A stretch of DNA of 64,000 nt from a virus. Where the stretch lies: IMG/VR virus record IMGVR_UViG_2643221865_000002; one strand, 5' to 3'. Of this stretch, positions 1 to 64,000 are shown in pieces. Every line of letters begins with the position of its first letter. Within the stretch, counting starts at the first letter, position 1. Made by a program: the position numbers and the translations under genes. The notes under the pieces were generated by a model, which saw nothing but the letters and a program-made list of their open reading frames with translations, made no database searches and was not told where the DNA came from.

Positions 1-98
1 CCGCTGTCATCAGGGCTCCCCTCGCGCCGTCTGATGCGTGGAAGTATGCGCCTGCCGGGCCGCTGTTGTCTAGCGTGCGGTTGCGGCACCCGGGAAGG

Positions 99-553
99 TC
101 ACCAGCGGAGTTCGTCCGCGGCGCGTCGCTCGAGCCGGCTGGTGAGGTCCACATTGGCGGCTTCCAGCTCCTTGATCCGCTGCTGAAGCGCGTCGGTGTG
201 ATCGCCGTCCCAGATGTCCTCGGTGAGTTCGGAGAGGCGGTCCACCATCCACCCGAGGTCCGGCTCCGGGTTGCCGAGCTGCCAGCTGAGCTCCTCACGG
301 ATGACGGTGCGGGCGCGGAGACGGTGCGCCGACAAAATGTCCCACGCTTCGCCGTCCAGGTAGCATTCCGGGTCGATGCTGTGACCGTATTCCGCCCAGT
401 CGTCGATGACCGCAGCCAAGGCTGTGTCCGGTGTGGGGTAGACGCCGTACCGTTCGCTGGCCGGCGGTCGGATGTCGTCGGAAGCGAACCCCATGACCGG
501 TGTGAACTGGCCGGGGCTGAGCTTCCGAACGAGGTAGAAGTTGTCTGAGGACA
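99..553 (-). CDS. hypothetical protein (acidic, coiled-coil C-terminus); gene begins upstream of the window edge? no - ends at 99; start uncertain (GTG about 553 just after upstream stop, or ATG 494)
   Basis: ORF 99..683 gives a clean coding C-terminal 130 aa (MGFASDD...). The N-terminal part of the ORF overlaps the upstream gene stop at 560 and is Arg/His-rich junk. Confidence 0.45.
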
Positions 554-559
554 CGGTTG

Positions 560-2290
560 CTACCGTCCGATCGAGGTGTAAGCGGTGAATGGGGTGGTGC
601 TGCTGGGGACGGTGACCGCTGTCGGCAGGTTCACTGCGGCGGTTGAGTTGACGCCGGCCTGCCCGTTGGTGTTCTTCCCCCACGAGTACAGGCGGCCTTT
701 CCAGTCGAACGCGAGGACGCCGTTGGGGCCGGCGGTGACGTCAGCGAACTTCACCTTCCCGGACGCCGTGGACAGGGCCGCATCGGTGGGGACGTTCTGG
801 TTGGCGGTGAGGTTGTTGCCGATGGTTCCGTTTGCGCCGTTGCCCCAGCAGTACACGTACCGGTACTTGTCGACGGCGCAGTTGAACGTGTCGCCGACAG
901 TCAGAGTGGTGAAGGTGCGGCTGCTGCTGACTGTGGTGCCGCCGACGACGGTGTTGTTGGCGCCGTTGCCGATCTGTCCGTTCGTTCCGAGGCCCCAGCA
1001 GGTGACGTTGGCGGTGGCGTTCGTGGTGAGCCCGCAGGCGGTGCCGGCGTTCACCTGGAGGCTGGTGAACTTGTAGGAGCCGGTGACCATCGCCAGGCGC
1101 GCGGCGCTGCTCAGTGCGGTCGCGGAACCGAAGGTGGTCTGCTTCGGGCCCTTGCACCAGACGTCCTTGTTGGTGTCGAGGATGCAGACGTTCCCGAGGG
1201 CGTCCATGTCGGCGGACACGACCTTGTTCGGGGCGGTGAGCGCGCTGGTCAGAACCGGGGTGATCGAGCTGCCCCACTCGTTGTACCCCCAGCAGAACAG
1301 GGCGTCGGGGGTGGTGTCAGCAGGAGTGGTGACGCCGCAAGTGGTGCCGCCGGTGGTCTCCAGCCAGCGGTACTTGTGGCTGTCGGCCACCGCCTGCGGG
1401 GTGGTCTGGTCGGTGCTCCCGCCGTTGCCGACCGCGCCGGCGCTGGTGCCGGAGTTCACACCCCAGCAGTACGCACTGTTGTCCGCGGCGCTGATGCCGC
1501 AGGTGGTTCCGGATCCCTTGGTGATGCTTGTCCAGGTGAACCCGGGGATGGCGGTCGGGATGAGGAGCGGGTCGATTGCCGACCCGACGCCGAGGATCGA
1601 GGCGGGGTTCGGACCCCAGCAGTAAGCAACGGCGGTGGTGGTGATGGCGCAGGTGCCGCCCAGGGTGCTGTTCTGGCGGTCGGTGACGACCTTCGCCACA
1701 GTGAGCGCGACGGTCGGCGCCGCGGGTGCCGCGACGACGATCTTCTTGGGGGTGGCGGATTGGGCGTTGCTGTTGTCCCCGAGACCGTTCTTCCCCCACG
1801 CCCACAGGTTGCTGGTGCCGTCCAGGTTTCCGGCTGCGTCGATCGCGAACGTCCGGTCCTGGCTTGCGGAGTAGGAGTCGACGGTGGCCGCGGTCTTGAA
1901 CCGGGTTTCTGTCACCTTGCTGGCGGTGCCCCAGACGGGAGCGCCGATGGAGTCGTACCCGACGATGTGGGTGTTGACACCCGAGGTGAGGTCGCGGTTC
2001 TCGGTCTTCGTGACAGCGCCGTAGGTCGCGGTGACAGCGATCGGGGTGTGCCCAGCGGCGGTGGTGCCGACGGTGATGGCGGCGGTGACTCCGTTGTAGG
2101 TTCGGGCGTCGGTCGTGGCGGTTCCGGCGCCGGCGAGCTCAGCGACGTAGGCGTCGTACCGTGTCTCCAGCGCGTTGTTGACAATGTAGGCGGTGTCAGC
2201 GGTCTTGTAGGTGGCTACGGTGTTGATGCCTGAGGTGGCGAGGCCGACGGAGATGACACCTGCCATGAGGACGAACGCGGCGGATGCCAT
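560..2290 (-). CDS. secreted RCC1-repeat (beta-propeller) protein with N-terminal signal/TM (MASAAFVLMAGVISVGLA)
   Basis: Seven or more repeats of the form xYCWG...G.LG (AYCWGPNPASILGVGS, AYCWGVNSGTSAG, VTCWGLGTNGQIGNG, VYCWGNGANGTIGNN, LYSWGKNTNGQAGVN) are typical of RCC1/ATS1 repeats. The ORF-track N-terminal 94 aa are Arg/His junk. An internal ATG at 2288-2290 is followed by a signal peptide. Confidence 0.7.
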   Translation of the reverse strand: MASAAFVLMAGVISVGLATSGINTVATYKTADTAYIVNNALETRYDAYVAELAGAGTATTDARTYNGVTAAITVGTTAAGHTPIAVTATYGAVTKTENRDLTSGVNTHIVGYDSIGAPVWGTASKVTETRFKTAATVDSYSASQDRTFAIDAAGNLDGTSNLWAWGKNGLGDNSNAQSATPKKIVVAAPAAPTVALTVAKVVTDRQNSTLGGTCAITTTAVAYCWGPNPASILGVGSAIDPLLIPTAIPGFTWTSITKGSGTTCGISAADNSAYCWGVNSGTSAGAVGNGGSTDQTTPQAVADSHKYRWLETTGGTTCGVTTPADTTPDALFCWGYNEWGSSITPVLTSALTAPNKVVSADMDALGNVCILDTNKDVWCKGPKQTTFGSATALSSAARLAMVTGSYKFTSLQVNAGTACGLTTNATANVTCWGLGTNGQIGNGANNTVVGGTTVSSSRTFTTLTVGDTFNCAVDKYRYVYCWGNGANGTIGNNLTANQNVPTDAALSTASGKVKFADVTAGPNGVLAFDWKGRLYSWGKNTNGQAGVNSTAAVNLPTAVTVPSSTTPFTAYTSIGR

Positions 2291-2355
2291 GGCGGATCCG
2301 CGCTGGTTGCGGCGCAGCGACCGGAACGGGTTTCTGATTGTCACGTGCAGGGTCC

Positions 2356-3039
2356 TTAGTTTCCGACGAACTTCGTGGTGGCGCTGGTGGTGCCGTTGAG
2401 GATGGAGACGCGGTTCGCGACCTGGTCTGCGGTCACTGTGACCGGGCGGGCGGTGCTGGTGTTGATGGTGGTGTTGAGGACGGCGGACTTGTACGCAGTG
2501 CTCTCCCACTTCACCTCGGAGACCTGGAGGTCTCGTGTCTTCGCTTCCAGCACCAGGTTGGCGCCGCTCCACTGGAACAGGCGGCCGCCGGCGTTCCGGT
2601 AGCTGAACGGGTCAGCTGCGCCGGAGTCGGGGATGACAGTCTCGGTGGCGTGGCTGGTTTCGGTGCCGAGGCATCCGGTCACGCCGATGCCGGATCCGGC
2701 GGGGAAGTTCGTCTGGGTGACGGTGATGTTCTTCTTCGCGACCAACGCCCAAGTGCTCGTGACGCAGGTGTTGTCGGTGCGGACGTAGGAGAACTTCACC
2801 TGCTCTACTGCGGGGATGATGACGGTGGCGTGGTCGACGTCGTTCCGCCACCGTGTCTGCGCCGCAGCGATCTGCTGTTGGGTGTTGGCGGTGACGTCGA
2901 CGGACAGTTTCGCGTAGTTGGCGGCGATGGTCCCGCCGACGATCGCGGTCATGCAGAGCGCGGAGACGATGACGGCGACGATGGTGTCGGGGAGGGAGAA
3001 TCCGCGCTGGTCGTTGCGGAGGCGGGTGAGGAGAGTCAC
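2356..3039 (-). CDS. TadE/pilin-like N-terminal domain secreted protein (pseudopilin-like)
   Basis: GTG start with RBS AAGGGAG. N-terminus LRNDQRGFSLPDTIVAVIVSALCMTAIVGG matches a class-III/TadE-like signal (charged, then G-F-S-L, then a hydrophobic helix). Its stop at 3043 abuts the next gene. Confidence 0.5.
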   Translation of the reverse strand: MTLLTRLRNDQRGFSLPDTIVAVIVSALCMTAIVGGTIAANYAKLSVDVTANTQQQIAAAQTRWRNDVDHATVIIPAVEQVKFSYVRTDNTCVTSTWALVAKKNITVTQTNFPAGSGIGVTGCLGTETSHATETVIPDSGAADPFSYRNAGGRLFQWSGANLVLEAKTRDLQVSEVKWESTAYKSAVLNTTINTSTARPVTVTADQVANRVSILNGTTSATTKFVGN

Positions 3040-3042
3040 GGG

Positions 3043-3804
3043 TCAGGCTCCCTTGTAGACGTTGAACCGGGACAGCTTGACTGTGCCGCCGTTGATGGGC
3101 GCGAAGTTGACGGTGATGGTGGTGCCGGCGGGTGCGAACACCGACCCGTAAAAGTAGGAGTTGTCGGTGTCGTCGAACTGGATCGATTCGAGCTTCGTGG
3201 CGCCGTTCATGAAGTCGATCGACCCCGGGCCGGAGGCGGTTGTGGCATTGATGTTGAGGACATAGCGGACCTCAGTGGCGCCGACTGGCACCTGGAACGT
3301 TCCGACAGCCCCGGCGGATACGGTGGCCGGTGCGGTAGTAGGTCCGGACACCGCGGTGCCCTTCCAGGACGGGTTCGCGTCGACGATCTGAATGCCGGGC
3401 TCTGCGATGGGGACTGAGACCGTCGTGGTGAGGCACGTGGCTTCCAGAGCTGCCGGGTTGGTGCATCCGGTCGCCCCGGTTTTCGGGACTGCGACATGGA
3501 TGACAGCCACACCGGGCTTGTCCTCACGCCAGGTGGTGACGCTTGTCGTTCCGGCGCCGGTGTTGACGTTGGCGCTGACCGGGGTTGTCAGGACGGCTGT
3601 GGGGTTGCCGACTTTGCCGTGGGCGATGTTCTGGATGACGGTGAGCCGGGTCGCCTGGTCGCGGGTGGCGTCGACGACGTCGGTGGTGGTGACGGCGACG
3701 CTGACGAGGGCGGTCATCGTCAGGGCGGTGATGACGACACCGAACATGGCGTCGATCAGCGCTGAACCGCGTTCATTCGCAAGTCTGCGGCGCAGCTTGT
3801 TCAT
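3043..3804 (-). CDS. TadE/TadG-like N-terminal domain secreted protein
   Basis: N-terminus RRRLANERGSALIDAMFGVVITALTMTALV matches the TadE-like pattern (ERG-x-AAVEFALV). RBS GAAGGAG lies 8 nt before the ATG. It is a tandem paralog of the previous gene. Confidence 0.5.
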   Translation of the reverse strand: MNKLRRRLANERGSALIDAMFGVVITALTMTALVSVAVTTTDVVDATRDQATRLTVIQNIAHGKVGNPTAVLTTPVSANVNTGAGTTSVTTWREDKPGVAVIHVAVPKTGATGCTNPAALEATCLTTTVSVPIAEPGIQIVDANPSWKGTAVSGPTTAPATVSAGAVGTFQVPVGATEVRYVLNINATTASGPGSIDFMNGATKLESIQFDDTDNSYFYGSVFAPAGTTITVNFAPINGGTVKLSRFNVYKGA

Positions 3805-3925
3805 GGGCGGGGCTCCTTCGGGGACGGGGTGGTCGGGATGACTTCATGCCTGACTATCGGCAGTGCCGGCGGTGTCCGTCACCGTCGGCCGGCACCTCTT
3901 TGCGGTCCGGCTGATGTCGCGGATG

Positions 3926-3944
3926 CCTCCTTCATGCGCGGATC
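3926..3944 (-). promoter_or_regulatory. gene-proximal conserved motif copy (plus-strand text cctccttcatgcgcggatc)
   Basis: Matches the consensus. It sits in the 227-bp gap upstream of gene 3043..3804. Confidence 0.5.
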
Positions 3945-3980
3945 TCGGCGGTTTCGGATCTACTCGCACCGGGGCGCGCA

Positions 3981-4016
3981 GAAGCCCCGCCGCGGCTGTT
4001 CGCCGGGCGGGGCTTC
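3981..4016 (-). terminator. GC-rich hairpin (11-bp perfect stem GAAGCCCCGCC / GGCGGGGCTTC) after membrane-protein gene 4032..5576
   Basis: Inverted repeat seen directly. There is no U-tract. Confidence 0.45.
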
Positions 4017-4031
4017 CGAGTGGTGCTGGTG

Positions 4032-5576
4032 CTACTTGGTGGCGCGGCGTGCGAGCTCGTCGAGGATGCGGCCGGCGAGGTCGTGCAGCTGCGCGGGGGT
4101 CATGGCGGCAAGGTCGCCGTCCACCTCGACAGGCTCGGAGGTCGAGCCGTCATCGCCAGGCTGGGTGCCGGTGCGGGTGACCTCGTCGCCATTCTTGTCG
4201 TAGAGGATGGCGTCACCGTCCTGCTCGATCACAGCGCGGTAGACGATGTTCTGGCTCTTGCCGATGGAGGCGACCCAGTTTCCGTCCTCACCGGGGACGA
4301 CCTCGAACACCTCCAGGCCGGTAGCCCAGTCAGGCATCCAGGAGTACTGCGTCTCGATCTCCTGGGCGATGGACGAGTTCGCGGAGCGAGTGTGACCCTT
4401 GGCGTACTTGTGGACGGAGAGCGTGTTCAGCTTCCCGGACGTCGACTCGGTGGCGTCGATGTTGGCGATGGCGACCACCGAGGTGGAGGATCCGCGCGGG
4501 GACAGCGGGGTGGAGTATCCGGCGTCGGAGTCTCCGGCGTAGCGGAGGGTGAACTCGGACCCGTTGAAGGAGCCGGTGTCGTTGGCGTTCTCGAACCCGT
4601 TGCGGTTCTGGACATGGTCCTCCCAGGTGCCGACCTTCCCGTCCTTGTTGAGGGCGTCGAGGGCCTGGCGCTGGATGGCGGCGAGGGACTGCGGGTAGAC
4701 GGGGCCGGGGATGTCGGAGGTGTCCGTGAACACGGTCACCTGGCCGGTCTTGCCGTCGTACACGGCGGCGCCGAACACGTTCCACTTTGTGATCCAGAAC
4801 CCGTCGTGGGACTTCAACGGGACGACGACCTTCGGGGTGTCACCGTCGCAGTAGCCGTACACGTCGCCGCTGTCGAAGGTGACGTTCACCGGGGTCTGCG
4901 CGTTGACCATCAGGTCGAGGGACTCATGCGGGAGGACTCCGCCGAGGCGCTGCTCGGCAGCGTTGACGTCGAAGTTGCAGTTCTTCACGTTGGAGGCGTC
5001 GGCAGCACCGAACATGGGAATGTCGATCGTCTGCACCGACTCGTAGCCGACCTGCCAGCCGTTCCGCTCAACGAGGGTGGTCCACAGGCCGGACTTGCCC
5101 TGGTCGATGAGCACCTTCGAGTTCAGTTCGGTGCCGGTGGTGTCACCCATCAGCTTGTGCGCTGATGATGCTGCCACGTCGTACGGGGCGCGGGGTGCGT
5201 AGTCCGGTGCGGGGTCGGTGACGACCTTCACACTGGACACGTACTGGGCGTGGGTGTCGAACGTTGTCCGGACAGCGGTGATGATGCTGAGGACGAGCAG
5301 CAGCAGGATGCCCAGGACGGCGATAGTGCCGATGGCAGCCCCCGGGCCGTTTCCTGCGGAGAAAGCGATGACAGCCACGACGAACAGGGCGACGATCGCA
5401 CCGATGAAGATGAAGACGGGCGCGGCGGAGATGAACACGTCAGCCCAGCCGTGAGCGAGGGATGGGCCCCAGACCAGCCACGGCCACCCGAGGACGGCGA
5501 CGGCAGCGATGGCCATGATGATGTAACCGGTGATGCTGCCGGATTCGGATCGGGACGAGTTGTAGTTGTAGCTCAT
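4032..5576 (-). CDS. integral membrane protein with large extracytoplasmic domain (hypothetical)
   Basis: ATG at 5576 with RBS AGGAAG. There are four N-terminal TM helices, then a 380-aa hydrophilic domain. Codon usage is clean. Confidence 0.7.
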   Translation of the reverse strand: MSYNYNSSRSESGSITGYIIMAIAAVAVLGWPWLVWGPSLAHGWADVFISAAPVFIFIGAIVALFVVAVIAFSAGNGPGAAIGTIAVLGILLLLVLSIITAVRTTFDTHAQYVSSVKVVTDPAPDYAPRAPYDVAASSAHKLMGDTTGTELNSKVLIDQGKSGLWTTLVERNGWQVGYESVQTIDIPMFGAADASNVKNCNFDVNAAEQRLGGVLPHESLDLMVNAQTPVNVTFDSGDVYGYCDGDTPKVVVPLKSHDGFWITKWNVFGAAVYDGKTGQVTVFTDTSDIPGPVYPQSLAAIQRQALDALNKDGKVGTWEDHVQNRNGFENANDTGSFNGSEFTLRYAGDSDAGYSTPLSPRGSSTSVVAIANIDATESTSGKLNTLSVHKYAKGHTRSANSSIAQEIETQYSWMPDWATGLEVFEVVPGEDGNWVASIGKSQNIVYRAVIEQDGDAILYDKNGDEVTRTGTQPGDDGSTSEPVEVDGDLAAMTPAQLHDLAGRILDELARRATK

Positions 5577-5623
5577 GCGGGGTGTTCTTCCTGGGCGGCG
5601 GCACTGTGCTCGCCTGCTCGTTA

Positions 5624-5638
5624 CCTACATGGGCGGAG
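5624..5638 (-). promoter_or_regulatory. conserved motif copy (variant CCGCCCATGTAGGT) upstream of 4032..5576
   Basis: Sequence match, about 50 nt before the start. Confidence 0.5.
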
Positions 5639-5685
5639 ATTCCCGTTTCTGTGCGCGCACGCTGTTTCCAGCTGTTTCGTTCCGG

Positions 5686-5701
5686 TCCGCGCATGGAGGT
5701 G
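5686..5701 (+). promoter_or_regulatory. conserved motif copy in plus orientation (TCCGCGCATGGAGGTG) upstream of plus-strand gene 5749..6114
   Basis: Sequence match. Its orientation follows the gene strand. Confidence 0.5.
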
Positions 5702-5748
5702 GAGAAGAAGAACCTCAACGCCGCAGAAGCGGCAGAACGGATACAACC

Positions 5749-6114
5749 TTGATCGACGGAATCTCCACCATCCACTTCGGGCTCAGCATCGACGACCTCG
5801 CGGAGGTCCCCGAGGTGTGGGGTGCGACCGTGGACGGCGACGGCTGGAACGCATGGGGCGACAAGCCTGGCGTCGACGTCAACGACGCCGACACGCTCCA
5901 CCTGTCCATCACCCGCCACAACGAAGCCATCGACGGCACCGTCCGTACGGTGATCGCCCGCCTCGCGGACAAGCTCGTACAGATGGGCGGCTACGACAGC
6001 CAGGCCGGCATCGTCCTCGTCGTCACCGACTCGGCCGACTGGTCCGAGCAGAAGAAGTCGCTGAAGAAGGGCGAGCCGTGGATTGGCGCCTCCAAGGCGT
6101 TCGTCGCCGCGTAA
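5749..6114 (+). CDS. hypothetical protein (about 121 aa; TTG start guess)
   Basis: The C-terminal 120 aa of ORF 5575..6114 look protein-like (LIDGISTIHFGLSIDDLAEV...). A sense-orientation motif copy lies at 5686-5701 and a strong hairpin terminator at 6132-6170. The N-terminal ORF part is antisense junk. Confidence 0.4.
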   Translation: MIDGISTIHFGLSIDDLAEVPEVWGATVDGDGWNAWGDKPGVDVNDADTLHLSITRHNEAIDGTVRTVIARLADKLVQMGGYDSQAGIVLVVTDSADWSEQKKSLKKGEPWIGASKAFVAA

Positions 6115-6131
6115 CCCCGGCCGCAATCACG

Positions 6132-6170
6132 AAGCCCCGCAACTCCTCGGAGGTGCGGGGCTTTCGTCAT
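6132..6170 (+). terminator. hairpin terminator (10-bp stem AAGCCCCGCA/TGCGGGGCTT, 12-nt loop, TTTCGTC tail)
   Basis: Located 17 nt after the stop of 5749..6114 (+), between convergent genes. Confidence 0.6.
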
Positions 6171-6247
6171 AGCGCCGGCAGAGGTGACGCCCGTGTGGTG
6201 TTGCTGCCGGACGGCGCGTGCGCTGGTCAACGCCGCCCGGCAGGTTG

Positions 6248-6871
6248 TTACTCCGAGACGGTGATGACAGTGTTCAACCGAACGCTGTTCTGCAACGTCT
6301 TGGCGAGCTCGTCGTCGTCCTGGCAGGTGACGTTCACCGTCACCCCGGTGTGGGTGCGGGTGCTGGCACGCATCGTGGTGAACGACACACCGTTCTCCAC
6401 GGTGAGGGTGTCGACGGTGCGGCCGGAGGTCTGCGTCTTGAACGCCGCCCACTGCTCCTGCTTGGTCTCGTTCGGCGCGGAGTCGGAGAACACGGAGTCC
6501 ATCCACTTCTGGGTGGCTTCGCGGTCCTCCCCCAGGTCGGTGATGGCGTCGCCGAGCTCGGACGTCCAGATGTCGGCGGTGCACCACGGCTCGTCGCCGC
6601 CGTCCACGGACTCGAAGCTGGCCCAGTTGAGGGTGGAGGGGTCGGAAGTGCTGACGTCCGCCTTCTTCCACAGGGTGTCGTGGTCGAGGTTGGTGGCGAA
6701 GTCCAGCTGCGAGTTGATGTCCAGGATCCCGCCGCTGGCGAAGTCGAGGTTGGAGATCGACTCCGGCTTCGTCGGCATCCCGTATGACAGGGTCGCGGGG
6801 ACGAGGACGGCGAGAGCTGCAGCGGACGCGACGAAGAAGCCGATGACGCGTTTCGTGTTGGTGGTGGGCAT
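6248..6871 (-). CDS. secreted protein/lipoprotein (hypothetical)
   Basis: The internal ATG (6869-6871) gives MPTTNTKRVIGFFVASAAALAVLVPATLSYG, a signal peptide. A motif copy lies 60 nt upstream. Confidence 0.65.
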   Translation of the reverse strand: MPTTNTKRVIGFFVASAAALAVLVPATLSYGMPTKPESISNLDFASGGILDINSQLDFATNLDHDTLWKKADVSTSDPSTLNWASFESVDGGDEPWCTADIWTSELGDAITDLGEDREATQKWMDSVFSDSAPNETKQEQWAAFKTQTSGRTVDTLTVENGVSFTTMRASTRTHTGVTVNVTCQDDDELAKTLQNSVRLNTVITVSE

Positions 6872-6926
6872 GAGGAGCGGGGGTTCCTTTGCTTGACGTG
6901 GCAGCCCGGTGTTCCGGGCATCATCA

Positions 6927-6940
6927 AGACATGTGGCAAG
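6927..6940 (-). promoter_or_regulatory. conserved motif copy (class 2: TTGCCACATGTCT)
   Basis: Upstream of 6248..6871. Confidence 0.5.
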
Positions 6941-7023
6941 TCCTCGACTGGTCGCCGAACCGCCCTGCGAACCACATCTGGGCAGCACGAAGCCGCCCTT
7001 CCTCCCGTTTGCCCGACGTATGC

Positions 7024-7377
7024 CTAGGAGCCCGGCGTCCAGACCGTCTGGCGGTACCGGTCGACAATCTCAACCTGCCGTTCGCGGGCACGGCTCAACC
7101 GTCGGTACGCCCTCATGCTCAGCACCATGAGGTACACGCCGGCGAGCGTCGCGACAGAGCCGGGGATGCTCACCAGCCGGAGGAAGGACAGCCCGGCGAG
7201 CGACGCGCACAACGACACGACCGTCAAAGTGACAGCCGTCAGAAGCACCCACCGTGCCGACCGGTTCAACATCAGGAACCGGGTGCGGGAAGCCTTCAGC
7301 TCCTCCTCGGCGAGGAACCGCTCCCGCTCAGCAGCGACAACCGCGTCGCCTTCAGCTAAACGCGACAGGTCCGACAT
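7024..7377 (-). CDS. small 2-TM membrane protein
   Basis: 117 aa with a cytoplasmic N-terminus, two hydrophobic helices and a basic C-terminus. Confidence 0.6.
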   Translation of the reverse strand: MSDLSRLAEGDAVVAAERERFLAEEELKASRTRFLMLNRSARWVLLTAVTLTVVSLCASLAGLSFLRLVSIPGSVATLAGVYLMVLSMRAYRRLSRARERQVEIVDRYRQTVWTPGS

Positions 7378-7406
7378 GGCCGCTCCCCCGTTCGATGAGA
7401 GCGAGC

Positions 7407-7757
7407 CTAGCTGCGCCGGCCGCCGAGCGCATCCGGGTACTGCAGTTCGTACTCAGCGAGACGACGGATCGACCTCTGCAGATCCACCCGGTCGGAGTAA
7501 CCGGACGACGCGAAGAACGTGGCGACCACCGCGACGATCGACAGGATCAGGGTGAGCAGACCGTTGAACGGGAACACAGCACCGCTGAGAGACAGGACGA
7601 TGATGGCGACGCCGGCGACAGAGGCCGACACAGCCACCGCGGTCCCTCGGGCGAACAGCTTCTTCGCGACCTGGCGTTCATGGTCAGCGACGGACTTCCG
7701 GGCGAACGTGACGAGCAGCTCCCCGTCAGGCGTGGAGGTGCTCAACTGTTCACCCAC
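7407..7757 (-). CDS. small 2-TM membrane protein (tandem paralog-like of 7024..7377)
   Basis: 116 aa with the same architecture, and the two genes are adjacent. Confidence 0.6.
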   Translation of the reverse strand: MGEQLSTSTPDGELLVTFARKSVADHERQVAKKLFARGTAVAVSASVAGVAIIVLSLSGAVFPFNGLLTLILSIVAVVATFFASSGYSDRVDLQRSIRRLAEYELQYPDALGGRRS

Positions 7758-8227
7758 CAGTTCGACTCGACACGCTCGTGGAACTGCTCCAACGCCTCAG
7801 CGTCGCCGGGGATCCACGCCTCCACCTCCACACGGATGTGCTGCCCGTCCTCCATCTGCGACGGCGGAGTGTACGGGACAGGCTTCGAGTCGGTGTCGGC
7901 TGGAGCCTCGCCGGGTCGGTAGAACTTCGCTGCCTTCAGCCAGCCGGTGAACGAGAACATGTTCTCGTCGCAGCTGCGGAACGTCAGGTCGGTGATCTCG
8001 TAGTGAGCGAGGTACGCACGGTCGCCTTCATCGTCACGTCCGGTGGGGAACTTCATCTCCACCACCCCGTAACCGTTCTGGTCGAGACGCACGTGCGCGC
8101 CGTGCAGAACCGCCACCTTCCGGTCCGTGAACCGAGGCGGACGAGCCGTTGAGGCGATGACCACCTCGGAGGTTCCTCCGTTGGTGGCGTGGTGGAACAG
8201 CGGGTGGGGCTTCACATTGGTCTCCAT
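7742..8227 (-). CDS. hypothetical protein
   Basis: Internal ATG 8225-8227 (METNVKPHP...). A motif copy ends exactly 8 nt upstream of this ATG. Confidence 0.6.
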   Translation of the reverse strand: METNVKPHPLFHHATNGGTSEVVIASTARPPRFTDRKVAVLHGAHVRLDQNGYGVVEMKFPTGRDDEGDRAYLAHYEITDLTFRSCDENMFSFTGWLKAAKFYRPGEAPADTDSKPVPYTPPSQMEDGQHIRVEVEAWIPGDAEALEQFHERVESNWWVNS

Positions 8228-8232
8228 GGCAC

Positions 8233-8247
8233 CAACATGTGCGGATA
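8233..8247 (-). promoter_or_regulatory. conserved motif copy, CACATG-N8-ATG
   Basis: Upstream of 7742..8227 with no RBS; leaderless-like. Confidence 0.55.
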
Positions 8248-8400
8248 CGCGCATTCCTGCTGTCGGAGTACGGGAAGAAGACCGGCGCGATCATCTGGAC
8301 GCTCCCCCATCGGCGACGGTCGTCGCGGCAGCCGAAGCATCTCAAAGGCGAGGCGGCGCCGGAGGCGACGCCGGTCAGGTGCGGGCGCTGACCTGGGCTG

Positions 8401-8967
8401 TCAGGTGTTCGGGTTCCCGGGTATTGGAAGCGGGAGTTCGATGATCGTCGTCCGGATGTCGTGGAGGTCGGTCAGCGGCACGTCGCCGTACCAGGGGTCG
8501 TTCAGTCCGCGCGGGTCCTGGGAGGTGAAGATGCCTTGGCTGCGGATCCAGTCGAGGTCGTCGCCCATGTATGTGACGCCAGCCTTGTACCCGGTGGCGT
8601 CCTGCTCGACCGGCCAGCGGACGTACTGGCCGTGGTCGTCGATGACGAGGCCGAGGTTGAACGGTTGACCGCCGATCGTGCAGACAGTCTCCGTTTTGAG
8701 GTTCCGTTCCACCCAGTCGAGCGGGACGTCGAAGAGGGTGCTGCCCGGGAACCGGTACCGGTTCCTGTCCAGGTAGGGAGCTGCGGCGCGTTCGGTCACC
8801 CAGCCGAGCTCTGCGGCTTGGGCGGGGCTGGCGACAAGGGCGAGGGTGACGTCCGGCCAGGTCCAGAACATCTGCATGTCCACGTAGAACCAGTGGCCAC
8901 GGACGAGCGCGTAGGTACCGCTGGGCACGACGTCGGCGCCGGGCCAGATCTCCGAGATGTCGGTCAT
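8401..8967 (-). CDS. hypothetical protein
   Basis: ATG at 8965-8967 (MTDISEIW...). Coding looks clean. Confidence 0.55.
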   Translation of the reverse strand: MTDISEIWPGADVVPSGTYALVRGHWFYVDMQMFWTWPDVTLALVASPAQAAELGWVTERAAAPYLDRNRYRFPGSTLFDVPLDWVERNLKTETVCTIGGQPFNLGLVIDDHGQYVRWPVEQDATGYKAGVTYMGDDLDWIRSQGIFTSQDPRGLNDPWYGDVPLTDLHDIRTTIIELPLPIPGNPNT

Positions 8968-9491
8968 CCAGCCGACACCGTGTTGGCCGCCTTGTGTGCG
9001 TATGCTGCGAGCCACCGGGATCCGAGGATCCGGTAGGCGATGTCGGAGGCGTCGCCGCGGAGGGTGAGGTTCTCGTGTTCCGCAGCCCAGAGGACGTGGA
9101 TGAGGCCGGTGTGGTCGTCCTCCCAGTCGTTGAAGGGCGGCATCACACCGAACTGGAGTGTGTCCGGGTCGTAGTCGAGCTTCACGTTCGATCCGAGGTT
9201 CAGCTTCAGGCTGGCTTCGGTGACCTGCTGGGTGAGCTCGCCGATGCTTCTCGCCTGGGCGAAGCCGCCTTCGCGTAGGCTGCGGACGTCCTCGTTGGCC
9301 TGGTCGAGCAGGGCGGTGACGGTCGCCAGCTTCTCTGTGAGCGCGGCGTTGTCGGCACGGAGTCTCGTGTTCTCCTGAGCGGCGGCGAACCCGCCCTCTC
9401 GAAGCGTCTGGACGTCCTCGTTGGCGCCTTCCAGGAGTGCGTTGGCGTGGTCGAGTGACTTCTGGAGCTTCTTCTCGTCGGCTGCCGTCAT
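8964..9491 (-). CDS. coiled-coil protein with internal duplicated segment (ANEDVQTLREGGFA x2) and conserved C-terminal domain
   Basis: ATG 9489-9491 overlaps the upstream stop (ATGA). Its C-terminal domain is shared with the upstream paralog. Confidence 0.55.
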   Translation of the reverse strand: MTAADEKKLQKSLDHANALLEGANEDVQTLREGGFAAAQENTRLRADNAALTEKLATVTALLDQANEDVRSLREGGFAQARSIGELTQQVTEASLKLNLGSNVKLDYDPDTLQFGVMPPFNDWEDDHTGLIHVLWAAEHENLTLRGDASDIAYRILGSRWLAAYAHKAANTVSAG

Positions 9492-10177
9492 CGGGCTGCT
9501 CCGTTCTCGGCGGCGTCGTGTCGTTGGGCGGCGAGCCAGCGGGAGTGGTTGATGGTGGTGGCGATCTCGTCGAAGTCGTCGAATAGGTTCAGGCCGCGGT
9601 GGCGGACATCCCAGAGGATGTGCACCAGGGAGGTGTGATCCTTCTCCCACGGGTCGAACGGCGGCTCGAACCCCTTCTCGGCGGCGGCCCGGTCTCCGCT
9701 GGTGGTGTTGCCTGGCTTTCCGCGTTCGGCGGTGCCGAGCTTCTTGTCGGCTTCGGCGAGACGTTCGGTGAGGTCCGCGATCTGCTGTTCCATGTCGGCG
9801 ATGCGGCGCGCCGGTGCGAGGTGGTCGGTGCCAGCTGTCGGCTGCTGTGTCTCGTCGGTGACGAGGATGGAGGCTTCGCTGTTCACGAGCTGGCTCGGTT
9901 GGATGACGTTCTTGTCGAGGAGCACCGCGAGGGTCGCCTCGGCGATCGCCGAAGCTGTGGCGGGTGAAGCGGGAACCAGTGTGCTGGCTGTGGTGGTCAG
10001 GCGGTCACGGAGCCACTCCAGAGGCTGGAAGGAGATGCGGGCGGCAGCCAGCGCATCGCCGGAGAACCAGACGGCATCGTCATCGGACGGGCGTGCCGTC
10101 ACGTGGAGGGTCTGTCGGTGGAACGCTGCGACGATCCTCATGCGGATCATCTCGTCTGATTCGGTGAGGGTGTTCAT
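9488..10177 (-). CDS. hypothetical protein, paralog of 8964..9491 (shared C-terminal domain PPF(D/N)xWExDHT(G/S)L(I/V)H(I/V)LW...SRWLAA)
   Basis: ATG 10175-10177 with ATGA overlaps at both ends. The C-terminal 60 aa align to the downstream gene. Confidence 0.55.
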   Translation of the reverse strand: MNTLTESDEMIRMRIVAAFHRQTLHVTARPSDDDAVWFSGDALAAARISFQPLEWLRDRLTTTASTLVPASPATASAIAEATLAVLLDKNVIQPSQLVNSEASILVTDETQQPTAGTDHLAPARRIADMEQQIADLTERLAEADKKLGTAERGKPGNTTSGDRAAAEKGFEPPFDPWEKDHTSLVHILWDVRHRGLNLFDDFDEIATTINHSRWLAAQRHDAAENGAAR

Positions 10178-10392
10178 GCTGCTCCGATTGTGGTTGTGCC
10201 GGTCAGGCAGTCGCGGCATACGAGGGACTGCGGGACGGTTTCGGTGTTGCTGCCGAGGAGGATGCCTCCGCCGCACTTGACGGGCTGGAAGTCCGACTCG
10301 GCCGGCCCTGCCAGCAGGTGGTAGATGTGGGCGTCCGGTTCCGGGTACTTGGGTACCCGCTCCGCGATCACGCGTCGCATGCGTTCAGCCAT
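10174..10392 (-). CDS. small Cys-containing protein (possible zinc ribbon)
   Basis: 72 aa with RBS GAAGGAG 4 nt before the ATG. A motif copy lies at 10415-10430. Confidence 0.5.
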   Translation of the reverse strand: MAERMRRVIAERVPKYPEPDAHIYHLLAGPAESDFQPVKCGGGILLGSNTETVPQSLVCRDCLTGTTTIGAA

Positions 10393-10414
10393 CGTCGACT
10401 CCTTCTTCTCGCAC

Positions 10415-10430
10415 CCTACATGCGCGGTTG
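10415..10430 (-). promoter_or_regulatory. conserved motif copy (CCGCGCATGTAGGGTG) preceded by CCGAAAC
   Basis: Upstream of 10174..10392. Confidence 0.55.
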
Positions 10431-10450
10431 AGCGAAGTTTCGGGCGACGA

Positions 10451-11056
10451 TCAGTCTGTCTTGACGGATACGTGGGTGACCAGGTCGGCGAAGGCTACGT
10501 CGAAGTTGCCGCCTGCGGCGCAGGTCAGGTCGGTGAAGAACGCGTAGCCGGACGTGGAGAACACACGGGCGCTTGTCACCCATTTGGCGCCGTCGTCAGC
10601 CGCGCCCTGCAATGACCGGATGTCGGCTTTCTCGTTCCCGTACACGTAGGTGGCGTTCTTACCGATCTGGTTCACTGTCGCTTCCGGCGCCCCGTACAGC
10701 TTCGCGAGGTACCGGTCGGTGGCCTTCTTGTCGTCGCCGTCGGTGGCGACGTCCGACGGTTTCGGGCCGGAGTGGATGGTGGCGACGCAGGACCCGTTCG
10801 AGTCCTTGTAGCTGCGCTCACCGATCCGTTCGTCTTTCAGGTCCCAGCCGGCATCCTCGAGGGTGTTCTCCAGCACCGGCTCAACCGTCTCCGGGAGCTT
10901 CTCCGCACCGGACCAGGTGAGGTCCAGCACGGTTCCTTTCGGGACTGCGGTGGCTTTCACTTCGTCTGGCATCTGCACTTGGACGCAACCGGAACAGGCG
11001 ATCGCCACGGCGGCGGCCGCAGCAGCGAAAGCCGCGATGGTCGATGGTGCGCGCAT
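10451..11056 (-). CDS. lipoprotein (hypothetical)
   Basis: Signal peptide with lipobox AIACSGC. A motif copy lies 40 nt upstream. Confidence 0.7.
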   Translation of the reverse strand: MRAPSTIAAFAAAAAAVAIACSGCVQVQMPDEVKATAVPKGTVLDLTWSGAEKLPETVEPVLENTLEDAGWDLKDERIGERSYKDSNGSCVATIHSGPKPSDVATDGDDKKATDRYLAKLYGAPEATVNQIGKNATYVYGNEKADIRSLQGAADDGAKWVTSARVFSTSGYAFFTDLTCAAGGNFDVAFADLVTHVSVKTD

Positions 11057-11094
11057 GGCGTGGTGGCCCCTGACTTGTCGGTGATCTGTCGTCA

Positions 11095-11110
11095 GGACAT
11101 GTGGCGGATC
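11095..11110 (-). promoter_or_regulatory. conserved motif copy (class 2)
   Basis: Upstream of 10451..11056. Confidence 0.5.
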
Positions 11111-11606
11111 AGCGCTTGGCGAGAGTTCCGGCGGGGAGTTTCGGGGACGGTCCAGGCCAGGTTCCCAGCTTGTCCATGCTGTTCAGCTGGTCAGGCGCGA
11201 TGAAGATGACCAGCGGGTCCGGGTCCTTGGCCGGTTCGACCCATCCTCCGTCGGCGAGAGCGTCGGCGATGTTGAAGTCACCGTCGGCTCCGGGGACGAC
11301 TGTGAGGATCAGCCCCTGGTCGGGCTTCGTGTCGTCGACGGACCATGCGAGCTTCAACAGGTACTCGGCGAACTGTTCAGGCTTCTGGACGGTGTACCCG
11401 TCTTCGATGAATGCTGTGACAGCGATGTCGTGCCCGTCACCGAATGTTTCCACGTCCACTGATGTGGATCTGAGACCGGCGATGCCTGCGAGTGCGTCGC
11501 CGGCCGCGACTGCTGTCCCGTTCGACCCGGATGGCGTACATCCCGTCAGCGCGATCAGCAGGGCTGCACCTGCAACGGCTGCCGCGATTCTGCCGGCGGA
11601 TCTCAT
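11109..11606 (-). CDS. lipoprotein (hypothetical)
   Basis: Internal ATG 11604-11606 gives MRSAGRIAAAVAGAALLIALTGC (lipobox LTGC). ATGA overlap with the upstream gene. Confidence 0.65.
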   Translation of the reverse strand: MRSAGRIAAAVAGAALLIALTGCTPSGSNGTAVAAGDALAGIAGLRSTSVDVETFGDGHDIAVTAFIEDGYTVQKPEQFAEYLLKLAWSVDDTKPDQGLILTVVPGADGDFNIADALADGGWVEPAKDPDPLVIFIAPDQLNSMDKLGTWPGPSPKLPAGTLAKR

Positions 11607-12019
11607 GCCGCCGCCTTCGAGATGCTTCGAGGGCCCCACCCGAGCCTGCTGATTTCGTCTGCTGCTGCCAGGAAGATGCTGTCTGGTGCGGCGCTGGCGC
11701 CGACCGTGGAGGTCGCCAGCAACGACGATGTGAGCGAGCCGGCCAGATCATCCCGCGCCTGCGGCGTGGTGACGATCCGGGTGGGTGACCTCCCCCAGCC
11801 TGCGGCACTGACGGCGCCGGCGATCCGGCGGAACTGGCGTCGCTCATGCTCCGGGATGTCGATCCATTCCAGTTCGCCGCCCTGGGATGAGTGCAGCTGC
11901 ACAGCGAGCTCCTCCATCTGTTCGATGGTGGGTTCGGCGATGTCTGGCGTGGCGGTGAACAGGGCGATGATCTCGTCGATCGGGTCGTCGAGGTCTGAGA
12001 GGTCGGCTACGGAAGTCAT
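11603..12019 (-). CDS. hypothetical acidic protein
   Basis: 138 aa. A motif copy ends exactly 8 nt before the ATG. Confidence 0.6.
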   Translation of the reverse strand: MTSVADLSDLDDPIDEIIALFTATPDIAEPTIEQMEELAVQLHSSQGGELEWIDIPEHERRQFRRIAGAVSAAGWGRSPTRIVTTPQARDDLAGSLTSSLLATSTVGASAAPDSIFLAAADEISRLGWGPRSISKAAA

Positions 12020-12023
12020 GAAG

Positions 12024-12040
12024 CTCTCATGTGCGGACTG
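12024..12040 (-). promoter_or_regulatory. conserved motif copy, N8 before ATG
   Basis: Upstream of 11603..12019. Confidence 0.55.
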
Positions 12041-12055
12041 ATGAGGATTCGTCTG

Positions 12056-12250
12056 TCACCGCTCGAGCGCGGTGGCGAGAGCTGCAGCGGCGATGCGTCG
12101 TCCTTCCACGCGCTGCAGGTACCGTTTCCGCTGCCAACCGCGGGGTGTGCGGAACTCCATCGTCTTCACCGCTCGGGTCAGGGCCCGGTTCGCGTTCCTG
12201 TGGGCGTTGTCGACGGCGGGGTCGCCGGTCTTCTCATCGAGAAGCTTCAT
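12056..12250 (-). CDS. small basic protein (hypothetical)
   Basis: 64 aa with a strong RBS GGAAGGAAC 9 nt before the ATG. Confidence 0.5.
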   Translation of the reverse strand: MKLLDEKTGDPAVDNAHRNANRALTRAVKTMEFRTPRGWQRKRYLQRVEGRRIAAAALATALER

Positions 12251-12351
12251 GGGTGGTCAGGTTCCTTCCGGGCGGTCCCCGGGCGGGGCGGTAAGCCTCC
12301 GCCTCGGGTCAGCAGGAACTATCGGCTGTCGCGGCCGGGGTGTCAGCGGAA

Positions 12352-15300
12352 TCAGGCAGCGGCCAGCTGCCTTTCTGCTGCGTCGTTGATCGCCGCTTCC
12401 ACGGTGGCGAGAGCCAGCTCGGCTGCGAGGAGTTCGTCCTCCTTCTCGAACACCGCTGCGGCTGCGATCTGCGCGGCGTCGGCTGCTGCGACCGTGTCGG
12501 CGGCAGCCTGGGCACGGAACCGGGCTGCGGCGTCGGCGAGGCTGTCGAGCCAGGCGGTCAGGCGCGTTTCCAGGATCGCGGCGATCTTGTCGTGGTCGCG
12601 GCGGAGTTCCGCCTTCGTGAATGTGATCGTGTGGGCTGTGCTGTACGCGCTGTACCCGACGATGACGCGCGGGTCCTCGTTCCAACGCTTCTCCGCACGG
12701 ACCCGCAAGCCACGCCATCCGGTCGCTCCGATGAAGTCGGAGAACATCTGACGGACCACCGACTGCAGACGGGCGTTGTCGGCCGTGTTGGGTGGTGTGA
12801 CAGCGGCGAGGATGTCCTCGGCGTCGTTCGCCATCCGGGTTCGCTCCCGCGCTTCACGGGTGGCGCGCTCAGCTTCCTGGCGGAGAGCGTTGACGCCTCG
12901 GAGCCAAACAGCACGGACGGTGCGGAGCCGGCGGACCTCGCCGGCGAGTTCGGCTTGGCGCATCAGTTCCGGGTTGCCGGCGGCGATCGCCGTCACTTCA
13001 GCGAAGTTCAGCACCGCTTCGGACACGTCGTCGATCTCGCGGCTGGTGGCTCCGGCGATCATCTGGGAGATGAACCGCTGCTTCCGGGTGAGCGCCTGCC
13101 AGATGTACGAGTCGAAGGACCCTTCGGTGATGTACCGGTAGATCTCCACCTGCCGGGACAGGTTCTTCGGGCGGAGGGCGCGGCCTTCACGCTGCTCGAT
13201 GTCGCTGGGGCGCCACGGAGCGTCAGCGTGGTGGAGGTAGGCGAGGCGGGTCTGGATGTTCGTTCCGACTCCGACCTTCTCGGTGGATCCGATGAGGACG
13301 GACACGGCACCTTCTCGGCACTGTGCGAACAGGTGGGCGCGGGCCTTGTCGGTGGCGGCTTCGTGGATGAAGCGGACCTTGTCGGCGGGGACGCCGCGCA
13401 TGGCGAGCATCAGCCGGAGACGGCCGTAGGACTGGTTCTCGTTCGGGCGGGGCGTTCCGAGGTCGCACAGCACCAGCTGGAACGCTCCGGTGACGGGCGA
13501 GTTGCCGAAAGTCCGGTCCTTGTCGCGGTGGTGGAGCCGGGCGACGTTGTCGGCGATCGCGGTCAGTTTCGTGGAGTCTTCGTCGAGGTTGACGAGGCGG
13601 GGGTCGAGGGCGACTTTCCGGCCGTCGTTGCAGACCATCAGCATGTTGTCGAACACACTGCCGATCTGACGCTTCACTCCGTTGCGGATGTCGTCGGAGC
13701 GTTCCGCGAGCTCGCGGACGAACGCAGCCTGGTTGTCCGACTGCAGCGAGACGATGTTCTCCCAGGTGGCGTCCGGGCGTTCCAGGCCGATCTTGTCGGC
13801 GGTGAGCAGGTCAGCGGACTCGGCGAGCATCGTGGAGAGCTCCGGGACGTTCTGCATGACGGAGGGACGGCGGTACATCCGGAACGAGGACCCGTCGGGG
13901 GTGACCTCCACACGGGTTTCGTAGCGGACGAACGTGGCAGCCCACTCATCGAACGATGCGACGCCCGCCTCTTCCAGACGGTTAGGTTGGAGGTACTTCT
14001 GCCAGACGTACGTCTCCGCGAGGGTGTTCGTCCACGGGGTGCCGGTGAACAACGCGACGATCGGCTTGCCGGGGTACCGGTTCGCGAGGGTGTCGATCTT
14101 CAGCAGCAGGTCGGTGGCGCGCTTCGATGAGCCGAGGGAGAACCCTTCAGCGCGGGTGGCGACAGCCAGACGCTTCGCGTAGTGGGCTTCGTCGTAGCTG
14201 ATGTGGTCCACGCCGAGCAGCTCGAAGGTGATCTGGTCCCGGTCGGTGACCTTGTCGCGGAGCTCAGCAACACGGTTGCCGAGCTTCCGGATCTGCGCGG
14301 CGACGTTCTTCGCGCCGGCTGCGGAGCTGTTCTTCTCCATCAGGTGCCAACGGAGGTCAGCCTGCTGTCCGGCGACCCAGTCCTCTTCCACCTGCGGGTC
14401 GACACCGATGGAGGTGAACGCCTGGTGGGTCATGACCACGGCGTCCCAATCGCCGGTGGCGCAGCGTGCAGCGAACAGACGGCGTGCGTCTTTCGCGAGG
14501 TCGTCCTTGGATGCGATCAGGAACCGGGCGGCAGGGTACGCCTGCTGCGCTTCGCGGGTGATCTGGTCCAGCAGGTGGTTGGGGACGACGATCATCGGCT
14601 TGTTGGCGAGGCCGAGGCGGCGAAGGGTGAGGGCCCCACCGATCATTGAGAGCGTCTTGCCGGAACCGACGGGGTGGCCGACGAGGACACGGTCCTGCGA
14701 CACGACACGGTCGATCGCGTCCCGCTGCCACGACCACAGCTCGATGCTGTCGTCCATGCCGGGGAACGTCAGGTAGGAACCGTCGCCGCGGCGGACGACG
14801 TGGGAGTTGAACCGACGGTTGTACTCGGCGACGATCCGGTCGGATCGTTCCTGGTCCTCCCACACCCAGGTGGCGAAGTGCTCCTGGATCTTGCGGAGCT
14901 TCTCCTCGGCGGCGAGCGTCTCCACCTGGTTCCGGATGCGCTTCGTCCCGTTGACGGTCACCTTGTCGTCGTAGACGACCGGGGACTTGCCGTTCAGGCC
15001 GCATTCCAGCAGGCGGGTCGCCTGAACGCGGGTGGTTCCGTACTCCAGGGCAGCCTGGTAGTTGACGCCGCCGTCCACTTCCCACAGCGCCGCTGCGGGG
15101 GTGTGGGTGACGGTCGCCCAGCCGTGGAACAGGTACTTCGCGAAAGCTTCGACGTCGGAGGCGGGGATCCATGTGACGCCCAGCTGGACGCGGATGTCGA
15201 ACGGGCCGAGCACGGCGGGAACGACCTCGGTGAGAGCGTCGACGTTCCTCTGGAACACCGGGTCTGTCTCCGCTGCAGTGCGGGCGGCGGCGAGCTTGTC

Positions 15301-17153
15301 GCGGACGTTGCCGGTCAGGTAGTCGCGGGCGGTGACATATGCGCCGGCGGTGGGGTCGTTGAAGATCAGGCCGGCGAGAGCGCTGACCGCTTCAGCTGCC
15401 GAGGGAAGGCCGAGCAGCTCGGCGGTGCGGTCCAGATCCACCCGGCCGGTCTCGCCGAGGGTGACAGCGAGAGCTTCCTGGGGTGTGGCTGCCGTCTCCG
15501 TCTTCACGGGGCGGTGGGTGACCCGGCGGAGCAGGATCGGGGCAGGCGCAGCCTCGCCGGTGTCCTGGTCGAACCGTTCCAGCGCGAACGCGACTGCGGC
15601 GTCCGGGTCTCGGCGGAACCCGCCCATGGTGGGACGGACCCACGTCTGGGAGAACTCGCCGGTTTCCGGGTCGACCGCTCCGATGCGGAGCTCGCCGCGG
15701 TTCAACGGTCCGAACGCAGCACGGTAGGACTCGTACAGATCAAGGGTGCGGCTGCGAGTGTCGGCGATGGCCTCGTCGGGAAGGTCGAGGTTCGCTTCCA
15801 TGCTGATGAGGTCGAGGGCAGCGTCGCGGAGGCCGATCAGGTGGGTGAGCTCCGCTGCAGCCCGTGCGACGGGGGTCGCGGCGCCGTTGATGACACGGTG
15901 CACCTTCCCGTCGATCAGGTGGAAGGAGCCCTCCTTGCGGCCGACAGGGTCGGTGAGCACCACATCGTCGAGCGGGTCGGTGATCTCCACGACCGGCTCA
16001 ACGGTGATCATCTGGCGGGCTGCGTTCCCGGCTGCGACGATGGCGGTGTCGATGTCGTCGGCGCGGACGTCCAGCGGGACCTGCGACCAGTTGGTTGCGG
16101 TCAGGGTTCCGGCGACGCAGCCGGGGTTCTCCTTCCAGAAGGAGGAGATGTCGACGCTGTGGAATCCGGTGCGGACGGTGTAGGAGTCGTCGCCCCAGAA
16201 GTCCTGGTTGTAGAGGCTGCCGCGGTTCACCTTGGCGGGCTTCCAGCCGGTGACGGTTCGGGCGCCGCCGCGGCGTCGGAGGACGATGATGTCGGCGACA
16301 ACCTTCGTGCCGGTGAACGCTCCGCTGGGGAGACGGATGGCGGTGACGAGGTCGGCGTTCTGCTGGAGGAGTTCCAGGTTGGCGGGGGTGTCGAGGACGT
16401 GGCGGCTGGTGGCGGCGATGACGTATCCGCCGGGTTTGACGGCGTCGAGGGCGCGGACCAGGAAGTAGGAGTGCAGGTTGGGTGCGTCGTAGGTGGGGTC
16501 GAAGACGCCGGTGTGGGAGAACGGGACGTTCCCGATGACGGCGTCGAACCCGCCGGCCTTGAAGACCACCTTCTCCAACGGCTTGTTGATGATCGTGGCG
16601 TCCGGGTTCAGCGCGGCGGCGATGCGTGACGCGACCGGGTCGATCTCCACACCGGTCCAGTCGACATCCCAGGAGGTCGGGATGGCGGACATGAAAGCAC
16701 CCGATCCGCAGCCGGGTTCCAGGATCCGGCCGCCGGTGAATCCGGTGGCGGCGAGGAGGGAGAAGACGGTGTCGGCGACCAACGAACCGGTGTAGAAGGA
16801 CGTGTCGACGACGGTGCGGACGACGTCCAGTTCAGCTTCGGGGACGAACACGTCGATCAGGTCGGCCACTTTCGCCCAGCCGCCTTCCGGTCGCATCGCG
16901 AGAGCCGGAGAGAGCGGGCCCCAGCCGGGCCAGGCTGACAGAGCGGCGCGCTGCTCCTCGGTCGGGTTTCCTTCCAGAGTCGACAAGGCATGGAGCGCGT
17001 CGATAGCGATCTTGGGAAGGGAGGCGCTGGTCACAAGCTGTCCGATCTGGAAGGTGGGGTTCGCAGGGTCACAGCTGCGATTTGATTCCCCTCCTACATG
17101 CGCGGACGGCCTCGGATCTGCCGAGTGTCGCGGAATCAGTTCGGAGGCGTACA
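12352..17153 (-). CDS. N6-adenine DNA methyltransferase fused to SNF2/DEAH-type helicase (about 1600 aa; mobile-element type anti-restriction methylase-helicase)
   Basis: MTase motif I LEPGCGSGAFM and motif IV-like VIGNVPFS. N-terminal NPTEEQRAALSAWPGWGPL segment is typical of this family. Helicase Walker A VGHPVGSGKTL, DEAH box ISYDEAHY, and C-terminal motif VI QREGRALR. The start is uncertain (ATG about 17153 or a later GTG); the ORF-track N-terminal 65 aa are probably not coding. Confidence 0.85.
17093..17109 (-). promoter_or_regulatory. conserved motif copy followed by AGGAGGGG
   Basis: Lies inside the ORF-track N-terminal region of the methylase-helicase gene. This suggests the true start is downstream of 17090. 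Confidence 0.45.
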
Positions 17154-17190
17154 TGTTGTACAGGACGTACACGACGATTAGGATCGAGTC

Positions 17191-17616
17191 ATGCCCAACG
17201 CCTCCCCTGTCCAGCGATATGACACGGCATCCGCCGCGCGCGCAGCCTTCAAAGACGTCCTCGACGTCGCCCAGATCGGCGCGTTGGTGACTGTCAGGCG
17301 GGAAGACTTCAGCGCCGCGGTCGTCCCTGCTCAGCAGTTCCGCGTTCACCTGGCTGGGACGGTCAATCCCGATGTGCGGGTAGCTCAGGAAGACAACGGC
17401 AGGTGGTCGGCGATCATGGACGGCCGCGGATTCGCCTCCGACGGCGCCACCCTCGACGCTGCGCTAGACGACCTCGCCGACTCGCTCCGGGAATACGAAG
17501 CCGAATGGACTCAGCACTGGGCTTCCGCGCCGAACCATCAGCAGAACTGGGCTCTGGTGCAACTGGTCGGCCTGTCCACCGATGCGCAGCTGCGGGAGTG
17601 GCTGGACCCGAGTTGA
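17191..17616 (+). CDS. hypothetical protein
   Basis: 141 aa with RBS AGGA before the ATG. Divergent from the methylase-helicase gene. Confidence 0.6.
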   Translation: MPNASPVQRYDTASAARAAFKDVLDVAQIGALVTVRREDFSAAVVPAQQFRVHLAGTVNPDVRVAQEDNGRWSAIMDGRGFASDGATLDAALDDLADSLREYEAEWTQHWASAPNHQQNWALVQLVGLSTDAQLREWLDPS

Positions 17617-17690
17617 GCCGATGGCCGGCGGCGAACCGTCAGCATCACGACACGTTCTGCGTCACAGAGAAGTGGCAGGTGGTGAACGAC

Positions 17691-18050
17691 GCCACCGGTA
17701 AGGCTGTTGGCCATCACCTCACCTACAAACTTCCTCTCGACGACGGCCGCGTCCTCCGCACAAGGATCAGCACCCCAGTCGACAAGAGCACCTACGGGGA
17801 CAGCCTCTGGTCGGCGATCCTCCGAGACCAGCTCGAGGTGACCGCTGATGTGTTCTGGGGCTGCGTGAACGATGGGACTCTTCCTGTCCGGAGCGCCCCC
17901 AAAGCGGCCCCGACGAAGGCGCTCCCCTTGGGGCTCATCCGACAGCTGCAGAAGACTGGGCTGAGCGCAGAGGACGCCGCGAAGCTGAGCGTGGAGCAGG
18001 CTGGGGTCGTCATCGCCGCGTACTGGGAAGGGGTTGCCGGTGCCGAGTAA
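17691..18050 (+). CDS. hypothetical protein (GTG start guess)
   Basis: The C-terminal 119 aa of ORF 17403..18050 are protein-like. The upstream part overlaps the previous gene and is Arg-rich junk. Confidence 0.45.
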   Translation, partial: ATGKAVGHHLTYKLPLDDGRVLRTRISTPVDKSTYGDSLWSAILRDQLEVTADVFWGCVNDGTLPVRSAPKAAPTKALPLGLIRQLQKTGLSAEDAAKLSVEQAGVVIAAYWEGVAGAE

Positions 18051-18828
18051 ATGTCTCGCTCTCGCACTCGTCTCGTTCGCTGCGCTCGGGGCATTGGTCC
18101 TGTCCGGATGCTCGGCACCTGAGAAGGCTGCCGGCGGCTGCGCGCTGACGGCAGGGAGCAACGACTGGGCATCACTGGTTCCGGAAGCCCGCCCGTACAC
18201 GGACCGGTATCTGGAGGACAACGACGTAGCCAAGGACCAGGTGTACCAGCCGGAGTTCTCATCCGGCGCGCCAGTCGAGGCTGTGCTCCAGCAGATGAGG
18301 TGCGACGTTGACGACCCGTACTTCAAAACCGCGGTGCGTGCGGCGTTCACGGAGAGTTTCGCTGACATGGACACAGGGCCCACTGCAACGGAATCAAAGG
18401 ATACGAGCGGGCAGGTGGAGGGGTGCCCGCTGATCTGGGATCCGGAAGCTGCTGTACATGAGGCTGCTGAGCCGGCGGTGCCATACGTGCAGGGGTGGTT
18501 CGAGGGTCACGGCACCGACCTGACGGCCCGGGAGCAGCAGTACCGCGACGCCGCCTGGTACGACAAGTACGGAGACGACGGAACAGCAACCAAGGAGATT
18601 GTCTCCGAGATGGGTTGCACGACACAGGAATACTCCGACCTGATCGTCGCCGAGGCGATCACGCAGGTGCTCTTCGCCGCGCAGCAGGCTGCATACGAAG
18701 CGACCAAGGCGCCGAGCTCAGGCGGTGAGGGCGGTGGCGACATCCCTGATGTGGATGTACCCGACGTGAACCCGTTCTACTGTTCCTGGTCGTTCCGGGG
18801 TGGGTTCAACTGCGGGGTGCACGGATAG
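18034..18828 (+). CDS. lipoprotein (hypothetical)
   Basis: Signal peptide ALALVSFAALGALVLSGCSAPEK (lipobox LSGC), followed by acidic and Gly-rich regions. Confidence 0.65.
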   Translation: MPVPSKCLALALVSFAALGALVLSGCSAPEKAAGGCALTAGSNDWASLVPEARPYTDRYLEDNDVAKDQVYQPEFSSGAPVEAVLQQMRCDVDDPYFKTAVRAAFTESFADMDTGPTATESKDTSGQVEGCPLIWDPEAAVHEAAEPAVPYVQGWFEGHGTDLTAREQQYRDAAWYDKYGDDGTATKEIVSEMGCTTQEYSDLIVAEAITQVLFAAQQAAYEATKAPSSGGEGGGDIPDVDVPDVNPFYCSWSFRGGFNCGVHG

Positions 18829-18849
18829 TGCGAGCGGGCTGCCGCGAGC

Positions 18850-19371
18850 TCAGTACCCGCCGAACGGGACCCGGTTCGCTTTCGCACCGTAACCGTCCGC
18901 GCTGAGGTCTTCCAACCATTCTTCGACCGTGCCGACGTACGGGAAGTCCTTCACACCGAATTGGCTGGCGGTGAAGTCGACCACCCATTCCTTGTCACCG
19001 CGGCGGCAGAGGACGGCGCAGTGCTGGGTGAACCACACCTGCGATTCGATCGGTTCGGTCTCGTCGGCGCCGAGCTCTTCCGGGGTGAACTGGTGGATGA
19101 GGGCTTGGGATACACGGAAGCAGTTGTTCCTGGCGTGGGACTTCACCTTCATCTTGGACAGCGGAAGGTGCACCGGGGTGCTCGCGTATCCGCTGGCGTT
19201 GTTCCGGTTCCTGATCATCAACGTGTCAGCGTGATCGGCAAGGAACTGCTGCGCGGCTTCCAACGGTGTGCCGGCGTCGCGGGTGAGGACCAGCTCTGCA
19301 TGGTGGGCGGCGCGGCCTTCGAACCGGCCGGTGGTGTCCGAGTGGAGGTTGCCGGTGCCGTCTGTGCTCAT
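18850..19371 (-). CDS. hypothetical protein, possible papain-like Cys/His fold
   Basis: Internal ATG 19369-19371 (MSTDGTG...). It has conserved Cys (NNCFRV) and His (TQHCAV). The upstream motif variant GCCACACACCTACAAGGC directly precedes the ATG. Confidence 0.45.
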   Translation of the reverse strand: MSTDGTGNLHSDTTGRFEGRAAHHAELVLTRDAGTPLEAAQQFLADHADTLMIRNRNNASGYASTPVHLPLSKMKVKSHARNNCFRVSQALIHQFTPEELGADETEPIESQVWFTQHCAVLCRRGDKEWVVDFTASQFGVKDFPYVGTVEEWLEDLSADGYGAKANRVPFGGY

Positions 19372-19393
19372 GCCTTGTAGGTGTGTGGCCCGG

Positions 19394-19951
19394 CTAGCGG
19401 ATGCGGCGGTCTCCGAACACCCACGGGAGAAGGGCGACGATGTTGCAGCTGTCGTCGATACCGCGGTGGGCGGTTCCTTGGAATGTGAGTTCGGCACGCC
19501 GGACGGCTCCGCCCAACCCGAGACGGCGGACACCCTGTGCGTCGGAGAACGCCTGCTTGAGGTTGATGTGAGGTTGCGGGAGCGGGTTCGGCACCCGGTG
19601 GAACTGTACGTCCTTCGTCAGCTGGTTCCGGTCGTAGTCACCCCAGGAACCCCACCATTGGACGTCATACTGCGCCACGAACTCAGCGACCGCCGCAGCC
19701 ACCTCCGGGAACGTCGGCGCTGTGTCGACCTCAGCCTGCCGGATGGTGGTCAACTCCCGGCAGAAGTCAGTCAGTACCGGGTTCCGGATCGGACGGACGA
19801 ACGAGGAGAACTCGGCCACGACGTTCAGGTCGGGGCCGACAACGATGCCGGGGAACTCGATGATCTCATTCTGCTCCCGCGGGAACTCGTTGATATTCGA
19901 GCAGGTGGCCTCGAAGTCGACGATGAGACCGTTGCCGGTCGGTGCGTGCAT
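19394..19951 (-). CDS. DEDDh 3'-5' exonuclease (KapD/ERI-1-like)
   Basis: Exo I LIVDFEATC, Exo II SWGDYDRNQL and Exo III GTAHRGIDDSCN motifs. Confidence 0.8.
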   Translation of the reverse strand: MHAPTGNGLIVDFEATCSNINEFPREQNEIIEFPGIVVGPDLNVVAEFSSFVRPIRNPVLTDFCRELTTIRQAEVDTAPTFPEVAAAVAEFVAQYDVQWWGSWGDYDRNQLTKDVQFHRVPNPLPQPHINLKQAFSDAQGVRRLGLGGAVRRAELTFQGTAHRGIDDSCNIVALLPWVFGDRRIR

Positions 19952-19955
19952 CAGT

Positions 19956-20492
19956 TCAACGCTCCTGGTTGTACACGTCGCCGTCGTTCACAGCGATCCG
20001 CAGGCGCGGCCCGTGGTCCTTCTCGAGGGTCTCGCCCGTGTCGATGCCGATGAGCGGAAGGCCAGGGGTGGTGCTGGACCAACCGGCCCAGATGTTGATC
20101 GGGACGGCGTCACCTTCGGCTGTGCGGTAGGTGACGTAGCCGTCCTCGACAACCGGGATGAACATGCCACCCTCACCGTCGACTGCGTCCTGCTGACTGG
20201 GCGTGAGGCCCGACTCCGGGTCAGCCGGCGCCGGCACAGTGGAGGGTGCGACGGGAAGCTGCTCGCGGAGCAGGTCAGCGAGGACACCGACCAGGTCGGT
20301 CATCGCGTCCTCGTGCGTCTCGAACGACTCCTGCTCGTTGTCGTAGTCGTTCAGCTCCTCCATCTCGGCGACCTCAGCGGTGCGAGTCGCTTCGACCTGG
20401 TCGAACGTGGCGAGGATCGCGCGGGCGCGGACCTCCCAATTGCCTGTGATGGTCTCGCCGGTGACGGGGTTGGGCAGGATGTTCTTGGTCAT
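19956..20492 (-). CDS. hypothetical acidic protein
   Basis: 178 aa with RBS GAAGGAG. A motif copy lies 26 nt upstream. Confidence 0.6.
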   Translation of the reverse strand: MTKNILPNPVTGETITGNWEVRARAILATFDQVEATRTAEVAEMEELNDYDNEQESFETHEDAMTDLVGVLADLLREQLPVAPSTVPAPADPESGLTPSQQDAVDGEGGMFIPVVEDGYVTYRTAEGDAVPINIWAGWSSTTPGLPLIGIDTGETLEKDHGPRLRIAVNDGDVYNQER

Positions 20493-20516
20493 GGGTGATG
20501 CTCCTTCTTCTCATCA

Positions 20517-20532
20517 CCAACATGTGCGGACC
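20517..20532 (-). promoter_or_regulatory. conserved motif copy
   Basis: 26 nt upstream of 19956..20492. Confidence 0.55.
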
Positions 20533-20569
20533 AGATGGCTTCTGGACGCCGAGTTGGATGACCCGTGTA

Positions 20570-23500
20570 TCAGCGCAGCTCGAACTCGAACCGGATCAGC
20601 GGGTTGACGTTGGCGCTCACGCCGATGGCGTATTTCCCGTTCTGGGAGATGACGAGCCTGTAGAAGATCACCGGCACAGCCGTTACGTGGTCAGTTCCAG
20701 ACACGCCGCTGTCGATGGAAGTCCACACCTTCCCGTCAGGGCCCGCTGCGATGATCCTCTTACCATCGCCGGACACGGCGATCGATTTCCACAGCCGGGG
20801 GCCGCCAGCATCCAGCGAGGTCCAGTTCGCGCCGTCGTCGGTGGACTTGTAGATGTTCTCGGTGAGGCTGGACACCGCGACGATGGTCGACCCGTCGGCG
20901 GAGAGCCGAGCGTCCACCCAGGACTTCGACGCACCGATCGTGGTCCAGGCTCCGTTCTTCCACAGGTACAGCTGGGCGGTGCCAGAGGCGCGAGCCAGGA
21001 TCTTCGTGCCGTCCGCCGAGACGGAGAGGCCCTGGTACGTCTTCGACGGAGGGCTCAGTTGCGTCCAGGTGCGGCCGCGGTCGTCGGAGTAGTTGATGGC
21101 GGTGCTCGCAGCGACCACGATCCGTCCGGTGTCGGCGGCGACCGCGACATCTCTCGGGCTCGAGGATGCCGAGCCGGTGTACTCGTAAGTGGCGAACTTG
21201 TCCGTGGTGACTTTCACGTTCGATGCCCCGAACCCGTAGAAGGTGCCGCCATCAGGTGCGACGGCGATCTGGTCCCAGGCGTAGCCGGCGCCGCTGGAGA
21301 AGCTGCGTTCCGACCAGGTGAGGCCGTGGTCGGTGGAGTACAGCAGCGGACCGGTGCCCGTCGGGTCGGCGAGGATCGTCTCTCCGTCCTTGGAGAACGC
21401 GATGTTGTCCCAGGTGCGGGCGGGGACGCCGGTGCTGCCGAAGTTCTTCCCGCCGTCGGTGGAGACCTTGATCATCGTGGATGCGTCAGACGCGACCAGC
21501 GAAGCGATGGAACCGTCCTTGGAAAACGACCCGCGGATCCAGTCATGGTTGGAGCTGTTCGATACGGACCAGGTCGCACCGCCATCCTCGGACAGGTATG
21601 CGAGCTGACCGCCGCGGTCCAGCGCCATCTGCTTGGAGCCGTCACCGTTCGCGGTGAGGGCGTAGAAGTACGTGGACCCGGGCAGTGTGTTCGTCCAGGT
21701 GACGAACCCATCGGAGGACTTGTACACCTTGTTGACGAGGCTGGCCATGGTGACCTTCCCGTCCCGGGAGATGCCGACGGAGTCGAACGACAGCCCACCG
21801 CCGGATGCCAGCTGCCGTTCATCCCAGGTGCGTCCGTAGTCGACGGAGTAGTACAGCGGGCTGGTGCTGGTCTTGTCGGCGATGAGGGTCTTCCCATCGT
21901 CGGATGCGACAACGTTCGTCCAGGTACGAGCGCCGGACCCGCCGGTAATGTGGGCGACGCTGTCTGCGGTGCGGAACACCGGGTCGGCAGCGGTGGCTGT
22001 GGCGAAGTTCCCACGGACGCCGTCACCGGACAGCGCGACCCGCCGCCAGGACTTCTCGAACCCGGCGAACAGCGTCCAGTTCGTGCCACCGTCGACGGTC
22101 TGCACAACCGAACCGCCGTTCACCATCACGACGGAGTTGCCGGTGGTCGACGAGGCGATCGAGTAGACACCCGTCGCGTTCGTGGTGGTGCGGATGTTGG
22201 TGGAAAACTGATTGTCGGACTTGTAGAAGTAGATGGACGCGGCCGCGAACACGTACGTCCCGTCGCGGGAGATGCCGACGGCGTCGAAGCTGGTGGACCC
22301 GGTGAACCGTTGGGTCCAGGTGTGGCCGTAGTCGATGGAGGTGTACAGGTACCCGGTCGATGAGTGGTCGGCGATCAGCTTGGAGCCGTCGTCTGATGCG
22401 GAGATCCCAGTCCAGGTCTTAACGAGCGACCCGGTGCTGGTCAGCCAGGATGCCCCGTGGTTGTCGGTGTAGGTGAGAGCGGAGGCAGCTTTGGCTGCGG
22501 TGAGGTGCTGCCCGTCGTTGGCGACGGTCATGCCTCCCCAGGTTGTGGCGGTGCCGGCTCCCGAGTCAGGCCAGGTAGCCCCGCCGTCGTCGGAGAGCAG
22601 GAGGCCGCCCGCGGCGATGGCCGCCGCCATGTGGTCGCCGTTGCCGGAGATCGCCACTCGGGTCCAGGCCTGAGAGGTGCCGCGTTGGGTCCAGGTTTCC
22701 CCGCCGTCAGTGGAGGAGTACAGGAATCCTGGGTTCGACGCTGCAAGGACTTTCAGTCCGTCGGCGGAGACGGCAATATCGGAGTAGCTGGCGAGCGGCC
22801 CGCCGACGGTCCAGGTGACCCCTCCGTCAGATGATGCGGTGATGCTCGCGCCGGTGGCTGTTGCGGTCATGTGCAGTCCGTCGTCGGCGATCGTCACGGC
22901 TGACCAGGTGCCAGTGAGTGCGCCGGGCCGTGCTGTCCAGACGACGCCGTCGTCGGAGGTGTAGACGGTGTCGGCGGTGGCAGCGGCGATGAAGTGTTTC
23001 CCGTTGCCGGAGATGCCGACCTTCGTCCAGGGCTTCGGAGCACCTGCCACGGCCGCCCAGGTAGCGCCCTTGTTGGTGGAGATGAACAGCTGCCCGGTCG
23101 CGGTTCCTGTCGCCGCGATGATGGTCTTCCCGTCGGCTGACATGGCGGAGTCCGTCCAGGTTCTGGTGCCGGACCCTTCCAGGGCGTACGACGCCAACGT
23201 GGCGACCTTCGGTGGGGCTGGCGGGCCCTCGGGGACCTCGACACCGCCCAGCTCGTCGAGGATGGCCACGTATTCGATGTCGGTGACGCAGCCCGGTGAC
23301 GCCGTCTCAGATGTCGGTGTGAAGATGGTTGTGTTGCCGCTGACGGTCGCGAACACCCCTGAGCCTGACGCTGACTTCACCACGGCGAGGTAGCAGGCCC
23401 CTGCACTGTCGGTGTCGACGGTCAGGTTGGGTGTGTTGTCGGAGTTGTGGTGGCCGGCGTCGGCGGCGTCCGGTTCGAGCAGCTTGGCTGTGACCAGCCC

Positions 23501-23728
23501 AGCAAGATCCGTGTACCTGTCTTCGGGGCCAGCCTGCATGGATGCTTCCGCGACCTGGACCTGACGGAGGTTCTGCCGGGCTGCTTCATCCTGTGCCCAT
23601 GGGATCGCGGCGAAGACGGTGCCTCCGATGATCCCGCCAACGAGCGCGATGACGAGGACGCCGACCATGACGGAGGCAAGGTCGATCGCCGCCCGCGGGT
23701 TGCGGATCGTGTGGATGGCTCGGAGCAC
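20570..23728 (-). CDS. giant BNR/Asp-box repeat protein (sialidase-like beta-propellers) with pilin-like N-terminal anchor module
   Basis: Fourteen or more S-x-D-x-G-x-T-W repeats (STDGGETW, SDDGGATW, SIDYGHTW, SVDYGRTW...). N-terminus LRAIHTIRNPRAAIDLASVMVGVLVIALVGGIIGGTVFAAIPWAQDEAARQN is shared with 26141..27964. The GTG start at about 23728 aligns with the paralog; the ORF-track TTG is at 23743. Confidence 0.7.
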   Translation of the reverse strand: MLRAIHTIRNPRAAIDLASVMVGVLVIALVGGIIGGTVFAAIPWAQDEAARQNLRQVQVAEASMQAGPEDRYTDLAGLVTAKLLEPDAADAGHHNSDNTPNLTVDTDSAGACYLAVVKSASGSGVFATVSGNTTIFTPTSETASPGCVTDIEYVAILDELGGVEVPEGPPAPPKVATLASYALEGSGTRTWTDSAMSADGKTIIAATGTATGQLFISTNKGATWAAVAGAPKPWTKVGISGNGKHFIAAATADTVYTSDDGVVWTARPGALTGTWSAVTIADDGLHMTATATGASITASSDGGVTWTVGGPLASYSDIAVSADGLKVLAASNPGFLYSSTDGGETWTQRGTSQAWTRVAISGNGDHMAAAIAAGGLLLSDDGGATWPDSGAGTATTWGGMTVANDGQHLTAAKAASALTYTDNHGASWLTSTGSLVKTWTGISASDDGSKLIADHSSTGYLYTSIDYGHTWTQRFTGSTSFDAVGISRDGTYVFAAASIYFYKSDNQFSTNIRTTTNATGVYSIASSTTGNSVVMVNGGSVVQTVDGGTNWTLFAGFEKSWRRVALSGDGVRGNFATATAADPVFRTADSVAHITGGSGARTWTNVVASDDGKTLIADKTSTSPLYYSVDYGRTWDERQLASGGGLSFDSVGISRDGKVTMASLVNKVYKSSDGFVTWTNTLPGSTYFYALTANGDGSKQMALDRGGQLAYLSEDGGATWSVSNSSNHDWIRGSFSKDGSIASLVASDASTMIKVSTDGGKNFGSTGVPARTWDNIAFSKDGETILADPTGTGPLLYSTDHGLTWSERSFSSGAGYAWDQIAVAPDGGTFYGFGASNVKVTTDKFATYEYTGSASSSPRDVAVAADTGRIVVAASTAINYSDDRGRTWTQLSPPSKTYQGLSVSADGTKILARASGTAQLYLWKNGAWTTIGASKSWVDARLSADGSTIVAVSSLTENIYKSTDDGANWTSLDAGGPRLWKSIAVSGDGKRIIAAGPDGKVWTSIDSGVSGTDHVTAVPVIFYRLVISQNGKYAIGVSANVNPLIRFEFELR

Positions 23729-23764
23729 CTTGTGGCCTTTCAAACTTCTTCGGTTCTCCGTGAA

Positions 23765-23780
23765 GTCATGTGGCGGACGG
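23765..23780 (-). promoter_or_regulatory. conserved motif copy (class 2)
   Basis: Upstream of the BNR gene. Confidence 0.5.
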
Positions 23781-23785
23781 ACGTC

Positions 23786-24673
23786 TCAGCGGCTGGGGAA
23801 GGACCTCGCCAAACCGTCGGCCGTCGGTCTGTACCCGAGCAGCTCTGTCGCCGGCTCGATGTCGAAGGTGCGGTCATGCCCGAATTGGAGGAGGGAGTAG
23901 TACGACAGCTGCGCTTTCAGCGGCAGCTTCGACGTGATAGCCGACACAGCCAGCGCCGCATCGACAGGGATGTTCAGCACCCGGTGCGGGCCGAGCGCCG
24001 AGAGTGCCGCTTCCCGGACAGTGATCGCTTCAGGGTCGGTGATGTTGAACGTGTTCACGCCGGGGAGGGCCGCATCTACGGCGCAGAGGATCGCATGGAC
24101 GAGGTTCCCGACCCAGGTGAACTGATGGACGGCGTGGCCGCCGTTCGGCAGGGGAAGGACGCCGAACCGTCCGAGCCGGCGGAGCGTTGGAGCGAAGCTG
24201 GCGTCCCCCGCTCCGTACACCGCGTGTGGCCTGAGGATGGCGGCGTTCCGTCGGAGACCGGTGATCAACCCTTCGGCGGCGAGCTTTGACGGGCCGTACG
24301 AGTTGAGGAACGGGTAGAAGAACGATGCGTCTTCCGTCTTCGTGTTCACCGACGGTTCGGACATGTTGTAGACGGCGGCGGAGGACAGGTGGATGAAATG
24401 CCCGTCGGAGAGTTCGAGGGCCGCTTGGGTGAGGCGGATGTTGGCTTCCTCGATCTCTTCCGACCAGCCGTCGCGGGTGTCAGCGGCGCAGTGGATGACG
24501 GTGGCGTCACCGAACCACGGCATCTTCCCGAGCTCGAAGTCGGTGCGGTAGAACTGCACATCCGACCCGGACCTGCGCCCCACCTCGGTGACGTTGTGGC
24601 CGGCGTTCCGGAGCGCAGCCACGGTTCGTGAGCCCACGAACCCGCTGCCTCCGGTGACGACGACGTCTGCCAT
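23786..24673 (-). CDS. NAD-dependent epimerase/dehydratase (SDR family)
   Basis: Rossmann motif VVTGGSGFVGS and catalytic YGPSK. Confidence 0.8.
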   Translation of the reverse strand: MADVVVTGGSGFVGSRTVAALRNAGHNVTEVGRRSGSDVQFYRTDFELGKMPWFGDATVIHCAADTRDGWSEEIEEANIRLTQAALELSDGHFIHLSSAAVYNMSEPSVNTKTEDASFFYPFLNSYGPSKLAAEGLITGLRRNAAILRPHAVYGAGDASFAPTLRRLGRFGVLPLPNGGHAVHQFTWVGNLVHAILCAVDAALPGVNTFNITDPEAITVREAALSALGPHRVLNIPVDAALAVSAITSKLPLKAQLSYYSLLQFGHDRTFDIEPATELLGYRPTADGLARSFPSR

Positions 24674-25422
24674 CAGGCCGCCCGGAACAGGGCTTCGATC
24701 GCGGACCGGACCTGACCGTCGGAGTCGTAGCGGAGCTTGTCCGCGGCGAGGATTCCGATGTTCGGGTTAGATGCGACGGCCCGGCGGACCGTGACGGTGG
24801 TGTCGCCGGCGAGGACCAGGAGCAGATCACTGGGGGTGGCCGGGTTCGCAGCGACCGCACGGCGAACACCGTCGTCGCTGTCAGCTGCTGCGTTGGTGAG
24901 CAGCTCGACGGTCAGCTGCGAGTTCTCCGCTGCGTTCTGGCGGACGTACGCGTCAGGGTGATCGATGAGCGCTTCGAGGACGTCGACCGGTGTGTGCGGG
25001 TTCTCCGCGATGGTGGCGAGTGGGATCTCTGCATGCCCGGACTCGACCATCTCCCGCAGCTTCGCCGGGCTGGTCTTCAACGAGCGGGCGAGGGCGCGGA
25101 TGACGTCGTGGGTTTCGTCGTCGTACAGGTCAGCGATCACAGCGGCCGGGGTGGCGGAGTTCGCGACGACGGCGGCGCGGACGTCCGGGTCGTCATCGTG
25201 GGAGAGGACGGTGAGCAGGTCGGTGCCGGCGGTTTCGTTCGTGGCGACCGCGACTCGGAGACGCTCGTCGGCGGAGTGGGCGAGCACCTCCAACAGCTCG
25301 AGCGGGGTGTCATACGAGTCAGCGACCCGAAGCCAGTACTCGATGCCGACAGCTTCGATCAGGTCCGACACGGTGAGCTCGTCAAGGTCGAAGTGGGCGT
25401 CGTTGGTGGAAGGGGTCGTCAT
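24673..25422 (-). CDS. leucine-rich repeat variant (LRV)/HEAT-like repeat protein
   Basis: Repeats of the form ..L..L..D.D..VR.AVA.NP.TP. The internal ATG (MTTPSTND...) is chosen because the ORF-track N-terminus overlaps the HAD gene region. Confidence 0.5.
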   Translation of the reverse strand: MTTPSTNDAHFDLDELTVSDLIEAVGIEYWLRVADSYDTPLELLEVLAHSADERLRVAVATNETAGTDLLTVLSHDDDPDVRAAVVANSATPAAVIADLYDDETHDVIRALARSLKTSPAKLREMVESGHAEIPLATIAENPHTPVDVLEALIDHPDAYVRQNAAENSQLTVELLTNAAADSDDGVRRAVAANPATPSDLLLVLAGDTTVTVRRAVASNPNIGILAADKLRYDSDGQVRSAIEALFRAA

Positions 25423-25430
25423 GCCGGAAA

Positions 25431-25447
25431 GCCATGTGGCGGAATGG
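25431..25447 (-). promoter_or_regulatory. conserved motif copy (class 2, N10 before ATG of LRV gene)
   Basis: In the divergent region with the HAD gene. Confidence 0.5.
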
Positions 25448-25458
25448 TGCACGGCCCT

Positions 25459-25475
25459 CCCCGCCACATGTCTCC
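25459..25475 (+). promoter_or_regulatory. conserved motif copy in plus orientation (CCCGCCACATGTCTCC, N10 before ATG 25481)
   Basis: Its orientation follows the plus-strand HAD gene. Confidence 0.5.
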
Positions 25476-25480
25476 CGGCC

Positions 25481-26116
25481 ATGCACGCCCGCGCCACCTG
25501 GACTGACTCCATCGCCCGCCAGATGACCATCGCCGCAGCCGCCGGCAGGAACGTCATCTGGGATTTCGACGGGACCATCGCCGACACTGAACATCTGCAC
25601 GAGGAGTCATTCCGGGCGGTGCTTGCCGTCCGAGGGTTCCACGTCCCCGACGACTACTTCGAGGTGAACTTCGGCGGGTCAGAGGAAGCGATCTGGCTTA
25701 CCCTCCGCGACGTGCACGGTGCGCCGATCGACGAGATCGCAGACGTCGTGGCCGAACGGAAAGACGTGTACGCGACCCTCGCTCAGCAGGTCGAACCCGG
25801 CTGGCTTGTTGAAGACCTCGCACCGGCATTCGAGCAAGTCGGTGCGGTCCAGTACGTGATCTCCAACGGTCAGCACGACACCAACGCCGACCTGATCCGG
25901 CGGTTCGGGTTCCACGACCTCCTCCGCAGCGTCAACCGGGGCACCCGGGACAAGTCCGACTTCTACCCGGAGCTGCGGCCTGCTGTCATCCTCGACGACC
26001 GCAGCCACTACCTCGGCCGCGGGAGGACGCTCGGCGCCCTCACCGTGGGTGTGCACAACAACCGGAATCGCGGAGCGCAGCTCGGCGCCGACGTCACTGT
26101 GGACATCGCCGCCTGA
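25481..26116 (+). CDS. HAD-superfamily hydrolase
   Basis: Motif I VIWDFDGTIADTE. The start at 25481 is preferred because a sense-orientation class-2 motif copy lies 10 nt upstream; an alternative ATG is at 25525. Confidence 0.7.
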   Translation: MHARATWTDSIARQMTIAAAAGRNVIWDFDGTIADTEHLHEESFRAVLAVRGFHVPDDYFEVNFGGSEEAIWLTLRDVHGAPIDEIADVVAERKDVYATLAQQVEPGWLVEDLAPAFEQVGAVQYVISNGQHDTNADLIRRFGFHDLLRSVNRGTRDKSDFYPELRPAVILDDRSHYLGRGRTLGALTVGVHNNRNRGAQLGADVTVDIAA

Positions 26117-26140
26117 GCTGCTCCCCGCTTTGTCGGTGTC

Positions 26141-27964
26141 CTACTGAGGCGGGATGATCGCCGGCGCCGTCATGCCAGCCCTTCCCCACATCCACACGTT
26201 CCCGCTGGTGTCCAGAGCTGTGACCCTGTACCCGCTGACGTCCACAGACGCGAACGTTGTCGTTCCGACGGTGTCCAGCAGCCTCGGCGTGCCCTGAGTG
26301 AGAGGAGAAGCCCCGAACCCGAGAGACAGACCAGAGCTGTTGTTCGTGCCCCACGTGTAGATGTGTCCGTCTTCGTCGAGGGCTGCGGCAGCTGAGGAGC
26401 CTACTGAGAACTGCTTGAACTTCGCCGATGGGTACGCGCCGAGGTTAGCGGCAACGGGCGTGGCGGAAGTGACGGATGCCACTCCGGTCCCTGCCTTGCT
26501 GAGGCCGGCGATGCCCCACGTATAGAGCTTGCCGTCTGTTCCGATGGCGATGGCCTGGTACCCGTAGATCTCCACCGACTTAAAGGTGGTGGTCCCAAAC
26601 ATCTGTGTGGGCACGGAGAGGGTCACGACTCCAGATCCGCCGAGAACGCTCCCCTGGTCGGACTTGCCCCACATCCAGATGTGGTCGTCGACGTCGAGGC
26701 CGATCCCGACTGCTCCGGTTGCGTATGTCTGAGTGGCGCTGATGTGCTTGAACTTGACCGATGTGGGGATCTTTGTCGGCTTTACTGTGTCCGAGGCGGC
26801 GCTACCCAGAAGGTTTCCTGTGCTGGAGCCCCACGAGTAGATGTCGCCGTCCTGGGACAACGCGATCGCAGCGCTGGTGGCAGCAGCTACTTCCTTCCAC
26901 TTCACGCCGGCGCCGATCTGCGCGGTCCGGGACGCCGGTGTGTTCACAGGTTGTCCGTCGCCGAGGGCGGTTCCACCCTGGCCCCACATGTCTCCCTGGC
27001 CGTCAATGATGTAGGTCCTGCCGGCTCCGTTGGTGGAGATCGCAACGGCCGGCTTCGTGAAGTTCGTCAGCTGGGTGATCACGTCGGTGGTCCCCGACTT
27101 CACGTACTGGTAGATCCGGCCGCCCTGATCGCTGACGATCTCAACGTCGGTGTTGTTTCCGGCGAACACCGGGTCGGTGGTGATGATGATCTGGCCGGCG
27201 ACCGGGGAGCTCGTCCCGCCGTCGTTCGTGGCGGTGAGGGTGAAGTTGGAGACGCCGATCTGGTTCGGGGTCCCAGAGATGACGCCCGTGCTCGCGTCGA
27301 GTGCGAGTCCGAGCTTCGACAGGCCGTCAGCCGGCTGGACCGCGAATGTGAACACGGTCGGGCGGCCTGTCGCGGAGATCGTGACCGGACCCCAGACCTG
27401 CCCGACCTTCCCTGCGGGCAGAGTCGGGACCGTGAGAGTCGGGGCGATCGGGAGGACGGGCGGCGGGGGCGGCGGGGTGAAGTCGTCGCCAGGTAGCGCG
27501 ATTCCTGCGATGACGTCCTTCAGCGGACGGAGCAGTGGAGCGCAGAAGTCTGCGTGGGTGCTGTCGGCTTCGGACTTGTAGTCGCGAACCGTGGGGCTCT
27601 GGGAGGTGGTGTAGAAGAAGCTGCCGTCCCCTGACCTGATCGCTGCGACCCAGCAGGTGCCGTCCGTGTCGGTGGTGACGTCGAGGGTTGTCTTGTGCTC
27701 GATCAGGTCGACCGGCGCGGTTGACAGGATCCCGTACTCCAGATACTTCCCGCCAGCTTCCGGCAGCATCTTGGCGAGGGACTCAGCGACCCGCACGGTG
27801 GCGAGGTCCTGCTTCGCGGCTTCGCGCTGCGACCAGGGAATCACACCGAACACGGTTGCGGAGATGATTGACCCGACGAGAGCGATGACGATGACGCCGA
27901 CCATGATCGATGCGAGATCGATCGCAGCTCGGGGGTTCCGGAGGAGTCGGAGAAGGCGAAGCAC
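26141..27964 (-). CDS. RCC1-repeat beta-propeller protein with pilin-like N-terminal anchor module (paralogous N-terminus to 20570..23728)
   Basis: GTG start. N-terminus MLRLLRLLRNPRAAIDLASIMVGVIVIALVGSIISATVFGVIPWSQREAAKQ. C-terminal repeats DIYSWG, HIWMWGKSDQGSVLGG, KLYTWG, HIYTWGTNNSSGL and NVWMWGRAG. Confidence 0.7.
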   Translation of the reverse strand: MLRLLRLLRNPRAAIDLASIMVGVIVIALVGSIISATVFGVIPWSQREAAKQDLATVRVAESLAKMLPEAGGKYLEYGILSTAPVDLIEHKTTLDVTTDTDGTCWVAAIRSGDGSFFYTTSQSPTVRDYKSEADSTHADFCAPLLRPLKDVIAGIALPGDDFTPPPPPPVLPIAPTLTVPTLPAGKVGQVWGPVTISATGRPTVFTFAVQPADGLSKLGLALDASTGVISGTPNQIGVSNFTLTATNDGGTSSPVAGQIIITTDPVFAGNNTDVEIVSDQGGRIYQYVKSGTTDVITQLTNFTKPAVAISTNGAGRTYIIDGQGDMWGQGGTALGDGQPVNTPASRTAQIGAGVKWKEVAAATSAAIALSQDGDIYSWGSSTGNLLGSAASDTVKPTKIPTSVKFKHISATQTYATGAVGIGLDVDDHIWMWGKSDQGSVLGGSGVVTLSVPTQMFGTTTFKSVEIYGYQAIAIGTDGKLYTWGIAGLSKAGTGVASVTSATPVAANLGAYPSAKFKQFSVGSSAAAALDEDGHIYTWGTNNSSGLSLGFGASPLTQGTPRLLDTVGTTTFASVDVSGYRVTALDTSGNVWMWGRAGMTAPAIIPPQ

Positions 27965-27982
27965 AGAGATGACACGTCCTAA

Positions 27983-27999
27983 CGGCTGACGGTCAGCCG
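27983..27999. promoter_or_regulatory. perfect 17-bp palindrome cggctgac-g-gtcagccg between motif and start of 26141..27964
   Basis: 8-bp arms with a 1-nt centre. This looks like an operator for a dimeric regulator, or a tight hairpin. Confidence 0.35.
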
Positions 28000-28003
28000 G
28001 CTC

Positions 28004-28019
28004 TCAGACATGTGGCAAG
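28004..28019 (-). promoter_or_regulatory. conserved motif copy (class 2)
   Basis: Upstream of the RCC1 pilin-like gene. Confidence 0.5.
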
Positions 28020-28051
28020 TGCCCCACCGAGCCGGCGCCCTCGGTCCGGTT

Positions 28052-28684
28052 CTACGAGCCTGCTTTCTGTTCGTCGTACTGGGCGATGACCGTGACGATC
28101 CCCCACAGTGCCCACAGGAATCGGTGGGTGTAGACGGTGAAGTCGTTCTCCCAGACGTCGTAGAACCGGCAGTCTCCGAACTGGAACTGGTCGATGGCGC
28201 GTCGGAGTTCGGAGTCGTCGTCGGCGTAGCAGGCGAGCTCCTGCGCGACAGCGTCTTGGAGATCCTGCTTCCAGGCGTCGTCGGCGTCTGCGTTCTCGTC
28301 GAGCCAGTCGGTGACGGTGTCGTCGAGGAACTCCATGACGGCGTCGACTGAGTGCTCCTTGAAGTCGGAACTGGCTGTCATCTTCTCGCCCCAGTAGTGC
28401 GGGTTGATGCCGCGCTTGCCGCGGAAGAACTCGAACATGTCGTCGAGGCGTTCGAAGACGTAGGTGCCGGTGTCGCCGTACACGGTGAGGGCGCCGGGTG
28501 TGGTGATCACGTTGAACGAACCCCAGCCGGTGCCGGGCGCGCCGTAGTACAGGTGCCGGTACACGCCGTCGTCGCGGACGATGGTGAGCCGGTGGTTCTT
28601 CGTGTCGTCGAGGAAGGCTTCGCGAACTTTCAGATCGCGGGCGGCTGCGGTGCTGAGGGTCGGCTCAGCTGTGGTGGCGGTCAT
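28052..28684 (-). CDS. hypothetical acidic protein
   Basis: 210 aa of clean coding. ATGA-type overlap with the upstream gene. Confidence 0.6.
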   Translation of the reverse strand: MTATTAEPTLSTAAARDLKVREAFLDDTKNHRLTIVRDDGVYRHLYYGAPGTGWGSFNVITTPGALTVYGDTGTYVFERLDDMFEFFRGKRGINPHYWGEKMTASSDFKEHSVDAVMEFLDDTVTDWLDENADADDAWKQDLQDAVAQELACYADDDSELRRAIDQFQFGDCRFYDVWENDFTVYTHRFLWALWGIVTVIAQYDEQKAGS

Positions 28685-29052
28685 CGGAGGACCAGGCCGT
28701 AGAACGGGCCGGGACGATTCGGCTCCTCGAAGTTGGCGAACTCCAGCGCCCAGTCGAGGCGCTTCATCAGGACAGCGAACTCGAAGTCGGTGAACTGGGG
28801 ATACGCGCGCTTGTTCGGCCTCAGGAACTCAGGGTTCCACTTCGGAGCCGCCTCGTGGAATAGCGACACCTTCGCGTGGCTGTAGATGTGGAGGTGGATC
28901 TGACCGCCCAGGAGGTACATGTGGAAGGAGTCTCGCTCCGGCGTGTACCCGTACACCAGGGTGCGCTCCGACTGGTCGTGCAGGTCGGTGACGCTGAGCC
29001 GGTCGGGCTCGTTGGCGAGCAAGCCCAGTTGGGCGAGTTGATCGGTGTTCAC
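28681..29052 (-). CDS. hypothetical protein (GTG start with RBS GAAGGAG)
   Basis: The C-terminal 124 aa of ORF 28681..29430 are coding; the N-terminal part is Ser/Thr/Arg junk. A motif copy lies at 29106-29120. Confidence 0.5.
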   Translation of the reverse strand: MNTDQLAQLGLLANEPDRLSVTDLHDQSERTLVYGYTPERDSFHMYLLGGQIHLHIYSHAKVSLFHEAAPKWNPEFLRPNKRAYPQFTDFEFAVLMKRLDWALEFANFEEPNRPGPFYGLVLR

Positions 29053-29105
29053 GTGATGCTCCTTCAGGATGCGTGCCGGCAGGTGTGGCCTGGCTACTTC
29101 ACAGC

Positions 29106-29120
29106 CCTCATGTGCGGAGC
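29106..29120 (-). promoter_or_regulatory. conserved motif copy
   Basis: Upstream of 28681..29052. Confidence 0.5.
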
Positions 29121-29155
29121 TGTAGAGAACTGTCGGTACCCGGCCCGGTGGATAA

Positions 29156-29656
29156 TCAGAACAGGTCGACGAACGCCCCGGCGGCCATGATGAGCCCCCG
29201 GTACCGGCGCTGGAACGTCTCCTCGTCCCGGAGTTTCCTCTCCGACGTGGCGAGGTACTGCTCGTCACGAATGACCCAGTCCTCCACTTTCTCCACCCAT
29301 GCTTCGGCTCGGTCGAGTGCGTTGAACCGGTCTGTGATGTTGGTGCGGTCGTTGGCGTACCAGCCGATGAAAACGGATCCGACGGCGGCGACGAGGATGC
29401 CGAGCCCGACGTAGCTGATCGGGAGGACATGCACGAGGATCAGGACGAGTAGTGCGATGAACGCACCGAAGATCGCAACGCCGAGGATCAGCTTCCAGGT
29501 TCCGGGCTTGCCGGGGTTCTCGGCGTATTCGGCTGCGGCGTCGCGTTCGCGGATCGCCGACTTCAGGTTCTGCTGGCTTTTTCGAAGGATCTCCTTGGCG
29601 ATGCCGACTGAATAGTGCAGATTGTCGAGCTTCCGCTGGCTGTACCAGGTGTTCAT
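29156..29656 (-). CDS. 2-TM membrane protein
   Basis: 166 aa with two adjacent TM helices flanked by charged regions. Confidence 0.6.
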   Translation of the reverse strand: MNTWYSQRKLDNLHYSVGIAKEILRKSQQNLKSAIRERDAAAEYAENPGKPGTWKLILGVAIFGAFIALLVLILVHVLPISYVGLGILVAAVGSVFIGWYANDRTNITDRFNALDRAEAWVEKVEDWVIRDEQYLATSERKLRDEETFQRRYRGLIMAAGAFVDLF

Positions 29657-30186
29657 GCGTGTGATCCTGTCGGGTTGGTGAGCGCTGCGATCGACGCTTC
29701 GGACAGGTCACCGTCGGTGATGCGGCGCCGGAACGCTGCCTGGAACTCTGCCTCTGCGACCTCTTCCGCGTGGGCGGCGCTCAGGGCGCGGGCTGCCACC
29801 TCATACTCGGCGTTGAGGGCAGCCACTCGTCCTTCGTAGTGGGTGATGTCATCGGCGATCTTGGGGTGTCGACCGAGATCTCCGATGAGGTCCAGGATGG
29901 CGAGGAGCGCATCGATCAGGAAGATGACGGTGAAGACGATCCCGAGGATGCGACCCAGCTGGCTGAGCCCGCCGAGCATGTCGAAGCCGGCGAGGATGCC
30001 GATGACGCCGAACACCAGCAGGCCGACGACAGAAATCGTTGCTCGGATCACGCGGGGACGCGCGTACCGCCAGGCGGTCATCTGCTGCTGACGACGGAGG
30101 GTGGTCAGGGTCGCCTCCACAGAGTTGACCTGGTAGCCGGTGGTGTTGAGTCGCCTCTGGTGCGACTTGATCAGTTCGGAGTTCAT
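29653..30186 (-). CDS. membrane protein (2-3 TM)
   Basis: ATGA overlap with the downstream gene. Confidence 0.6.
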   Translation of the reverse strand: MNSELIKSHQRRLNTTGYQVNSVEATLTTLRRQQQMTAWRYARPRVIRATISVVGLLVFGVIGILAGFDMLGGLSQLGRILGIVFTVIFLIDALLAILDLIGDLGRHPKIADDITHYEGRVAALNAEYEVAARALSAAHAEEVAEAEFQAAFRRRITDGDLSEASIAALTNPTGSHA

Positions 30187-30200
30187 GCTGTCCTTCCGGG

Positions 30201-30947
30201 TTACGCGGCGGCCGGCTGGGTGACGGCGAGGTTCGACTGGGCCAGCCGGTTCGCGGTGAGGATGCGGCGCATCTCAGCCGCGTCGCTGGTGAGCAGCGTC
30301 TTGAAGTTCGGAGTGAAGAGCCCGACCCCGGCCACGGCGATGACTGCGATGCCTGCTTGGCCGAGCAGTCCGAGGTTTCCACCGGCCTGACTTGCGAAGA
30401 TGGTGCCGCCGACGGCGAACACGGCCGACCCGAACAGCAGGAACGTGTTGCCAGCGATGGTTCGGGTGACGACTTTCGCTTGACGCTTTGCGTGGGCGGC
30501 TTCGTATAGCCAGATGCCGCGGAGGATCTCCATGTCGCCGGATCGGTTCACGTCGGGTGCGAGTTCAGCGAGGGCAGCATCTGCTCTCGCCGCAGCGTCC
30601 TGGTACTCGGCGACGCTGGCGTCGAAATCTCCGCGGTGCCGAGCGTTGACGACCAGGGTGTGGACGCTGCGGATCACAGCGACGATGAGTGCGACGGCGG
30701 CGACGGAGCCGAACAGTAGGACCGCTGTGGCGGCGGCATGTTCCGGTTCGGTGACCTCTCCCCGGCCGCCAGCTGTGACAAGCCACGCCTGAGTGGCGCC
30801 GTACAAGGCGACGAACCCGGCGACGAGAAGGACCGTGAAGGTGGTCTCCCAAGGCCGTGACGCGTAGGTGGCTGCTCGGTTCATGTCTCGCTCTGCGGCT
30901 CTGGCTTCCTTGCGCAGGTCGAGGGCGATTCGGTACTTCTCAATCAT
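30201..30947 (-). CDS. membrane protein (about 5 TM)
   Basis: 248 aa with RBS GGAGA. A degenerate motif copy (TCCGCACAACCACC) lies upstream. Confidence 0.6.
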   Translation of the reverse strand: MIEKYRIALDLRKEARAAERDMNRAATYASRPWETTFTVLLVAGFVALYGATQAWLVTAGGRGEVTEPEHAAATAVLLFGSVAAVALIVAVIRSVHTLVVNARHRGDFDASVAEYQDAAARADAALAELAPDVNRSGDMEILRGIWLYEAAHAKRQAKVVTRTIAGNTFLLFGSAVFAVGGTIFASQAGGNLGLLGQAGIAVIAVAGVGLFTPNFKTLLTSDAAEMRRILTANRLAQSNLAVTQPAAA

Positions 30948-31088
30948 GGTGTCTCCGTATCTCAGGTCAGATGGTGGTTGTGCGGATGTGCTCGTGCAGG
31001 ATCTCGCGGAACTTCAGTTCTTCAGCGGCTTCGTCTTCGGCTCGGGTGCGTGCAGCCTCCGAGGTGCGTCTGAGCCAGCCCAGCAGTG

Positions 31089-31757
31089 TCACGAGCTCAC
31101 AGTGACAGCGGCGTATGACTTGTGCGCTGCCCGGAGCTGGGCGATGACGTCTTCCGACCAGTTGTGCTTCGCGGCGACCTCGTCGAAGTCGGTGTGGCCG
31201 TGGACGATCGCGTACAGGCGGGCGTCGGCGTCGTCGGCGGTCCAGTCCCGGTCGGTGGTGTCGACGACGGTGCTGATGGACCCGATCACCTTGGGGAGCT
31301 GGTTGACGGTCTGGATGAACTGGGCCCGCTCCACTTGACGGGCAAGCGCTCCATCCAGGAGCTCCTGGTACTCCTCGCGGTAGTCAGCCCACCGCGAGGC
31401 GGAATTGTCGCTGTCAGCGGCTTCCCTCTTCCAAGAGAAGAGGTCGTGGACGCGTGAGCACACCACCAGGAAGAAGACGCCTGCGGCGATGGCTGCCAGC
31501 ACCCCGAGAGGTCCCACCCGGTCGCCGAGGTCCTTCGGGACGGAGAACCCGAACCAGAGCAGAGCCGCGGCGAGCAGCGCCAGCCCGACCGCCCAGGTGA
31601 GGGGCTTCCAGATGTGAGCGAACGGGTGCGCAGCCCCGATCCGGCGCCACTCGGCGGCTTCCTTCTCCGCTGCCCTGATCCTGAACTCGCAGGTGGAGAT
31701 CGAGCTGCGGTGCGAGTGGACGTCGCGGTCCACGTTGTCGTTCCAGAGGGAGTTCAA
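31089..31757 (-). CDS. membrane protein (TTG start after RBS GAAGGA)
   Basis: The ORF-track GTG start lies inside the motif. The TTG at 31755-31757, with a 6-nt spacer after the RBS, is preferred. Confidence 0.5.
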   Translation of the reverse strand: MNSLWNDNVDRDVHSHRSSISTCEFRIRAAEKEAAEWRRIGAAHPFAHIWKPLTWAVGLALLAAALLWFGFSVPKDLGDRVGPLGVLAAIAAGVFFLVVCSRVHDLFSWKREAADSDNSASRWADYREEYQELLDGALARQVERAQFIQTVNQLPKVIGSISTVVDTTDRDWTADDADARLYAIVHGHTDFDEVAAKHNWSEDVIAQLRAAHKSYAAVTVSS

Positions 31758-31790
31758 AGCGGTCCTTCGTGTGTGGGAGTGTTCTTCTCC

Positions 31791-31809
31791 CACTCACATG
31801 TGCGGACTG
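31791..31809 (-). promoter_or_regulatory. conserved motif copy preceded by CTAAACC
   Basis: Upstream of 31089..31757. Confidence 0.55.
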
Positions 31810-31851
31810 CTCCGGTTTAGTGCGCCCGGCCAGGCCGACCGCGTTGGAGCG

Positions 31852-32598
31852 TCAGACCTGTTCGATCTTCCCGCCGCGGCTGGCGTGCCACAGTGCGACG
31901 TACCACCAGGAGAGGACCATGAAGATGAGGGTGACGATCGGTACCCATCCGCCTTCGCGGTGCATCGGCATCATGTCGAAGATCAGGGACAGCAGCCCCC
32001 AGATTGCGAGGACGCCGCCGAGGAAGAAGGCGGGAACGGCGAGGATCATCCGGTTGTTGTTCCAGCCGGCGAACGGGACGGCGATGACTCCGATCCAGAC
32101 AATCATCTGGGCGATTGACGAGCCGGCCATCAACGCGTCCCGGGTGGCGTCCTGGACCGGGTTCAGCAGCAGTTGGTAGTAGTACAGTCCGGCGCTGGAC
32201 AGGATGCCGGCGAAGAAGAACGCGGCGGCGATCGTCAGGTCGCGGGCTGACCCGGGTGGGAAGTTCCGCTGCTTCCACGAGGGGCGGGTGGCCGCCGGCA
32301 CCTGCTGCGAGGCCTGAGGTGCAGACTGCGCCGGCTGGTAACTGGGTGCCGAGGTGCGATCCGGGACGGGCTGACCTGTACGAGCTCGGCGGGCGAGACC
32401 GCGGTCGTACACCTTCCGGGCGTCCACGTCCCGCAGGATCGTGTACGCCTCGTTCACCTTCTGGCTCATCGTCGCACCGGCCTCACCGGCGCGGTCCGGG
32501 TGGTAGTGCCGGATCAAGGTGCGGTACGCGTCGACGATCTCACCATCGGTGGCGGTGTCGGCGACGCCCAGCGTCTCGTAATGGGTTGCTGCACTCAT
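31852..32598 (-). CDS. J-domain (DnaJ-like) membrane protein, 4 TM
   Basis: YETLGVADTATDGEIVDAYRTLIRHYHPDRAG...KVNEAYTILRD is a J-domain with an HPD motif. It is followed by four TM helices. Confidence 0.75.
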   Translation of the reverse strand: MSAATHYETLGVADTATDGEIVDAYRTLIRHYHPDRAGEAGATMSQKVNEAYTILRDVDARKVYDRGLARRARTGQPVPDRTSAPSYQPAQSAPQASQQVPAATRPSWKQRNFPPGSARDLTIAAAFFFAGILSSAGLYYYQLLLNPVQDATRDALMAGSSIAQMIVWIGVIAVPFAGWNNNRMILAVPAFFLGGVLAIWGLLSLIFDMMPMHREGGWVPIVTLIFMVLSWWYVALWHASRGGKIEQV

Positions 32599-32647
32599 TA
32601 GGCTTCCTTCCGGTCCGGATTGTTCCGCACTTGCGGGGTGGGCAGGA

Positions 32648-33745
32648 TTAGCGGCCGGCTCGGGCTTCGGTCTTCTTCCAGTCGTTGGCGGTACCGGCTG
32701 CGACCTTCAGGAGCACCTGACCGTCTTCTGCCAAGACGAGGATCTCGTCGGTTGATGCTTTGGCCTCGCCGGGGAAGCGGAATCGATCGCCGGTGGACCA
32801 GTGCTCGACAACGTCGACCTTTCCGAAGTCACGGCACTTCACAACCTTGTAGGGGCCGTAGCCTCCACCGGTGCTGCCGAGGCGGAGTGCGTTTGCGAAC
32901 TCCCAGCTGCCGACAACACGGTGACGAGCAGTGTGGTAGCTGAGAGCTGCCATGCTCACGAGGAACCAGACGACAAGTGCAGCGAACACCAGGTGATACG
33001 CGCCTCCACCGAGACCCCACGCCCCGAACACGCCGGTGAACCAGATAAACCCGTAAACGAGGACGCCGCCGGCGCCGACGAGGACGGCGAACATCTGCAG
33101 ACAGCTGCTCATCCGCGTCCCGACGACGAACGCCATCGGGAGAATGAACACGGAAGACCAGGCGGCGAAGCCGGCGGCGTTGTGCCAGGACTCACCGATC
33201 TCGTCCGCGGGCAGGAGAAGGAAGAGGCCCCACGCGGCTGCGACCCCGGCAACGGCGAGGATGATCGAGATCAGGAGTCCCGGGATCCCGCGGGCAGGAA
33301 GGATGCCAGCGAGCAGCGACGGCTTCGGTCCGGCATCCGGGTAGATGGTGCCGGCACGCTTGACAGCCCACGGGTAGATGGGCTTCTCCGGCTCCGGGGC
33401 CGGCTTCGGCTTCTCCTGCTTCGGTGGCGACTGCTGGTAGTTGGGCTGCTCGTATCGGGGCTGCTCGTACCGCGGCTGCTCACGCTCCTGCTCGCGCTGC
33501 TGCTGCTCGTAACGCTCGTTCTCTTCCGCGATGACGAGCTTCCCGTCGTACTCTCGACGGCGGGCGTCATCTCGCAGGATGTCGTATGCGTGGTTTACCT
33601 TCGCGGCCATCGCTGCGCCGCCGGGGCCGGCGATGTCGGGGTGGTAGATCTTCACCAGTCGTTTGTATGACCTGATGATGTCCTCGGTGGACGCGTCGGC
33701 GGTGACGCCGAGGACGGTGTAGTGGGTCATCGTGTCAGTGGGCAA
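32648..33745 (-). CDS. J-domain membrane protein (HPD motif) with C-terminal small beta-rich domain
   Basis: HYTVLGVTADASTEDIIRSYKRLVKIYHPDIAG. A Q/E-rich linker is followed by TM helices. Start is TTG (MPTDTM) or the ATG 15 nt later. Confidence 0.75.
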   Translation of the reverse strand: MPTDTMTHYTVLGVTADASTEDIIRSYKRLVKIYHPDIAGPGGAAMAAKVNHAYDILRDDARRREYDGKLVIAEENERYEQQQREQEREQPRYEQPRYEQPNYQQSPPKQEKPKPAPEPEKPIYPWAVKRAGTIYPDAGPKPSLLAGILPARGIPGLLISIILAVAGVAAAWGLFLLLPADEIGESWHNAAGFAAWSSVFILPMAFVVGTRMSSCLQMFAVLVGAGGVLVYGFIWFTGVFGAWGLGGGAYHLVFAALVVWFLVSMAALSYHTARHRVVGSWEFANALRLGSTGGGYGPYKVVKCRDFGKVDVVEHWSTGDRFRFPGEAKASTDEILVLAEDGQVLLKVAAGTANDWKKTEARAGR

Positions 33746-33863
33746 AGCGTTCCTCCAGAGCGGTGCGGATCGATACGTTACGGCCGGTTCAGGTCCGGGG
33801 TGATGCGATGGTTCGGCGAGTGTGTCCGTAAGCCCCGGAATGGGGTGGGTCCTGCTTCGTCGT

Positions 33864-33880
33864 CACCTTCATGTGCGGCG
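33864..33880 (-). promoter_or_regulatory. conserved motif copy (CCGCACATGAAGGTGAC)
   Basis: 120 nt upstream of J-domain gene 32648..33745. Confidence 0.5.
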
Positions 33881-33957
33881 CAGCCGAAGAATGTCCCTGA
33901 ACACAGAAAGAGCCGGACGCCTGCGCAATGCAGACATCCGGCTCAGGCCGCCTGTTT

Positions 33958-35646
33958 CTAGCGGGCTTCTGCTTCGTCCTCGGTGACACCAGCAGCGAAG
34001 TCGTAGATCCAGGCGATGTTCTTCGCGTCGAGGTGGCGCATCGCACGGGTGACGGCGACGTACATGAGGCGCGCCTCCTCCGCCTTCAACGGCTTGAACT
34101 CGCCGGTCTCCTTGTCGATCTTCGGGTAGGGGAAGTCAGCGCCGATGCGGACGTGGCGCCACTCGAGCCCCTTCGACACGTGGGCGGTGGAGATGCTGAT
34201 GTCAGCCTGGTCAGCGGGGACGCAGGAGTCGATCGCGGCGATCACGTCGACGGCGCCGACCCGGACGATGGTGTTGATCATCGAGGCCAGGTTGGTGTTC
34301 TCGTCTGCGTCCTCGGAGGCGACGGAGTCGAGGACGTCCTGCCACTTCCGAAACCCGGCGAAGTCGGGGTGGCTGGTCCACCCGTTCTTGTCCAGGTCGA
34401 TCGCAGCCTGGGCGATGGAGCGGAGCTCGGCAGCCTTCTTCTCACCGGCGATGTTGACGTTCAGGCCCTGCTTCAGGAAGAAGAGCACTTCGTTCATCGC
34501 GCCACCGTTTGTGCGACAAATCACGGCATCCGGACGTCGGTCGGAGTGGCGGTCGGTGTGCACGGAGGCGCGCTTGCCCTCGGTTCCGCGAACACGGAGA
34601 TCCGCGCCGAGGGTCTCCAGGAACACGTTGGCGAAGTCGGCGATCTCCTCACCGAAACGGAACGACTGAGTGAGGGCGATCTTCTCCCCCTCGAACCCGT
34701 CGAGGGCGTCGACCGCGCCACGCCATTTGTAGATCGCCTGGTGCCGGTCGCCGACGACGATGACCTGTGCACCCTTCTGGGCGAGGACGACGCTGGTGGT
34801 GACAGGGTCGGAGTCCTGCGCCTCGTCGTACATGATGTAGTCGAACGGCAGCTGCGGCTTGGACAGCGCCCACATCTTCAGGTAGTGGGAGTGGGTGACG
34901 GGGAGCACACCGCTGGCCATGCGAACCTCGGCGTACGGGTCGGCGGGGATCTCGAACCCGTTCTCGTCGTACTCGACGACGACACCGCCGCCGTCGACGA
35001 CCAGCAGGTCCTGCCAGTAGATCTTCGCCCAGCGGACGACCTCGTCGATCAGCTGCTGGGTGGCGTTGTCCTCGACCTCCTCGGCATTGGCGAGCTGGAC
35101 GACGTCGTTGCCGATGATCGCCTTCGCCTTGTCGGACACCGAGAACAGGAATCGGGCGGGCAGCTGAACGTGCTGACGGCCGATCTCCTCATCCGCTGTG
35201 GTGCAGAACCGGTTGACGGTGTCGATAACGATCTTCATGGCAGAGTTCGCGGCGACCTTGTGGACCATCTTGTAGCCGGGGATGTCGATGCGGTCCATCT
35301 CCAGCGCCTTGGCGCTGTCGGTGGCGTTGAGTCGCTTGTCCAGGCGTCCTCGGCGGGGTGCGCCGTGGGTGGCGTAGGCGAGCGAGTGAGCGGTGCGGGC
35401 GTCCACGTTGGTGCCCTTGAACTTCTCCGCTGCTTCCAGTGCGATCGCGCGGTTGAACGCCAGGTAGAGGCCGCGACGCTCGGGGCGTCGGCGGGCGATC
35501 ATCTGCAGGGTGGTGGTCTTGCCTGTGCCTGCGAGGGCGATGATGACGAAGTTCTCGTTCGTGTCGGCCAGGTCCAGAGCGATCTGCTGCTCGGGGGTGG
35601 GCTGACGCTCTCCGGTGAGAAGCGGCGCGGGTGCGGTGATGGTCAT
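33958..35646 (-). CDS. UvrD/Rep/PcrA-like superfamily I DNA helicase
   Basis: Walker A LAGTGKTT, motif II IMYDEAQD, motif III VGDRHQAIYKWRGA, motif V STAHVSKGLEW and motif VI VAVTRA. The ATG is 8 nt after a motif copy; the ORF-track GTG start lies inside the motif. Confidence 0.8.
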   Translation of the reverse strand: MTITAPAPLLTGERQPTPEQQIALDLADTNENFVIIALAGTGKTTTLQMIARRRPERRGLYLAFNRAIALEAAEKFKGTNVDARTAHSLAYATHGAPRRGRLDKRLNATDSAKALEMDRIDIPGYKMVHKVAANSAMKIVIDTVNRFCTTADEEIGRQHVQLPARFLFSVSDKAKAIIGNDVVQLANAEEVEDNATQQLIDEVVRWAKIYWQDLLVVDGGGVVVEYDENGFEIPADPYAEVRMASGVLPVTHSHYLKMWALSKPQLPFDYIMYDEAQDSDPVTTSVVLAQKGAQVIVVGDRHQAIYKWRGAVDALDGFEGEKIALTQSFRFGEEIADFANVFLETLGADLRVRGTEGKRASVHTDRHSDRRPDAVICRTNGGAMNEVLFFLKQGLNVNIAGEKKAAELRSIAQAAIDLDKNGWTSHPDFAGFRKWQDVLDSVASEDADENTNLASMINTIVRVGAVDVIAAIDSCVPADQADISISTAHVSKGLEWRHVRIGADFPYPKIDKETGEFKPLKAEEARLMYVAVTRAMRHLDAKNIAWIYDFAAGVTEDEAEAR

Positions 35647-35650
35647 AAAC

Positions 35651-35664
35651 ACCACATGTGCGGA
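35651..35664 (-). promoter_or_regulatory. conserved motif copy, N8 before helicase ATG, preceded by CGAAACC
   Basis: Sequence match. Confidence 0.55.
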
Positions 35665-35683
35665 TCGCTCGGGTTTCGCGGCC

Positions 35684-36682
35684 TCAGCGTGCTCGGAAAA
35701 GATCCTTCAGTTCCGACCAGGTGACCGTCGCTGTCGCTGGGACAGAGGAGAGCACTTTCCCGAACTTGTTCAGCAGCACCCACATTCCGGGTTCCACCTT
35801 GGCCATGATCATCTTCAGGTTGAAGCGAGCGCCGTTCTCGGGATGCTCGGCGAGCCAGTAGTCGCCGCCGGCGTGTTCGAGAACCTTCCACGGCCCGGTC
35901 CCGTCCCGAACACCTTCGAACATCAGCCGTTCCAGCTTCTGAGCGTCGGTGGCTCGGGCCCGGTACAGCGACCATCGCCACCCGAACAGGTACCCGGCTG
36001 CGAGGAGGGCCCCTTCCACGGGGATGACCCAGGCGGCGCTGCTCAGGTAGAACGCTCCGAACAGCAGGGACAGCGGGACTGTGACCCAGGCGACGACGTA
36101 GATGGCCAGCGCAGCGTACCGGGTGATGAGGCCGAGCCATCCGCGTCCGGCCAGAAGGATCGCCGGCGCCCCGAACACCCACATGTAGCAAGCCCAGGCG
36201 GTTGCGGAGATGTACGCGTCCCGACGGAAGTCAAGGTCGGTGTCGACGGCGGATTCGTACCAGCGGAAACCCCATGCGAAGATGCCGGCCACGGCGACGA
36301 AGGCGACTGCTGCGAGGAAGTACTTCCCGGATCCGGGCGGGACCAGGCGGACGCGAAGCGGGAGCCGCCGCCAGGTGCCGGTCATGTCCGGGCGCGGCGC
36401 CGGCGCCGCAGGTTGGGGTGCCTGTTCCGGGCGTGGTTCAGGCGCGGCGCTCGTGGTGCTGGATGCGGGACCCTGCACACGGTCACGGTCGTAGAGACGT
36501 CTGGTGTCGGGGTCGCGAAGCACCGCGTACGCTTCGTTGAGCTTCTGGGACATCGAAGCGCCCGTCGTGCCGGCGCGGTCGGGGTGGTAGTGCCGGATCA
36601 GGGACCGGTACGCCTTCCCGATTGTGTCGTCGTCGGCGTCCTCGGGGATCCCGAGGAGTTCGTAGTGTGTGGTTGCGCTCAT
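35684..36682 (-). CDS. J-domain membrane protein (HPD motif), multi-TM, C-terminal small domain
   Basis: HYELLGIPEDADDDTIGKAYRSLIRHYHPDRAG. Confidence 0.75.
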   Translation of the reverse strand: MSATTHYELLGIPEDADDDTIGKAYRSLIRHYHPDRAGTTGASMSQKLNEAYAVLRDPDTRRLYDRDRVQGPASSTTSAAPEPRPEQAPQPAAPAPRPDMTGTWRRLPLRVRLVPPGSGKYFLAAVAFVAVAGIFAWGFRWYESAVDTDLDFRRDAYISATAWACYMWVFGAPAILLAGRGWLGLITRYAALAIYVVAWVTVPLSLLFGAFYLSSAAWVIPVEGALLAAGYLFGWRWSLYRARATDAQKLERLMFEGVRDGTGPWKVLEHAGGDYWLAEHPENGARFNLKMIMAKVEPGMWVLLNKFGKVLSSVPATATVTWSELKDLFRAR

Positions 36683-36694
36683 CCGGAGGAAACC

Positions 36695-37819
36695 TTATCT
36701 CGCGGGCGTGTCCTCTGCAGAATCCCGGCGTTTCCGGGTGCCTGCATTCTCTTCACGTCGGCGGTTGTTCACCCATGCTGTGGAGCTGCGGCCGGGTGCG
36801 GTCGCGACGATCACTGCTTCGCTGTTCAGCACCACCCACGTGTTCCTTTGAGCTCTCCCCCACGTGTCGATGCTGAACTCGCGGCCGTCGGTGGATTGCA
36901 CCAACGCGGAGGTTCCGTCGATCGCTGTGACGAGGAACGGCCCTCCGTTTTCTGCTGCGGCAGCGGAGGCTTTCAGCAGCTCCCATCGGTGCACCAGACC
37001 GCGGTCGGTCGAGAGGGCCCTCCACGATCTGATGCCAGCGCCGGCGAGGAACCATCCGGCGACCGCGGCGATGGTGGCAGCCGCGGCGGAGGGGGAGACG
37101 ACGTCGATCACCCCGACCAGTGAGAGGACGGCGCCGGCGACAGGCGCGAGTTGGGCGAGGGCTGCCCACAGCTTCAACCGCCGTTGTGCGGCGCCGATGA
37201 TTCCGATGATCGCAGCGAGCACGACCAAGGTGGTGTCATCCGGTGCGGGGAGGGTCGCAACGAACACGGATGAGCCGAGAATGACGGTTGCTGCTCCCGC
37301 GAGCACGTATCCCCTGTTCGCCCATCCGGCTGGGAAGAGTCGCTGGGTGCGGGTCGGAGGTTCAGGCATCTGAGGTGCCGCAGGTTCTGCTGCGACCGGT
37401 CGGTGCAGTGGGATGGGGGCCCACGCCGGCTGGGCTGGGCCTGTCAGCTGGGGTTCAGCGGCGGCCGGCTGACGCGACAGAGGGATCGTCGACCATGGCG
37501 ACGAAGGGCGTGGGGTTGTCTCGGCTGCGGCGTCGGTTCGATCCAACCGCCATTCCGGTGCGACCTTCACAGCGGGCGCGTGATTCGCCGGCGGTTCGAC
37601 CGACTCGACAGGCGCAGCGTTCGCCTGTGCGGGGAGGATCTTCGAGTCGTAGTCGTGGCGGCGTTCTGAGTTGCTGAGGACGTCGTAAGCGAACTCGACC
37701 ATGCGGGCATGCTCGTCTTCGCGGAACCCGCCCTGGCGCAGCAGGTCGCGCGCAGCGGTCAGGTCCGCGGCGGTGGCGTCACGGTGGACGCCGAGGATGT
37801 CGTACAGGGTCTCAGCCAT
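36695..37819 (-). CDS. degenerate J-like domain membrane protein (HPD lost)
   Basis: The N-terminus LYDILGVHRDATAADLTAARDLLRQ is J-like but lacks HPD. It has a Pro/Ala-rich linker, 4 TM and a C-terminal domain. RBS GAAAGG. Confidence 0.6.
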   Translation of the reverse strand: MAETLYDILGVHRDATAADLTAARDLLRQGGFREDEHARMVEFAYDVLSNSERRHDYDSKILPAQANAAPVESVEPPANHAPAVKVAPEWRLDRTDAAAETTPRPSSPWSTIPLSRQPAAAEPQLTGPAQPAWAPIPLHRPVAAEPAAPQMPEPPTRTQRLFPAGWANRGYVLAGAATVILGSSVFVATLPAPDDTTLVVLAAIIGIIGAAQRRLKLWAALAQLAPVAGAVLSLVGVIDVVSPSAAAATIAAVAGWFLAGAGIRSWRALSTDRGLVHRWELLKASAAAAENGGPFLVTAIDGTSALVQSTDGREFSIDTWGRAQRNTWVVLNSEAVIVATAPGRSSTAWVNNRRREENAGTRKRRDSAEDTPAR

Positions 37820-37846
37820 CAGAGCCTTTCAGCTATCGGTGCTGGG

Positions 37847-38503
37847 TCACGCGTTCGTGAAGTAGGTCCCTGTGACGGCGATGTCAGCCTCGGCGACCAC
37901 GTCGGCGACGTCAGCGACGCTGAGGATCACCTCAGCGAAAGCCAGGTGACCTGCTCCGGTGCGGCGGCCGGGGACGAGACGCGGTGCGGGCTGCCGCACT
38001 GCAGAGGAGTCCTCCTTCAGCTCGGTCAGCGACAGTCCACTCACCGGGCTGTACAGCAGGGCTGCGTACGCTTCAGCGTTGCTGTGGGCGAGCATGACAG
38101 CGTCGGCTCGGGCGACGCCGAGCGCGGCAGCAGCCACCACTGCGGAAGCGTGCGGAGTCAGGGTTGCCTCGACGACGGTGACGTCGTCCGAGTCGAACAC
38201 CCCGTTCTCCTCCAGCCAGCGCACGGCGGCTTCGATGTCAGCGGTCTCCACGTTCAGGGTGACGTCAGCGGTCCAAGTGCGGCCGAACTCCTCACGGAAC
38301 TTCGGGTCGGACAGCACCGGAGCGCGAACCAGCGAAGGCACGGACAGGGCGTCGTCGGTGAGGGAGTCGATGAAACCTCCCAGCTCCGCCTCGAGCTCCA
38401 GCTCGGACGGGCGCCCCGGGAAGCTCAGCCCGATCTGCAACGTCCACCGGTCGGCGTCGACGGTTGTGCGAGCGGAAGCGGAAACGATGATGTTGGTGCT
38501 CAT
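37847..38503 (-). CDS. hypothetical protein (possibly SIMPL/DUF541-like)
   Basis: Internal ATG 38501-38503 with RBS GGAGAA. The ORF-track N-terminal 48 aa are junk. Confidence 0.5.
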   Translation of the reverse strand: MSTNIIVSASARTTVDADRWTLQIGLSFPGRPSELELEAELGGFIDSLTDDALSVPSLVRAPVLSDPKFREEFGRTWTADVTLNVETADIEAAVRWLEENGVFDSDDVTVVEATLTPHASAVVAAAALGVARADAVMLAHSNAEAYAALLYSPVSGLSLTELKEDSSAVRQPAPRLVPGRRTGAGHLAFAEVILSVADVADVVAEADIAVTGTYFTNA

Positions 38504-38565
38504 GGGGTGGTTCTCCAAGATGGGGTTCTGCGGCTGGCAGCGTCTGCTGAGCCCGGACCCTGGAA

Positions 38566-38580
38566 GGACATGTGGCGAAG
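38566..38580 (-). promoter_or_regulatory. conserved motif copy (class 2)
   Basis: Upstream of 37847..38503. Confidence 0.5.
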
Positions 38581-38623
38581 CGCGGCCGGGCCGCGACCCC
38601 GGAACTGTGCAGAAGCGCCGACA

Positions 38624-38640
38624 TCCGCGCATGGAGGAGG
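38624..38640 (+). promoter_or_regulatory. conserved motif copy in plus orientation, N8 (=GGAGGAGG) before ATG 38642
   Basis: Sequence match. Confidence 0.55.
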
Positions 38641-38641
38641 T

Positions 38642-39562
38642 ATGCACGACTCCGCCGACCCCACGCTCACCCTCCAGCAGGAGACCGGACGACCTTCAGA
38701 CAGGTTGGTCCGGTGGCTGCTGTGGCCGGTCGCGCTCACCCTCGTCGTCATCATCGCGAACGCGTTCGTGATCTCGTTCCAGTCCCAGGTTGACCTGGCG
38801 ATCCTCGCCCGCATCCACAAGGACGTCGCCTTCGGCTGGCCGATCATCGTGGACGGCACCATCGTCGTGTCCACGTTCGCGGCGTTCATGCTGCACCGCC
38901 ACGGCGTCCGGGTGTCCTGGTACCCGTGGGCGATCCTGATCCTGTTCGGGGCCGTGTCCATTTGGGCGAACGGCATCCACGCCACCGGAGCGGACGTGTC
39001 CCTGCCGGAGCTGTTCCTCGTCGGCGCCGTCCCCGCGGTCGGCATCCTGCTGTCCGTCCACCTGTTCGTGATCGTCATCGCACACCACAACCGGCCCGAC
39101 CCGGTCCGGCCGCAGAAGGCGTCACCCGCCGCCGAGCTGCCTGCCGCGGCCGCTCCGGCGCACCGCGCCCCGCAGGCTGTCGTCACCGACGCAGCATTCA
39201 CAGACGCGGCCGTCACTGAGCTTCCCAAACCTCCCCGTCCAGTCGCCGTGGAGCTGCCTGCCGCGCCGGCGCCGGAACTGGCTGCCAGCAACGCACACCC
39301 AACCTGGGTGCCCGAGACGGTCCTCCCGAAAGCTGCACCGTCTCCGCAGCCTGCCTCGAAGCCGGCTCCGAAGGAGACGAAGAAGGCTGCAGCCCCTCGC
39401 ACCACCACGAAGCCGATGACCCGCGCTGAAGCTGGCGCGAAAGTCCGGGAGCTCGAAACCGCAGGGACCCAGGTCACCGCGGATGACATCAGCTCCTGGA
39501 TGAACGTGTCACCGGCTCGTGCCGCAACGATCCTCACTCAGATCCGGCAGGAAGCCGTCTGA
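38642..39562 (+). CDS. 4-TM membrane protein with Pro/Ala-rich linker and C-terminal HTH-like domain
   Basis: RBS GGAGGAGG. A sense-orientation motif copy is spaced exactly 8 nt before the ATG. The C-terminal segment RAEAGAKVRELETAGTQVTADDISSWMNVSPARAATIL is HTH-like. Confidence 0.65.
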   Translation: MHDSADPTLTLQQETGRPSDRLVRWLLWPVALTLVVIIANAFVISFQSQVDLAILARIHKDVAFGWPIIVDGTIVVSTFAAFMLHRHGVRVSWYPWAILILFGAVSIWANGIHATGADVSLPELFLVGAVPAVGILLSVHLFVIVIAHHNRPDPVRPQKASPAAELPAAAAPAHRAPQAVVTDAAFTDAAVTELPKPPRPVAVELPAAPAPELAASNAHPTWVPETVLPKAAPSPQPASKPAPKETKKAAAPRTTTKPMTRAEAGAKVRELETAGTQVTADDISSWMNVSPARAATILTQIRQEAV

Positions 39563-39606
39563 ACCGCCCCGAGGAGCAGGACGCTCGCTCGACAGAAGGG
39601 CTGACC

Positions 39607-40485
39607 TTGTCAGATCCCCGCACCACACCTGCACACCAGAAGACCTCGTCGTACCACCCGACCGGAGGCTGGAACGAGAAACGAACACACTCGGACGGCC
39701 ACTCCTACTGGCGTGACGGGAAGCTGCACCGGGAGGACGGCTACGCCGTCGACCGCCGCAGCAACCGGCAGGTGTGGATCGGCGGGAAGCTGATCCCCGC
39801 ACCGGAGACGAAGCAGGATGTTCGGCTGACCTTCACCGGTGTCACGAAAGCCGGGTACCTCCACTGGGAGGACCAGGACGGCATGATCCGCGTCCGGGCC
39901 CACCTGAACGCCCGCAACGCCTACGAGATGCGCTACTTCGACGTCGAAGGTGAGCCGGAGCCGCACTGGGCCGGCGGATACACCCTCGTCGTCCACTACG
40001 ACGACGGTGAGCGACGCTACTTCCGTCAGGACTACGACCACGGCGTCCCGAAGCTGCACCGGCTCGACGGGCCAGCCATCCAGCTTCCCGTCACCACCAG
40101 GAACCACGCCGCGAAGTCGAAATGGCTGGAAGACGGGCAACGAGTTGACGGCCCTGTCGAGCTGTTCATCCGTCACCGGATGAAGATGAAGGCGCAGCCG
40201 GATGACTGGTCGCCGCCGGTGATCACGGACCGTGAAGCTGCCCGACTCCGCGCTGTGGTGATCGCCGACCCGGAGTCGCCGATCGCACTGGATGTGGCGT
40301 TCACCTACTCGAACGAGTACTCAGAAGCGATCTGCCACATCGATGGGCTCCCCGCCCCGCAGCATCACAGTGTCGCCGATGAAGCCGCCGCCTGGCTGGC
40401 CGCCCTCACCGGAGAAGACGACGATGACACAGCGGGCGATGAGTTCATCACCGGCCCGGACGACACGGACGAAACCGGGAACTGA
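39607..40485 (+). CDS. hypothetical protein (TTG start)
   Basis: 292 aa of clean coding with RBS GAAGGG. Confidence 0.55.
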   Translation: MSDPRTTPAHQKTSSYHPTGGWNEKRTHSDGHSYWRDGKLHREDGYAVDRRSNRQVWIGGKLIPAPETKQDVRLTFTGVTKAGYLHWEDQDGMIRVRAHLNARNAYEMRYFDVEGEPEPHWAGGYTLVVHYDDGERRYFRQDYDHGVPKLHRLDGPAIQLPVTTRNHAAKSKWLEDGQRVDGPVELFIRHRMKMKAQPDDWSPPVITDREAARLRAVVIADPESPIALDVAFTYSNEYSEAICHIDGLPAPQHHSVADEAAAWLAALTGEDDDDTAGDEFITGPDDTDETGN

Positions 40486-40505
40486 ACCCCGCACAGCTCA
40501 AGCTA

Positions 40506-40519
40506 AACTCACATGCCCC
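40506..40519 (+). promoter_or_regulatory. motif-like copy (AACTCACATGCCCC) upstream of small ORF 40557
   Basis: Partial match. Confidence 0.35.
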
Positions 40520-40556
40520 GACAAGCCTGCCGGGGCCGTAACCCCCTGGAGAAGAC

Positions 40557-40682
40557 ATGACACGCGACAGGTACGAACCCCTCCTCGACGTCGCGCCGGA
40601 GCGGGAATACGAAGAGCAGATGCGGCTCTGGCAGGAACTTGCCGGACCGCCCGCCGAAGAGACCATCAGAGAAGACCAGTAA
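40557..40682 (+). CDS. small acidic protein (41 aa), not in ORF track
   Basis: RBS GGAGAAG precedes ATG 40557. A sense motif copy lies at 40506-40519 and a strong terminator at 40698-40727. Confidence 0.45.
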   Translation: MTRDRYEPLLDVAPEREYEEQMRLWQELAGPPAEETIREDQ

Positions 40683-40697
40683 CCAGAGACGGCAGAA

Positions 40698-40727
40698 GCC
40701 GGCACCCCAGGCGGGTGCCGGCTTTCT
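40698..40727. terminator. strong hairpin terminator GCCGGCACCC-aggc-GGGTGCCGGC + TTTCTC
   Basis: Between convergent genes 40557..40682 (+) and 40769..41086 (-). Confidence 0.7.
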
Positions 40728-40768
40728 CATGCCTTCACGAGGTTTGCTCGCGGGAGCTCAGATGATGC

Positions 40769-41086
40769 TCACCAGTCCGCTGATACGTCCCCGCCGCTGA
40801 AGTAGTCACCGACGCGGGCGCCGTCGTAGGTGTGCTCGCTGACGATCACCCAGCCGTCCTTGCCGCCCCGGGTGATGTCGAGGCGGTATTCGTCGTCGAC
40901 GTAGTTGGTGAGCGGCATCGTCACGCTGCAGTTGCCTTTGCTGTCGTAGGCGGCACATGTGGTCGACACGTACGTGTACGCCGGTTCGTAGTGCTTCCCG
41001 GTGATGGTCCCGGAGGAGATCGGGGAGCAGGCGGCGAGGGCCGCGACGGCCAGGGCAGATGCGACGACGGTGAGGATCTTCTTCAT
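40769..41086 (-). CDS. lipoprotein (hypothetical)
   Basis: MKKILTVVASALAVAALAACS contains a lipobox. RBS GAGGGAGG. A motif copy is spaced 8 nt before the ATG. Confidence 0.65.
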   Translation of the reverse strand: MKKILTVVASALAVAALAACSPISSGTITGKHYEPAYTYVSTTCAAYDSKGNCSVTMPLTNYVDDEYRLDITRGGKDGWVIVSEHTYDGARVGDYFSGGDVSADW

Positions 41087-41092
41087 GCCTCC

Positions 41093-41106
41093 CTCATGTG
41101 CGGACC
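41093..41106 (-). promoter_or_regulatory. conserved motif copy, N8 before ATG
   Basis: Upstream of 40769..41086. Confidence 0.55.
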
Positions 41107-41133
41107 GGAGCTGTCCTGCGACGAGAGAGGGGG

Positions 41134-41388
41134 CTAGTCGATGATGTCGCCGACGTTGGCGAAGTGCCACACCGTCTCGGTGACGTACACCCAGCCGCGG
41201 CGGCCGTGGAAGTCGACGTCGAGGCGGTACTTCGGGCGGCGGGTGCCGTTGAACTCCACCACCTTCGTCAGGATCCGGCCGCGGCGTGTGCGAGGTGCGT
41301 GGAAGACGGTGTGAAACGCGCCGGCGATGAAGGTGATCGAAACGGCTGCGACCAAGGCTGTAACGGTGTTCTGGCGTGGGGTGCTCAT
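41134..41388 (-). CDS. small membrane-anchored protein, paralog of 40769..41086 C-terminus
   Basis: Shared C-terminal region YRLD...GWV.V.E..........GD. Confidence 0.5.
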   Translation of the reverse strand: MSTPRQNTVTALVAAVSITFIAGAFHTVFHAPRTRRGRILTKVVEFNGTRRPKYRLDVDFHGRRGWVYVTETVWHFANVGDIID

Positions 41389-41395
41389 GCTGTCA

Positions 41396-41410
41396 AGACA
41401 TGTGGCGTTT
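41396..41410 (-). promoter_or_regulatory. conserved motif copy (class 2, N10)
   Basis: Upstream of 41134..41388. Confidence 0.5.
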
Positions 41411-41700
41411 CACGCTGCGCGGCGGCGGTGCTGTGAGTACCGGACCGGCTTCCGAGGCTGCATCCACGCCTGAACGACGGGGCCGCGGACGTACGCCTGC
41501 TCCTCGACTGCGCGGATACCGGTGACGATCGATGACAGGGTGATCACCCCGGTGGCTTCCACCTTCAGGGTGGTCTCCTCATCCCATGCGTCGTCCGTCT
41601 TCCGAGCTGCCTGCGTCGCAGGGTCGCCGAGATGCTCGGCGATGTCCTTGTCGGACCAGCCGCGAACCCAGAGACGGGATCGGGTGACGGTGGCGTGCAT
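41410..41700 (-). CDS. hypothetical protein (96 aa; ATG after RBS AAGGAGAA)
   Basis: The ORF-track upstream starts lie within or before the motif. Confidence 0.5.
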   Translation of the reverse strand: MHATVTRSRLWVRGWSDKDIAEHLGDPATQAARKTDDAWDEETTLKVEATGVITLSSIVTGIRAVEEQAYVRGPVVQAWMQPRKPVRYSQHRRRAA

Positions 41701-41724
41701 GGGTGGGTTCTCCTTGTGTGTCAT

Positions 41725-41743
41725 CACCTCCATGTGCGGTCTG
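41725..41743 (-). promoter_or_regulatory. conserved motif copy
   Basis: Upstream of 41410..41700. Confidence 0.5.
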
Positions 41744-41826
41744 ACGCCGTTCTGTTCCAGCACCCGTGTCTGCCACCGCCGATACGATCGAGCCGGCACC
41801 CCGCCACCAACCGGAAGGCTTCAGCT

Positions 41827-42207
41827 GTGACTTCGATCAACGACACCATGCGCCGCTTCACCGAAGGCCTCCTCGAGGACGCGATGGAGGACGCCAGGCA
41901 GAAGGTTCGGGACGACCGGGATGACCGGAAGCTGCGGAAGAAGGTGGAGCGTGAGGTGGAGTTCATGGTGTTCCACATGTTCTCCGCCGCCGCGATCGGC
42001 CGAGCCGCCGGGCAGGTGGGTGGCGGCCGCCGGCAAGCTGTCGGGGTCCTCCTCGCCGCGCTCGGAGCGGATCCGATTCCGGGCGCACCCCGCGACCAGG
42101 TGTGCGGGGAGTGCGGCCGCGACGACGTTGTGGGGCTCGCCGGGTTCGACACCCGACCGCAGAAGACGATCTGCCAGGACTGCGGAGCGGTGGACGTGAA
42201 GCCGTAA
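41827..42207 (+). CDS. hypothetical protein with C-terminal zinc ribbon (CGECG...CQDCG)
   Basis: GTG start 9 nt after RBS GGAAGG. Confidence 0.5.
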   Translation: MTSINDTMRRFTEGLLEDAMEDARQKVRDDRDDRKLRKKVEREVEFMVFHMFSAAAIGRAAGQVGGGRRQAVGVLLAALGADPIPGAPRDQVCGECGRDDVVGLAGFDTRPQKTICQDCGAVDVKP

Positions 42208-42244
42208 GCCTGCGGTGGAAGGCGCGAGCCGGCGGGCAAACGAA

Positions 42245-42290
42245 AAGGCGGCTGCCGCACGGGTGTGAACCCGGCAGCAGCCGCCTTCGT
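42245..42290. terminator. hairpin terminator (13-bp stem with a 3-nt bulge) with T-rich tail on the minus strand (TTTTCGTTTG)
   Basis: Between convergent 41827..42207 (+) and flotillin 42302..43744 (-). Confidence 0.55.
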
Positions 42291-42301
42291 GTTGAGCTGA
42301 A

Positions 42302-43744
42302 CTACTCGGCCGTGTTGCCGACCTTCACGTCGATGGACGCGGGAAGCTCCACCTTCGGGAGGGTGACGGTGGCGGCTGCGGAGTGACCGGCAGCCTTGCC
42401 GGCTGCGGTTCCGCCGATGACGGAGCCGAGCAGGTCCTTCAGGCCGATGCCCATGGTGGAGGACAGCATCGAGTCGACCTCGGTCATGCCGGACACGACG
42501 TTCTTCGCCAGCTGACCGGCGCCGTCGGTGGAGATGACGGTGAGGTTGTCGATGTTGGACATCGGAGCGGCGAGCTCACGGGCGATCAGCGGGAGCGCCT
42601 CGATGACCTTCAGCTGGAGCAGCGCCTCGGACTGCTGGGCGACAGCCTCAGCTGCAGCCTTCGTCGACTCGGCCTCAGCCTGACCCTTCGCGTAGATGGC
42701 CTTCGCCTCAGCCTCACCCTCAGCCTCAAGGGCTGCAGCGGCAGCCATGCGGGAGTCGCGCTCAGCGTGGGCGGCGATGAGGTTCTCGTCAGCCTTCGCC
42801 TGGGCGATCTTCGTCACACGGTACGCCTCAGCGTCAGCGACGGCGCGGACCTCGGACTCCAGCTCAGCGGCACGCAGCGAAGCGCGCTTTTGGGCGGTGA
42901 TCTCCTGCTGGGCGACGACGGCCTGCTGCGACTGCGCCTCGGCGAGCGGGCGAGCGGCTGCAGCCTCAGCGGCAGCCTTGTCGGTTGCCTTCTGCAGGTC
43001 AGCCTTGCGGAGAGCGAGGGCGTTCTCAGCCTCGGCGATGGACTGCTCAGCGGAGACGGCAGCCTCGCGGGCCTCCTTCTTCGCGATCGACTCGGCGATC
43101 TCGGCGGTCTTGCGGACCTTCGCCTGCTCGGCGCGGCCGAGGTCCTCGATGTAGCCGTTGTTGTCGCTGATGCCCTTGATCTCGAACGAGTCGACGTCCA
43201 GGCCCTGGTTCTCCAGCGACTGGCGGGCGATGTCGAGCACCGCAGCGGACAGCTCGTCACGCTTCGTGATGATGGTGAGGACGTCGGTGGCGCCGACGGA
43301 CGAGCGAAGCGAACCGGACAGCACCTCCAGGGCGAACCCGTCGATGTTCTTGTCCTGGCCGAGGAAGCGCTGCGCGGCGGCGCGGATCGCGGTCTCGGTG
43401 GATCCGACCTTGACGATGGCGACAGCGTCGACGTTCATCGTGATGCCGTTGTTCGTCTGAGCTACCGCCTGGATGTCGATCGCGCGGGAGCGGAGGGAGA
43501 TCTTGTGCGCCTTCTGGAAGAACGGCATGATCCAGACGCCCTGGCCGTGGACGACACGCTGGCCGGACTGCTCCGCCTCGATGCCGTTGACGAGCTTGCG
43601 CTTGGAGCGCTTGCCGGTGACGACGATCGCCTCGTCGGGCGAGACGTTGCGGTACAGGACCTTGGCGTAGATGAAGATGATGACGCCGATGACGACAAGG
43701 GCGAAGATGATGCCGAAAGCGGGGCCGAACAGGAAGTCGAGCAA
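42302..43744 (-). CDS. flotillin-like SPFH/band-7 protein
   Basis: N-terminal TM, SPFH domain and a long Ala/Glu-rich coiled coil. TTG start with RBS AAAGGAGAA. Confidence 0.75.
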   Translation of the reverse strand: MLDFLFGPAFGIIFALVVIGVIIFIYAKVLYRNVSPDEAIVVTGKRSKRKLVNGIEAEQSGQRVVHGQGVWIMPFFQKAHKISLRSRAIDIQAVAQTNNGITMNVDAVAIVKVGSTETAIRAAAQRFLGQDKNIDGFALEVLSGSLRSSVGATDVLTIITKRDELSAAVLDIARQSLENQGLDVDSFEIKGISDNNGYIEDLGRAEQAKVRKTAEIAESIAKKEAREAAVSAEQSIAEAENALALRKADLQKATDKAAAEAAAARPLAEAQSQQAVVAQQEITAQKRASLRAAELESEVRAVADAEAYRVTKIAQAKADENLIAAHAERDSRMAAAAALEAEGEAEAKAIYAKGQAEAESTKAAAEAVAQQSEALLQLKVIEALPLIARELAAPMSNIDNLTVISTDGAGQLAKNVVSGMTEVDSMLSSTMGIGLKDLLGSVIGGTAAGKAAGHSAAATVTLPKVELPASIDVKVGNTAE

Positions 43745-43808
43745 GCGACTTCTCCTTTCAAGAGGGAACGTGCGAGTGGGTCACACCGGGCGGTGTGGCA
43801 TGCGGGTG

Positions 43809-43837
43809 GCATGTGGCGGTACCTTCATGTGCGGCAT
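43809..43837 (-). promoter_or_regulatory. two adjacent motif copies (gcatgtggcggt and cttcatgtgcggcat)
   Basis: Upstream of the flotillin gene. Confidence 0.5.
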
Positions 43838-43931
43838 CCGGTGGATTCGCTGGCGTGAGCCTCCGACGGCCGGGGCGCGCGAAAATCTCTAGTTGGGTGC
43901 TGCGAAAATCCCAGGTAGCGAGCTGGGAAGC

Positions 43932-44465
43932 CTAGCTCGACGTCGTGGGTTCCAGTCCGCGCGCTCCGCGGAGCTCGGCGAGTTCCGCCTCGAGCTCAGC
44001 AACACGGGTTTCAGCGGCGATCGCTCGCCCTTCCGCTTCCAGTCGCGCTGCGTGCGGAGTGATGCCGGTCTTCCGCTGGACGGTGAAGGTGTACAGGGAC
44101 TCATCGTCCGGGTAGATGATGTCGGTTTCGACGTAGTTGGTGCCGCCGACGATCCTGAACCAGCGGTGGATGAGCTCCGCGAGGACGAGGGTGGCGCCTT
44201 GGGTGTCTTCGAGGGTGACTTCGATCTCCCCGTCCCTGATCGACTGGCGATGCAGGATCATGTCCTCACGGCTGATCTGGTTCGCCTTCCGGCGGCCGGT
44301 GACGATGGGTCCAAACCCACCCTCCGGGGCGATGACTCGGATGGTGTCGCCGTCGGCGGCCATCATCGTCTCGCCGGTGCCATAGATGCGTTCGATGGCG
44401 CGGCCGATCTCCTCCATCGCAGTCATCGGCATGGGGAGGCTGAATGCGGCTACGGGCTTGCCCAT
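43932..44465 (-). CDS. hypothetical protein; possible NfeD-like OB-fold partner of flotillin
   Basis: Internal ATG with RBS GGAAAG. It lies immediately upstream of the flotillin gene. The ORF-track N-terminal extension (MSGPPPPPPPP) is read through a C20 tract from the motif ATG. Confidence 0.45.
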   Translation of the reverse strand: MGKPVAAFSLPMPMTAMEEIGRAIERIYGTGETMMAADGDTIRVIAPEGGFGPIVTGRRKANQISREDMILHRQSIRDGEIEVTLEDTQGATLVLAELIHRWFRIVGGTNYVETDIIYPDDESLYTFTVQRKTGITPHAARLEAEGRAIAAETRVAELEAELAELRGARGLEPTTSS

Positions 44466-44493
44466 CTCTGCTTTCCAATCGGTTCGGTGTGGC

Positions 44494-44513
44494 GGGGGGG
44501 GGGGGGGGGGGGG
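44494..44513. repeat. homopolymeric G20 tract (C20 in gene sense) between motif and RBS/start of 43932..44465
   Basis: Counted directly: ggc + 20 g + tcc. Confidence 0.8.
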
Positions 44514-44514
44514 T

Positions 44515-44530
44515 CCAGACATGTGGCAGC
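44515..44530 (-). promoter_or_regulatory. conserved motif copy (class 2) immediately followed (gene-sense) by the C20 tract
   Basis: Upstream of 43932..44465. Confidence 0.5.
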
Positions 44531-44544
44531 GGTTCCCCGCAGGG

Positions 44545-45303
44545 TCAGTCGAAGAAGACGCCTACGGTGCGGGCGATGGTGTCGAGCTTCTGCTCGTCGG
44601 TTCGACGGTGGTCGCGGACTGCTTTCTGGATCTTCGTCAACTTCTTCGCGTCCGCGGTGGCGCGGCGTTCATGCGATTCGAGCCAGTCGCCGTCGACGAC
44701 AACGTCGTCAGGTCCGTAGTACGTGGCGTCAGCTCCGGGCTGTTTCCGGCCGAGGTAGGTGGAGGGGCGCTCGTCCCTGCCGGCCAGCCACTCCTTGCGC
44801 TCTACTCGCTCCTTAGCGAACTCGGCGGTGCGGGCCTCCTCCGCTTCAAGGTCACGGGCGCGGTGGCGGGCGAGCTCTGCGGTGAGGGTGGCGATGGTGT
44901 CGGCTGCGTTCAGGGCGAGGGCTTTCGCGTCTCCGTCGAGGTTGAGGTCACGCAGCCCGGTGACGATGGGGGCGATGTCCTCCTCGGTGCGGGCAGGGCC
45001 GGGCTTGATGTGTGCCCGGAATCCGATGAGGTCGCGGTCGATGGCGAAGTACTCGGCCACCTGGTCGAGGATCTCGGCGCCGTCCGTTGAGGAGATCCGA
45101 GCACGGAGAGCTGCGATCTTGTCTGTCCATCCGTCGACGACGGGGAGTTCCGGGGCGGTCGGGTCGATGTAGGCGCGGAGCTTCGCGATGGTTTCGTCGC
45201 GGCGGCGGATGACGTCCACCGCTGCCAGGAGCAGGTCAGCTTCGGGGACTGTTTCGCCGAGCTGCAGGCGGGTGATGGTTCGGCTGACGATGCGGTCTGT
45301 CAT
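44545..45303 (-). CDS. hypothetical protein
   Basis: 252 aa of clean coding. Confidence 0.55.
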   Translation of the reverse strand: MTDRIVSRTITRLQLGETVPEADLLLAAVDVIRRRDETIAKLRAYIDPTAPELPVVDGWTDKIAALRARISSTDGAEILDQVAEYFAIDRDLIGFRAHIKPGPARTEEDIAPIVTGLRDLNLDGDAKALALNAADTIATLTAELARHRARDLEAEEARTAEFAKERVERKEWLAGRDERPSTYLGRKQPGADATYYGPDDVVVDGDWLESHERRATADAKKLTKIQKAVRDHRRTDEQKLDTIARTVGVFFD

Positions 45304-45349
45304 GCGGCGCTCCTGATGGGTGAGGGGAAGTGCGTGGGTGCGGGTGGGT

Positions 45350-45865
45350 TCACAGGACGGCTGAGGCCGGCTCGTAGAAGTTCAGGGGGTTGCTGATCCG
45401 GTCCAGGTGAGCTTCCGCCGTTCGTGACAGGTGGGGGCGGAGGATGCTGGAAGCTCGGAATGACTGGAACAGCGAACCGAGGACTGCGGCGGTGGCGGCT
45501 GGGATGCCGAGCACGAGGATGACTTTGCTGGTGTCGTCGGCGAGGGCAGTGATGGATGGCGCTTCGAACACTCCGGCGTACACGGCTGCGAAGTCGGCGA
45601 CGATCCCGACGGCCACTCCGACGGCCCAGCCGAGGTTCCGGTCGACCCGTTGCAGGTGCGTCTCCACGTCGTTGCGGCTGGCGAGCTGCATCCACCGTGC
45701 GGGCGCCCAGTATTCCTGGGTGAGGTCGTCGAGGGTGACGGCGAGAGTTCCATGCTGGAACCGTTCGACGTTGACAACTTCCCGGACTCGTCCGTCGCGG
45801 ACGACGAGGGTGCCGGCGGCCAGTTCAACGGGGACGGTCGGTGCAGTCGGGTCGTACGCGGTCAT
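45350..45865 (-). CDS. membrane protein (hypothetical)
   Basis: ATG 45863-45865 lies exactly 8 nt after a motif copy. The ORF-track N-terminus is His/Arg junk. Confidence 0.55.
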   Translation of the reverse strand: MTAYDPTAPTVPVELAAGTLVVRDGRVREVVNVERFQHGTLAVTLDDLTQEYWAPARWMQLASRNDVETHLQRVDRNLGWAVGVAVGIVADFAAVYAGVFEAPSITALADDTSKVILVLGIPAATAAVLGSLFQSFRASSILRPHLSRTAEAHLDRISNPLNFYEPASAVL

Positions 45866-45870
45866 GAGGC

Positions 45871-45885
45871 CTTCATGTGCGGTCG
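45871..45885 (-). promoter_or_regulatory. conserved motif copy, N8 before ATG, preceded by CCGAAACC
   Basis: Upstream of 45350..45865. Confidence 0.55.
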
Positions 45886-45909
45886 GAACCGGTTTCGGGG
45901 CGGGCTCGG

Positions 45910-46338
45910 TCACGAGAGGGAATGGACGGTTTCGATGCGACCGGCGAGGACCTGGATGTCGTCGATGGTTCCGGTGTGCCGTTTCGGTCCGAGCACCAGC
46001 GACCAGGAGGTGCCGATGACGGTGACGTGCATGGGCGGGGTGGTGTCCGGCCATGAGAGATGCCAGGCGCCGGAAGGGTCGTCGGCGACGTCAGCTGCGT
46101 CGAACACGTCTGCGTCGAGGAGGGCGACGAGGGCCCTGGCGGTGTCTTCGGAGGTGACGGCGACGTCGGTGCTGGCAGGAGCCTGCACGGAGTTTGCGGC
46201 GGCTTCAGCGATCGCAGCTTCGACTTCGGCGGCGGCGGTTGCTGCACGGCGTTCCCGCCATCCGTCGATCTTCTCCCGGTTCCAGTGGTACACGGTCATG
46301 CCGATGGCTACGAAGATGAGTAGGGCTGAGATCTCCAC
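45910..46338 (-). CDS. N-terminally membrane-anchored protein
   Basis: GTG start with RBS GGAAGG. A motif copy lies at 46378-46390. Confidence 0.5.
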   Translation of the reverse strand: MEISALLIFVAIGMTVYHWNREKIDGWRERRAATAAAEVEAAIAEAAANSVQAPASTDVAVTSEDTARALVALLDADVFDAADVADDPSGAWHLSWPDTTPPMHVTVIGTSWSLVLGPKRHTGTIDDIQVLAGRIETVHSLS

Positions 46339-46377
46339 CCGTGCTGCCTTCCGATCGGTGTTGCTGGTCGGGGAGGA

Positions 46378-46390
46378 GGCATGTGGCGGG
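46378..46390 (-). promoter_or_regulatory. conserved motif copy (class 2)
   Basis: Upstream of 45910..46338. Confidence 0.45.
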
Positions 46391-46402
46391 CGCCGGCCGG
46401 GG

Positions 46403-46807
46403 TCAGTCTTCAGGTGGGGTGTGCAGGTCGATCAGGTGCCGGCGGACATGCAGGTCCGGTTCGGTAAGGATCTCCGCCCGGATGTCCCGTTTCGCGACAG
46501 ACACGGTGACATCTTCGTCGAGGACGAACGAGGTGCCGTCGATGACGACCTGCTTCATCCCGAACACATCGCGGACGGATTCGAGGACGCCGCCGGTCGG
46601 TGGAGCGGACTTGAAGTGGATGGTGACGTCATCACCGACGTTGGCGCTGTCGAGCTCGGCAGCGGCCATGAACTCGGCGGTGCCGAACACCGCTTCGTGG
46701 GTCAGGAACGCATCCGAGGCCGGCTGCAGCTTCGTCGGAAAGTGCCCTGTCCTCTTCTCGTAGGTGTGCCCGGAGGAGGTGACGGATACCGGCTTCGTGT
46801 AGTTCAT
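46403..46807 (-). CDS. hypothetical protein co-transcribed with macrodomain gene
   Basis: Internal ATG (MNYTKPVSV...). The ORF-track N-terminal 107 aa are Arg/Pro junk. It lies 20 nt downstream of the macro gene stop. Confidence 0.5.
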   Translation of the reverse strand: MNYTKPVSVTSSGHTYEKRTGHFPTKLQPASDAFLTHEAVFGTAEFMAAAELDSANVGDDVTIHFKSAPPTGGVLESVRDVFGMKQVVIDGTSFVLDEDVTVSVAKRDIRAEILTEPDLHVRRHLIDLHTPPED

Positions 46808-46827
46808 GCCGTCGTAGGTGTGCGGGG

Positions 46828-47280
46828 CTATCCCTCGTAGGTCCACAGTTCCAGGTCGCAGCGGTACTCCGCAGCCACCTTCTCCAGCACCGGGAGGGCG
46901 TCCTCCCAGACGAGGCCGCCGATACCGCAGCCGATCTGCGGCAGGGCGATGCGGGTGATGCCGTTCTGGTCGGCGTGCTGCAGTGCGGCGCGTGTGCCGG
47001 TCTCCAGCCAGTCGAGGGAGGCGTTCGGGCCTGTCTGGTCCTGGGAGGCGATGTTGTACACCGCGGGGAGCTCCTCGGTTGCCGGCCAGAAGAACATCCC
47101 ACCGGGGATGAGGGCGCCGGAGCGGCACACCTTCGCGTACGCGTCGAACATGCCGGCGAACCGGAGACGGAACACGTTCGCGATGCCGGCGTGCATGGCG
47201 CCGACAACGTTCACCCCCTGCCCGAGTGCGGGTGCGTCAGAGGTGAAAAGGTCGCCGGACTTGTGGGTCACTGTGGTCAT
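46828..47280 (-). CDS. macrodomain protein (ADP-ribose binding/hydrolase-like)
   Basis: GQGVNVVGAMHAGIA and IALPQIGCGIGGLVWEDAL resemble the macro motifs (VNAAN..GGGV and IAFP.ISTG.YG). The ATG is 8 nt after a motif copy. Confidence 0.55.
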   Translation of the reverse strand: MTTVTHKSGDLFTSDAPALGQGVNVVGAMHAGIANVFRLRFAGMFDAYAKVCRSGALIPGGMFFWPATEELPAVYNIASQDQTGPNASLDWLETGTRAALQHADQNGITRIALPQIGCGIGGLVWEDALPVLEKVAAEYRCDLELWTYEG

Positions 47281-47284
47281 GACA

Positions 47285-47299
47285 CCTACATGTGCGGAC
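47285..47299 (-). promoter_or_regulatory. conserved motif copy, N8 before macro gene ATG
   Basis: Sequence match. Confidence 0.55.
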
Positions 47300-47361
47300 A
47301 ACCTCGGATCCGGCCGGTCGACATCGATACGAGGTTCGCCATCCTGGAACCGAGGAACCGT

Positions 47362-48000
47362 TTAGAGGTTCGCTCTGTCAGGCCAAGTCGTACGTCTGTC
47401 GCGCAGGAATGCGGTGAGAGCAGCGGAGGTGGCACGCCCGTCAGCAGGTCGAGTCAGCCACCTCGTGTCGTACCGCCTCTCCCACTCTTCGGCTTCCAGG
47501 CGTCGAGGGATCTGCACGGACTTCCAGTACCCGCGGTTGTCTCGAGCCCATCCTGTTCGGTCGAACCTGGACCAGTCGGAGGTCCATCGGTTGAAGTCGG
47601 AGAACTCGAGTGGATTTCCCTTCCGAACGACAGCCACCGAGTCGTCACCGGTGGCGATGAGCTGCCCGTCGACGGTCAGCAGCAATCCACCGCCGCGGTA
47701 ATAGAACAGCGGGAAGGGTTCATCTTTCGCTGTCCACCAAGTTCGGTATCCCTCGCTGATTGATACGGAGATCACCCAGAACGGGTACGTCACGTTCCAG
47801 GTTGGCAGCTGCGAGTACGTGGGGACACCGTCCTCATGAAGCAGGCGGGCCACCTTGTGTGCGTACCTGTCCAACCTGTGCTGCCAGTCCTCGACCGGTT
47901 GAACACGTGCGGGCGGAACGTAGAGGAGATCAGGTGCTGGTGACCGCGGGCTTGCAGATTTTGAGGTTCGTGCTCCCAACAAGCGTGAGAAGAAGCCCAT
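47362..48000 (-). CDS. hypothetical protein
   Basis: 212 aa of clean coding, Trp-rich. Confidence 0.55.
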   Translation of the reverse strand: MGFFSRLLGARTSKSASPRSPAPDLLYVPPARVQPVEDWQHRLDRYAHKVARLLHEDGVPTYSQLPTWNVTYPFWVISVSISEGYRTWWTAKDEPFPLFYYRGGGLLLTVDGQLIATGDDSVAVVRKGNPLEFSDFNRWTSDWSRFDRTGWARDNRGYWKSVQIPRRLEAEEWERRYDTRWLTRPADGRATSAALTAFLRDRRTTWPDRANL

Positions 48001-48012
48001 CGAAGGCGTTCC

Positions 48013-48132
48013 TCAGCTGATCTTGATGCCGCAGACGGGACATTTCTGGAAGCTGCTCGGCGATGCGATTTCAGTGCCGCATCCCCGGCAGACGTAAGCA
48101 GCTCGGTGGGGTGTTTGCATCAGACCACTCAT
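48013..48132 (-). CDS. small zinc-ribbon protein (about 39 aa)
   Basis: YVCRGCGTEIASPSSFQKCPVCG with RBS GGGAG. The upstream ORF-track part is Arg/Cys junk. Confidence 0.35.
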   Translation of the reverse strand: MSGLMQTPHRAAYVCRGCGTEIASPSSFQKCPVCGIKIS

Positions 48133-48247
48133 AGCTTTTGCTCCCATCTGGGAGGGCGCAGCGCGCCCCCTGATGGTGGAGACAGTACCGCAATGGCGGC
48201 ATCCGCGGCCGACCAAAGTTCTGCCCCGATGCCACCGCCGGCGACGG

Positions 48248-49066
48248 TCAGCGGATCTTGTCGACGAACGCGATGAGCAGTCGCCGCCACAACGGGAGCG
48301 GTTCCGGCTTCCGGGCGCCGGAACGTGCTCCCCCGATTGAGTATCCCCGTCGCGCTGCACCTCCTGGTATCAGTTGCAGTTTCGGGAAGATCTGCGCCGC
48401 GTGCTTCCCCGGGTACTTCATGGTCAGCTGCTCGTATTCGGCACGGGATGTCGCAACCCCGCCGATGAAGTCCGCTGCTCGCTTCGCCGTGTGCGCGTCA
48501 TGGATTTCGTCGACGATGATGAACCCGAGCTCTGCGGCTTTGCGTGCCTCGTCGCCGTCGATCAGAACACCGTGGTACCGGTTGGGGCGGTCGGGATGCC
48601 ACCGGTCTACGATCGCGGCCACCTGATCCTTGTAAGTCTGGCCTTCCTCGCCTTTCATGGATGCCGGCTTCTGGAGAGCAGCGACGTCGCTGGCGATCCG
48701 CGCGTTCACCCGGTCGAAGTACGCGGCCTCCCAGGAACGCCCCTGCCGGGTCCGGGCTTCGAGGCGATGGAAGACGCCGGTCGGTTCGCCGTTCTGAGGG
48801 GCATCCGGTGTAGGTTCCGGCTGGACAGGGATCGGGGTGGTCGCGGGCGCCTCCGTTGCAGGCTGGACAGGCTCAGACATGGGCGCCTCAGCCGCAGGCT
48901 GCACGACGACCGGAGCGGTCGGTGTCGTGTCCACGGTCAGCTGCGGGAGCCCGGCATCCGGGTTCAGTACCTGGCAGTTTTCGCCGTCCCAGTGGAATCG
49001 CTCCACCGTGCATGCTGAAGGGTTCGGGCAGATGACTGCCTTCGACCTGTACGACGTGACCTGCAT
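48248..49066 (-). CDS. hypothetical protein with N-terminal Cys cluster and Pro/Thr-rich linker
   Basis: 272 aa of clean coding. Confidence 0.55.
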   Translation of the reverse strand: MQVTSYRSKAVICPNPSACTVERFHWDGENCQVLNPDAGLPQLTVDTTPTAPVVVQPAAEAPMSEPVQPATEAPATTPIPVQPEPTPDAPQNGEPTGVFHRLEARTRQGRSWEAAYFDRVNARIASDVAALQKPASMKGEEGQTYKDQVAAIVDRWHPDRPNRYHGVLIDGDEARKAAELGFIIVDEIHDAHTAKRAADFIGGVATSRAEYEQLTMKYPGKHAAQIFPKLQLIPGGAARRGYSIGGARSGARKPEPLPLWRRLLIAFVDKIR

Positions 49067-49222
49067 GCGGGTGCTCCTCTCAGCGCCGCGAACCGCGGAC
49101 AGAGCGTAGGTGTGCGGCAGAGCCTCCGTTCACCTCGCTGTCCCTGGCGTCCCCATCCAACGAGAAACCCCGTCAACCGGTGTGGTTGGCGGGGCTCCTA
49201 TGGGTGCTGTCAGGTGTGCGGT

Positions 49223-51424
49223 TTACTCCGCTGCCACCTTGCGGCGGCGGACCATGAGGGCTGCGCCGCCGAGGAGCATCAGAGCGGCAACACCGAGGAA
49301 CGGTGCGCCCTCGAAGCCGAGGCCGGGGATGACATCGGTGCTGTCACCGGCTGCGGCGACTGTGATCTCGGAGATGAGGTACTCGACACCGTCCTCGTCC
49401 ACGAAGTACAGGTGGTGCGTACCAGCGGGGGTGTTGAGGGGAATCGTCACACTGGCCTCGACCTTGCCGTCGGAGTCGGCGGTGAACGAACCTAGGGTGA
49501 CCGGGTTGGACCTGAGGACGACGGTGACATCCGAATCGGGCGCGAAGCCGCTTCCGCTGACGGTGATCGTCGCGCCGGCGTTTGTCGTCCCCTCTTCCAT
49601 CCCTCCGGGCGGGTTGACGGACACTGGCGGCCTCACAGCGACCCCAAACCGCTTCGCCATGGAGCCCTCATCGTTGAACGCGGTGACTGTGAAGTCGTAC
49701 AGTCCGTACTTGGTGGGCGTGCCGGACAGTACACCGGACTTGCTGAGGGTGATACCGGCGGGCAGGTCGCCGGAGCTGACCTCCCACTGGACGTCCTTGT
49801 CAGAAGTCAGCTGCTTCGAGTAGGGGACACCCTGCTGCATCTTGCCGAGATCCCTAGTGGTAGTGGTGATCACCGGGTTGCTCTTGCCGCCGTCGTGGTG
49901 ACGGGTGACTGTTCCGCGGTAGACCTGCTCGTCGGTGTCGTCGGTCTTCTCCTGGCTGCCGATGACAGCGAAGTCGTAGTATCCGCCGTACGCCTCGTCA
50001 CCGTACTCAACGGTGCCGGACAGGGTTGCCGTTTCACGGTTGAAGGTCAGACCTGCGGGCAGGGTGCCGTCCGTCTGCCAGAAGTCCACGTTGGTGCCGG
50101 TGAACGTGTGGTTGATCTTCTGTCCGGCGGTCAGGTTGCCGAGAGCGTAGCCGTCGACGACGGGCTTGCCCTTCTTGACGTTGATGGAGAAACCGTTGAA
50201 CACGCGGGTCTCACCGGCGGCCGGGTACCGCGTGTTGGACGCGATGACGTTGAAGCTGACGTTCCCGACCTTCGTCGGGGTGCCAGTGATCATGCCGACG
50301 CCGTGCTTGTACTTGAAGGTCAGACCGGCGGGAAGGGTGCCTTCCAGGGTGAGCGTCTCCTCGTAGTTCGCGACGATCGCGGCCGAGTACTCCTCGCCGA
50401 CGCGGGCGGTACCAGTGAACTCGGTCTGCTCGCGCGGGAAGTTCGGCAGGCCCTGCAGGGCAGTGCCGTAGAGAGTCTTCTCGTACTGCTGACCGCCGAC
50501 CGTTGCGTTCAGGGTGATGCCCCAACCGCCGTAGGTCGTGAACAGACCGTCGAGGTAGAACTTGCCGCCCTGCTTGACGATGGACAGGTCGTAAGTGTCG
50601 GAATCGCTGCCGAACGTGACGTTGGTGGCTCCGGGAACGTTGATCAGTTCATGGGCCTGCGCGCCCTGCTCGAAGGTGAACGTCTCGCTCATCCACGGGT
50701 CTTCCGGCTGCGCCTCAGCGATGTGGATGGTGAACGTGTGGGGGGTTCGGAGAGTCCAATCCGGTCCGACCGCCACCAGGGTGAACGTGTAGTCGCCCGC
50801 CTTGGTTGGGGTGCCGAAGATGGCTTTCCGTTCAACGTCGAGGTTGAGTCCGGGCGGGAAGTTGAAGCTACCGTCGTTCTCTTCGACCGACATGGAGCCG
50901 TTCCAGTTCGTCGCTTCGAGCTGGAAGTAGTACGGGGAGCCGACCGTTCCGGACGGTTCTGTGAGGGAGAGCCACACCGGGTGGTAGTCGGGAGCCTCGA
51001 CCCTGGTGACGGTGCCGGTGAACGTCTGGTCGGACGTCCCCTCAGCGCCGTCGGAGGCGGTGACGGTGAACGCGTACGCGCCGGGGACGTCGGCGACGGT
51101 GCCGGTGAGGTGGCCGGTGCTGTCGACGTTCAGGCCGAGGTCTGCGACGCTGGCGTCCGCGGCGGCGTAGGAGACGGCGCCGGCCGCCATCAGGTAAGAG
51201 TCGACGGTGTCGCCGACAGTCAGGTCGCCGACGGCGTTGGGCTGGGACATCCACGTGATGCCGGTGCCGCTACCGGGGCCGCCGGGGAGGCCACCGGGGC
51301 CGCCGGGGAGGCCACCGGGGCCGGAGGCCATTGCGGGAGTGGCCGCGAAGATCGTGGTCGCAGCGACGGCTGCTGCGGCGAGGGCGGCGCCGAAACGGCG
51401 ACCGCGGGTCAGAGTGCTACTCAA
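49223..51424 (-). CDS. cell-surface protein with putative Ig (He_PIG-like) repeats, Tat-like signal and C-terminal TM anchor
   Basis: TTG start after RBS GGAAGGA. TRGRRFGAAL is a twin-arginine-like signal. Repeats GTPTK(A/V)G.Y.F.(V/L). The C-terminus LGVAALMLLGGAALMVRRRK is a TM anchor. Confidence 0.55.
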   Translation of the reverse strand: MSSTLTRGRRFGAALAAAAVAATTIFAATPAMASGPGGLPGGPGGLPGGPGSGTGITWMSQPNAVGDLTVGDTVDSYLMAAGAVSYAAADASVADLGLNVDSTGHLTGTVADVPGAYAFTVTASDGAEGTSDQTFTGTVTRVEAPDYHPVWLSLTEPSGTVGSPYYFQLEATNWNGSMSVEENDGSFNFPPGLNLDVERKAIFGTPTKAGDYTFTLVAVGPDWTLRTPHTFTIHIAEAQPEDPWMSETFTFEQGAQAHELINVPGATNVTFGSDSDTYDLSIVKQGGKFYLDGLFTTYGGWGITLNATVGGQQYEKTLYGTALQGLPNFPREQTEFTGTARVGEEYSAAIVANYEETLTLEGTLPAGLTFKYKHGVGMITGTPTKVGNVSFNVIASNTRYPAAGETRVFNGFSINVKKGKPVVDGYALGNLTAGQKINHTFTGTNVDFWQTDGTLPAGLTFNRETATLSGTVEYGDEAYGGYYDFAVIGSQEKTDDTDEQVYRGTVTRHHDGGKSNPVITTTTRDLGKMQQGVPYSKQLTSDKDVQWEVSSGDLPAGITLSKSGVLSGTPTKYGLYDFTVTAFNDEGSMAKRFGVAVRPPVSVNPPGGMEEGTTNAGATITVSGSGFAPDSDVTVVLRSNPVTLGSFTADSDGKVEASVTIPLNTPAGTHHLYFVDEDGVEYLISEITVAAAGDSTDVIPGLGFEGAPFLGVAALMLLGGAALMVRRRKVAAE

Positions 51425-51622
51425 AGGTGGATCCTTCCAGATAGGTGGGGTGGTGCATGTTGGGCGGTGATCCGCCGATGGCTTCATTCGCAGTGCAGCG
51501 CAGCACCAGGCAAATCCGGCGCTCCGACATTGCCACGTCGGTCATCTAGGTGTGCGGTGACGCACAGACCGTGCCGTGCACTGGGGGTGCGAGTGCGGCC
51601 TCCAGACGGTGGGCCTCGGCGA

Positions 51623-51940
51623 TCATCCGGAGATGGCGGCGCCGATCATCGACAGGATGTCGGAGGCGTCCAGAGCTCTGGCGTCCAGCAGCTCCTGCAG
51701 GATCTCCTCCGCCGTGCGCGGGTTGTCGTCCTCGTCTGCGTAGTTGGCTGCGACGACCGCTTCCGCGACAGCTGCAGGGTCGACCGGCGCCTTCTCGCCA
51801 CGAGCGACCTGGATGGCGTCGGCGACGTGATGCGTCAGGGTGTCCAGAAGGTCGTCGGTCTCATCGCTTGACGGGACATCGAACTGCTGGAACAGGGCGG
51901 TGAGCTGGTCGTTGATCGAGTAGAAATCGTTGGTCTTCAT
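51623..51940 (-). CDS. hypothetical acidic protein
   Basis: RBS AAGGAG. A motif copy lies at 51968-51982. Confidence 0.55.
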   Translation of the reverse strand: MKTNDFYSINDQLTALFQQFDVPSSDETDDLLDTLTHHVADAIQVARGEKAPVDPAAVAEAVVAANYADEDDNPRTAEEILQELLDARALDASDILSMIGAAISG

Positions 51941-51967
51941 GAGGGTGATGCTCCTTCTTTGTCACTA

Positions 51968-51982
51968 CCCACATGCGCGGAT
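51968..51982 (-). promoter_or_regulatory. conserved motif copy (CGCGCATGTGGGTAGTGAC)
   Basis: Upstream of 51623..51940. Confidence 0.5.
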
Positions 51983-52031
51983 TTCCGCGGTTCTGAAGCT
52001 GATCTGGCGACTGTTCAGAGTGCGCGATAGT

Positions 52032-52385
52032 TCACTGGCGGCCGCGGAGCGCGCTGTTCCTGTGCACGGAGAGGATGAGGTCGTGCAGGCGGATCTTGTC
52101 GACGGAAGCGAGCTCCTCGTCTGTGAGGCCGAGCTCGGCGGTGGTCAGGGTGACACCCCGATCGGCGAGAACGGTCAGCACCTTGCTGATGCCGGCGGCG
52201 AAGCCGCGCTCGTACTTGGACGTCAGCTCCTCGTCGAGGGCCCGGTCGATCTCGGCGACGGCATCGTTCAGTTCGGGCGCGGCGATGAGCTCACGGATGG
52301 GGCGGAGGACGTTGCCCAGCGCGAGACCGGACTTGTAACCGCCCTGATCGTCCAGAGTGGTGTCGGAGATAGTTGCGATGGCCAT
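52032..52385 (-). CDS. hypothetical protein
   Basis: Internal ATG with RBS GAAGGA. The ORF-track N-terminus is Arg-rich junk. Confidence 0.5.
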   Translation of the reverse strand: MAIATISDTTLDDQGGYKSGLALGNVLRPIRELIAAPELNDAVAEIDRALDEELTSKYERGFAAGISKVLTVLADRGVTLTTAELGLTDEELASVDKIRLHDLILSVHRNSALRGRQ

Positions 52386-52423
52386 GGTGTCCTTCGGTAG
52401 GTGGAGTGGATCGGAGTGGTGGG

Positions 52424-52897
52424 TCACTTGCGGGGGCCGATGCCGAAACGGCGTTGGGTCCACACTTCGACGTCGCACTGGTGCGATTGGGCGAGCGCGG
52501 CAACGACAGGTTCGACGTCGGCCCAGTCGAGCCCGCCGACACCGCATCCGATGCGTGGCATGGCGACGGTCTTGAAGTGGATCTCGTCGGCGTGGTCCAA
52601 AGCTTTCCGGAGCGACTCCTCCAGCCATTCGAGGCGGGCGTTCGCGCCGCGGCGGTCCTGGGAGGCGAGGTTGAACACGGCGGTGCGGTTCTCGATCGGA
52701 GGCCAGTAGAAGAACTGCCCCGGCTTGAACGTCTGGTTGGCGCAGATGCGGAGGTACATGTCGTGCATCATCGGGAACCGGTCACGGAACGTCGGGGCGA
52801 TGCCGGACCACATCTGACCGTCCACGTTGACCCCTTGCATCAGGGCAGGGGCAGTCGAGGTGAACAGGTCACCGGTCTTCAGGATGAGGGCGCCCAT
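52424..52897 (-). CDS. macrodomain protein (paralog of 46828..47280)
   Basis: GDLFTSTAPALMQGVNVDGQMWSGIA and VAMPRIGCGVGGLDWADVEPV. RBS GAAAGGA. A motif copy lies at 52926-52940. Confidence 0.55.
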   Translation of the reverse strand: MGALILKTGDLFTSTAPALMQGVNVDGQMWSGIAPTFRDRFPMMHDMYLRICANQTFKPGQFFYWPPIENRTAVFNLASQDRRGANARLEWLEESLRKALDHADEIHFKTVAMPRIGCGVGGLDWADVEPVVAALAQSHQCDVEVWTQRRFGIGPRK

Positions 52898-52925
52898 CGA
52901 CAGTCCTTTCTCGAGGTGCGCCTCC

Positions 52926-52940
52926 ACCATGTGCGGAGCA
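52926..52940 (-). promoter_or_regulatory. conserved motif copy
   Basis: Upstream of the second macro gene. Confidence 0.5.
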
Positions 52941-53025
52941 GGAGGAAAACACCTGCCGGAGGTCGAACCGCGGCATCCGGGCGCCCCGGGCCGAGCGATT
53001 TCGCTGCATCGTCGGCGGCGCATGG

Positions 53026-53527
53026 CACGATGGCCGGCATGGGATTCCTCGACAAGCTCCGCAGCAAGAAGAACGAACCGACGGTGGTCGCTACCGTCAC
53101 GATCAACCAGTCCGACCTGCGGGCGGCTGGAACCTCCGTGGAGGCGAAGCTCGTCGACTATGAAGCACTGCAGAAAGCGGAGGACCAGGCGTCGAAGGTC
53201 CGCGGAAAGCACTACACCGAATGGGGCGATGACCTCGATCGGCTTCGGAAGGACGGACCTGAAGACGAGTACCTGGCGTTGGTTCTCGACTGCGTCGACG
53301 GCGCCGAACGCGCAGCGAAGGTGAACGGACGCGAACCGGCTCCCGCCTACACGGAACGGGCCGCAGTGGTCTACCGACGTCGGAAGGACTACGCCGCAGA
53401 GGTGGCTGTGCTCCAGCGCTGGGAGGATGTCTGCCCTCCGGAGCGACGAGGTCCCGGCGCGACACAGCCGAAGCTGCTGGTGAGGAAGGCGAAAGCGTTG
53501 GAGCTGCTGGCCTCAACCGGCAGCTGA
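53026..53527 (+). CDS. hypothetical protein
   Basis: The C-terminal 166 aa of ORF 52373..53527 are coding; the upstream part is antisense to the macro gene. Confidence 0.5.
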
Positions 53528-53546
53528 TCCGCCAACCTGATTCGGG

Positions 53547-54114
53547 TCAGGCGGCCTTTCGCTGCTCCGGGAACTCGTGCAGGTACCCGCGGGTTTCCGC
53601 CCGGCGGAGGACAGTGGAGTGGTGCACGTCGATGGTGCGGGCGTACTCGGTGACACCCATCGCCCAGACGCCGGCGATGACGTCGGCTTTGTCGGGGTCA
53701 GGTCGGTCATCAGTGCGGCCGGCGGTGTGCAGGATGCAGGTCAGGTGCAGGGCGCTGCGGAGCTTCGTGCCGCACCAGCAGGCGTACTGCTTCGCAGTCC
53801 TCGACTTCGGGAGCGGATCCACACCACGGCGAGTCAGCTCCTTACGGCAGGCGTTGCCCGAGACACCGCAGACACGGGACAGCTCCTCCCAGGAGTCGTA
53901 CTCGACGATGTCGAGCATCTCCGCGGTGGACGGGTAGTTCGCCTTCTCGCGGCGGCCTGCGGTCTCGTATTCGGTGATGTCCCGGCGGGCGAGCTCCTTG
54001 CGGACACTGGTCGCGGAGACGCCGACACGGCGGCCCATCTCAGCGACTCCGTGCTCGGCGATGATCGCGAGCATGATCTTGGTGTCCGGGTAGGCGGTTT
54101 TCTTCTGCGGCATG
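53547..54114 (-). CDS. DNA-binding protein with two HTH-like repeats (transposase/sigma region-4-like)
   Basis: LAIIAEHGVAEMGRRVGVSATSVRKELARR and MLDIVEYDSWEELSRVCGVSGNACRKELTRR. RBS GAAGGAG 8 nt before the ATG. Confidence 0.5.
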
Positions 54115-54138
54115 ATGCTGCTCCTTCTTCTCGGAGCA

Positions 54139-54152
54139 TTCATGCGCGGAGC
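54139..54152 (-). promoter_or_regulatory. conserved motif copy
   Basis: 27 nt upstream of the HTH gene ATG. Confidence 0.5.
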
Positions 54153-54228
54153 TGGCGATTAATGCTGGAGCGTGGGAATCCGCTGGGTGTACCTTGTGGA
54201 CACAACGCGATGAAGCGGAGACCCGACC

Positions 54229-54690
54229 ATGAGCGCTTTCGGTATTGCTACAGGCAGCCCGACCTCCCCCGGCGGTCCCATCGAAATCAACGCCAGCGCC
54301 AAGGACAAGACGATCAACGCGCTCGGCGCGCTCGTGAAATGGATCCCCGCCGATGTGGTCGCCGGCTACGGCATCGCCACCACCCTGAAAGTCGCGAACA
54401 ACAAGGACGCAGACCCGGACTGGGTGGCGTGGTGGATTTTCCTGATCATCGCGCCGATCTTCGTGGCGGTCGTCGCATGGGCAACGAAAGAGACCAAAGA
54501 CTTGGCGTGGAAGGTGATCCTCGTCGTCCCAGCATTCATCCTGTGGTCATCCACGATCCCGGCATCCGTGTGGAACACGTTCTCCTGGTTCAAGGATGCG
54601 ACAGCCCTCACCTACGGGGTGCTGTTCATCATCGCCGTGTTGTTCACGATCGTCGCACAAAGACTGGCACCGCCATCGGACGGTGCATAA
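54229..54690 (+). CDS. membrane protein (3-4 TM)
   Basis: RBS GGAG. 153 aa. Confidence 0.6.
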   Translation: MSAFGIATGSPTSPGGPIEINASAKDKTINALGALVKWIPADVVAGYGIATTLKVANNKDADPDWVAWWIFLIIAPIFVAVVAWATKETKDLAWKVILVVPAFILWSSTIPASVWNTFSWFKDATALTYGVLFIIAVLFTIVAQRLAPPSDGA

Positions 54691-54693
54691 CCC

Positions 54694-55248
54694 CTACCTC
54701 TGGGCGGCAGCCTTCCGCGCCTGCCTGGCAAGCCTGTCCGCTCGTTCGTTCAGCGGATCACCTGAGTGACCCTTCACCCGGACGAACACCACCGTGCGTT
54801 CCGACATGAACGCGTCGATGTACGCCATCTCGGCATCCGCGCCGCGCTTCACCCAGGCGTTACGGCGTTCCCCGGACTGGTACATGCGGATCGCTTGGAG
54901 CGCCTCCTTGCAGTCGCAGAACACCGTGATCCGCTCGTACAGGGCATGCGCTTCCAACGCTTTCGCGATCGCCCGGAGCTCCGCACCGAACGACGACTCG
55001 GACGCCGGTCCGGAACCCTGCCCGCCGATGCTGGACACCCACCCGTAGCCACCGCGCCCGTACCCGCCTTGATCGGGCTCCCCGGAACCGTCAGTGGCGA
55101 CGGTGATGGACAGGCGAGGGATCGGGCGGCCAGCGATCGGCTGGTCAGGGCCGACAGCAGGTTCAGGGCGGGCCCAACGGGTCCGCGGAACGTAGGTGGA
55201 CGCGATCGACGGCAACGGGGCGGCTGGTGGGCGCGGGATTGTCACCAC
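54694..55248 (-). CDS. rnhA: ribonuclease HI with Pro-rich N-terminal extension
   Basis: TDGSG, ELRAI, FCDCKEA and KGHSGDPLNERADRLA motifs. Confidence 0.8.
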   Translation of the reverse strand: MVTIPRPPAAPLPSIASTYVPRTRWARPEPAVGPDQPIAGRPIPRLSITVATDGSGEPDQGGYGRGGYGWVSSIGGQGSGPASESSFGAELRAIAKALEAHALYERITVFCDCKEALQAIRMYQSGERRNAWVKRGADAEMAYIDAFMSERTVVFVRVKGHSGDPLNERADRLARQARKAAAQR

Positions 55249-55478
55249 GGCAGGGGCGGCACGCCGACGAAGATGACCGTGTAGCCGTCCTCGGCGAGTG
55301 ACTCAGCGACGTACTCGGGGCTCACCTCGCGGCAGTCACCGCAGTCGTTCTCGAACCAGCGGCCGTCCTGCTTCACCAACGTGGTCAGATCGGGGTCGGT
55401 GAGGTGGCCGACGAAGGCGTTCTCGTAGAGGTCGCCGAGGTAGGCGACGATCGCTTCGTGGCTGGTGAGGGTGGGCAT
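55242..55478 (-). CDS. small hypothetical protein
   Basis: 78 aa with RBS GAAGGA 7 nt before an ATG that coincides with a CCGCACATG copy. It overlaps rnhA by 7 nt. Confidence 0.55.
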   Translation of the reverse strand: MPTLTSHEAIVAYLGDLYENAFVGHLTDPDLTTLVKQDGRWFENDCGDCREVSPEYVAESLAEDGYTVIFVGVPPLPW

Positions 55479-55516
55479 GTGCGGTCCTTCAGGTTGGCTT
55501 ATCCGTCACCTTCATG

Positions 55517-55533
55517 CGCGGAGTTGCCCGGAA
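55517..55533 (-). promoter_or_regulatory. conserved motif copy (TCCGCGCATGAAGGTGAC)
   Basis: Upstream of 55242..55478. A second CCGCACATG overlaps that start codon. Confidence 0.5.
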
Positions 55534-55543
55534 TCACCCAACC

Positions 55544-56515
55544 TCAGCTGTTCCCCTTGATGACGTTGCACCACCAGTGGGCTGCCTGCAGGTTCTCTGC
55601 GGTGTGGCCTCCGTCGACGGTGACGGCTTGGATGTGGTCGAGGGTGACGGACCACGGGTCCGGATGCTGGAGTGTCTTGTCGATCTCGGTGCCGCAGATC
55701 CCGCACATCCAGTCGCATGCTTCGTACACGGCTTGCGGGTCGACGTAGTCGGCTTGCGGGTCGATGTGCCCAGCGGCGCGGGCTCTGGCCAGGTAGGCGC
55801 TGCGTGCGCGGGCGGCCCTGGATAGGGAGTGGCGGGCTGGCGTCCACAGGGACTGCGGCTGCACTGGGGAGAACACGTACGCTTCCCAGCGGTAGTCGTT
55901 GCCGTGCTCGTCGACGTCGGAGATGAGCTCCCGGGCGAACCACGTCTCCGGGTCGTCGAGGAATGCGGTGCGGTGCGGCAGCTCGAACAGGTCGGCGCCG
56001 ACTCCGATCACCGGGAGGGTCAGCATGCTGGGCCGGTAGTCAGGGCCGACGGCGACGAGGCCCCACATGTCGGTGCCGATGAGGTCTGCCACCATGACGG
56101 TGTCCGGGGAGGCCATGCCGGTCAGGTACCCGGCGGCGGCTGCGTGCCCGTGATGCTCCGGTTCCAGCAGCGCGTATGAGGTGATGAGCCCGTGCCGTTC
56201 GACGGCGTCGCCGGGTTTCGGCCACCGGCCATGCTCGTACGGGAACTCAGCATCCATGTTCGTGCGGAAGAACTGCGGTCCACGGGCCGACTCTTCAGCG
56301 CGCGCTTGAACCTTCTCCGGCCGAGGTGCAGGAATCACGGTCCCTGGCCTGTCGAGGGTTCTGCTGATGCTGCGGCGCAGGTTCGCGTTGCACCGTGGGG
56401 AGCAGACATGCCGGTCCCGCTGCTTCCAGTGCGCCTTGGCGGGGATCGGGTTGCCGCACTTCACGCACGGTTCGCCGCCTTTCGCCCGGGTCGGCTGCTT
56501 CAGCATGTCGTCCAT
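55544..56515 (-). CDS. HNH endonuclease domain protein with N-terminal zinc ribbon
   Basis: The C-terminus CGICGTEID...LDHIQAVTVDGGHTAENLQAAHWWCNVIKGN is an HNH motif. Confidence 0.7.
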   Translation of the reverse strand: MDDMLKQPTRAKGGEPCVKCGNPIPAKAHWKQRDRHVCSPRCNANLRRSISRTLDRPGTVIPAPRPEKVQARAEESARGPQFFRTNMDAEFPYEHGRWPKPGDAVERHGLITSYALLEPEHHGHAAAAGYLTGMASPDTVMVADLIGTDMWGLVAVGPDYRPSMLTLPVIGVGADLFELPHRTAFLDDPETWFARELISDVDEHGNDYRWEAYVFSPVQPQSLWTPARHSLSRAARARSAYLARARAAGHIDPQADYVDPQAVYEACDWMCGICGTEIDKTLQHPDPWSVTLDHIQAVTVDGGHTAENLQAAHWWCNVIKGNS

Positions 56516-56582
56516 GGCGTCGAAGTAGTCGTCAGCGTCGATCGTGCATCTCCTCAGTCGGTCGGGATATTCTCTCGCGGTT

Positions 56583-57911
56583 CTAGGCGTCGAACTCGCA
56601 GAGGTAGCGGACGCGGACCTGGTTCGTATCGAAAACGATGGCTTCGTGGTTCCGCACTCCAGCGGTCCCCGGCTTCACGTTGATGGAGTTCCACGGCTTA
56701 CCGAACTTGTTGACCGTGGAGTGGGCTTTCGGCCAGTCGGAGTAGTGAGAGGGACGGTACTCGGATCCCATCGCTACGTCGTTGAGGAGCATGAAGCAGT
56801 TGTTGTCTCGGCCGCCGGAGGTCCAGTAGCCATTCGAGTAGTTGAGGCTCTTCGTAGAGTCGAGCGAAAGATACAGACCGTCGCCGAACATGCGCCCGGC
56901 GATCTGGATACCTGAACCTGACCGCGGCGGGACGAACAGCCCCTTCTGGAGGATGGAGAGCAAGTTTGCGGCGCGGGTCCCGTGCCACATCTGCTGCTCG
57001 TTTCGGATCTCCGCAGCGATCCTCTTGTAGGTGGCGGCTCCGACCGGATCGACAAGCTCGAAGACATGCTTCAGGTTCAACTTGGCTGACGTGTGCATGC
57101 CGTTCTTCGTCTTCGCATACCGCTCTTCGATCCGCTTGAAGACGGCCCCGCCGTCGGCGACGGCGCGAACCTTGTACTTGAAGAGGTTGTCGTATTCGTT
57201 GCCGTCGACGTCGTCGATCGCTGCGGTGGTGGCAGCGGCGAGCTGGGTGTTGAAGAACTGGACGGAGTCGCGGAGGGAGTCGAGCAGCTCGTGCTGCTTC
57301 TGGAAGGTGTTGTCGCGGTTGAAGAATGTGGATGCCCATCCGGCGTTGCGGCCGATGTTCTGGGGGACGAGGGTGAGGTAGTCCTCCAGCAGCCGGGTGC
57401 TGGAGGTGTCTTTGACGCCGCCGGCCTGTTCGATCTGCGTGAGGAGGCCGCGGGCTTCGCTGATGGAGTAGTTGGTGATCAGGCCGAGCGGAGTCTTCAC
57501 CTGGCCGCTGGTGTCGACGGTGATCTTTCCGCCGGAGAGGGTGGCGATGTCGTGGGCGTTCACACGACAAATACGCTCGATCAGGTCAGCGACTCGGGTG
57601 TCGGTGCGGGCCTTCCCCTTCGTCAGGGCAGTCTTCGCGATCGTGGTGATCTGCGTGTTCGCGGCCACTGACGTGGTCGCTGTGGGCGGGGCTGCGATCG
57701 CGACCTTCTTGTAGCCCTTCCGCTCCTTCGCGTAGACGGCGTTGTCGAAACCGAGCCGTCCGGTCTTCTCAATAGACATCTGACCGTCGGCGCCGACACG
57801 ACCCCAACGCTTCGTCACGGTGATCCCATCCGAGGACAATTTCACCTCGTAGAACTTGTTGTTGTTCGCTTGGGAATCCACGTAAATCAGCATCGTTGTC
57901 GTCTCATTCAT
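56583..57911 (-). CDS. poly(ADP-ribose) polymerase homolog: WGR domain + helical domain + PARP catalytic domain
   Basis: WGR: KFYEVKLSSDGITVTKRWGRVG. Catalytic: MWHGTRAANLLSILQKGLFVPP, GRMFGDGLYLSLDSTKSLNYS, HEAIVFDTNQVRVRYLCEF (the H-G-S/T...Y...E signature of PARP1). The ATG is 8 nt after a motif copy. Confidence 0.8.
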   Translation of the reverse strand: MNETTTMLIYVDSQANNNKFYEVKLSSDGITVTKRWGRVGADGQMSIEKTGRLGFDNAVYAKERKGYKKVAIAAPPTATTSVAANTQITTIAKTALTKGKARTDTRVADLIERICRVNAHDIATLSGGKITVDTSGQVKTPLGLITNYSISEARGLLTQIEQAGGVKDTSSTRLLEDYLTLVPQNIGRNAGWASTFFNRDNTFQKQHELLDSLRDSVQFFNTQLAAATTAAIDDVDGNEYDNLFKYKVRAVADGGAVFKRIEERYAKTKNGMHTSAKLNLKHVFELVDPVGAATYKRIAAEIRNEQQMWHGTRAANLLSILQKGLFVPPRSGSGIQIAGRMFGDGLYLSLDSTKSLNYSNGYWTSGGRDNNCFMLLNDVAMGSEYRPSHYSDWPKAHSTVNKFGKPWNSINVKPGTAGVRNHEAIVFDTNQVRVRYLCEFDA

Positions 57912-57913
57912 GT

Positions 57914-57930
57914 CACCTACATGTGCGGAC
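57914..57930 (-). promoter_or_regulatory. conserved motif copy, N8 before PARP ATG, preceded by CCGAAAAC
   Basis: Sequence match. Confidence 0.55.
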
Positions 57931-57963
57931 TGGGACGTTTTCGGCCGGACAGAACCCCGAGAA

Positions 57964-57977
57964 TCCGCTCATGTCAG
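57964..57977 (+). promoter_or_regulatory. motif-like copy in plus orientation (TCCGCTCATGTCAG)
   Basis: Upstream of plus-strand gene 58020. Confidence 0.4.
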
Positions 57978-58019
57978 TGGTGAAGAAGACCACCAACTGA
58001 GAGAGTTCGAGACCACCGC

Positions 58020-58481
58020 ATGCCCATCCGCCACAAGCTCACGATCGCCGCTCCCGGCATCGGAAACACCTTCACCGTCGACTCGTTCAACAAGGCCATG
58101 GAAGACGTCGACATCTGGCTGAACTGGTCCACCGACCTCGACGCGTCCGCCTTCCTCACCATCAACGACGACGAGGTGACCGCGTACTGGGAATCCAACT
58201 ACGGCGACTGGGCCGAAGCTGAGGTGTACGCCATCGAGCAAACCGACGCGAACGACGAACTCACCGTCACCCTCGACTCGTACGACACCGACAACGACGC
58301 CCGCGCCGACATCCGCGTCTACCGCGGCGGGCAGGAGACCATCGAGGACGGCAAGGTGACGGCCGTCGTCCCCGCGGTGTTCGGTCGACTGATGGCGGAC
58401 CTGCGCGACGCTCTCGAGAGCGGTGGCGACGCAGATGTGGTCGCAGCATCCCGAGCACTTTCGGAAGCGTTCCCCCGGTAG
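58020..58481 (+). CDS. hypothetical acidic protein
   Basis: 153 aa. A sense motif-like copy lies at 57964-57977. Confidence 0.55.
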   Translation: MPIRHKLTIAAPGIGNTFTVDSFNKAMEDVDIWLNWSTDLDASAFLTINDDEVTAYWESNYGDWAEAEVYAIEQTDANDELTVTLDSYDTDNDARADIRVYRGGQETIEDGKVTAVVPAVFGRLMADLRDALESGGDADVVAASRALSEAFPR

Positions 58482-58527
58482 GCTTCCGCACGTGTCAGAG
58501 TCGGAGCAAGGTTCGGACGCCTGGGGC

Positions 58528-58971
58528 ATGGTCCTGGTCGCCGGTCTCGTCGTTTTCGTCATTGCGACAGCCGTGACCCTCTGGTACATCACACTGCCCG
58601 CCCTCGCGCTCGGCATCTACCTCCTGGTCCTCCGGGGAAGACGGAGAAAAGCCAAGCGGGACAAACGCGTCATCGAGCTGGCCAGCCGCATCGAACACTT
58701 CAAGACGCCGACGCCCGCCTACACAGCATTGGTGGAAGCTCTCTGGGCGATCGCCGACACCGATGAAGCGCCGACCTCCACGCTGCTGCAACGTCGCGTC
58801 GGATACTCGAAGGTTTCAGCTGACCAGGCATTGGACCTGTTCGAATGGGCGGGCATCATCAGCCCACGCGTCGACAACCGCCGTCGAACGGTGATCGTGG
58901 ATCGCAGCGAGCTCTGGGACGCCGCCGTGCAGCTCCGGAGCACAGCCGCCCTCACCGACGCAGAGAACTAA
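58528..58971 (+). CDS. 2-TM membrane protein with C-terminal FtsK-gamma-like winged helix
   Basis: TSTLLQRRVGYSKVSADQALDLFEWAGIISP...RRTVIV matches the FtsK gamma domain pattern. Start is uncertain (ATG 58528 or GTG 58492). Confidence 0.5.
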   Translation: MVLVAGLVVFVIATAVTLWYITLPALALGIYLLVLRGRRRKAKRDKRVIELASRIEHFKTPTPAYTALVEALWAIADTDEAPTSTLLQRRVGYSKVSADQALDLFEWAGIISPRVDNRRRTVIVDRSELWDAAVQLRSTAALTDAEN

Positions 58972-58993
58972 GGCGCCGCAGGTTCTCCACATA

Positions 58994-59017
58994 CCTCAGG
59001 GGAAACACCCCTTGAGG
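58994..59017 (+). terminator. hairpin CTCAGGGG-aaaca-CCCCTTGAG after 58528..58971
   Basis: Inverted repeat, 8-9 bp. Confidence 0.35.
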
Positions 59018-59024
59018 AGAACCT

Positions 59025-59771
59025 GTGACCCCCGCCACACGACGCCTCGGCATCACCATTGCCGGCGCAACCCTCGCCGGAGCGCTCGCTCTCGGCGCCG
59101 GAATCCTGACCGCCGACCAGCCGAACACAGTGCCGGCCGCCGCCCCAACCCCGTCAGCGCCGCATGCCGTCGCTAAGCCAGCGCGGCCCGTCCCCTCGTC
59201 AACCCAGGCCGCTGTCCCTGTCCAGCTGCCGCCGGCATCGGCCGCCCCTGAACCAGCCCCCGCTCCGGCACCTGCACCGGCGCCCGCCCCTGCCCCGGCA
59301 GAGACCGGCGTTGCCGCGCAACTGGCGTGGGTCGCCGATAACGCTTGGGTGAAGTCGTACACCTGGGGTCACCCGTACATCCCCAACGAGGACTGCGCCA
59401 ACTTCACCTCCCACTCACTGGTGGTCCGCGGTCTGCCGGACAGTGTGTTGAACATCTCCTCCACCAGCCTCCGCAACTACCTGACAGGGAACGGGTATGC
59501 AGAAACCGCGGACTCCCCCGACGCCCGCCGCAACGTGAAGCTCGGCGACGTCATCCAGTTCGACTGGCAGCCCACCGATGAGAACCCCGGCGACCGCGAC
59601 CACACCGGAGTCGTCACCGGCCTCACCACCAACCCGGACGGCACCGTGCAGGTGCTGTACACCGCCCACACCGACCCCGGCGACGACCCGAAGATGGACC
59701 ACACCATCGAAGCGTCCCTCGCAGACGCCGGCCACGACATCAACGGACGGGTGTACTTCATCAGCATCTGA
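59025..59771 (+). CDS. secreted CHAP/NlpC-P60-like amidase (cell-wall hydrolase) with PA-repeat linker
   Basis: Signal peptide, a (PA)n linker, then Cys (NEDCANFTSH) and His (GDRDHTGVV) of a Cys-His hydrolase. GTG start with RBS GAGGAGAA. Confidence 0.55.
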   Translation: MTPATRRLGITIAGATLAGALALGAGILTADQPNTVPAAAPTPSAPHAVAKPARPVPSSTQAAVPVQLPPASAAPEPAPAPAPAPAPAPAPAETGVAAQLAWVADNAWVKSYTWGHPYIPNEDCANFTSHSLVVRGLPDSVLNISSTSLRNYLTGNGYAETADSPDARRNVKLGDVIQFDWQPTDENPGDRDHTGVVTGLTTNPDGTVQVLYTAHTDPGDDPKMDHTIEASLADAGHDINGRVYFISI

Positions 59772-59777
59772 GATCTG

Positions 59778-59793
59778 GTCGCCACATGACTTC
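59778..59793 (+). promoter_or_regulatory. conserved motif copy in plus orientation (class 2)
   Basis: 13 nt before ATG 59802. Confidence 0.5.
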
Positions 59794-59801
59794 TCCCCGG
59801 T

Positions 59802-60368
59802 ATGAACCACACCACCGAGAAAGGCTTCCCCTTGTCTGATTTCAAGCCCACCTTCGCCCCGTTCGCCTGGGAGCCGCGCCGCGTCATCATCTACGCCCTC
59901 GCCGCAGCGTTCGGTGTCACCGCCGCCTACGCCGGAGTGTCCGCCTACCAGGACGACGTCCGCAGCGCCGAGAACACCCTCGCCGGCAGCATCCACGAAG
60001 CCCACGACCGCGCTGACCTCCTCGCCCTGAAGGCTGAGACCGGCCGGGCCTACGTGGAGGAAGCGAACCGGTACGCAGCACAGAACACCGACAGCGTCGA
60101 CAAGCGCACCGTCACCGCCCTGTACGACGCGATCGACGCTGCCGCCTTCCGGATCGACTTCGCCGACAAGGCTGCAGCCGCGACGGACATCGCAGCGGAC
60201 AACGCCGCCGGCATCACCGGGAACCCCGCCGGGATCCGCGACGCAGCGAAGAACCTCGACAAGCTGATCTCGGACGACCCGAAAGTCACGGGCGCCATCG
60301 ACGCTGTGAAGACCGCCGTGCAGGCAGTCAACCTCGCCAACATGGCGGGGGTCAGCGCTCACCGCTGA
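59802..60368 (+). CDS. membrane-anchored hypothetical protein
   Basis: A sense class-2 motif copy lies at 59778-59793, and a terminator hairpin follows at 60381-60432. Confidence 0.55.
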   Translation: MNHTTEKGFPLSDFKPTFAPFAWEPRRVIIYALAAAFGVTAAYAGVSAYQDDVRSAENTLAGSIHEAHDRADLLALKAETGRAYVEEANRYAAQNTDSVDKRTVTALYDAIDAAAFRIDFADKAAAATDIAADNAAGITGNPAGIRDAAKNLDKLISDDPKVTGAIDAVKTAVQAVNLANMAGVSAHR

Positions 60369-60380
60369 CCAGCAACAACA

Positions 60381-60432
60381 GACGCCGGCCTTGGCATCAC
60401 CTCATGGTGGTCATGGCCGGCGTTCTGTTTGT
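60381..60432 (+). terminator. hairpin (9-bp stem ACGCCGGCC/GGCCGGCGT, 24-nt loop) + TCTGTTTGTGGTG tail
   Basis: After 59802..60368, between convergent genes. Confidence 0.5.
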
Positions 60433-60452
60433 GGTGATGCCGTTCTAGTCGA

Positions 60453-60956
60453 CTAGACGGAGCGGATGTAAACCCGCGCAGCACATCCGCATGGGTTCCC
60501 GTCCTCCGGGCAGGAGTACTGCTCGACAACCGAGTCGGCACGCCAGAACCCGGGGATGGTGACGACCGGCCGGAGACCGTTCGCGGTGTTCGCTGACCCT
60601 GCCGGTGCGCGTCCGCCGCGCACCCAAGCGCACGCTGCCACCTGCACGCCCGGGTGAGCTTCGACGACAGCGCCGACGAGCGCGGTTCCGACCCCTTCAC
60701 CGCGTGCCGAGGGGATGACGACAAGCGATTTGACGAACACAGCATCATCGCTGACGAGTTTCGACACAGATCCCCACTGGGCAGGCGGCACAGCTTCGGG
60801 CAGCGCAGCGCTGGTGACCGCGCCGACCATCACCCAGCCGTCGAACGCAGCGAACCCCTCCAGACGTTCAGGGGCGTGGCTGCTGAGCTCGGACTGGAAC
60901 AGGGTCTCGACGGCGGCTCGGTCATCTTCGACAAGCGCTCTGAACGTGATTGGCAT
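60453..60956 (-). CDS. GNAT family N-acetyltransferase
   Basis: Motif A VIPSARGEGVGTALVGAVVEA. Internal ATG (MPITFRAL...). A motif copy lies 10 nt upstream. Confidence 0.55.
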   Translation of the reverse strand: MPITFRALVEDDRAAVETLFQSELSSHAPERLEGFAAFDGWVMVGAVTSAALPEAVPPAQWGSVSKLVSDDAVFVKSLVVIPSARGEGVGTALVGAVVEAHPGVQVAACAWVRGGRAPAGSANTANGLRPVVTIPGFWRADSVVEQYSCPEDGNPCGCAARVYIRSV

Positions 60957-60964
60957 ACCGGGTA

Positions 60965-60980
60965 GGCATGTGGCGGCACC
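60965..60980 (-). promoter_or_regulatory. conserved motif copy (class 2, N10 before GNAT ATG)
   Basis: Sequence match. Confidence 0.5.
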
Positions 60981-61006
60981 TCGAATGCGACCCGATCGGG
61001 GATTCC

Positions 61007-61023
61007 TGTGCGGTCCGCACATG
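61007..61023. promoter_or_regulatory. palindromic head-to-head motif pair TGTGCGG-T-CCGCACA, with the plus-orientation copy upstream of the collagen gene
   Basis: Seen directly. It sits in the divergent region between 60956(-) and 61091(+). Confidence 0.5.
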
Positions 61024-61090
61024 AAAGTAAGGAAGCAAGCCGCGACTGCGCGGACCCCCACCCCTCCCCCACTGAACGGACAGCACAGCT

Positions 61091-63520
61091 ATGCAACGCC
61101 GTACCAAGATCACCCTTGCGTCCATCTCGGCCGCGATCATCATCGCCGGAGTCTCCTACGGCATCGTCGCGAACGCCGTCACCTTCGACGAGCTGACCGG
61201 CGGAACCGCCTCCCCCACCCACACCGCATCAGCCCCGGCCGACACGTCAAGCTCCCCGCGCGACGCCGCAGCCATCGTCGCAGGACCCGCCGGCAAGCAG
61301 GGCGAGCCCGGAATCGACGGTGTCGACGGTTCCGACGGGCGGAGCATCACCGGGCCTGCCGGGAAGGACGGCGCCGCAGGCGCTACCGGCACCAAGGGCA
61401 GCGCTGGCAAGGCGGGAACAAACGGCCTCGACGGCGCTGACGGTGCGGAAGGCGTGACTGGAGACACGGGCGAGACGGGAGCGCAGGGCGCGACCGGAAC
61501 CAACGGAGTCGACGGCCAGACCGGTGCCACCGGCGCCACCGGTGCCACGGGTGCCGCAGGAGCCGCGGGCAAGGACGGCGCGACTGGGGCTGCTGGTGCA
61601 GATGGCGCCACGGGTGCCGCAGGCCGCGATGGTGTTGATGGCGCTACCGGTGCCACCGGCGCAGCAGGCAAGGACGGCGCCGCGGGTGCTTCTGGTTCTG
61701 CAGGCCGCGATGGCAGCGACGGCAAGACCGGCGCTACCGGCGCAGCGGGCAGGGACGGCGCCGATGGCGGCCGAGGATTCCAGGGCATCCAAGGACTCAT
61801 CGGGTTCACCGGTGAGCGCGGCGTGCAGGGCATCCCCGGACTCAACGGAGCGGCAGGCGAGAAGGGCGACACCGGAGCGGCCGGCAACGACGGACGCGAT
61901 GGCATCAACGGCGTCAACGGTCGCGACGGAACGAACGGAGTCGACGGAGCCACGGGAGACCGAGGCAACGACGGAACAGACGGCCTCAACGGTATCGACG
62001 GCACGAATGGCGTCGACGGCGCACAGGGGCTGACCGGCCTCACCGGAGCAGCGGGCACCGACGGAACGGACGGCGCAGCCGGTCGCGACGGCGTGAACGG
62101 CATCGACGGAACGAACGGCACGAACGGCACGAACGGTGCCGACGGTACCAACGGGCTCGACGGAACGAACGGCACAGACGGCGCTACCGGCGCCACCGGC
62201 GCCACGGGCGAGCGCGGGTTCCAGGGCCTCATCGGCCTCACCGGAGCTCAGGGGATCCCTGGCCTTCCTGGCATCGACGGGAAGGACGGCAAGTCCGGCG
62301 CCAAGGGCGACGCTGGCGCAGCCGGCATCGACGGCCGCGACGGAGCCGCAGGAGCCGCAGGACGCGACGGTGTCGACGGCACCGATGGCGCGGCGGGAGC
62401 AAAGGGCGACCGCGGCCTGACGGGACTCGACGGCACGAACGGAATCGACGGAGCCGCAGGCGTCAACGGGCGCGACGGCGCTCGAGGCATCCGCGGCCTG
62501 CAGGGCATCCAGGGTCTGACCGGCCACACCGGAGCAGCCGGCAACGACGGCATCAACGGGATTGATGGCGCGACCGGCGCTGCGGGCCGCGACGGCGTCG
62601 ACGGGATTGATGGCGCGACCGGCGCTGCGGGCCGCGACGGCGTCGACGGTGCTGCTGGCGCGACGGGTGCTGCTGGCCGCGACGGCGTCGACGGCGCAAC
62701 CGGTGCAACCGGTGCAACCGGTGAGCGCGGCTTCCAGGGCATCCAGGGCCTCATCGGCTTCACCGGCGCGAAGGGTGAGCAGGGCATCCCCGGCCTCCCC
62801 GGATTCAACGGCAAGGACGGCATCTCGATCACCGGCGCGAAGGGCGACAAGGGAGACCCCGGAACCGCCGGCACCGCCGGACGTGACGGAGCGAACGGGG
62901 CCAACGGCCAGACCGGAGCAACCGGCCCCGCCGGACAGCCCGGCACCGCCGGACGCGACGGCCAGAACGGCGCCAACGGATTCACCGGCATGAAGGGCGA
63001 CAAGGGAGAGAAGGGTGACACCGGCGCGACCGGAGCCGCCGGCAAGGACGGCTCCGCCGTCTGGAAGGGCGACAAGGGCGACCGCGGCGAGAACGGACAG
63101 CCCGGCCAGAACGGACAGAACGGACAGGCCGGACAGAACGGCCAGCGAGGCGACAAGGGCGACACCGGAGCCCAGGGCCAGCAGGGCCCCGCCGGACAGC
63201 CCGGACCCGCGGGACAGCCGGGCCAGAACGGCCGCGACGCGGTCCTCGCCATCCAGGTCGTGAAGAACACCATCACCGTCACCGGTGGAGTGTCCACCCA
63301 GACTGCGCTGTGCCCATCAGGCTTCTATGCAATCTCCGGCGGAGCGAAGATCTCCTCCGACGCACGCGACGTCGTGTTCCTCACCGGGAACGACGCCACC
63401 GACGTGCAGGGCGACAACATCGCCCGCCCCCGCGGCTGGGAGGCATCCGCCGTCCAGTTCAACGGTGCAGCACGCACGTACACGCTGACTGTCACCGCCA
63501 GGTGCACCAACTCCAACTAG
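61091..63520 (+). CDS. collagen-like triple-helix repeat protein with N-terminal TM anchor and C-terminal globular domain
   Basis: About 640 aa of uninterrupted G-X-Y repeats (GPAGKQGEPGIDGVDGSDG...). N-terminal TM ITLASISAAIIIAGVSYGIV. C-terminal 90-aa non-collagenous domain with 2 Cys. Confidence 0.85.
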   Translation: MQRRTKITLASISAAIIIAGVSYGIVANAVTFDELTGGTASPTHTASAPADTSSSPRDAAAIVAGPAGKQGEPGIDGVDGSDGRSITGPAGKDGAAGATGTKGSAGKAGTNGLDGADGAEGVTGDTGETGAQGATGTNGVDGQTGATGATGATGAAGAAGKDGATGAAGADGATGAAGRDGVDGATGATGAAGKDGAAGASGSAGRDGSDGKTGATGAAGRDGADGGRGFQGIQGLIGFTGERGVQGIPGLNGAAGEKGDTGAAGNDGRDGINGVNGRDGTNGVDGATGDRGNDGTDGLNGIDGTNGVDGAQGLTGLTGAAGTDGTDGAAGRDGVNGIDGTNGTNGTNGADGTNGLDGTNGTDGATGATGATGERGFQGLIGLTGAQGIPGLPGIDGKDGKSGAKGDAGAAGIDGRDGAAGAAGRDGVDGTDGAAGAKGDRGLTGLDGTNGIDGAAGVNGRDGARGIRGLQGIQGLTGHTGAAGNDGINGIDGATGAAGRDGVDGIDGATGAAGRDGVDGAAGATGAAGRDGVDGATGATGATGERGFQGIQGLIGFTGAKGEQGIPGLPGFNGKDGISITGAKGDKGDPGTAGTAGRDGANGANGQTGATGPAGQPGTAGRDGQNGANGFTGMKGDKGEKGDTGATGAAGKDGSAVWKGDKGDRGENGQPGQNGQNGQAGQNGQRGDKGDTGAQGQQGPAGQPGPAGQPGQNGRDAVLAIQVVKNTITVTGGVSTQTALCPSGFYAISGGAKISSDARDVVFLTGNDATDVQGDNIARPRGWEASAVQFNGAARTYTLTVTARCTNSN
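62560..62720 (+). repeat. near-identical tandem repeats (about 39-45 bp units encoding GATGAAGRDGVDG(I/A)DGATGAAGRDGVDG) inside the collagen-like gene
   Basis: The string ggcgcgaccggcgctgcgggccgcgacggcgtcgacgg is seen twice in tandem, with further diverged copies. Confidence 0.7.
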
Positions 63521-63533
63521 CGCGGACACGCGA

Positions 63534-63589
63534 GAACGCCGTCCCGGTTGCATCCACTCGGTGCAGGCCGGGGCGGCGTTCTTCATTCC
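63534..63589 (+). terminator. 14-bp stem (1 mismatch) hairpin GAACGCCGTCCCGG...CCGGGGCGGCGTTC followed by TTCTTCATT
   Basis: Located 14 nt after the collagen gene stop. A second 9-bp stem hairpin follows at 63612-63645. Confidence 0.55.
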
Positions 63590-63661
63590 AGTCGAACCCC
63601 TAGACGCAGAAATGCCCCGCCTGTGCCGGAGCACGTGCGGGGCATCTCAAAGGGCGGGACG

Positions 63662-64000
63662 TCAGGCGGCCGACAGGAGGGCCGTAGCGTCAGGAGTCGG
63701 CAGCTCAGCGACGGCTTCGTCGATCGCAGGCTGCAGTACCGACCAGGCGATGTGCTTCTCGTTCGCCAGGTGGGTGCGGATCGCACCTTCGAGCACACCG
63801 TCTCGCCTGACGAACTGGGTGAAAGTGTTCACAGTGGTGCGCCACTGCTCGGTGTCGAAGTCGTATGTGAACCAGATCTTGAACCCGACGACCTGCACGA
63901 GACGGTTGGCCGTAAGGTACCTCGGGCCGTCATCCAGCTCGACGAGGTGGACGACCTGAAGCTCGCGCTTGACGGTCGTGTTGGTGGCGGTGATGCGCAT
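63662..64000 (-). CDS. hypothetical protein, 5' end at or beyond window edge
   Basis: The ORF runs to the last base of the window, so its start is not verifiable. Confidence 0.4.
   Translation of the reverse strand: MRITATNTTVKRELQVVHLVELDDGPRYLTANRLVQVVGFKIWFTYDFDTEQWRTTVNTFTQFVRRDGVLEGAIRTHLANEKHIAWSVLQPAIDEAVAELPTPDATALLSAA

What the first reader, a model, noticed from the sequence alone, without database searches (positions are those of the whole stretch)
46403..57911. Eukaryotic-type PARP (WGR + catalytic) together with two macrodomain paralogs, an HNH nuclease and RNase HI: a possible ADP-ribosylation writer/eraser module on a mobile element
ORF 56583..57911 has an unmistakable WGR motif (KRWGRVG). 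It also has PARP catalytic signatures aligned to human PARP1 (WHGTR / GDGLYLS / NHEAIVFD, corresponding to H-G-S, Y and the catalytic E). Bacterial PARP homologs are rare and patchily distributed. Within 11 kb upstream (minus-strand sense) are two paralogous macrodomain proteins (46828..47280 and 52424..52897), the standard readers/erasers of ADP-ribose. Also present are an HNH endonuclease (55544..56515), RNase HI (54694..55248) and an HTH regulator. Each carries its own motif-promoter. This co-occurrence on an accessory element suggests a DNA-damage-sensing or anti-phage/anti-host ADP-ribosylation system rather than housekeeping genes. The unknown gene 46403..46807 directly downstream of the first macro gene could be a cognate partner (target, toxin or transferase).
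Basis: partly seen in the sequence, partly recalled or inferred. Interest (0 to 1): 0.8.

Follow-up and report, generated by a model that had tools for sequence, protein, structure and literature searches.

The report
Bacterial PARP with macrodomain erasers
The window, from a giant accessory region of the leaf bacterium Leifsonia sp. Leaf264, carries a real three-domain PARP enzyme (already listed in a 2018 survey) and two macrodomain genes that probably undo its modification, whereas the neighbouring nucleases are not conserved partners and nothing marks it as an anti-phage system.

Summary
ORF 56583-57911(-) is WGR + PARP_reg + PARP catalytic by Pfam, with H310/Y347/E423 invariant in 43 homologues.

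The source is Leifsonia sp. Leaf264, and this PARP is already named in García-Saura 2018. The family is not rare: at least 1,212 homologues, many on jumbo-phage contigs, megaplasmids and contigs of 0.6-1.1 Mb.

The writer/eraser idea survives its own refutation test. Among nine distinct actinobacterial loci with PARP at least 54% identical, seven have a macro gene within 10 kb. Five have one within 2 kb on the same strand, from two unrelated macro classes.

Other parts of the interpretation fail:
- HNH and RNase HI are not conserved neighbours.
- The "own promoter" motif is element-wide (24 copies), not specific to these genes.
- PADLOC has no PARP hit, and the macros match only the macro half of DarG.
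- No DarT, PARG, ARH or NUDIX is in the window.
- The same macro branch is common in phages without PARP (0 of 80 loci).
- ORF 46403-46807 is a small SH3/Sm-like barrel, not an enzyme.

Verdict: a new member of a known kind, of moderate interest.

The parts
56583..57911 (-). PARP gene (442 aa from M1; 436 aa if it starts at M7, coordinate 57893). WGR domain about 57705-57896, helical PARP_reg about 57267-57599, catalytic ART domain about 56592-57140. Catalytic residues H310, Y347, E423.
   Evidence: Pfam. Invariant H-Y-E in 43 homologues. PDB phmmer hits to PARP1 and PARP2. phrog_23333, 9e-67. A 100%-identical 436-aa protein, P0001.
57916..57928 (-). Promoter-like motif CCGCACATGTAGG with a GAAAAC element 8 nt upstream. 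It ends 4 nt before the M1 ATG of the PARP.
55544..56515 (-). HNH nuclease (323 aa; HNH motif only at aa 271-322; the N-terminal 250 aa are unassigned). It lies 67 nt after the PARP with no motif in between, so it is probably co-transcribed. It is not a conserved PARP neighbour and may be an inserted free-standing endonuclease.
   Evidence: Pfam 4e-6. phrog_338 3e-19. No homologue at other PARP loci. The AF2 model failed.
55242..55478 (-). 78-aa ORF with its own motif copy (55509-55521). It overlaps the start of the RNase HI gene by 7 nt.
   Evidence: gene call in L002.
54694..55248 (-). RNase HI (184 aa, domain at aa 47-178), followed by a terminator-like hairpin at 54667-54686.
   Evidence: Pfam 3.2e-16. 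phrog_531. Hairpin.
52424..52897 (-). Macrodomain paralog 2 (157 aa) of the TARG1/DarG-like branch, with the 'ASQD' motif (Gln at the catalytic-Lys position). Its own motif copy is at 52924-52936. It lies 3.7 kb downstream of the PARP.
   Evidence: Pfam. PADLOC DarG positions 4-143 of 329. Alignment. 100% identical to P0122, Leifsonia sp. Leaf264.
52032..52427 (-). 117-131 aa ORF of unknown function. Its start overlaps the end of macro2. It is unrelated to ORF 46403-46807.
46828..47280 (-). Macrodomain paralog 1 (150 aa), same Gln-type subfamily, 51% identical to paralog 2. Its own motif copy is at 47285-47297. It lies 9.3 kb downstream of the PARP.
   Evidence: Pfam. PDB DarG 5m3i 5.9e-16 and TARG1 3e-9..
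46403..46807 (-). 134-aa protein. Residues 44-130 form an SH3/Sm-like beta-barrel plus two helices. Its own motif copy (46813-46825) sits in the 20-nt gap after macro1. Homologues lie 1.7-3 kb from PARP in Agromyces loci L004 and L005 and in L006.

Best explanation
The locus encodes a reversible ADP-ribosylation pair carried in a giant accessory region of Leifsonia sp. Leaf264.

Shown:
- The PARP has the minimal architecture of DNA-dependent PARPs (WGR, helical regulatory domain, ART domain with H-Y-E).
- The two macrodomains belong to the TARG1/DarG-like branch. They keep both phosphate-binding loops but carry Gln at the catalytic-Lys position.
- PARP and macro genes are linked across the actinobacterial clade.

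Inferred:
- As shown in vitro for the Herpetosiphon PARP, the WGR domain would bind DNA ends or nicks and relieve the helical domain's autoinhibition. The enzyme would then use NAD+ to build ADP-ribose chains on itself or on nearby proteins of the replicon.
- A macrodomain would then strip the protein-proximal ADP-ribose (or a whole chain) from acidic residues, as TARG1 and SCO6735 do, and so reset the signal.
- The likely role is DNA-break signalling or repair for the large replicon, not immunity.

The genes are separate transcription units driven by the element-wide promoter-like motif. HNH, RNase HI and the other intervening genes are neighbours, not components.
For: PARP integrity:
- Pfam domains and invariant H-Y-E.
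- Collinear alignment to PARP2 over aa 7-383.

Linkage:
- Nine loci with PARP 54-74% identical to the window and at most 74% to each other.
- Macro is 0.6 kb upstream in L003, 4 nt downstream in L130, overlapping in L139, 1.5 kb downstream in L137 and 0.36 kb downstream in L138. It sits at the 10-kb edge in L005.
- Two unrelated macro classes occupy this position: the Gln-type TARG1/DarG-like class and the MacroD-like class. This looks like non-orthologous replacement of one function.
- The same Gln-type macro (41-43% identity) lies 4.7 kb from PARP on a 45%-GC giant contig.

Macro chemistry:
- Both loops are conserved, with Gln at TARG1 K84 / DarG K80 and Gly at D125.
- SCO6735 has Gln at the Lys84 position and Ala at Asp125, yet removes PARP-made Glu-linked ADP-ribose and is DNA-damage-inducible (PMC5087735).

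DNA-metabolism context at related loci:
- Exo_endo_phos, RNase_T and RNase H in L003 and L137.
- Helicase, SSB, Rad52 and a 3'-5' exonuclease around the PARP of the Variovorax megaplasmid.

Biochemical precedent: HaPARP needs DNA and makes PAR, and CdPARP is active (PMC5966428, PMC8120803).
Against: - In the window the linkage is loose: 3.7 and 9.3 kb, with unrelated genes between, two of them on the other strand. Every gene has the same element-wide promoter-like motif.
- Across the whole family, only 9 of 96 dereplicated PARP locus groups have a macro within 10 kb, and 4 more have an ARH.
- The TARG1/DarG-like macro branch is abundant in phages with no PARP nearby: 0 of 80 IMG/VR loci, and large Microbacterium, Rhodococcus and Gordonia phages.
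- The catalytic Lys of TARG1/DarG is missing, so hydrolase activity is an inference.
- No PARG was found in the 64 kb.
- No activity, target or expression data exist.
Confidence: 0.55

Rival explanations
1. Two independent takeover or counter-defence tools of a giant phage or plasmid, not a cognate pair. The PARP would modify host proteins (as T4 Alt, ModA and ModB do, but with chains). The stand-alone macros would erase host-imposed ADP-ribosylation such as DarT marks on DNA, or degrade ADP-ribose-derived immune signals.
For: - PARP homologues sit on jumbo phages (XacN1, Xoo-sp13, Stenotrophomonas and Klebsiella phages) and on IMG/VR contigs of 170-543 kb.
- Their commonest neighbours are phage nucleotide- and RNA-repair genes: Rnl1 in 16 groups, MazG 11, NUDIX 10, dNMP kinase 11.
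- The macros score best against DarG (PADLOC 1e-28 and 1e-30; PDB 5m3i).
- They belong to phrog_335.
- The branch occurs in many large actinophages without PARP.
- A DarB-like antirestriction protein is in the same window.
- The same view of phage PARPs is proposed in PMC7824862.
Against: - DarG's catalytic Lys80 is Gln in both paralogs and in their whole subfamily.
- Tight PARP-macro adjacency also occurs in ordinary chromosomal contexts, next to catalase, OsmC, MarR and transporters (L130, L139). Host takeover makes no sense there.
- No virion, terminase or conjugation gene was seen in the window.
Confidence: 0.22
2. An anti-phage abortive-infection system. The PARP would sense invading or broken DNA and deplete NAD+ or poison the cell, the macros would act as antidotes, and HNH would be a second effector.
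For: - The locus lies in an accessory region, and an HNH nuclease is directly downstream of the PARP.
- Ter clusters lie next to PARP in L005 and L137.
- NAD+-consuming defence effectors are well established (PMC9503650).
Against: - PADLOC has no model hit for the PARP, HNH, RNase HI or ORF 46403-46807.
- HNH is not conserved at any other PARP locus.
- The genes are separate transcription units sharing an element-wide motif.
- The family is itself frequent in phages.
Confidence: 0.08
3. Chance co-occurrence. Giant elements collect many NAD/ADP-ribose genes, so a PARP and macros within 11 kb need not interact.
For: - Macro domains are reported in 56% of jumbo phages and ARTs in over 40% (PMC9503650).
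- Family-wide, only 9 of 96 PARP locus groups have a macro within 10 kb.
- Unrelated genes lie between them in the window.
Against: - Five of nine clade members have a macro within 2 kb on the same strand, from two macro classes, some overlapping the PARP stop codon.
- My estimate, not computed here: with a few macro genes per 4-Mb actinobacterial genome, the chance of one within 2 kb is well under 1% per locus.
Confidence: 0.15

Closest known systems
[quoted passage not shown] 2018)
   Same: - WGR, PARP_reg and PARP_cat domains with H-Y-E.
- This exact protein is cited in that survey as the only actinobacterial member with all three Pfam domains.
   Different: - In the characterised species the eraser studied is a DUF2263-type PARG encoded elsewhere in the genome. 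Here no PARG is in the window, and the linked erasers are small macrodomains.
- The genomic context (giant accessory region, two macro paralogs) was not described in the papers read.
Jumbo-phage and megaplasmid PARPs (e.g. Xanthomonas phage XacN1 BBA65562; Variovorax, Pseudomonas and Vibrio 0.8-1.2 Mb plasmids)
   Same: Same length and architecture, 32-38% identity over the full length. They are carried on very large accessory replicons.
   Different: - Phage versions usually have a conserved unknown ~200-aa gene ('RWAEKSRVK' family) just downstream, together with Rnl1, NUDIX and MazG. None of these is in the window.
- Macro linkage is rare there.
Eukaryotic PARP2/PARP3 with TARG1 or MacroD erasers
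   Same: - Collinear WGR-HD-ART alignment to PARP2.
- The eraser belongs to the same macro branch as TARG1.
   Different: - There is no N-terminal extension and no chromatin context.
- The macro lacks TARG1's Lys84 and Asp125.
DarTG toxin-antitoxin / defence system
   Same: The macro domains are most similar to the DarG macro domain.
   Different: - No DarT gene.
- No DarG C-terminal domain (the match covers profile positions 2-143 of 329).
- The catalytic Lys80 is replaced by Gln.
Streptomyces coelicolor SCO6735 macrodomain
   Same: - Same broad TARG1/ALC1 branch (profile hit to 5e3b at 3e-13).
- Gln at the TARG1 Lys84 position.
- Actinobacterial, linked to DNA damage, and active on PARP-made Glu-ADP-ribose.
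   Different: - Only distantly related: there was no single-sequence hit at E<0.01.
- SCO6735 has no known cognate transferase, whereas here a PARP is linked.

Membership tests
DNA-dependent PARP (PARP1-3-like ARTD) | WGR domain | tested here: met
   PF05406, 6e-12, aa 6-69. The KRWGRVG motif is present. G37, R38, V39 and G40 are invariant in 43 homologues.
DNA-dependent PARP (PARP1-3-like ARTD) | Helical regulatory (PARP_reg/HD) domain between WGR and ART | tested here: met
   PF02877, 3.4e-6; 27.6 bits against a cut-off of 26.8, so marginal. PARP1 HD residues align.
DNA-dependent PARP (PARP1-3-like ARTD) | ART fold with the H-Y-E triad | tested here: met
   PF00644, 9.8e-26. H310, Y347 and E423 are invariant. 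WHGT, GDGLYLS and NHEAIVF align to PARP1.
DNA-dependent PARP (PARP1-3-like ARTD) | DNA-stimulated synthesis of poly(ADP-ribose) | not testable with these tools
   Known only for HaPARP and CdPARP in vitro (PMC5966428, PMC8120803).
TARG1/DarG-type macrodomain hydrolase | Macro fold with both phosphate-binding loops | tested here: met
   PF01661, 1e-12 and 5e-11. The G-x-G-I-A and I-G-C-G-x-G-G-L loops are conserved.
TARG1/DarG-type macrodomain hydrolase | Catalytic lysine (TARG1 K84 / DarG K80) | tested here: not met
   The column is Gln in both paralogs and in 17 of 20 subfamily members aligned ('ASQD'). Among 83 viral relatives it is K in 55 and Q in 26.
DarTG system | Adjacent DarT (DUF4433) toxin gene | tested here: not met
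   No DarT hit in the Pfam scans of about 74 called genes of the window. The PADLOC scan of the 10 submitted proteins also gave none.
DarTG system | DarG C-terminal DarT-binding domain | tested here: not met
   The proteins are 150 and 157 aa and match only positions 2-143 of the 329-position DarG model.
Catalogued anti-phage defence system (PADLOC 2.0) | Core proteins match a defence-system model | tested here: not met
   No hit for the PARP, HNH, RNase HI, ORF 46403-46807 or the HTH-like protein.
Bacterial PAR cycle as in Herpetosiphon / C. difficile (PARP + DUF2263 PARG) | A PARG-type glycohydrolase is present | tested here: inconclusive
   No PARG domain is in the 64-kb window (Pfam). The rest of the genome could not be read.
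SCO6735-like macrodomain subclass | Gln at the TARG1 Lys84 position, with close sequence relationship to SCO6735/BT1257 | tested here: inconclusive
   The Gln is present (PMC5087735). However, 5e3b and 2fg1 are found only by profile, at 3e-13, far behind DarG and TARG1.

The most novel reading that the evidence does not exclude
PARP plus a small macrodomain, with lineage-specific partners, is a recurrent DNA-break-signalling or genome-maintenance kit of very large accessory replicons across phyla. Such replicons include megaplasmids, jumbo phages and giant islands. The lineage-specific partners include the SH3-like p134 family in Microbacteriaceae, the 'RWAEKSRVK' 200-aa family in phages, and the 514-aa protein shared with a 45%-GC giant element. 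Bacterial PARPs would then be mainly a mobile-element function rather than a cellular one, which would explain why their physiological role has stayed unknown.
Probability: 0.2. Interest if true: 0.65.

Novelty: new member of a known kind. Interest (0 to 1): 0.38.

Why it matters
Two bacterial PARPs have been shown active in vitro, but no physiological role or target is known for any of them. Earlier surveys looked only at genome-level co-occurrence with erasers. They listed actinobacterial carriers as having none (PMC4245714).

Tight PARP-macro gene pairs in Actinobacteria would give a simple, genetically tractable writer/eraser pair to test. The strong association of the family with giant replicons suggests where to look for the function. 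For this particular window the gain is modest. The protein is already catalogued, the architecture is canonical, and the linkage here is looser than in its relatives.

Tried and rejected
Searches that led nowhere:
- Megablast of the 12-kb region against phages and plasmids gave no match.
- Exact look-up of the 442-aa PARP was not on record, because public gene calls start at M7.
- The single genome-contig scan, run with one protein, returned only two distant Chthonomonadaceae loci. An alignment query would have been better.
- Rfam found nothing in the window.
- A sigma-70 consensus scan found no promoter in the region, so the repeated motif is not a canonical -35/-10 pair.
- AF2 of the HNH protein without an alignment gave pLDDT 37 and is unusable.
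- The word-indexed search for ORF 46403-46807 found only the protein itself. The exhaustive search found small homologues and weak repeat-like matches in giant surface proteins.
- The viral-contig scan for the 514-aa protein found nothing.

Ideas rejected:
- ORF 46403-46807 and the ORF after macro2 are a duplicated macro-partner cassette. They are unrelated.
- The MamF-like and DUF4379 genes that flank PARP in relatives are present in the window. They have no homologue there.
- The window carries a complete PAR cycle or NAD salvage. It has no PARG, ARH, NUDIX or Nampt (and the earlier Pfam calls).

Unresolved: I could not decide whether the element is a plasmid, a phage or a chromosomal island. 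The 701-kb NCBI contig was not retrievable.

Full report
**1. What is in the sequence**

The window is about 65% GC. From roughly 2.3 kb to 57.9 kb it is read almost entirely on the minus strand.

| ORF (minus strand) | Pfam result |
|---|---|
| 56583-57911 | WGR 6e-12; PARP_reg 3.4e-6 (just above its cut-off); PARP catalytic 9.8e-26 |
| 46828-47280 | Macro 1e-12 |
| 52424-52897 | Macro 5e-11 |
| 55544-56515 | HNH 4e-6, last 50 residues only |
| 54694-55248 | RNase H 3e-16 |

In an alignment of 43 homologues, H310, G311, Y347 and E423 are invariant. phmmer against PDB sequences aligns the protein to human PARP1 (1.4e-21). It also aligns collinearly to PARP2 from the WGR domain through the catalytic domain. 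The two macro proteins are 51% identical.

Two details need correction. The 'HTH regulator' has only sub-threshold hits. Two gene calls, one independent and one by codon score, start the PARP at Met7.

**2. Where it comes from**

ORF 46403-46807 and macro2 are 100% identical to proteins of Leifsonia sp. Leaf264, an Arabidopsis leaf isolate of the Microbacteriaceae. They are recorded there on a 701,121-bp contig.

The only paper in the library that mentions Leaf264 is the 2018 survey of bacterial PARPs. It singles out this protein as the only actinobacterial PARP with all three Pfam domains (PMC5966428). The enzyme itself is already catalogued. Its genomic context is not discussed in the papers I read.

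**3. What kind of DNA surrounds it**

About 74 genes can be called in the 64 kb, and most have no Pfam family. The recognisable ones are:
- a 1,665-aa DarB-like methyltransferase-helicase;
- a UvrD helicase and an RNase_T-type exonuclease;
- four DnaJ-domain proteins;
- RCC1, BNR/sortilin, LRV, He_PIG and collagen-repeat proteins;
- an SPFH/flotillin protein;
- a tRNA-Val.

A strand-specific motif, CCGCACATG(T/A)AGG, is usually preceded by a GAAAC-like element. It occurs 24 times in gene sense on the minus strand at up to two mismatches. That compares with 5 on the plus strand and about 1.7 in Markov controls. At least two of the plus-strand copies sit in front of plus-strand genes. It therefore looks like an element-wide promoter.

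There is no nucleotide-level match to any phage or plasmid record. A 514-aa protein at 4032-5576 has collection relatives only on 0.55-0.6 Mb Curtobacterium plasmids and 0.42 Mb Pseudarthrobacter plasmids. The region around the Curtobacterium homologue is rich in RNA ligase, RtcB, DNA ligase, Thg1 and TerD genes.

I conclude that the window is part of a giant accessory replicon or island. I could not show whether it is a plasmid, a phage or integrated DNA, nor whether it is mobile.

**4. The PARP family at large**

The family is much larger than the 72 sequences known in 2018:
- 1,212 proteins at E<=1e-10;
- 264 confirmed stretches in one capped metagenome scan;
- 41 IMG/VR loci, many on contigs of 170-543 kb;
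- jumbo phages such as XacN1 and Xoo-sp13;
- plasmids of 0.3-1.2 Mb.

I dereplicated 129 loci into 96 groups at 85% PARP identity. I then searched the 10-kb flanks by clustering and iterative profiles. Numbers are locus groups out of 96:

| Neighbour family | Groups |
|---|---|
| Unknown ~200-aa 'RWAEKSRVK' family, usually just downstream | 21 |
| T4-type RNA ligase 1 (Rnl1) | 16 |
| MazG-like | 11 |
| dNMP kinase | 11 |
| NUDIX | 10 |
| Macro | 9 |
| ADP-ribosylating-toxin-like genes | 8 |
| RNase H | 5 |
| ARH | 4 |
| Window-type HNH | the window's own group only |

None of the phage-type partners is in the window.

**5.

For the clade closest to the window I have nine loci. Their PARPs are 54-74% identical to the window's and at most 74% identical to each other, and all are 62-67% GC.

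| Locus | Macro relative to PARP |
|---|---|
| Window | two copies, 3.7 and 9.3 kb downstream |
| L003 | 0.6 kb upstream |
| L138 | 0.36 kb downstream |
| L137 | 1.5 kb downstream |
| L130 | 4 nt downstream |
| L139 | overlapping the PARP stop |
| L005 | at the 10-kb edge |
| L004 | none seen (only 2.6 kb upstream held) |
| L006 | none |

Two macro classes are involved, and they do not detect each other by BLAST. The window, L003, L137 and L138 have the TARG1/DarG-like class. L130 and L139 have a MacroD-like class. L130 and L139 lie in ordinary chromosomal surroundings.

Two different erasers recruited to the same position is the strongest argument here for a functional writer/eraser pair. The same Gln-type macro also lies 4.7 kb from the PARP on a 45%-GC contig of a giant element. 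That element also carries a homologue of the window's 514-aa protein directly upstream of its PARP.

The reverse does not hold. None of 80 macro-centred IMG/VR loci has a PARP within 10 kb. Large Microbacterium, Rhodococcus, Gordonia and Arthrobacter phages carry this macro without any PARP. The macro is thus a general-purpose gene that PARPs tend to recruit, not a dedicated partner.

**6. What the macros are**

Their best matches are the macro halves of DarG (PDB 5m3i at 6e-16; PADLOC DarG at 1e-28 and 1e-30, profile positions 2-143 of 329) and TARG1. Both ADP-ribose phosphate loops are conserved.

The catalytic lysine of TARG1 (K84) and DarG (K80) is Gln in a conserved 'ASQD' motif, and TARG1's Asp125 is Gly. 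SCO6735 of Streptomyces has Gln at the Lys84 position and Ala at Asp125. It still removes PARP-made glutamate-linked ADP-ribose and is induced by DNA damage (PMC5087735). However, it is only a distant relative.

There is no DarT, no DarG C-terminal domain, and no PARG, ARH or NUDIX anywhere in the window.

**7. The other genes**

- HNH follows the PARP after 67 nt with no motif copy, so it is probably co-transcribed. In relatives this position holds a DUF4379 repeat protein, with a MamF-like membrane protein upstream. Neither has a homologue in the window. A free-standing endonuclease insertion is a reasonable guess. Its single-sequence structure model failed.
- The 78-aa ORF and RNase HI form their own unit, ending at a terminator-like hairpin.
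- ORF 46403-46807 has its own motif copy in the 20-nt gap after macro1.
  - Homologues lie 1.7-3 kb from the PARP in two Agromyces chromosomes and in L006. A binding or adaptor role connected to the PARP remains possible.

**8. Interpretation**

- Most likely (about 0.55): a DNA-activated PARP paired with macrodomain erasers, acting as a reversible ADP-ribosylation signal in DNA-break handling for a large replicon. The domain architecture, catalytic residues and gene linkage are shown. DNA activation, targets and macro activity are inferred from HaPARP/CdPARP and from TARG1/SCO6735.
- Main rival (about 0.22): the PARP and macros are independent takeover or counter-defence tools of a giant phage or plasmid.
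- A dedicated anti-phage system (about 0.08) has no positive support.
- Pure coincidence (about 0.15) is hard to reconcile with the clade-level adjacency.

**9. Verdict**

The finding is a new member of a known kind: a catalogued bacterial PARP now seen with linked macro erasers on a giant accessory region. Interest is moderate. The more general leads are the clade-wide PARP-macro pairing and the family's concentration on giant replicons.

Noticed in passing
window 3941-61015 (e.g. 57916-57928, 47285-47297, 10415-10427, 61015-61027 on +): Element-wide, strand-specific motif CCGCACATG(T/A)AGG with an upstream GAAAC-like element. There are 24 gene-sense copies on the minus strand against about 1.7 expected. 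The motif lies either 4-5 nt before the ATG or about 20 nt before a GAAGGAG ribosome-binding site. It does not fit a sigma-70 consensus, and what reads it is unknown.
   Followed up: partly
L016:5327-5953, L012:11314-11970 and 19 other locus groups: An unknown ~200-aa protein family (conserved 'RWAEKSRVK..RGFR', no Pfam hit) is the commonest PARP neighbour in phage and metagenome loci. It is usually immediately downstream on the same strand. It is absent from the window.
   Followed up: partly
window 4032-5576 (-); L062:8353-9849; L135:20001-21494: A 514-aa protein with no Pfam, PHROG or PADLOC hit. It is 42% identical to the gene directly upstream of the PARP on a 45%-GC giant contig. It is 44-49% identical to proteins of 0.55-0.6 Mb Curtobacterium plasmids. 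In the window, tRNA-Val lies just upstream of it.
   Followed up: partly
L003:9472-9945 and 11311-12060; L137:9432-9893 and 11304-12791; L138:3-431; L006:11326-11727: In the window's relatives the PARP is flanked by a MamF_MmsF-like ~150-aa membrane protein upstream and a DUF4379 zinc-ribbon repeat protein downstream. The window lacks both and has the HNH gene at the downstream position.
   Followed up: yes
L005:907-5655; L137:1-3645; L135:40101-40658: TerD/TerC/TelA tellurite-resistance-type clusters lie within 10 kb of the PARP in an Agromyces chromosome and in a metagenome contig. A TerD gene is also on the Curtobacterium megaplasmid.
   Followed up: no
window 12352-17349 (-): A 1,665-aa methyltransferase plus helicase protein that matches the phage P1 DarB-like antirestriction family (phrog_10089, 3e-291).
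   Followed up: no
window 32648-33745, 35684-36682, 36695-37819 (all -) and one more ORF among those scanned: Four DnaJ-domain proteins in 64 kb. A DnaJ-like gene is also near the PARP in the 45%-GC giant element (L131).
   Followed up: no
window 61091-63520 (+), 560-2572, 20570-23743, 24673-25587, 26141-27964, 49223-51487 (-): A run of large repeat proteins: collagen triple-helix (809 aa), two RCC1 proteins, BNR/sortilin (1,057 aa), LRV/HEAT, and He_PIG Ig-like (754 aa). This is unusual for a bacterial chromosome and reminiscent of giant phages or megaplasmids.
   Followed up: no
L131:13289-14368 and loci L055-L066, L118: ADPrib_exo_Tox-type ADP-ribosyltransferase genes, often several per locus, cluster near the PARP in low-GC giant contigs (8 locus groups, 27 hits). 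SPFH/flotillin genes are near the PARP in 5 groups, and the window's own SPFH gene is at 42302-43744.
   Followed up: no
L001:21202-22966: On a 302-kb Tsukamurella plasmid the PARP sits beside an FtsK/SpoIIIE gene. An ADP-ribosylglycohydrolase and an isochorismatase-family (possibly nicotinamidase-like) gene lie 5-7 kb away. This may be an alternative eraser and NAD-salvage pairing.
   Followed up: no
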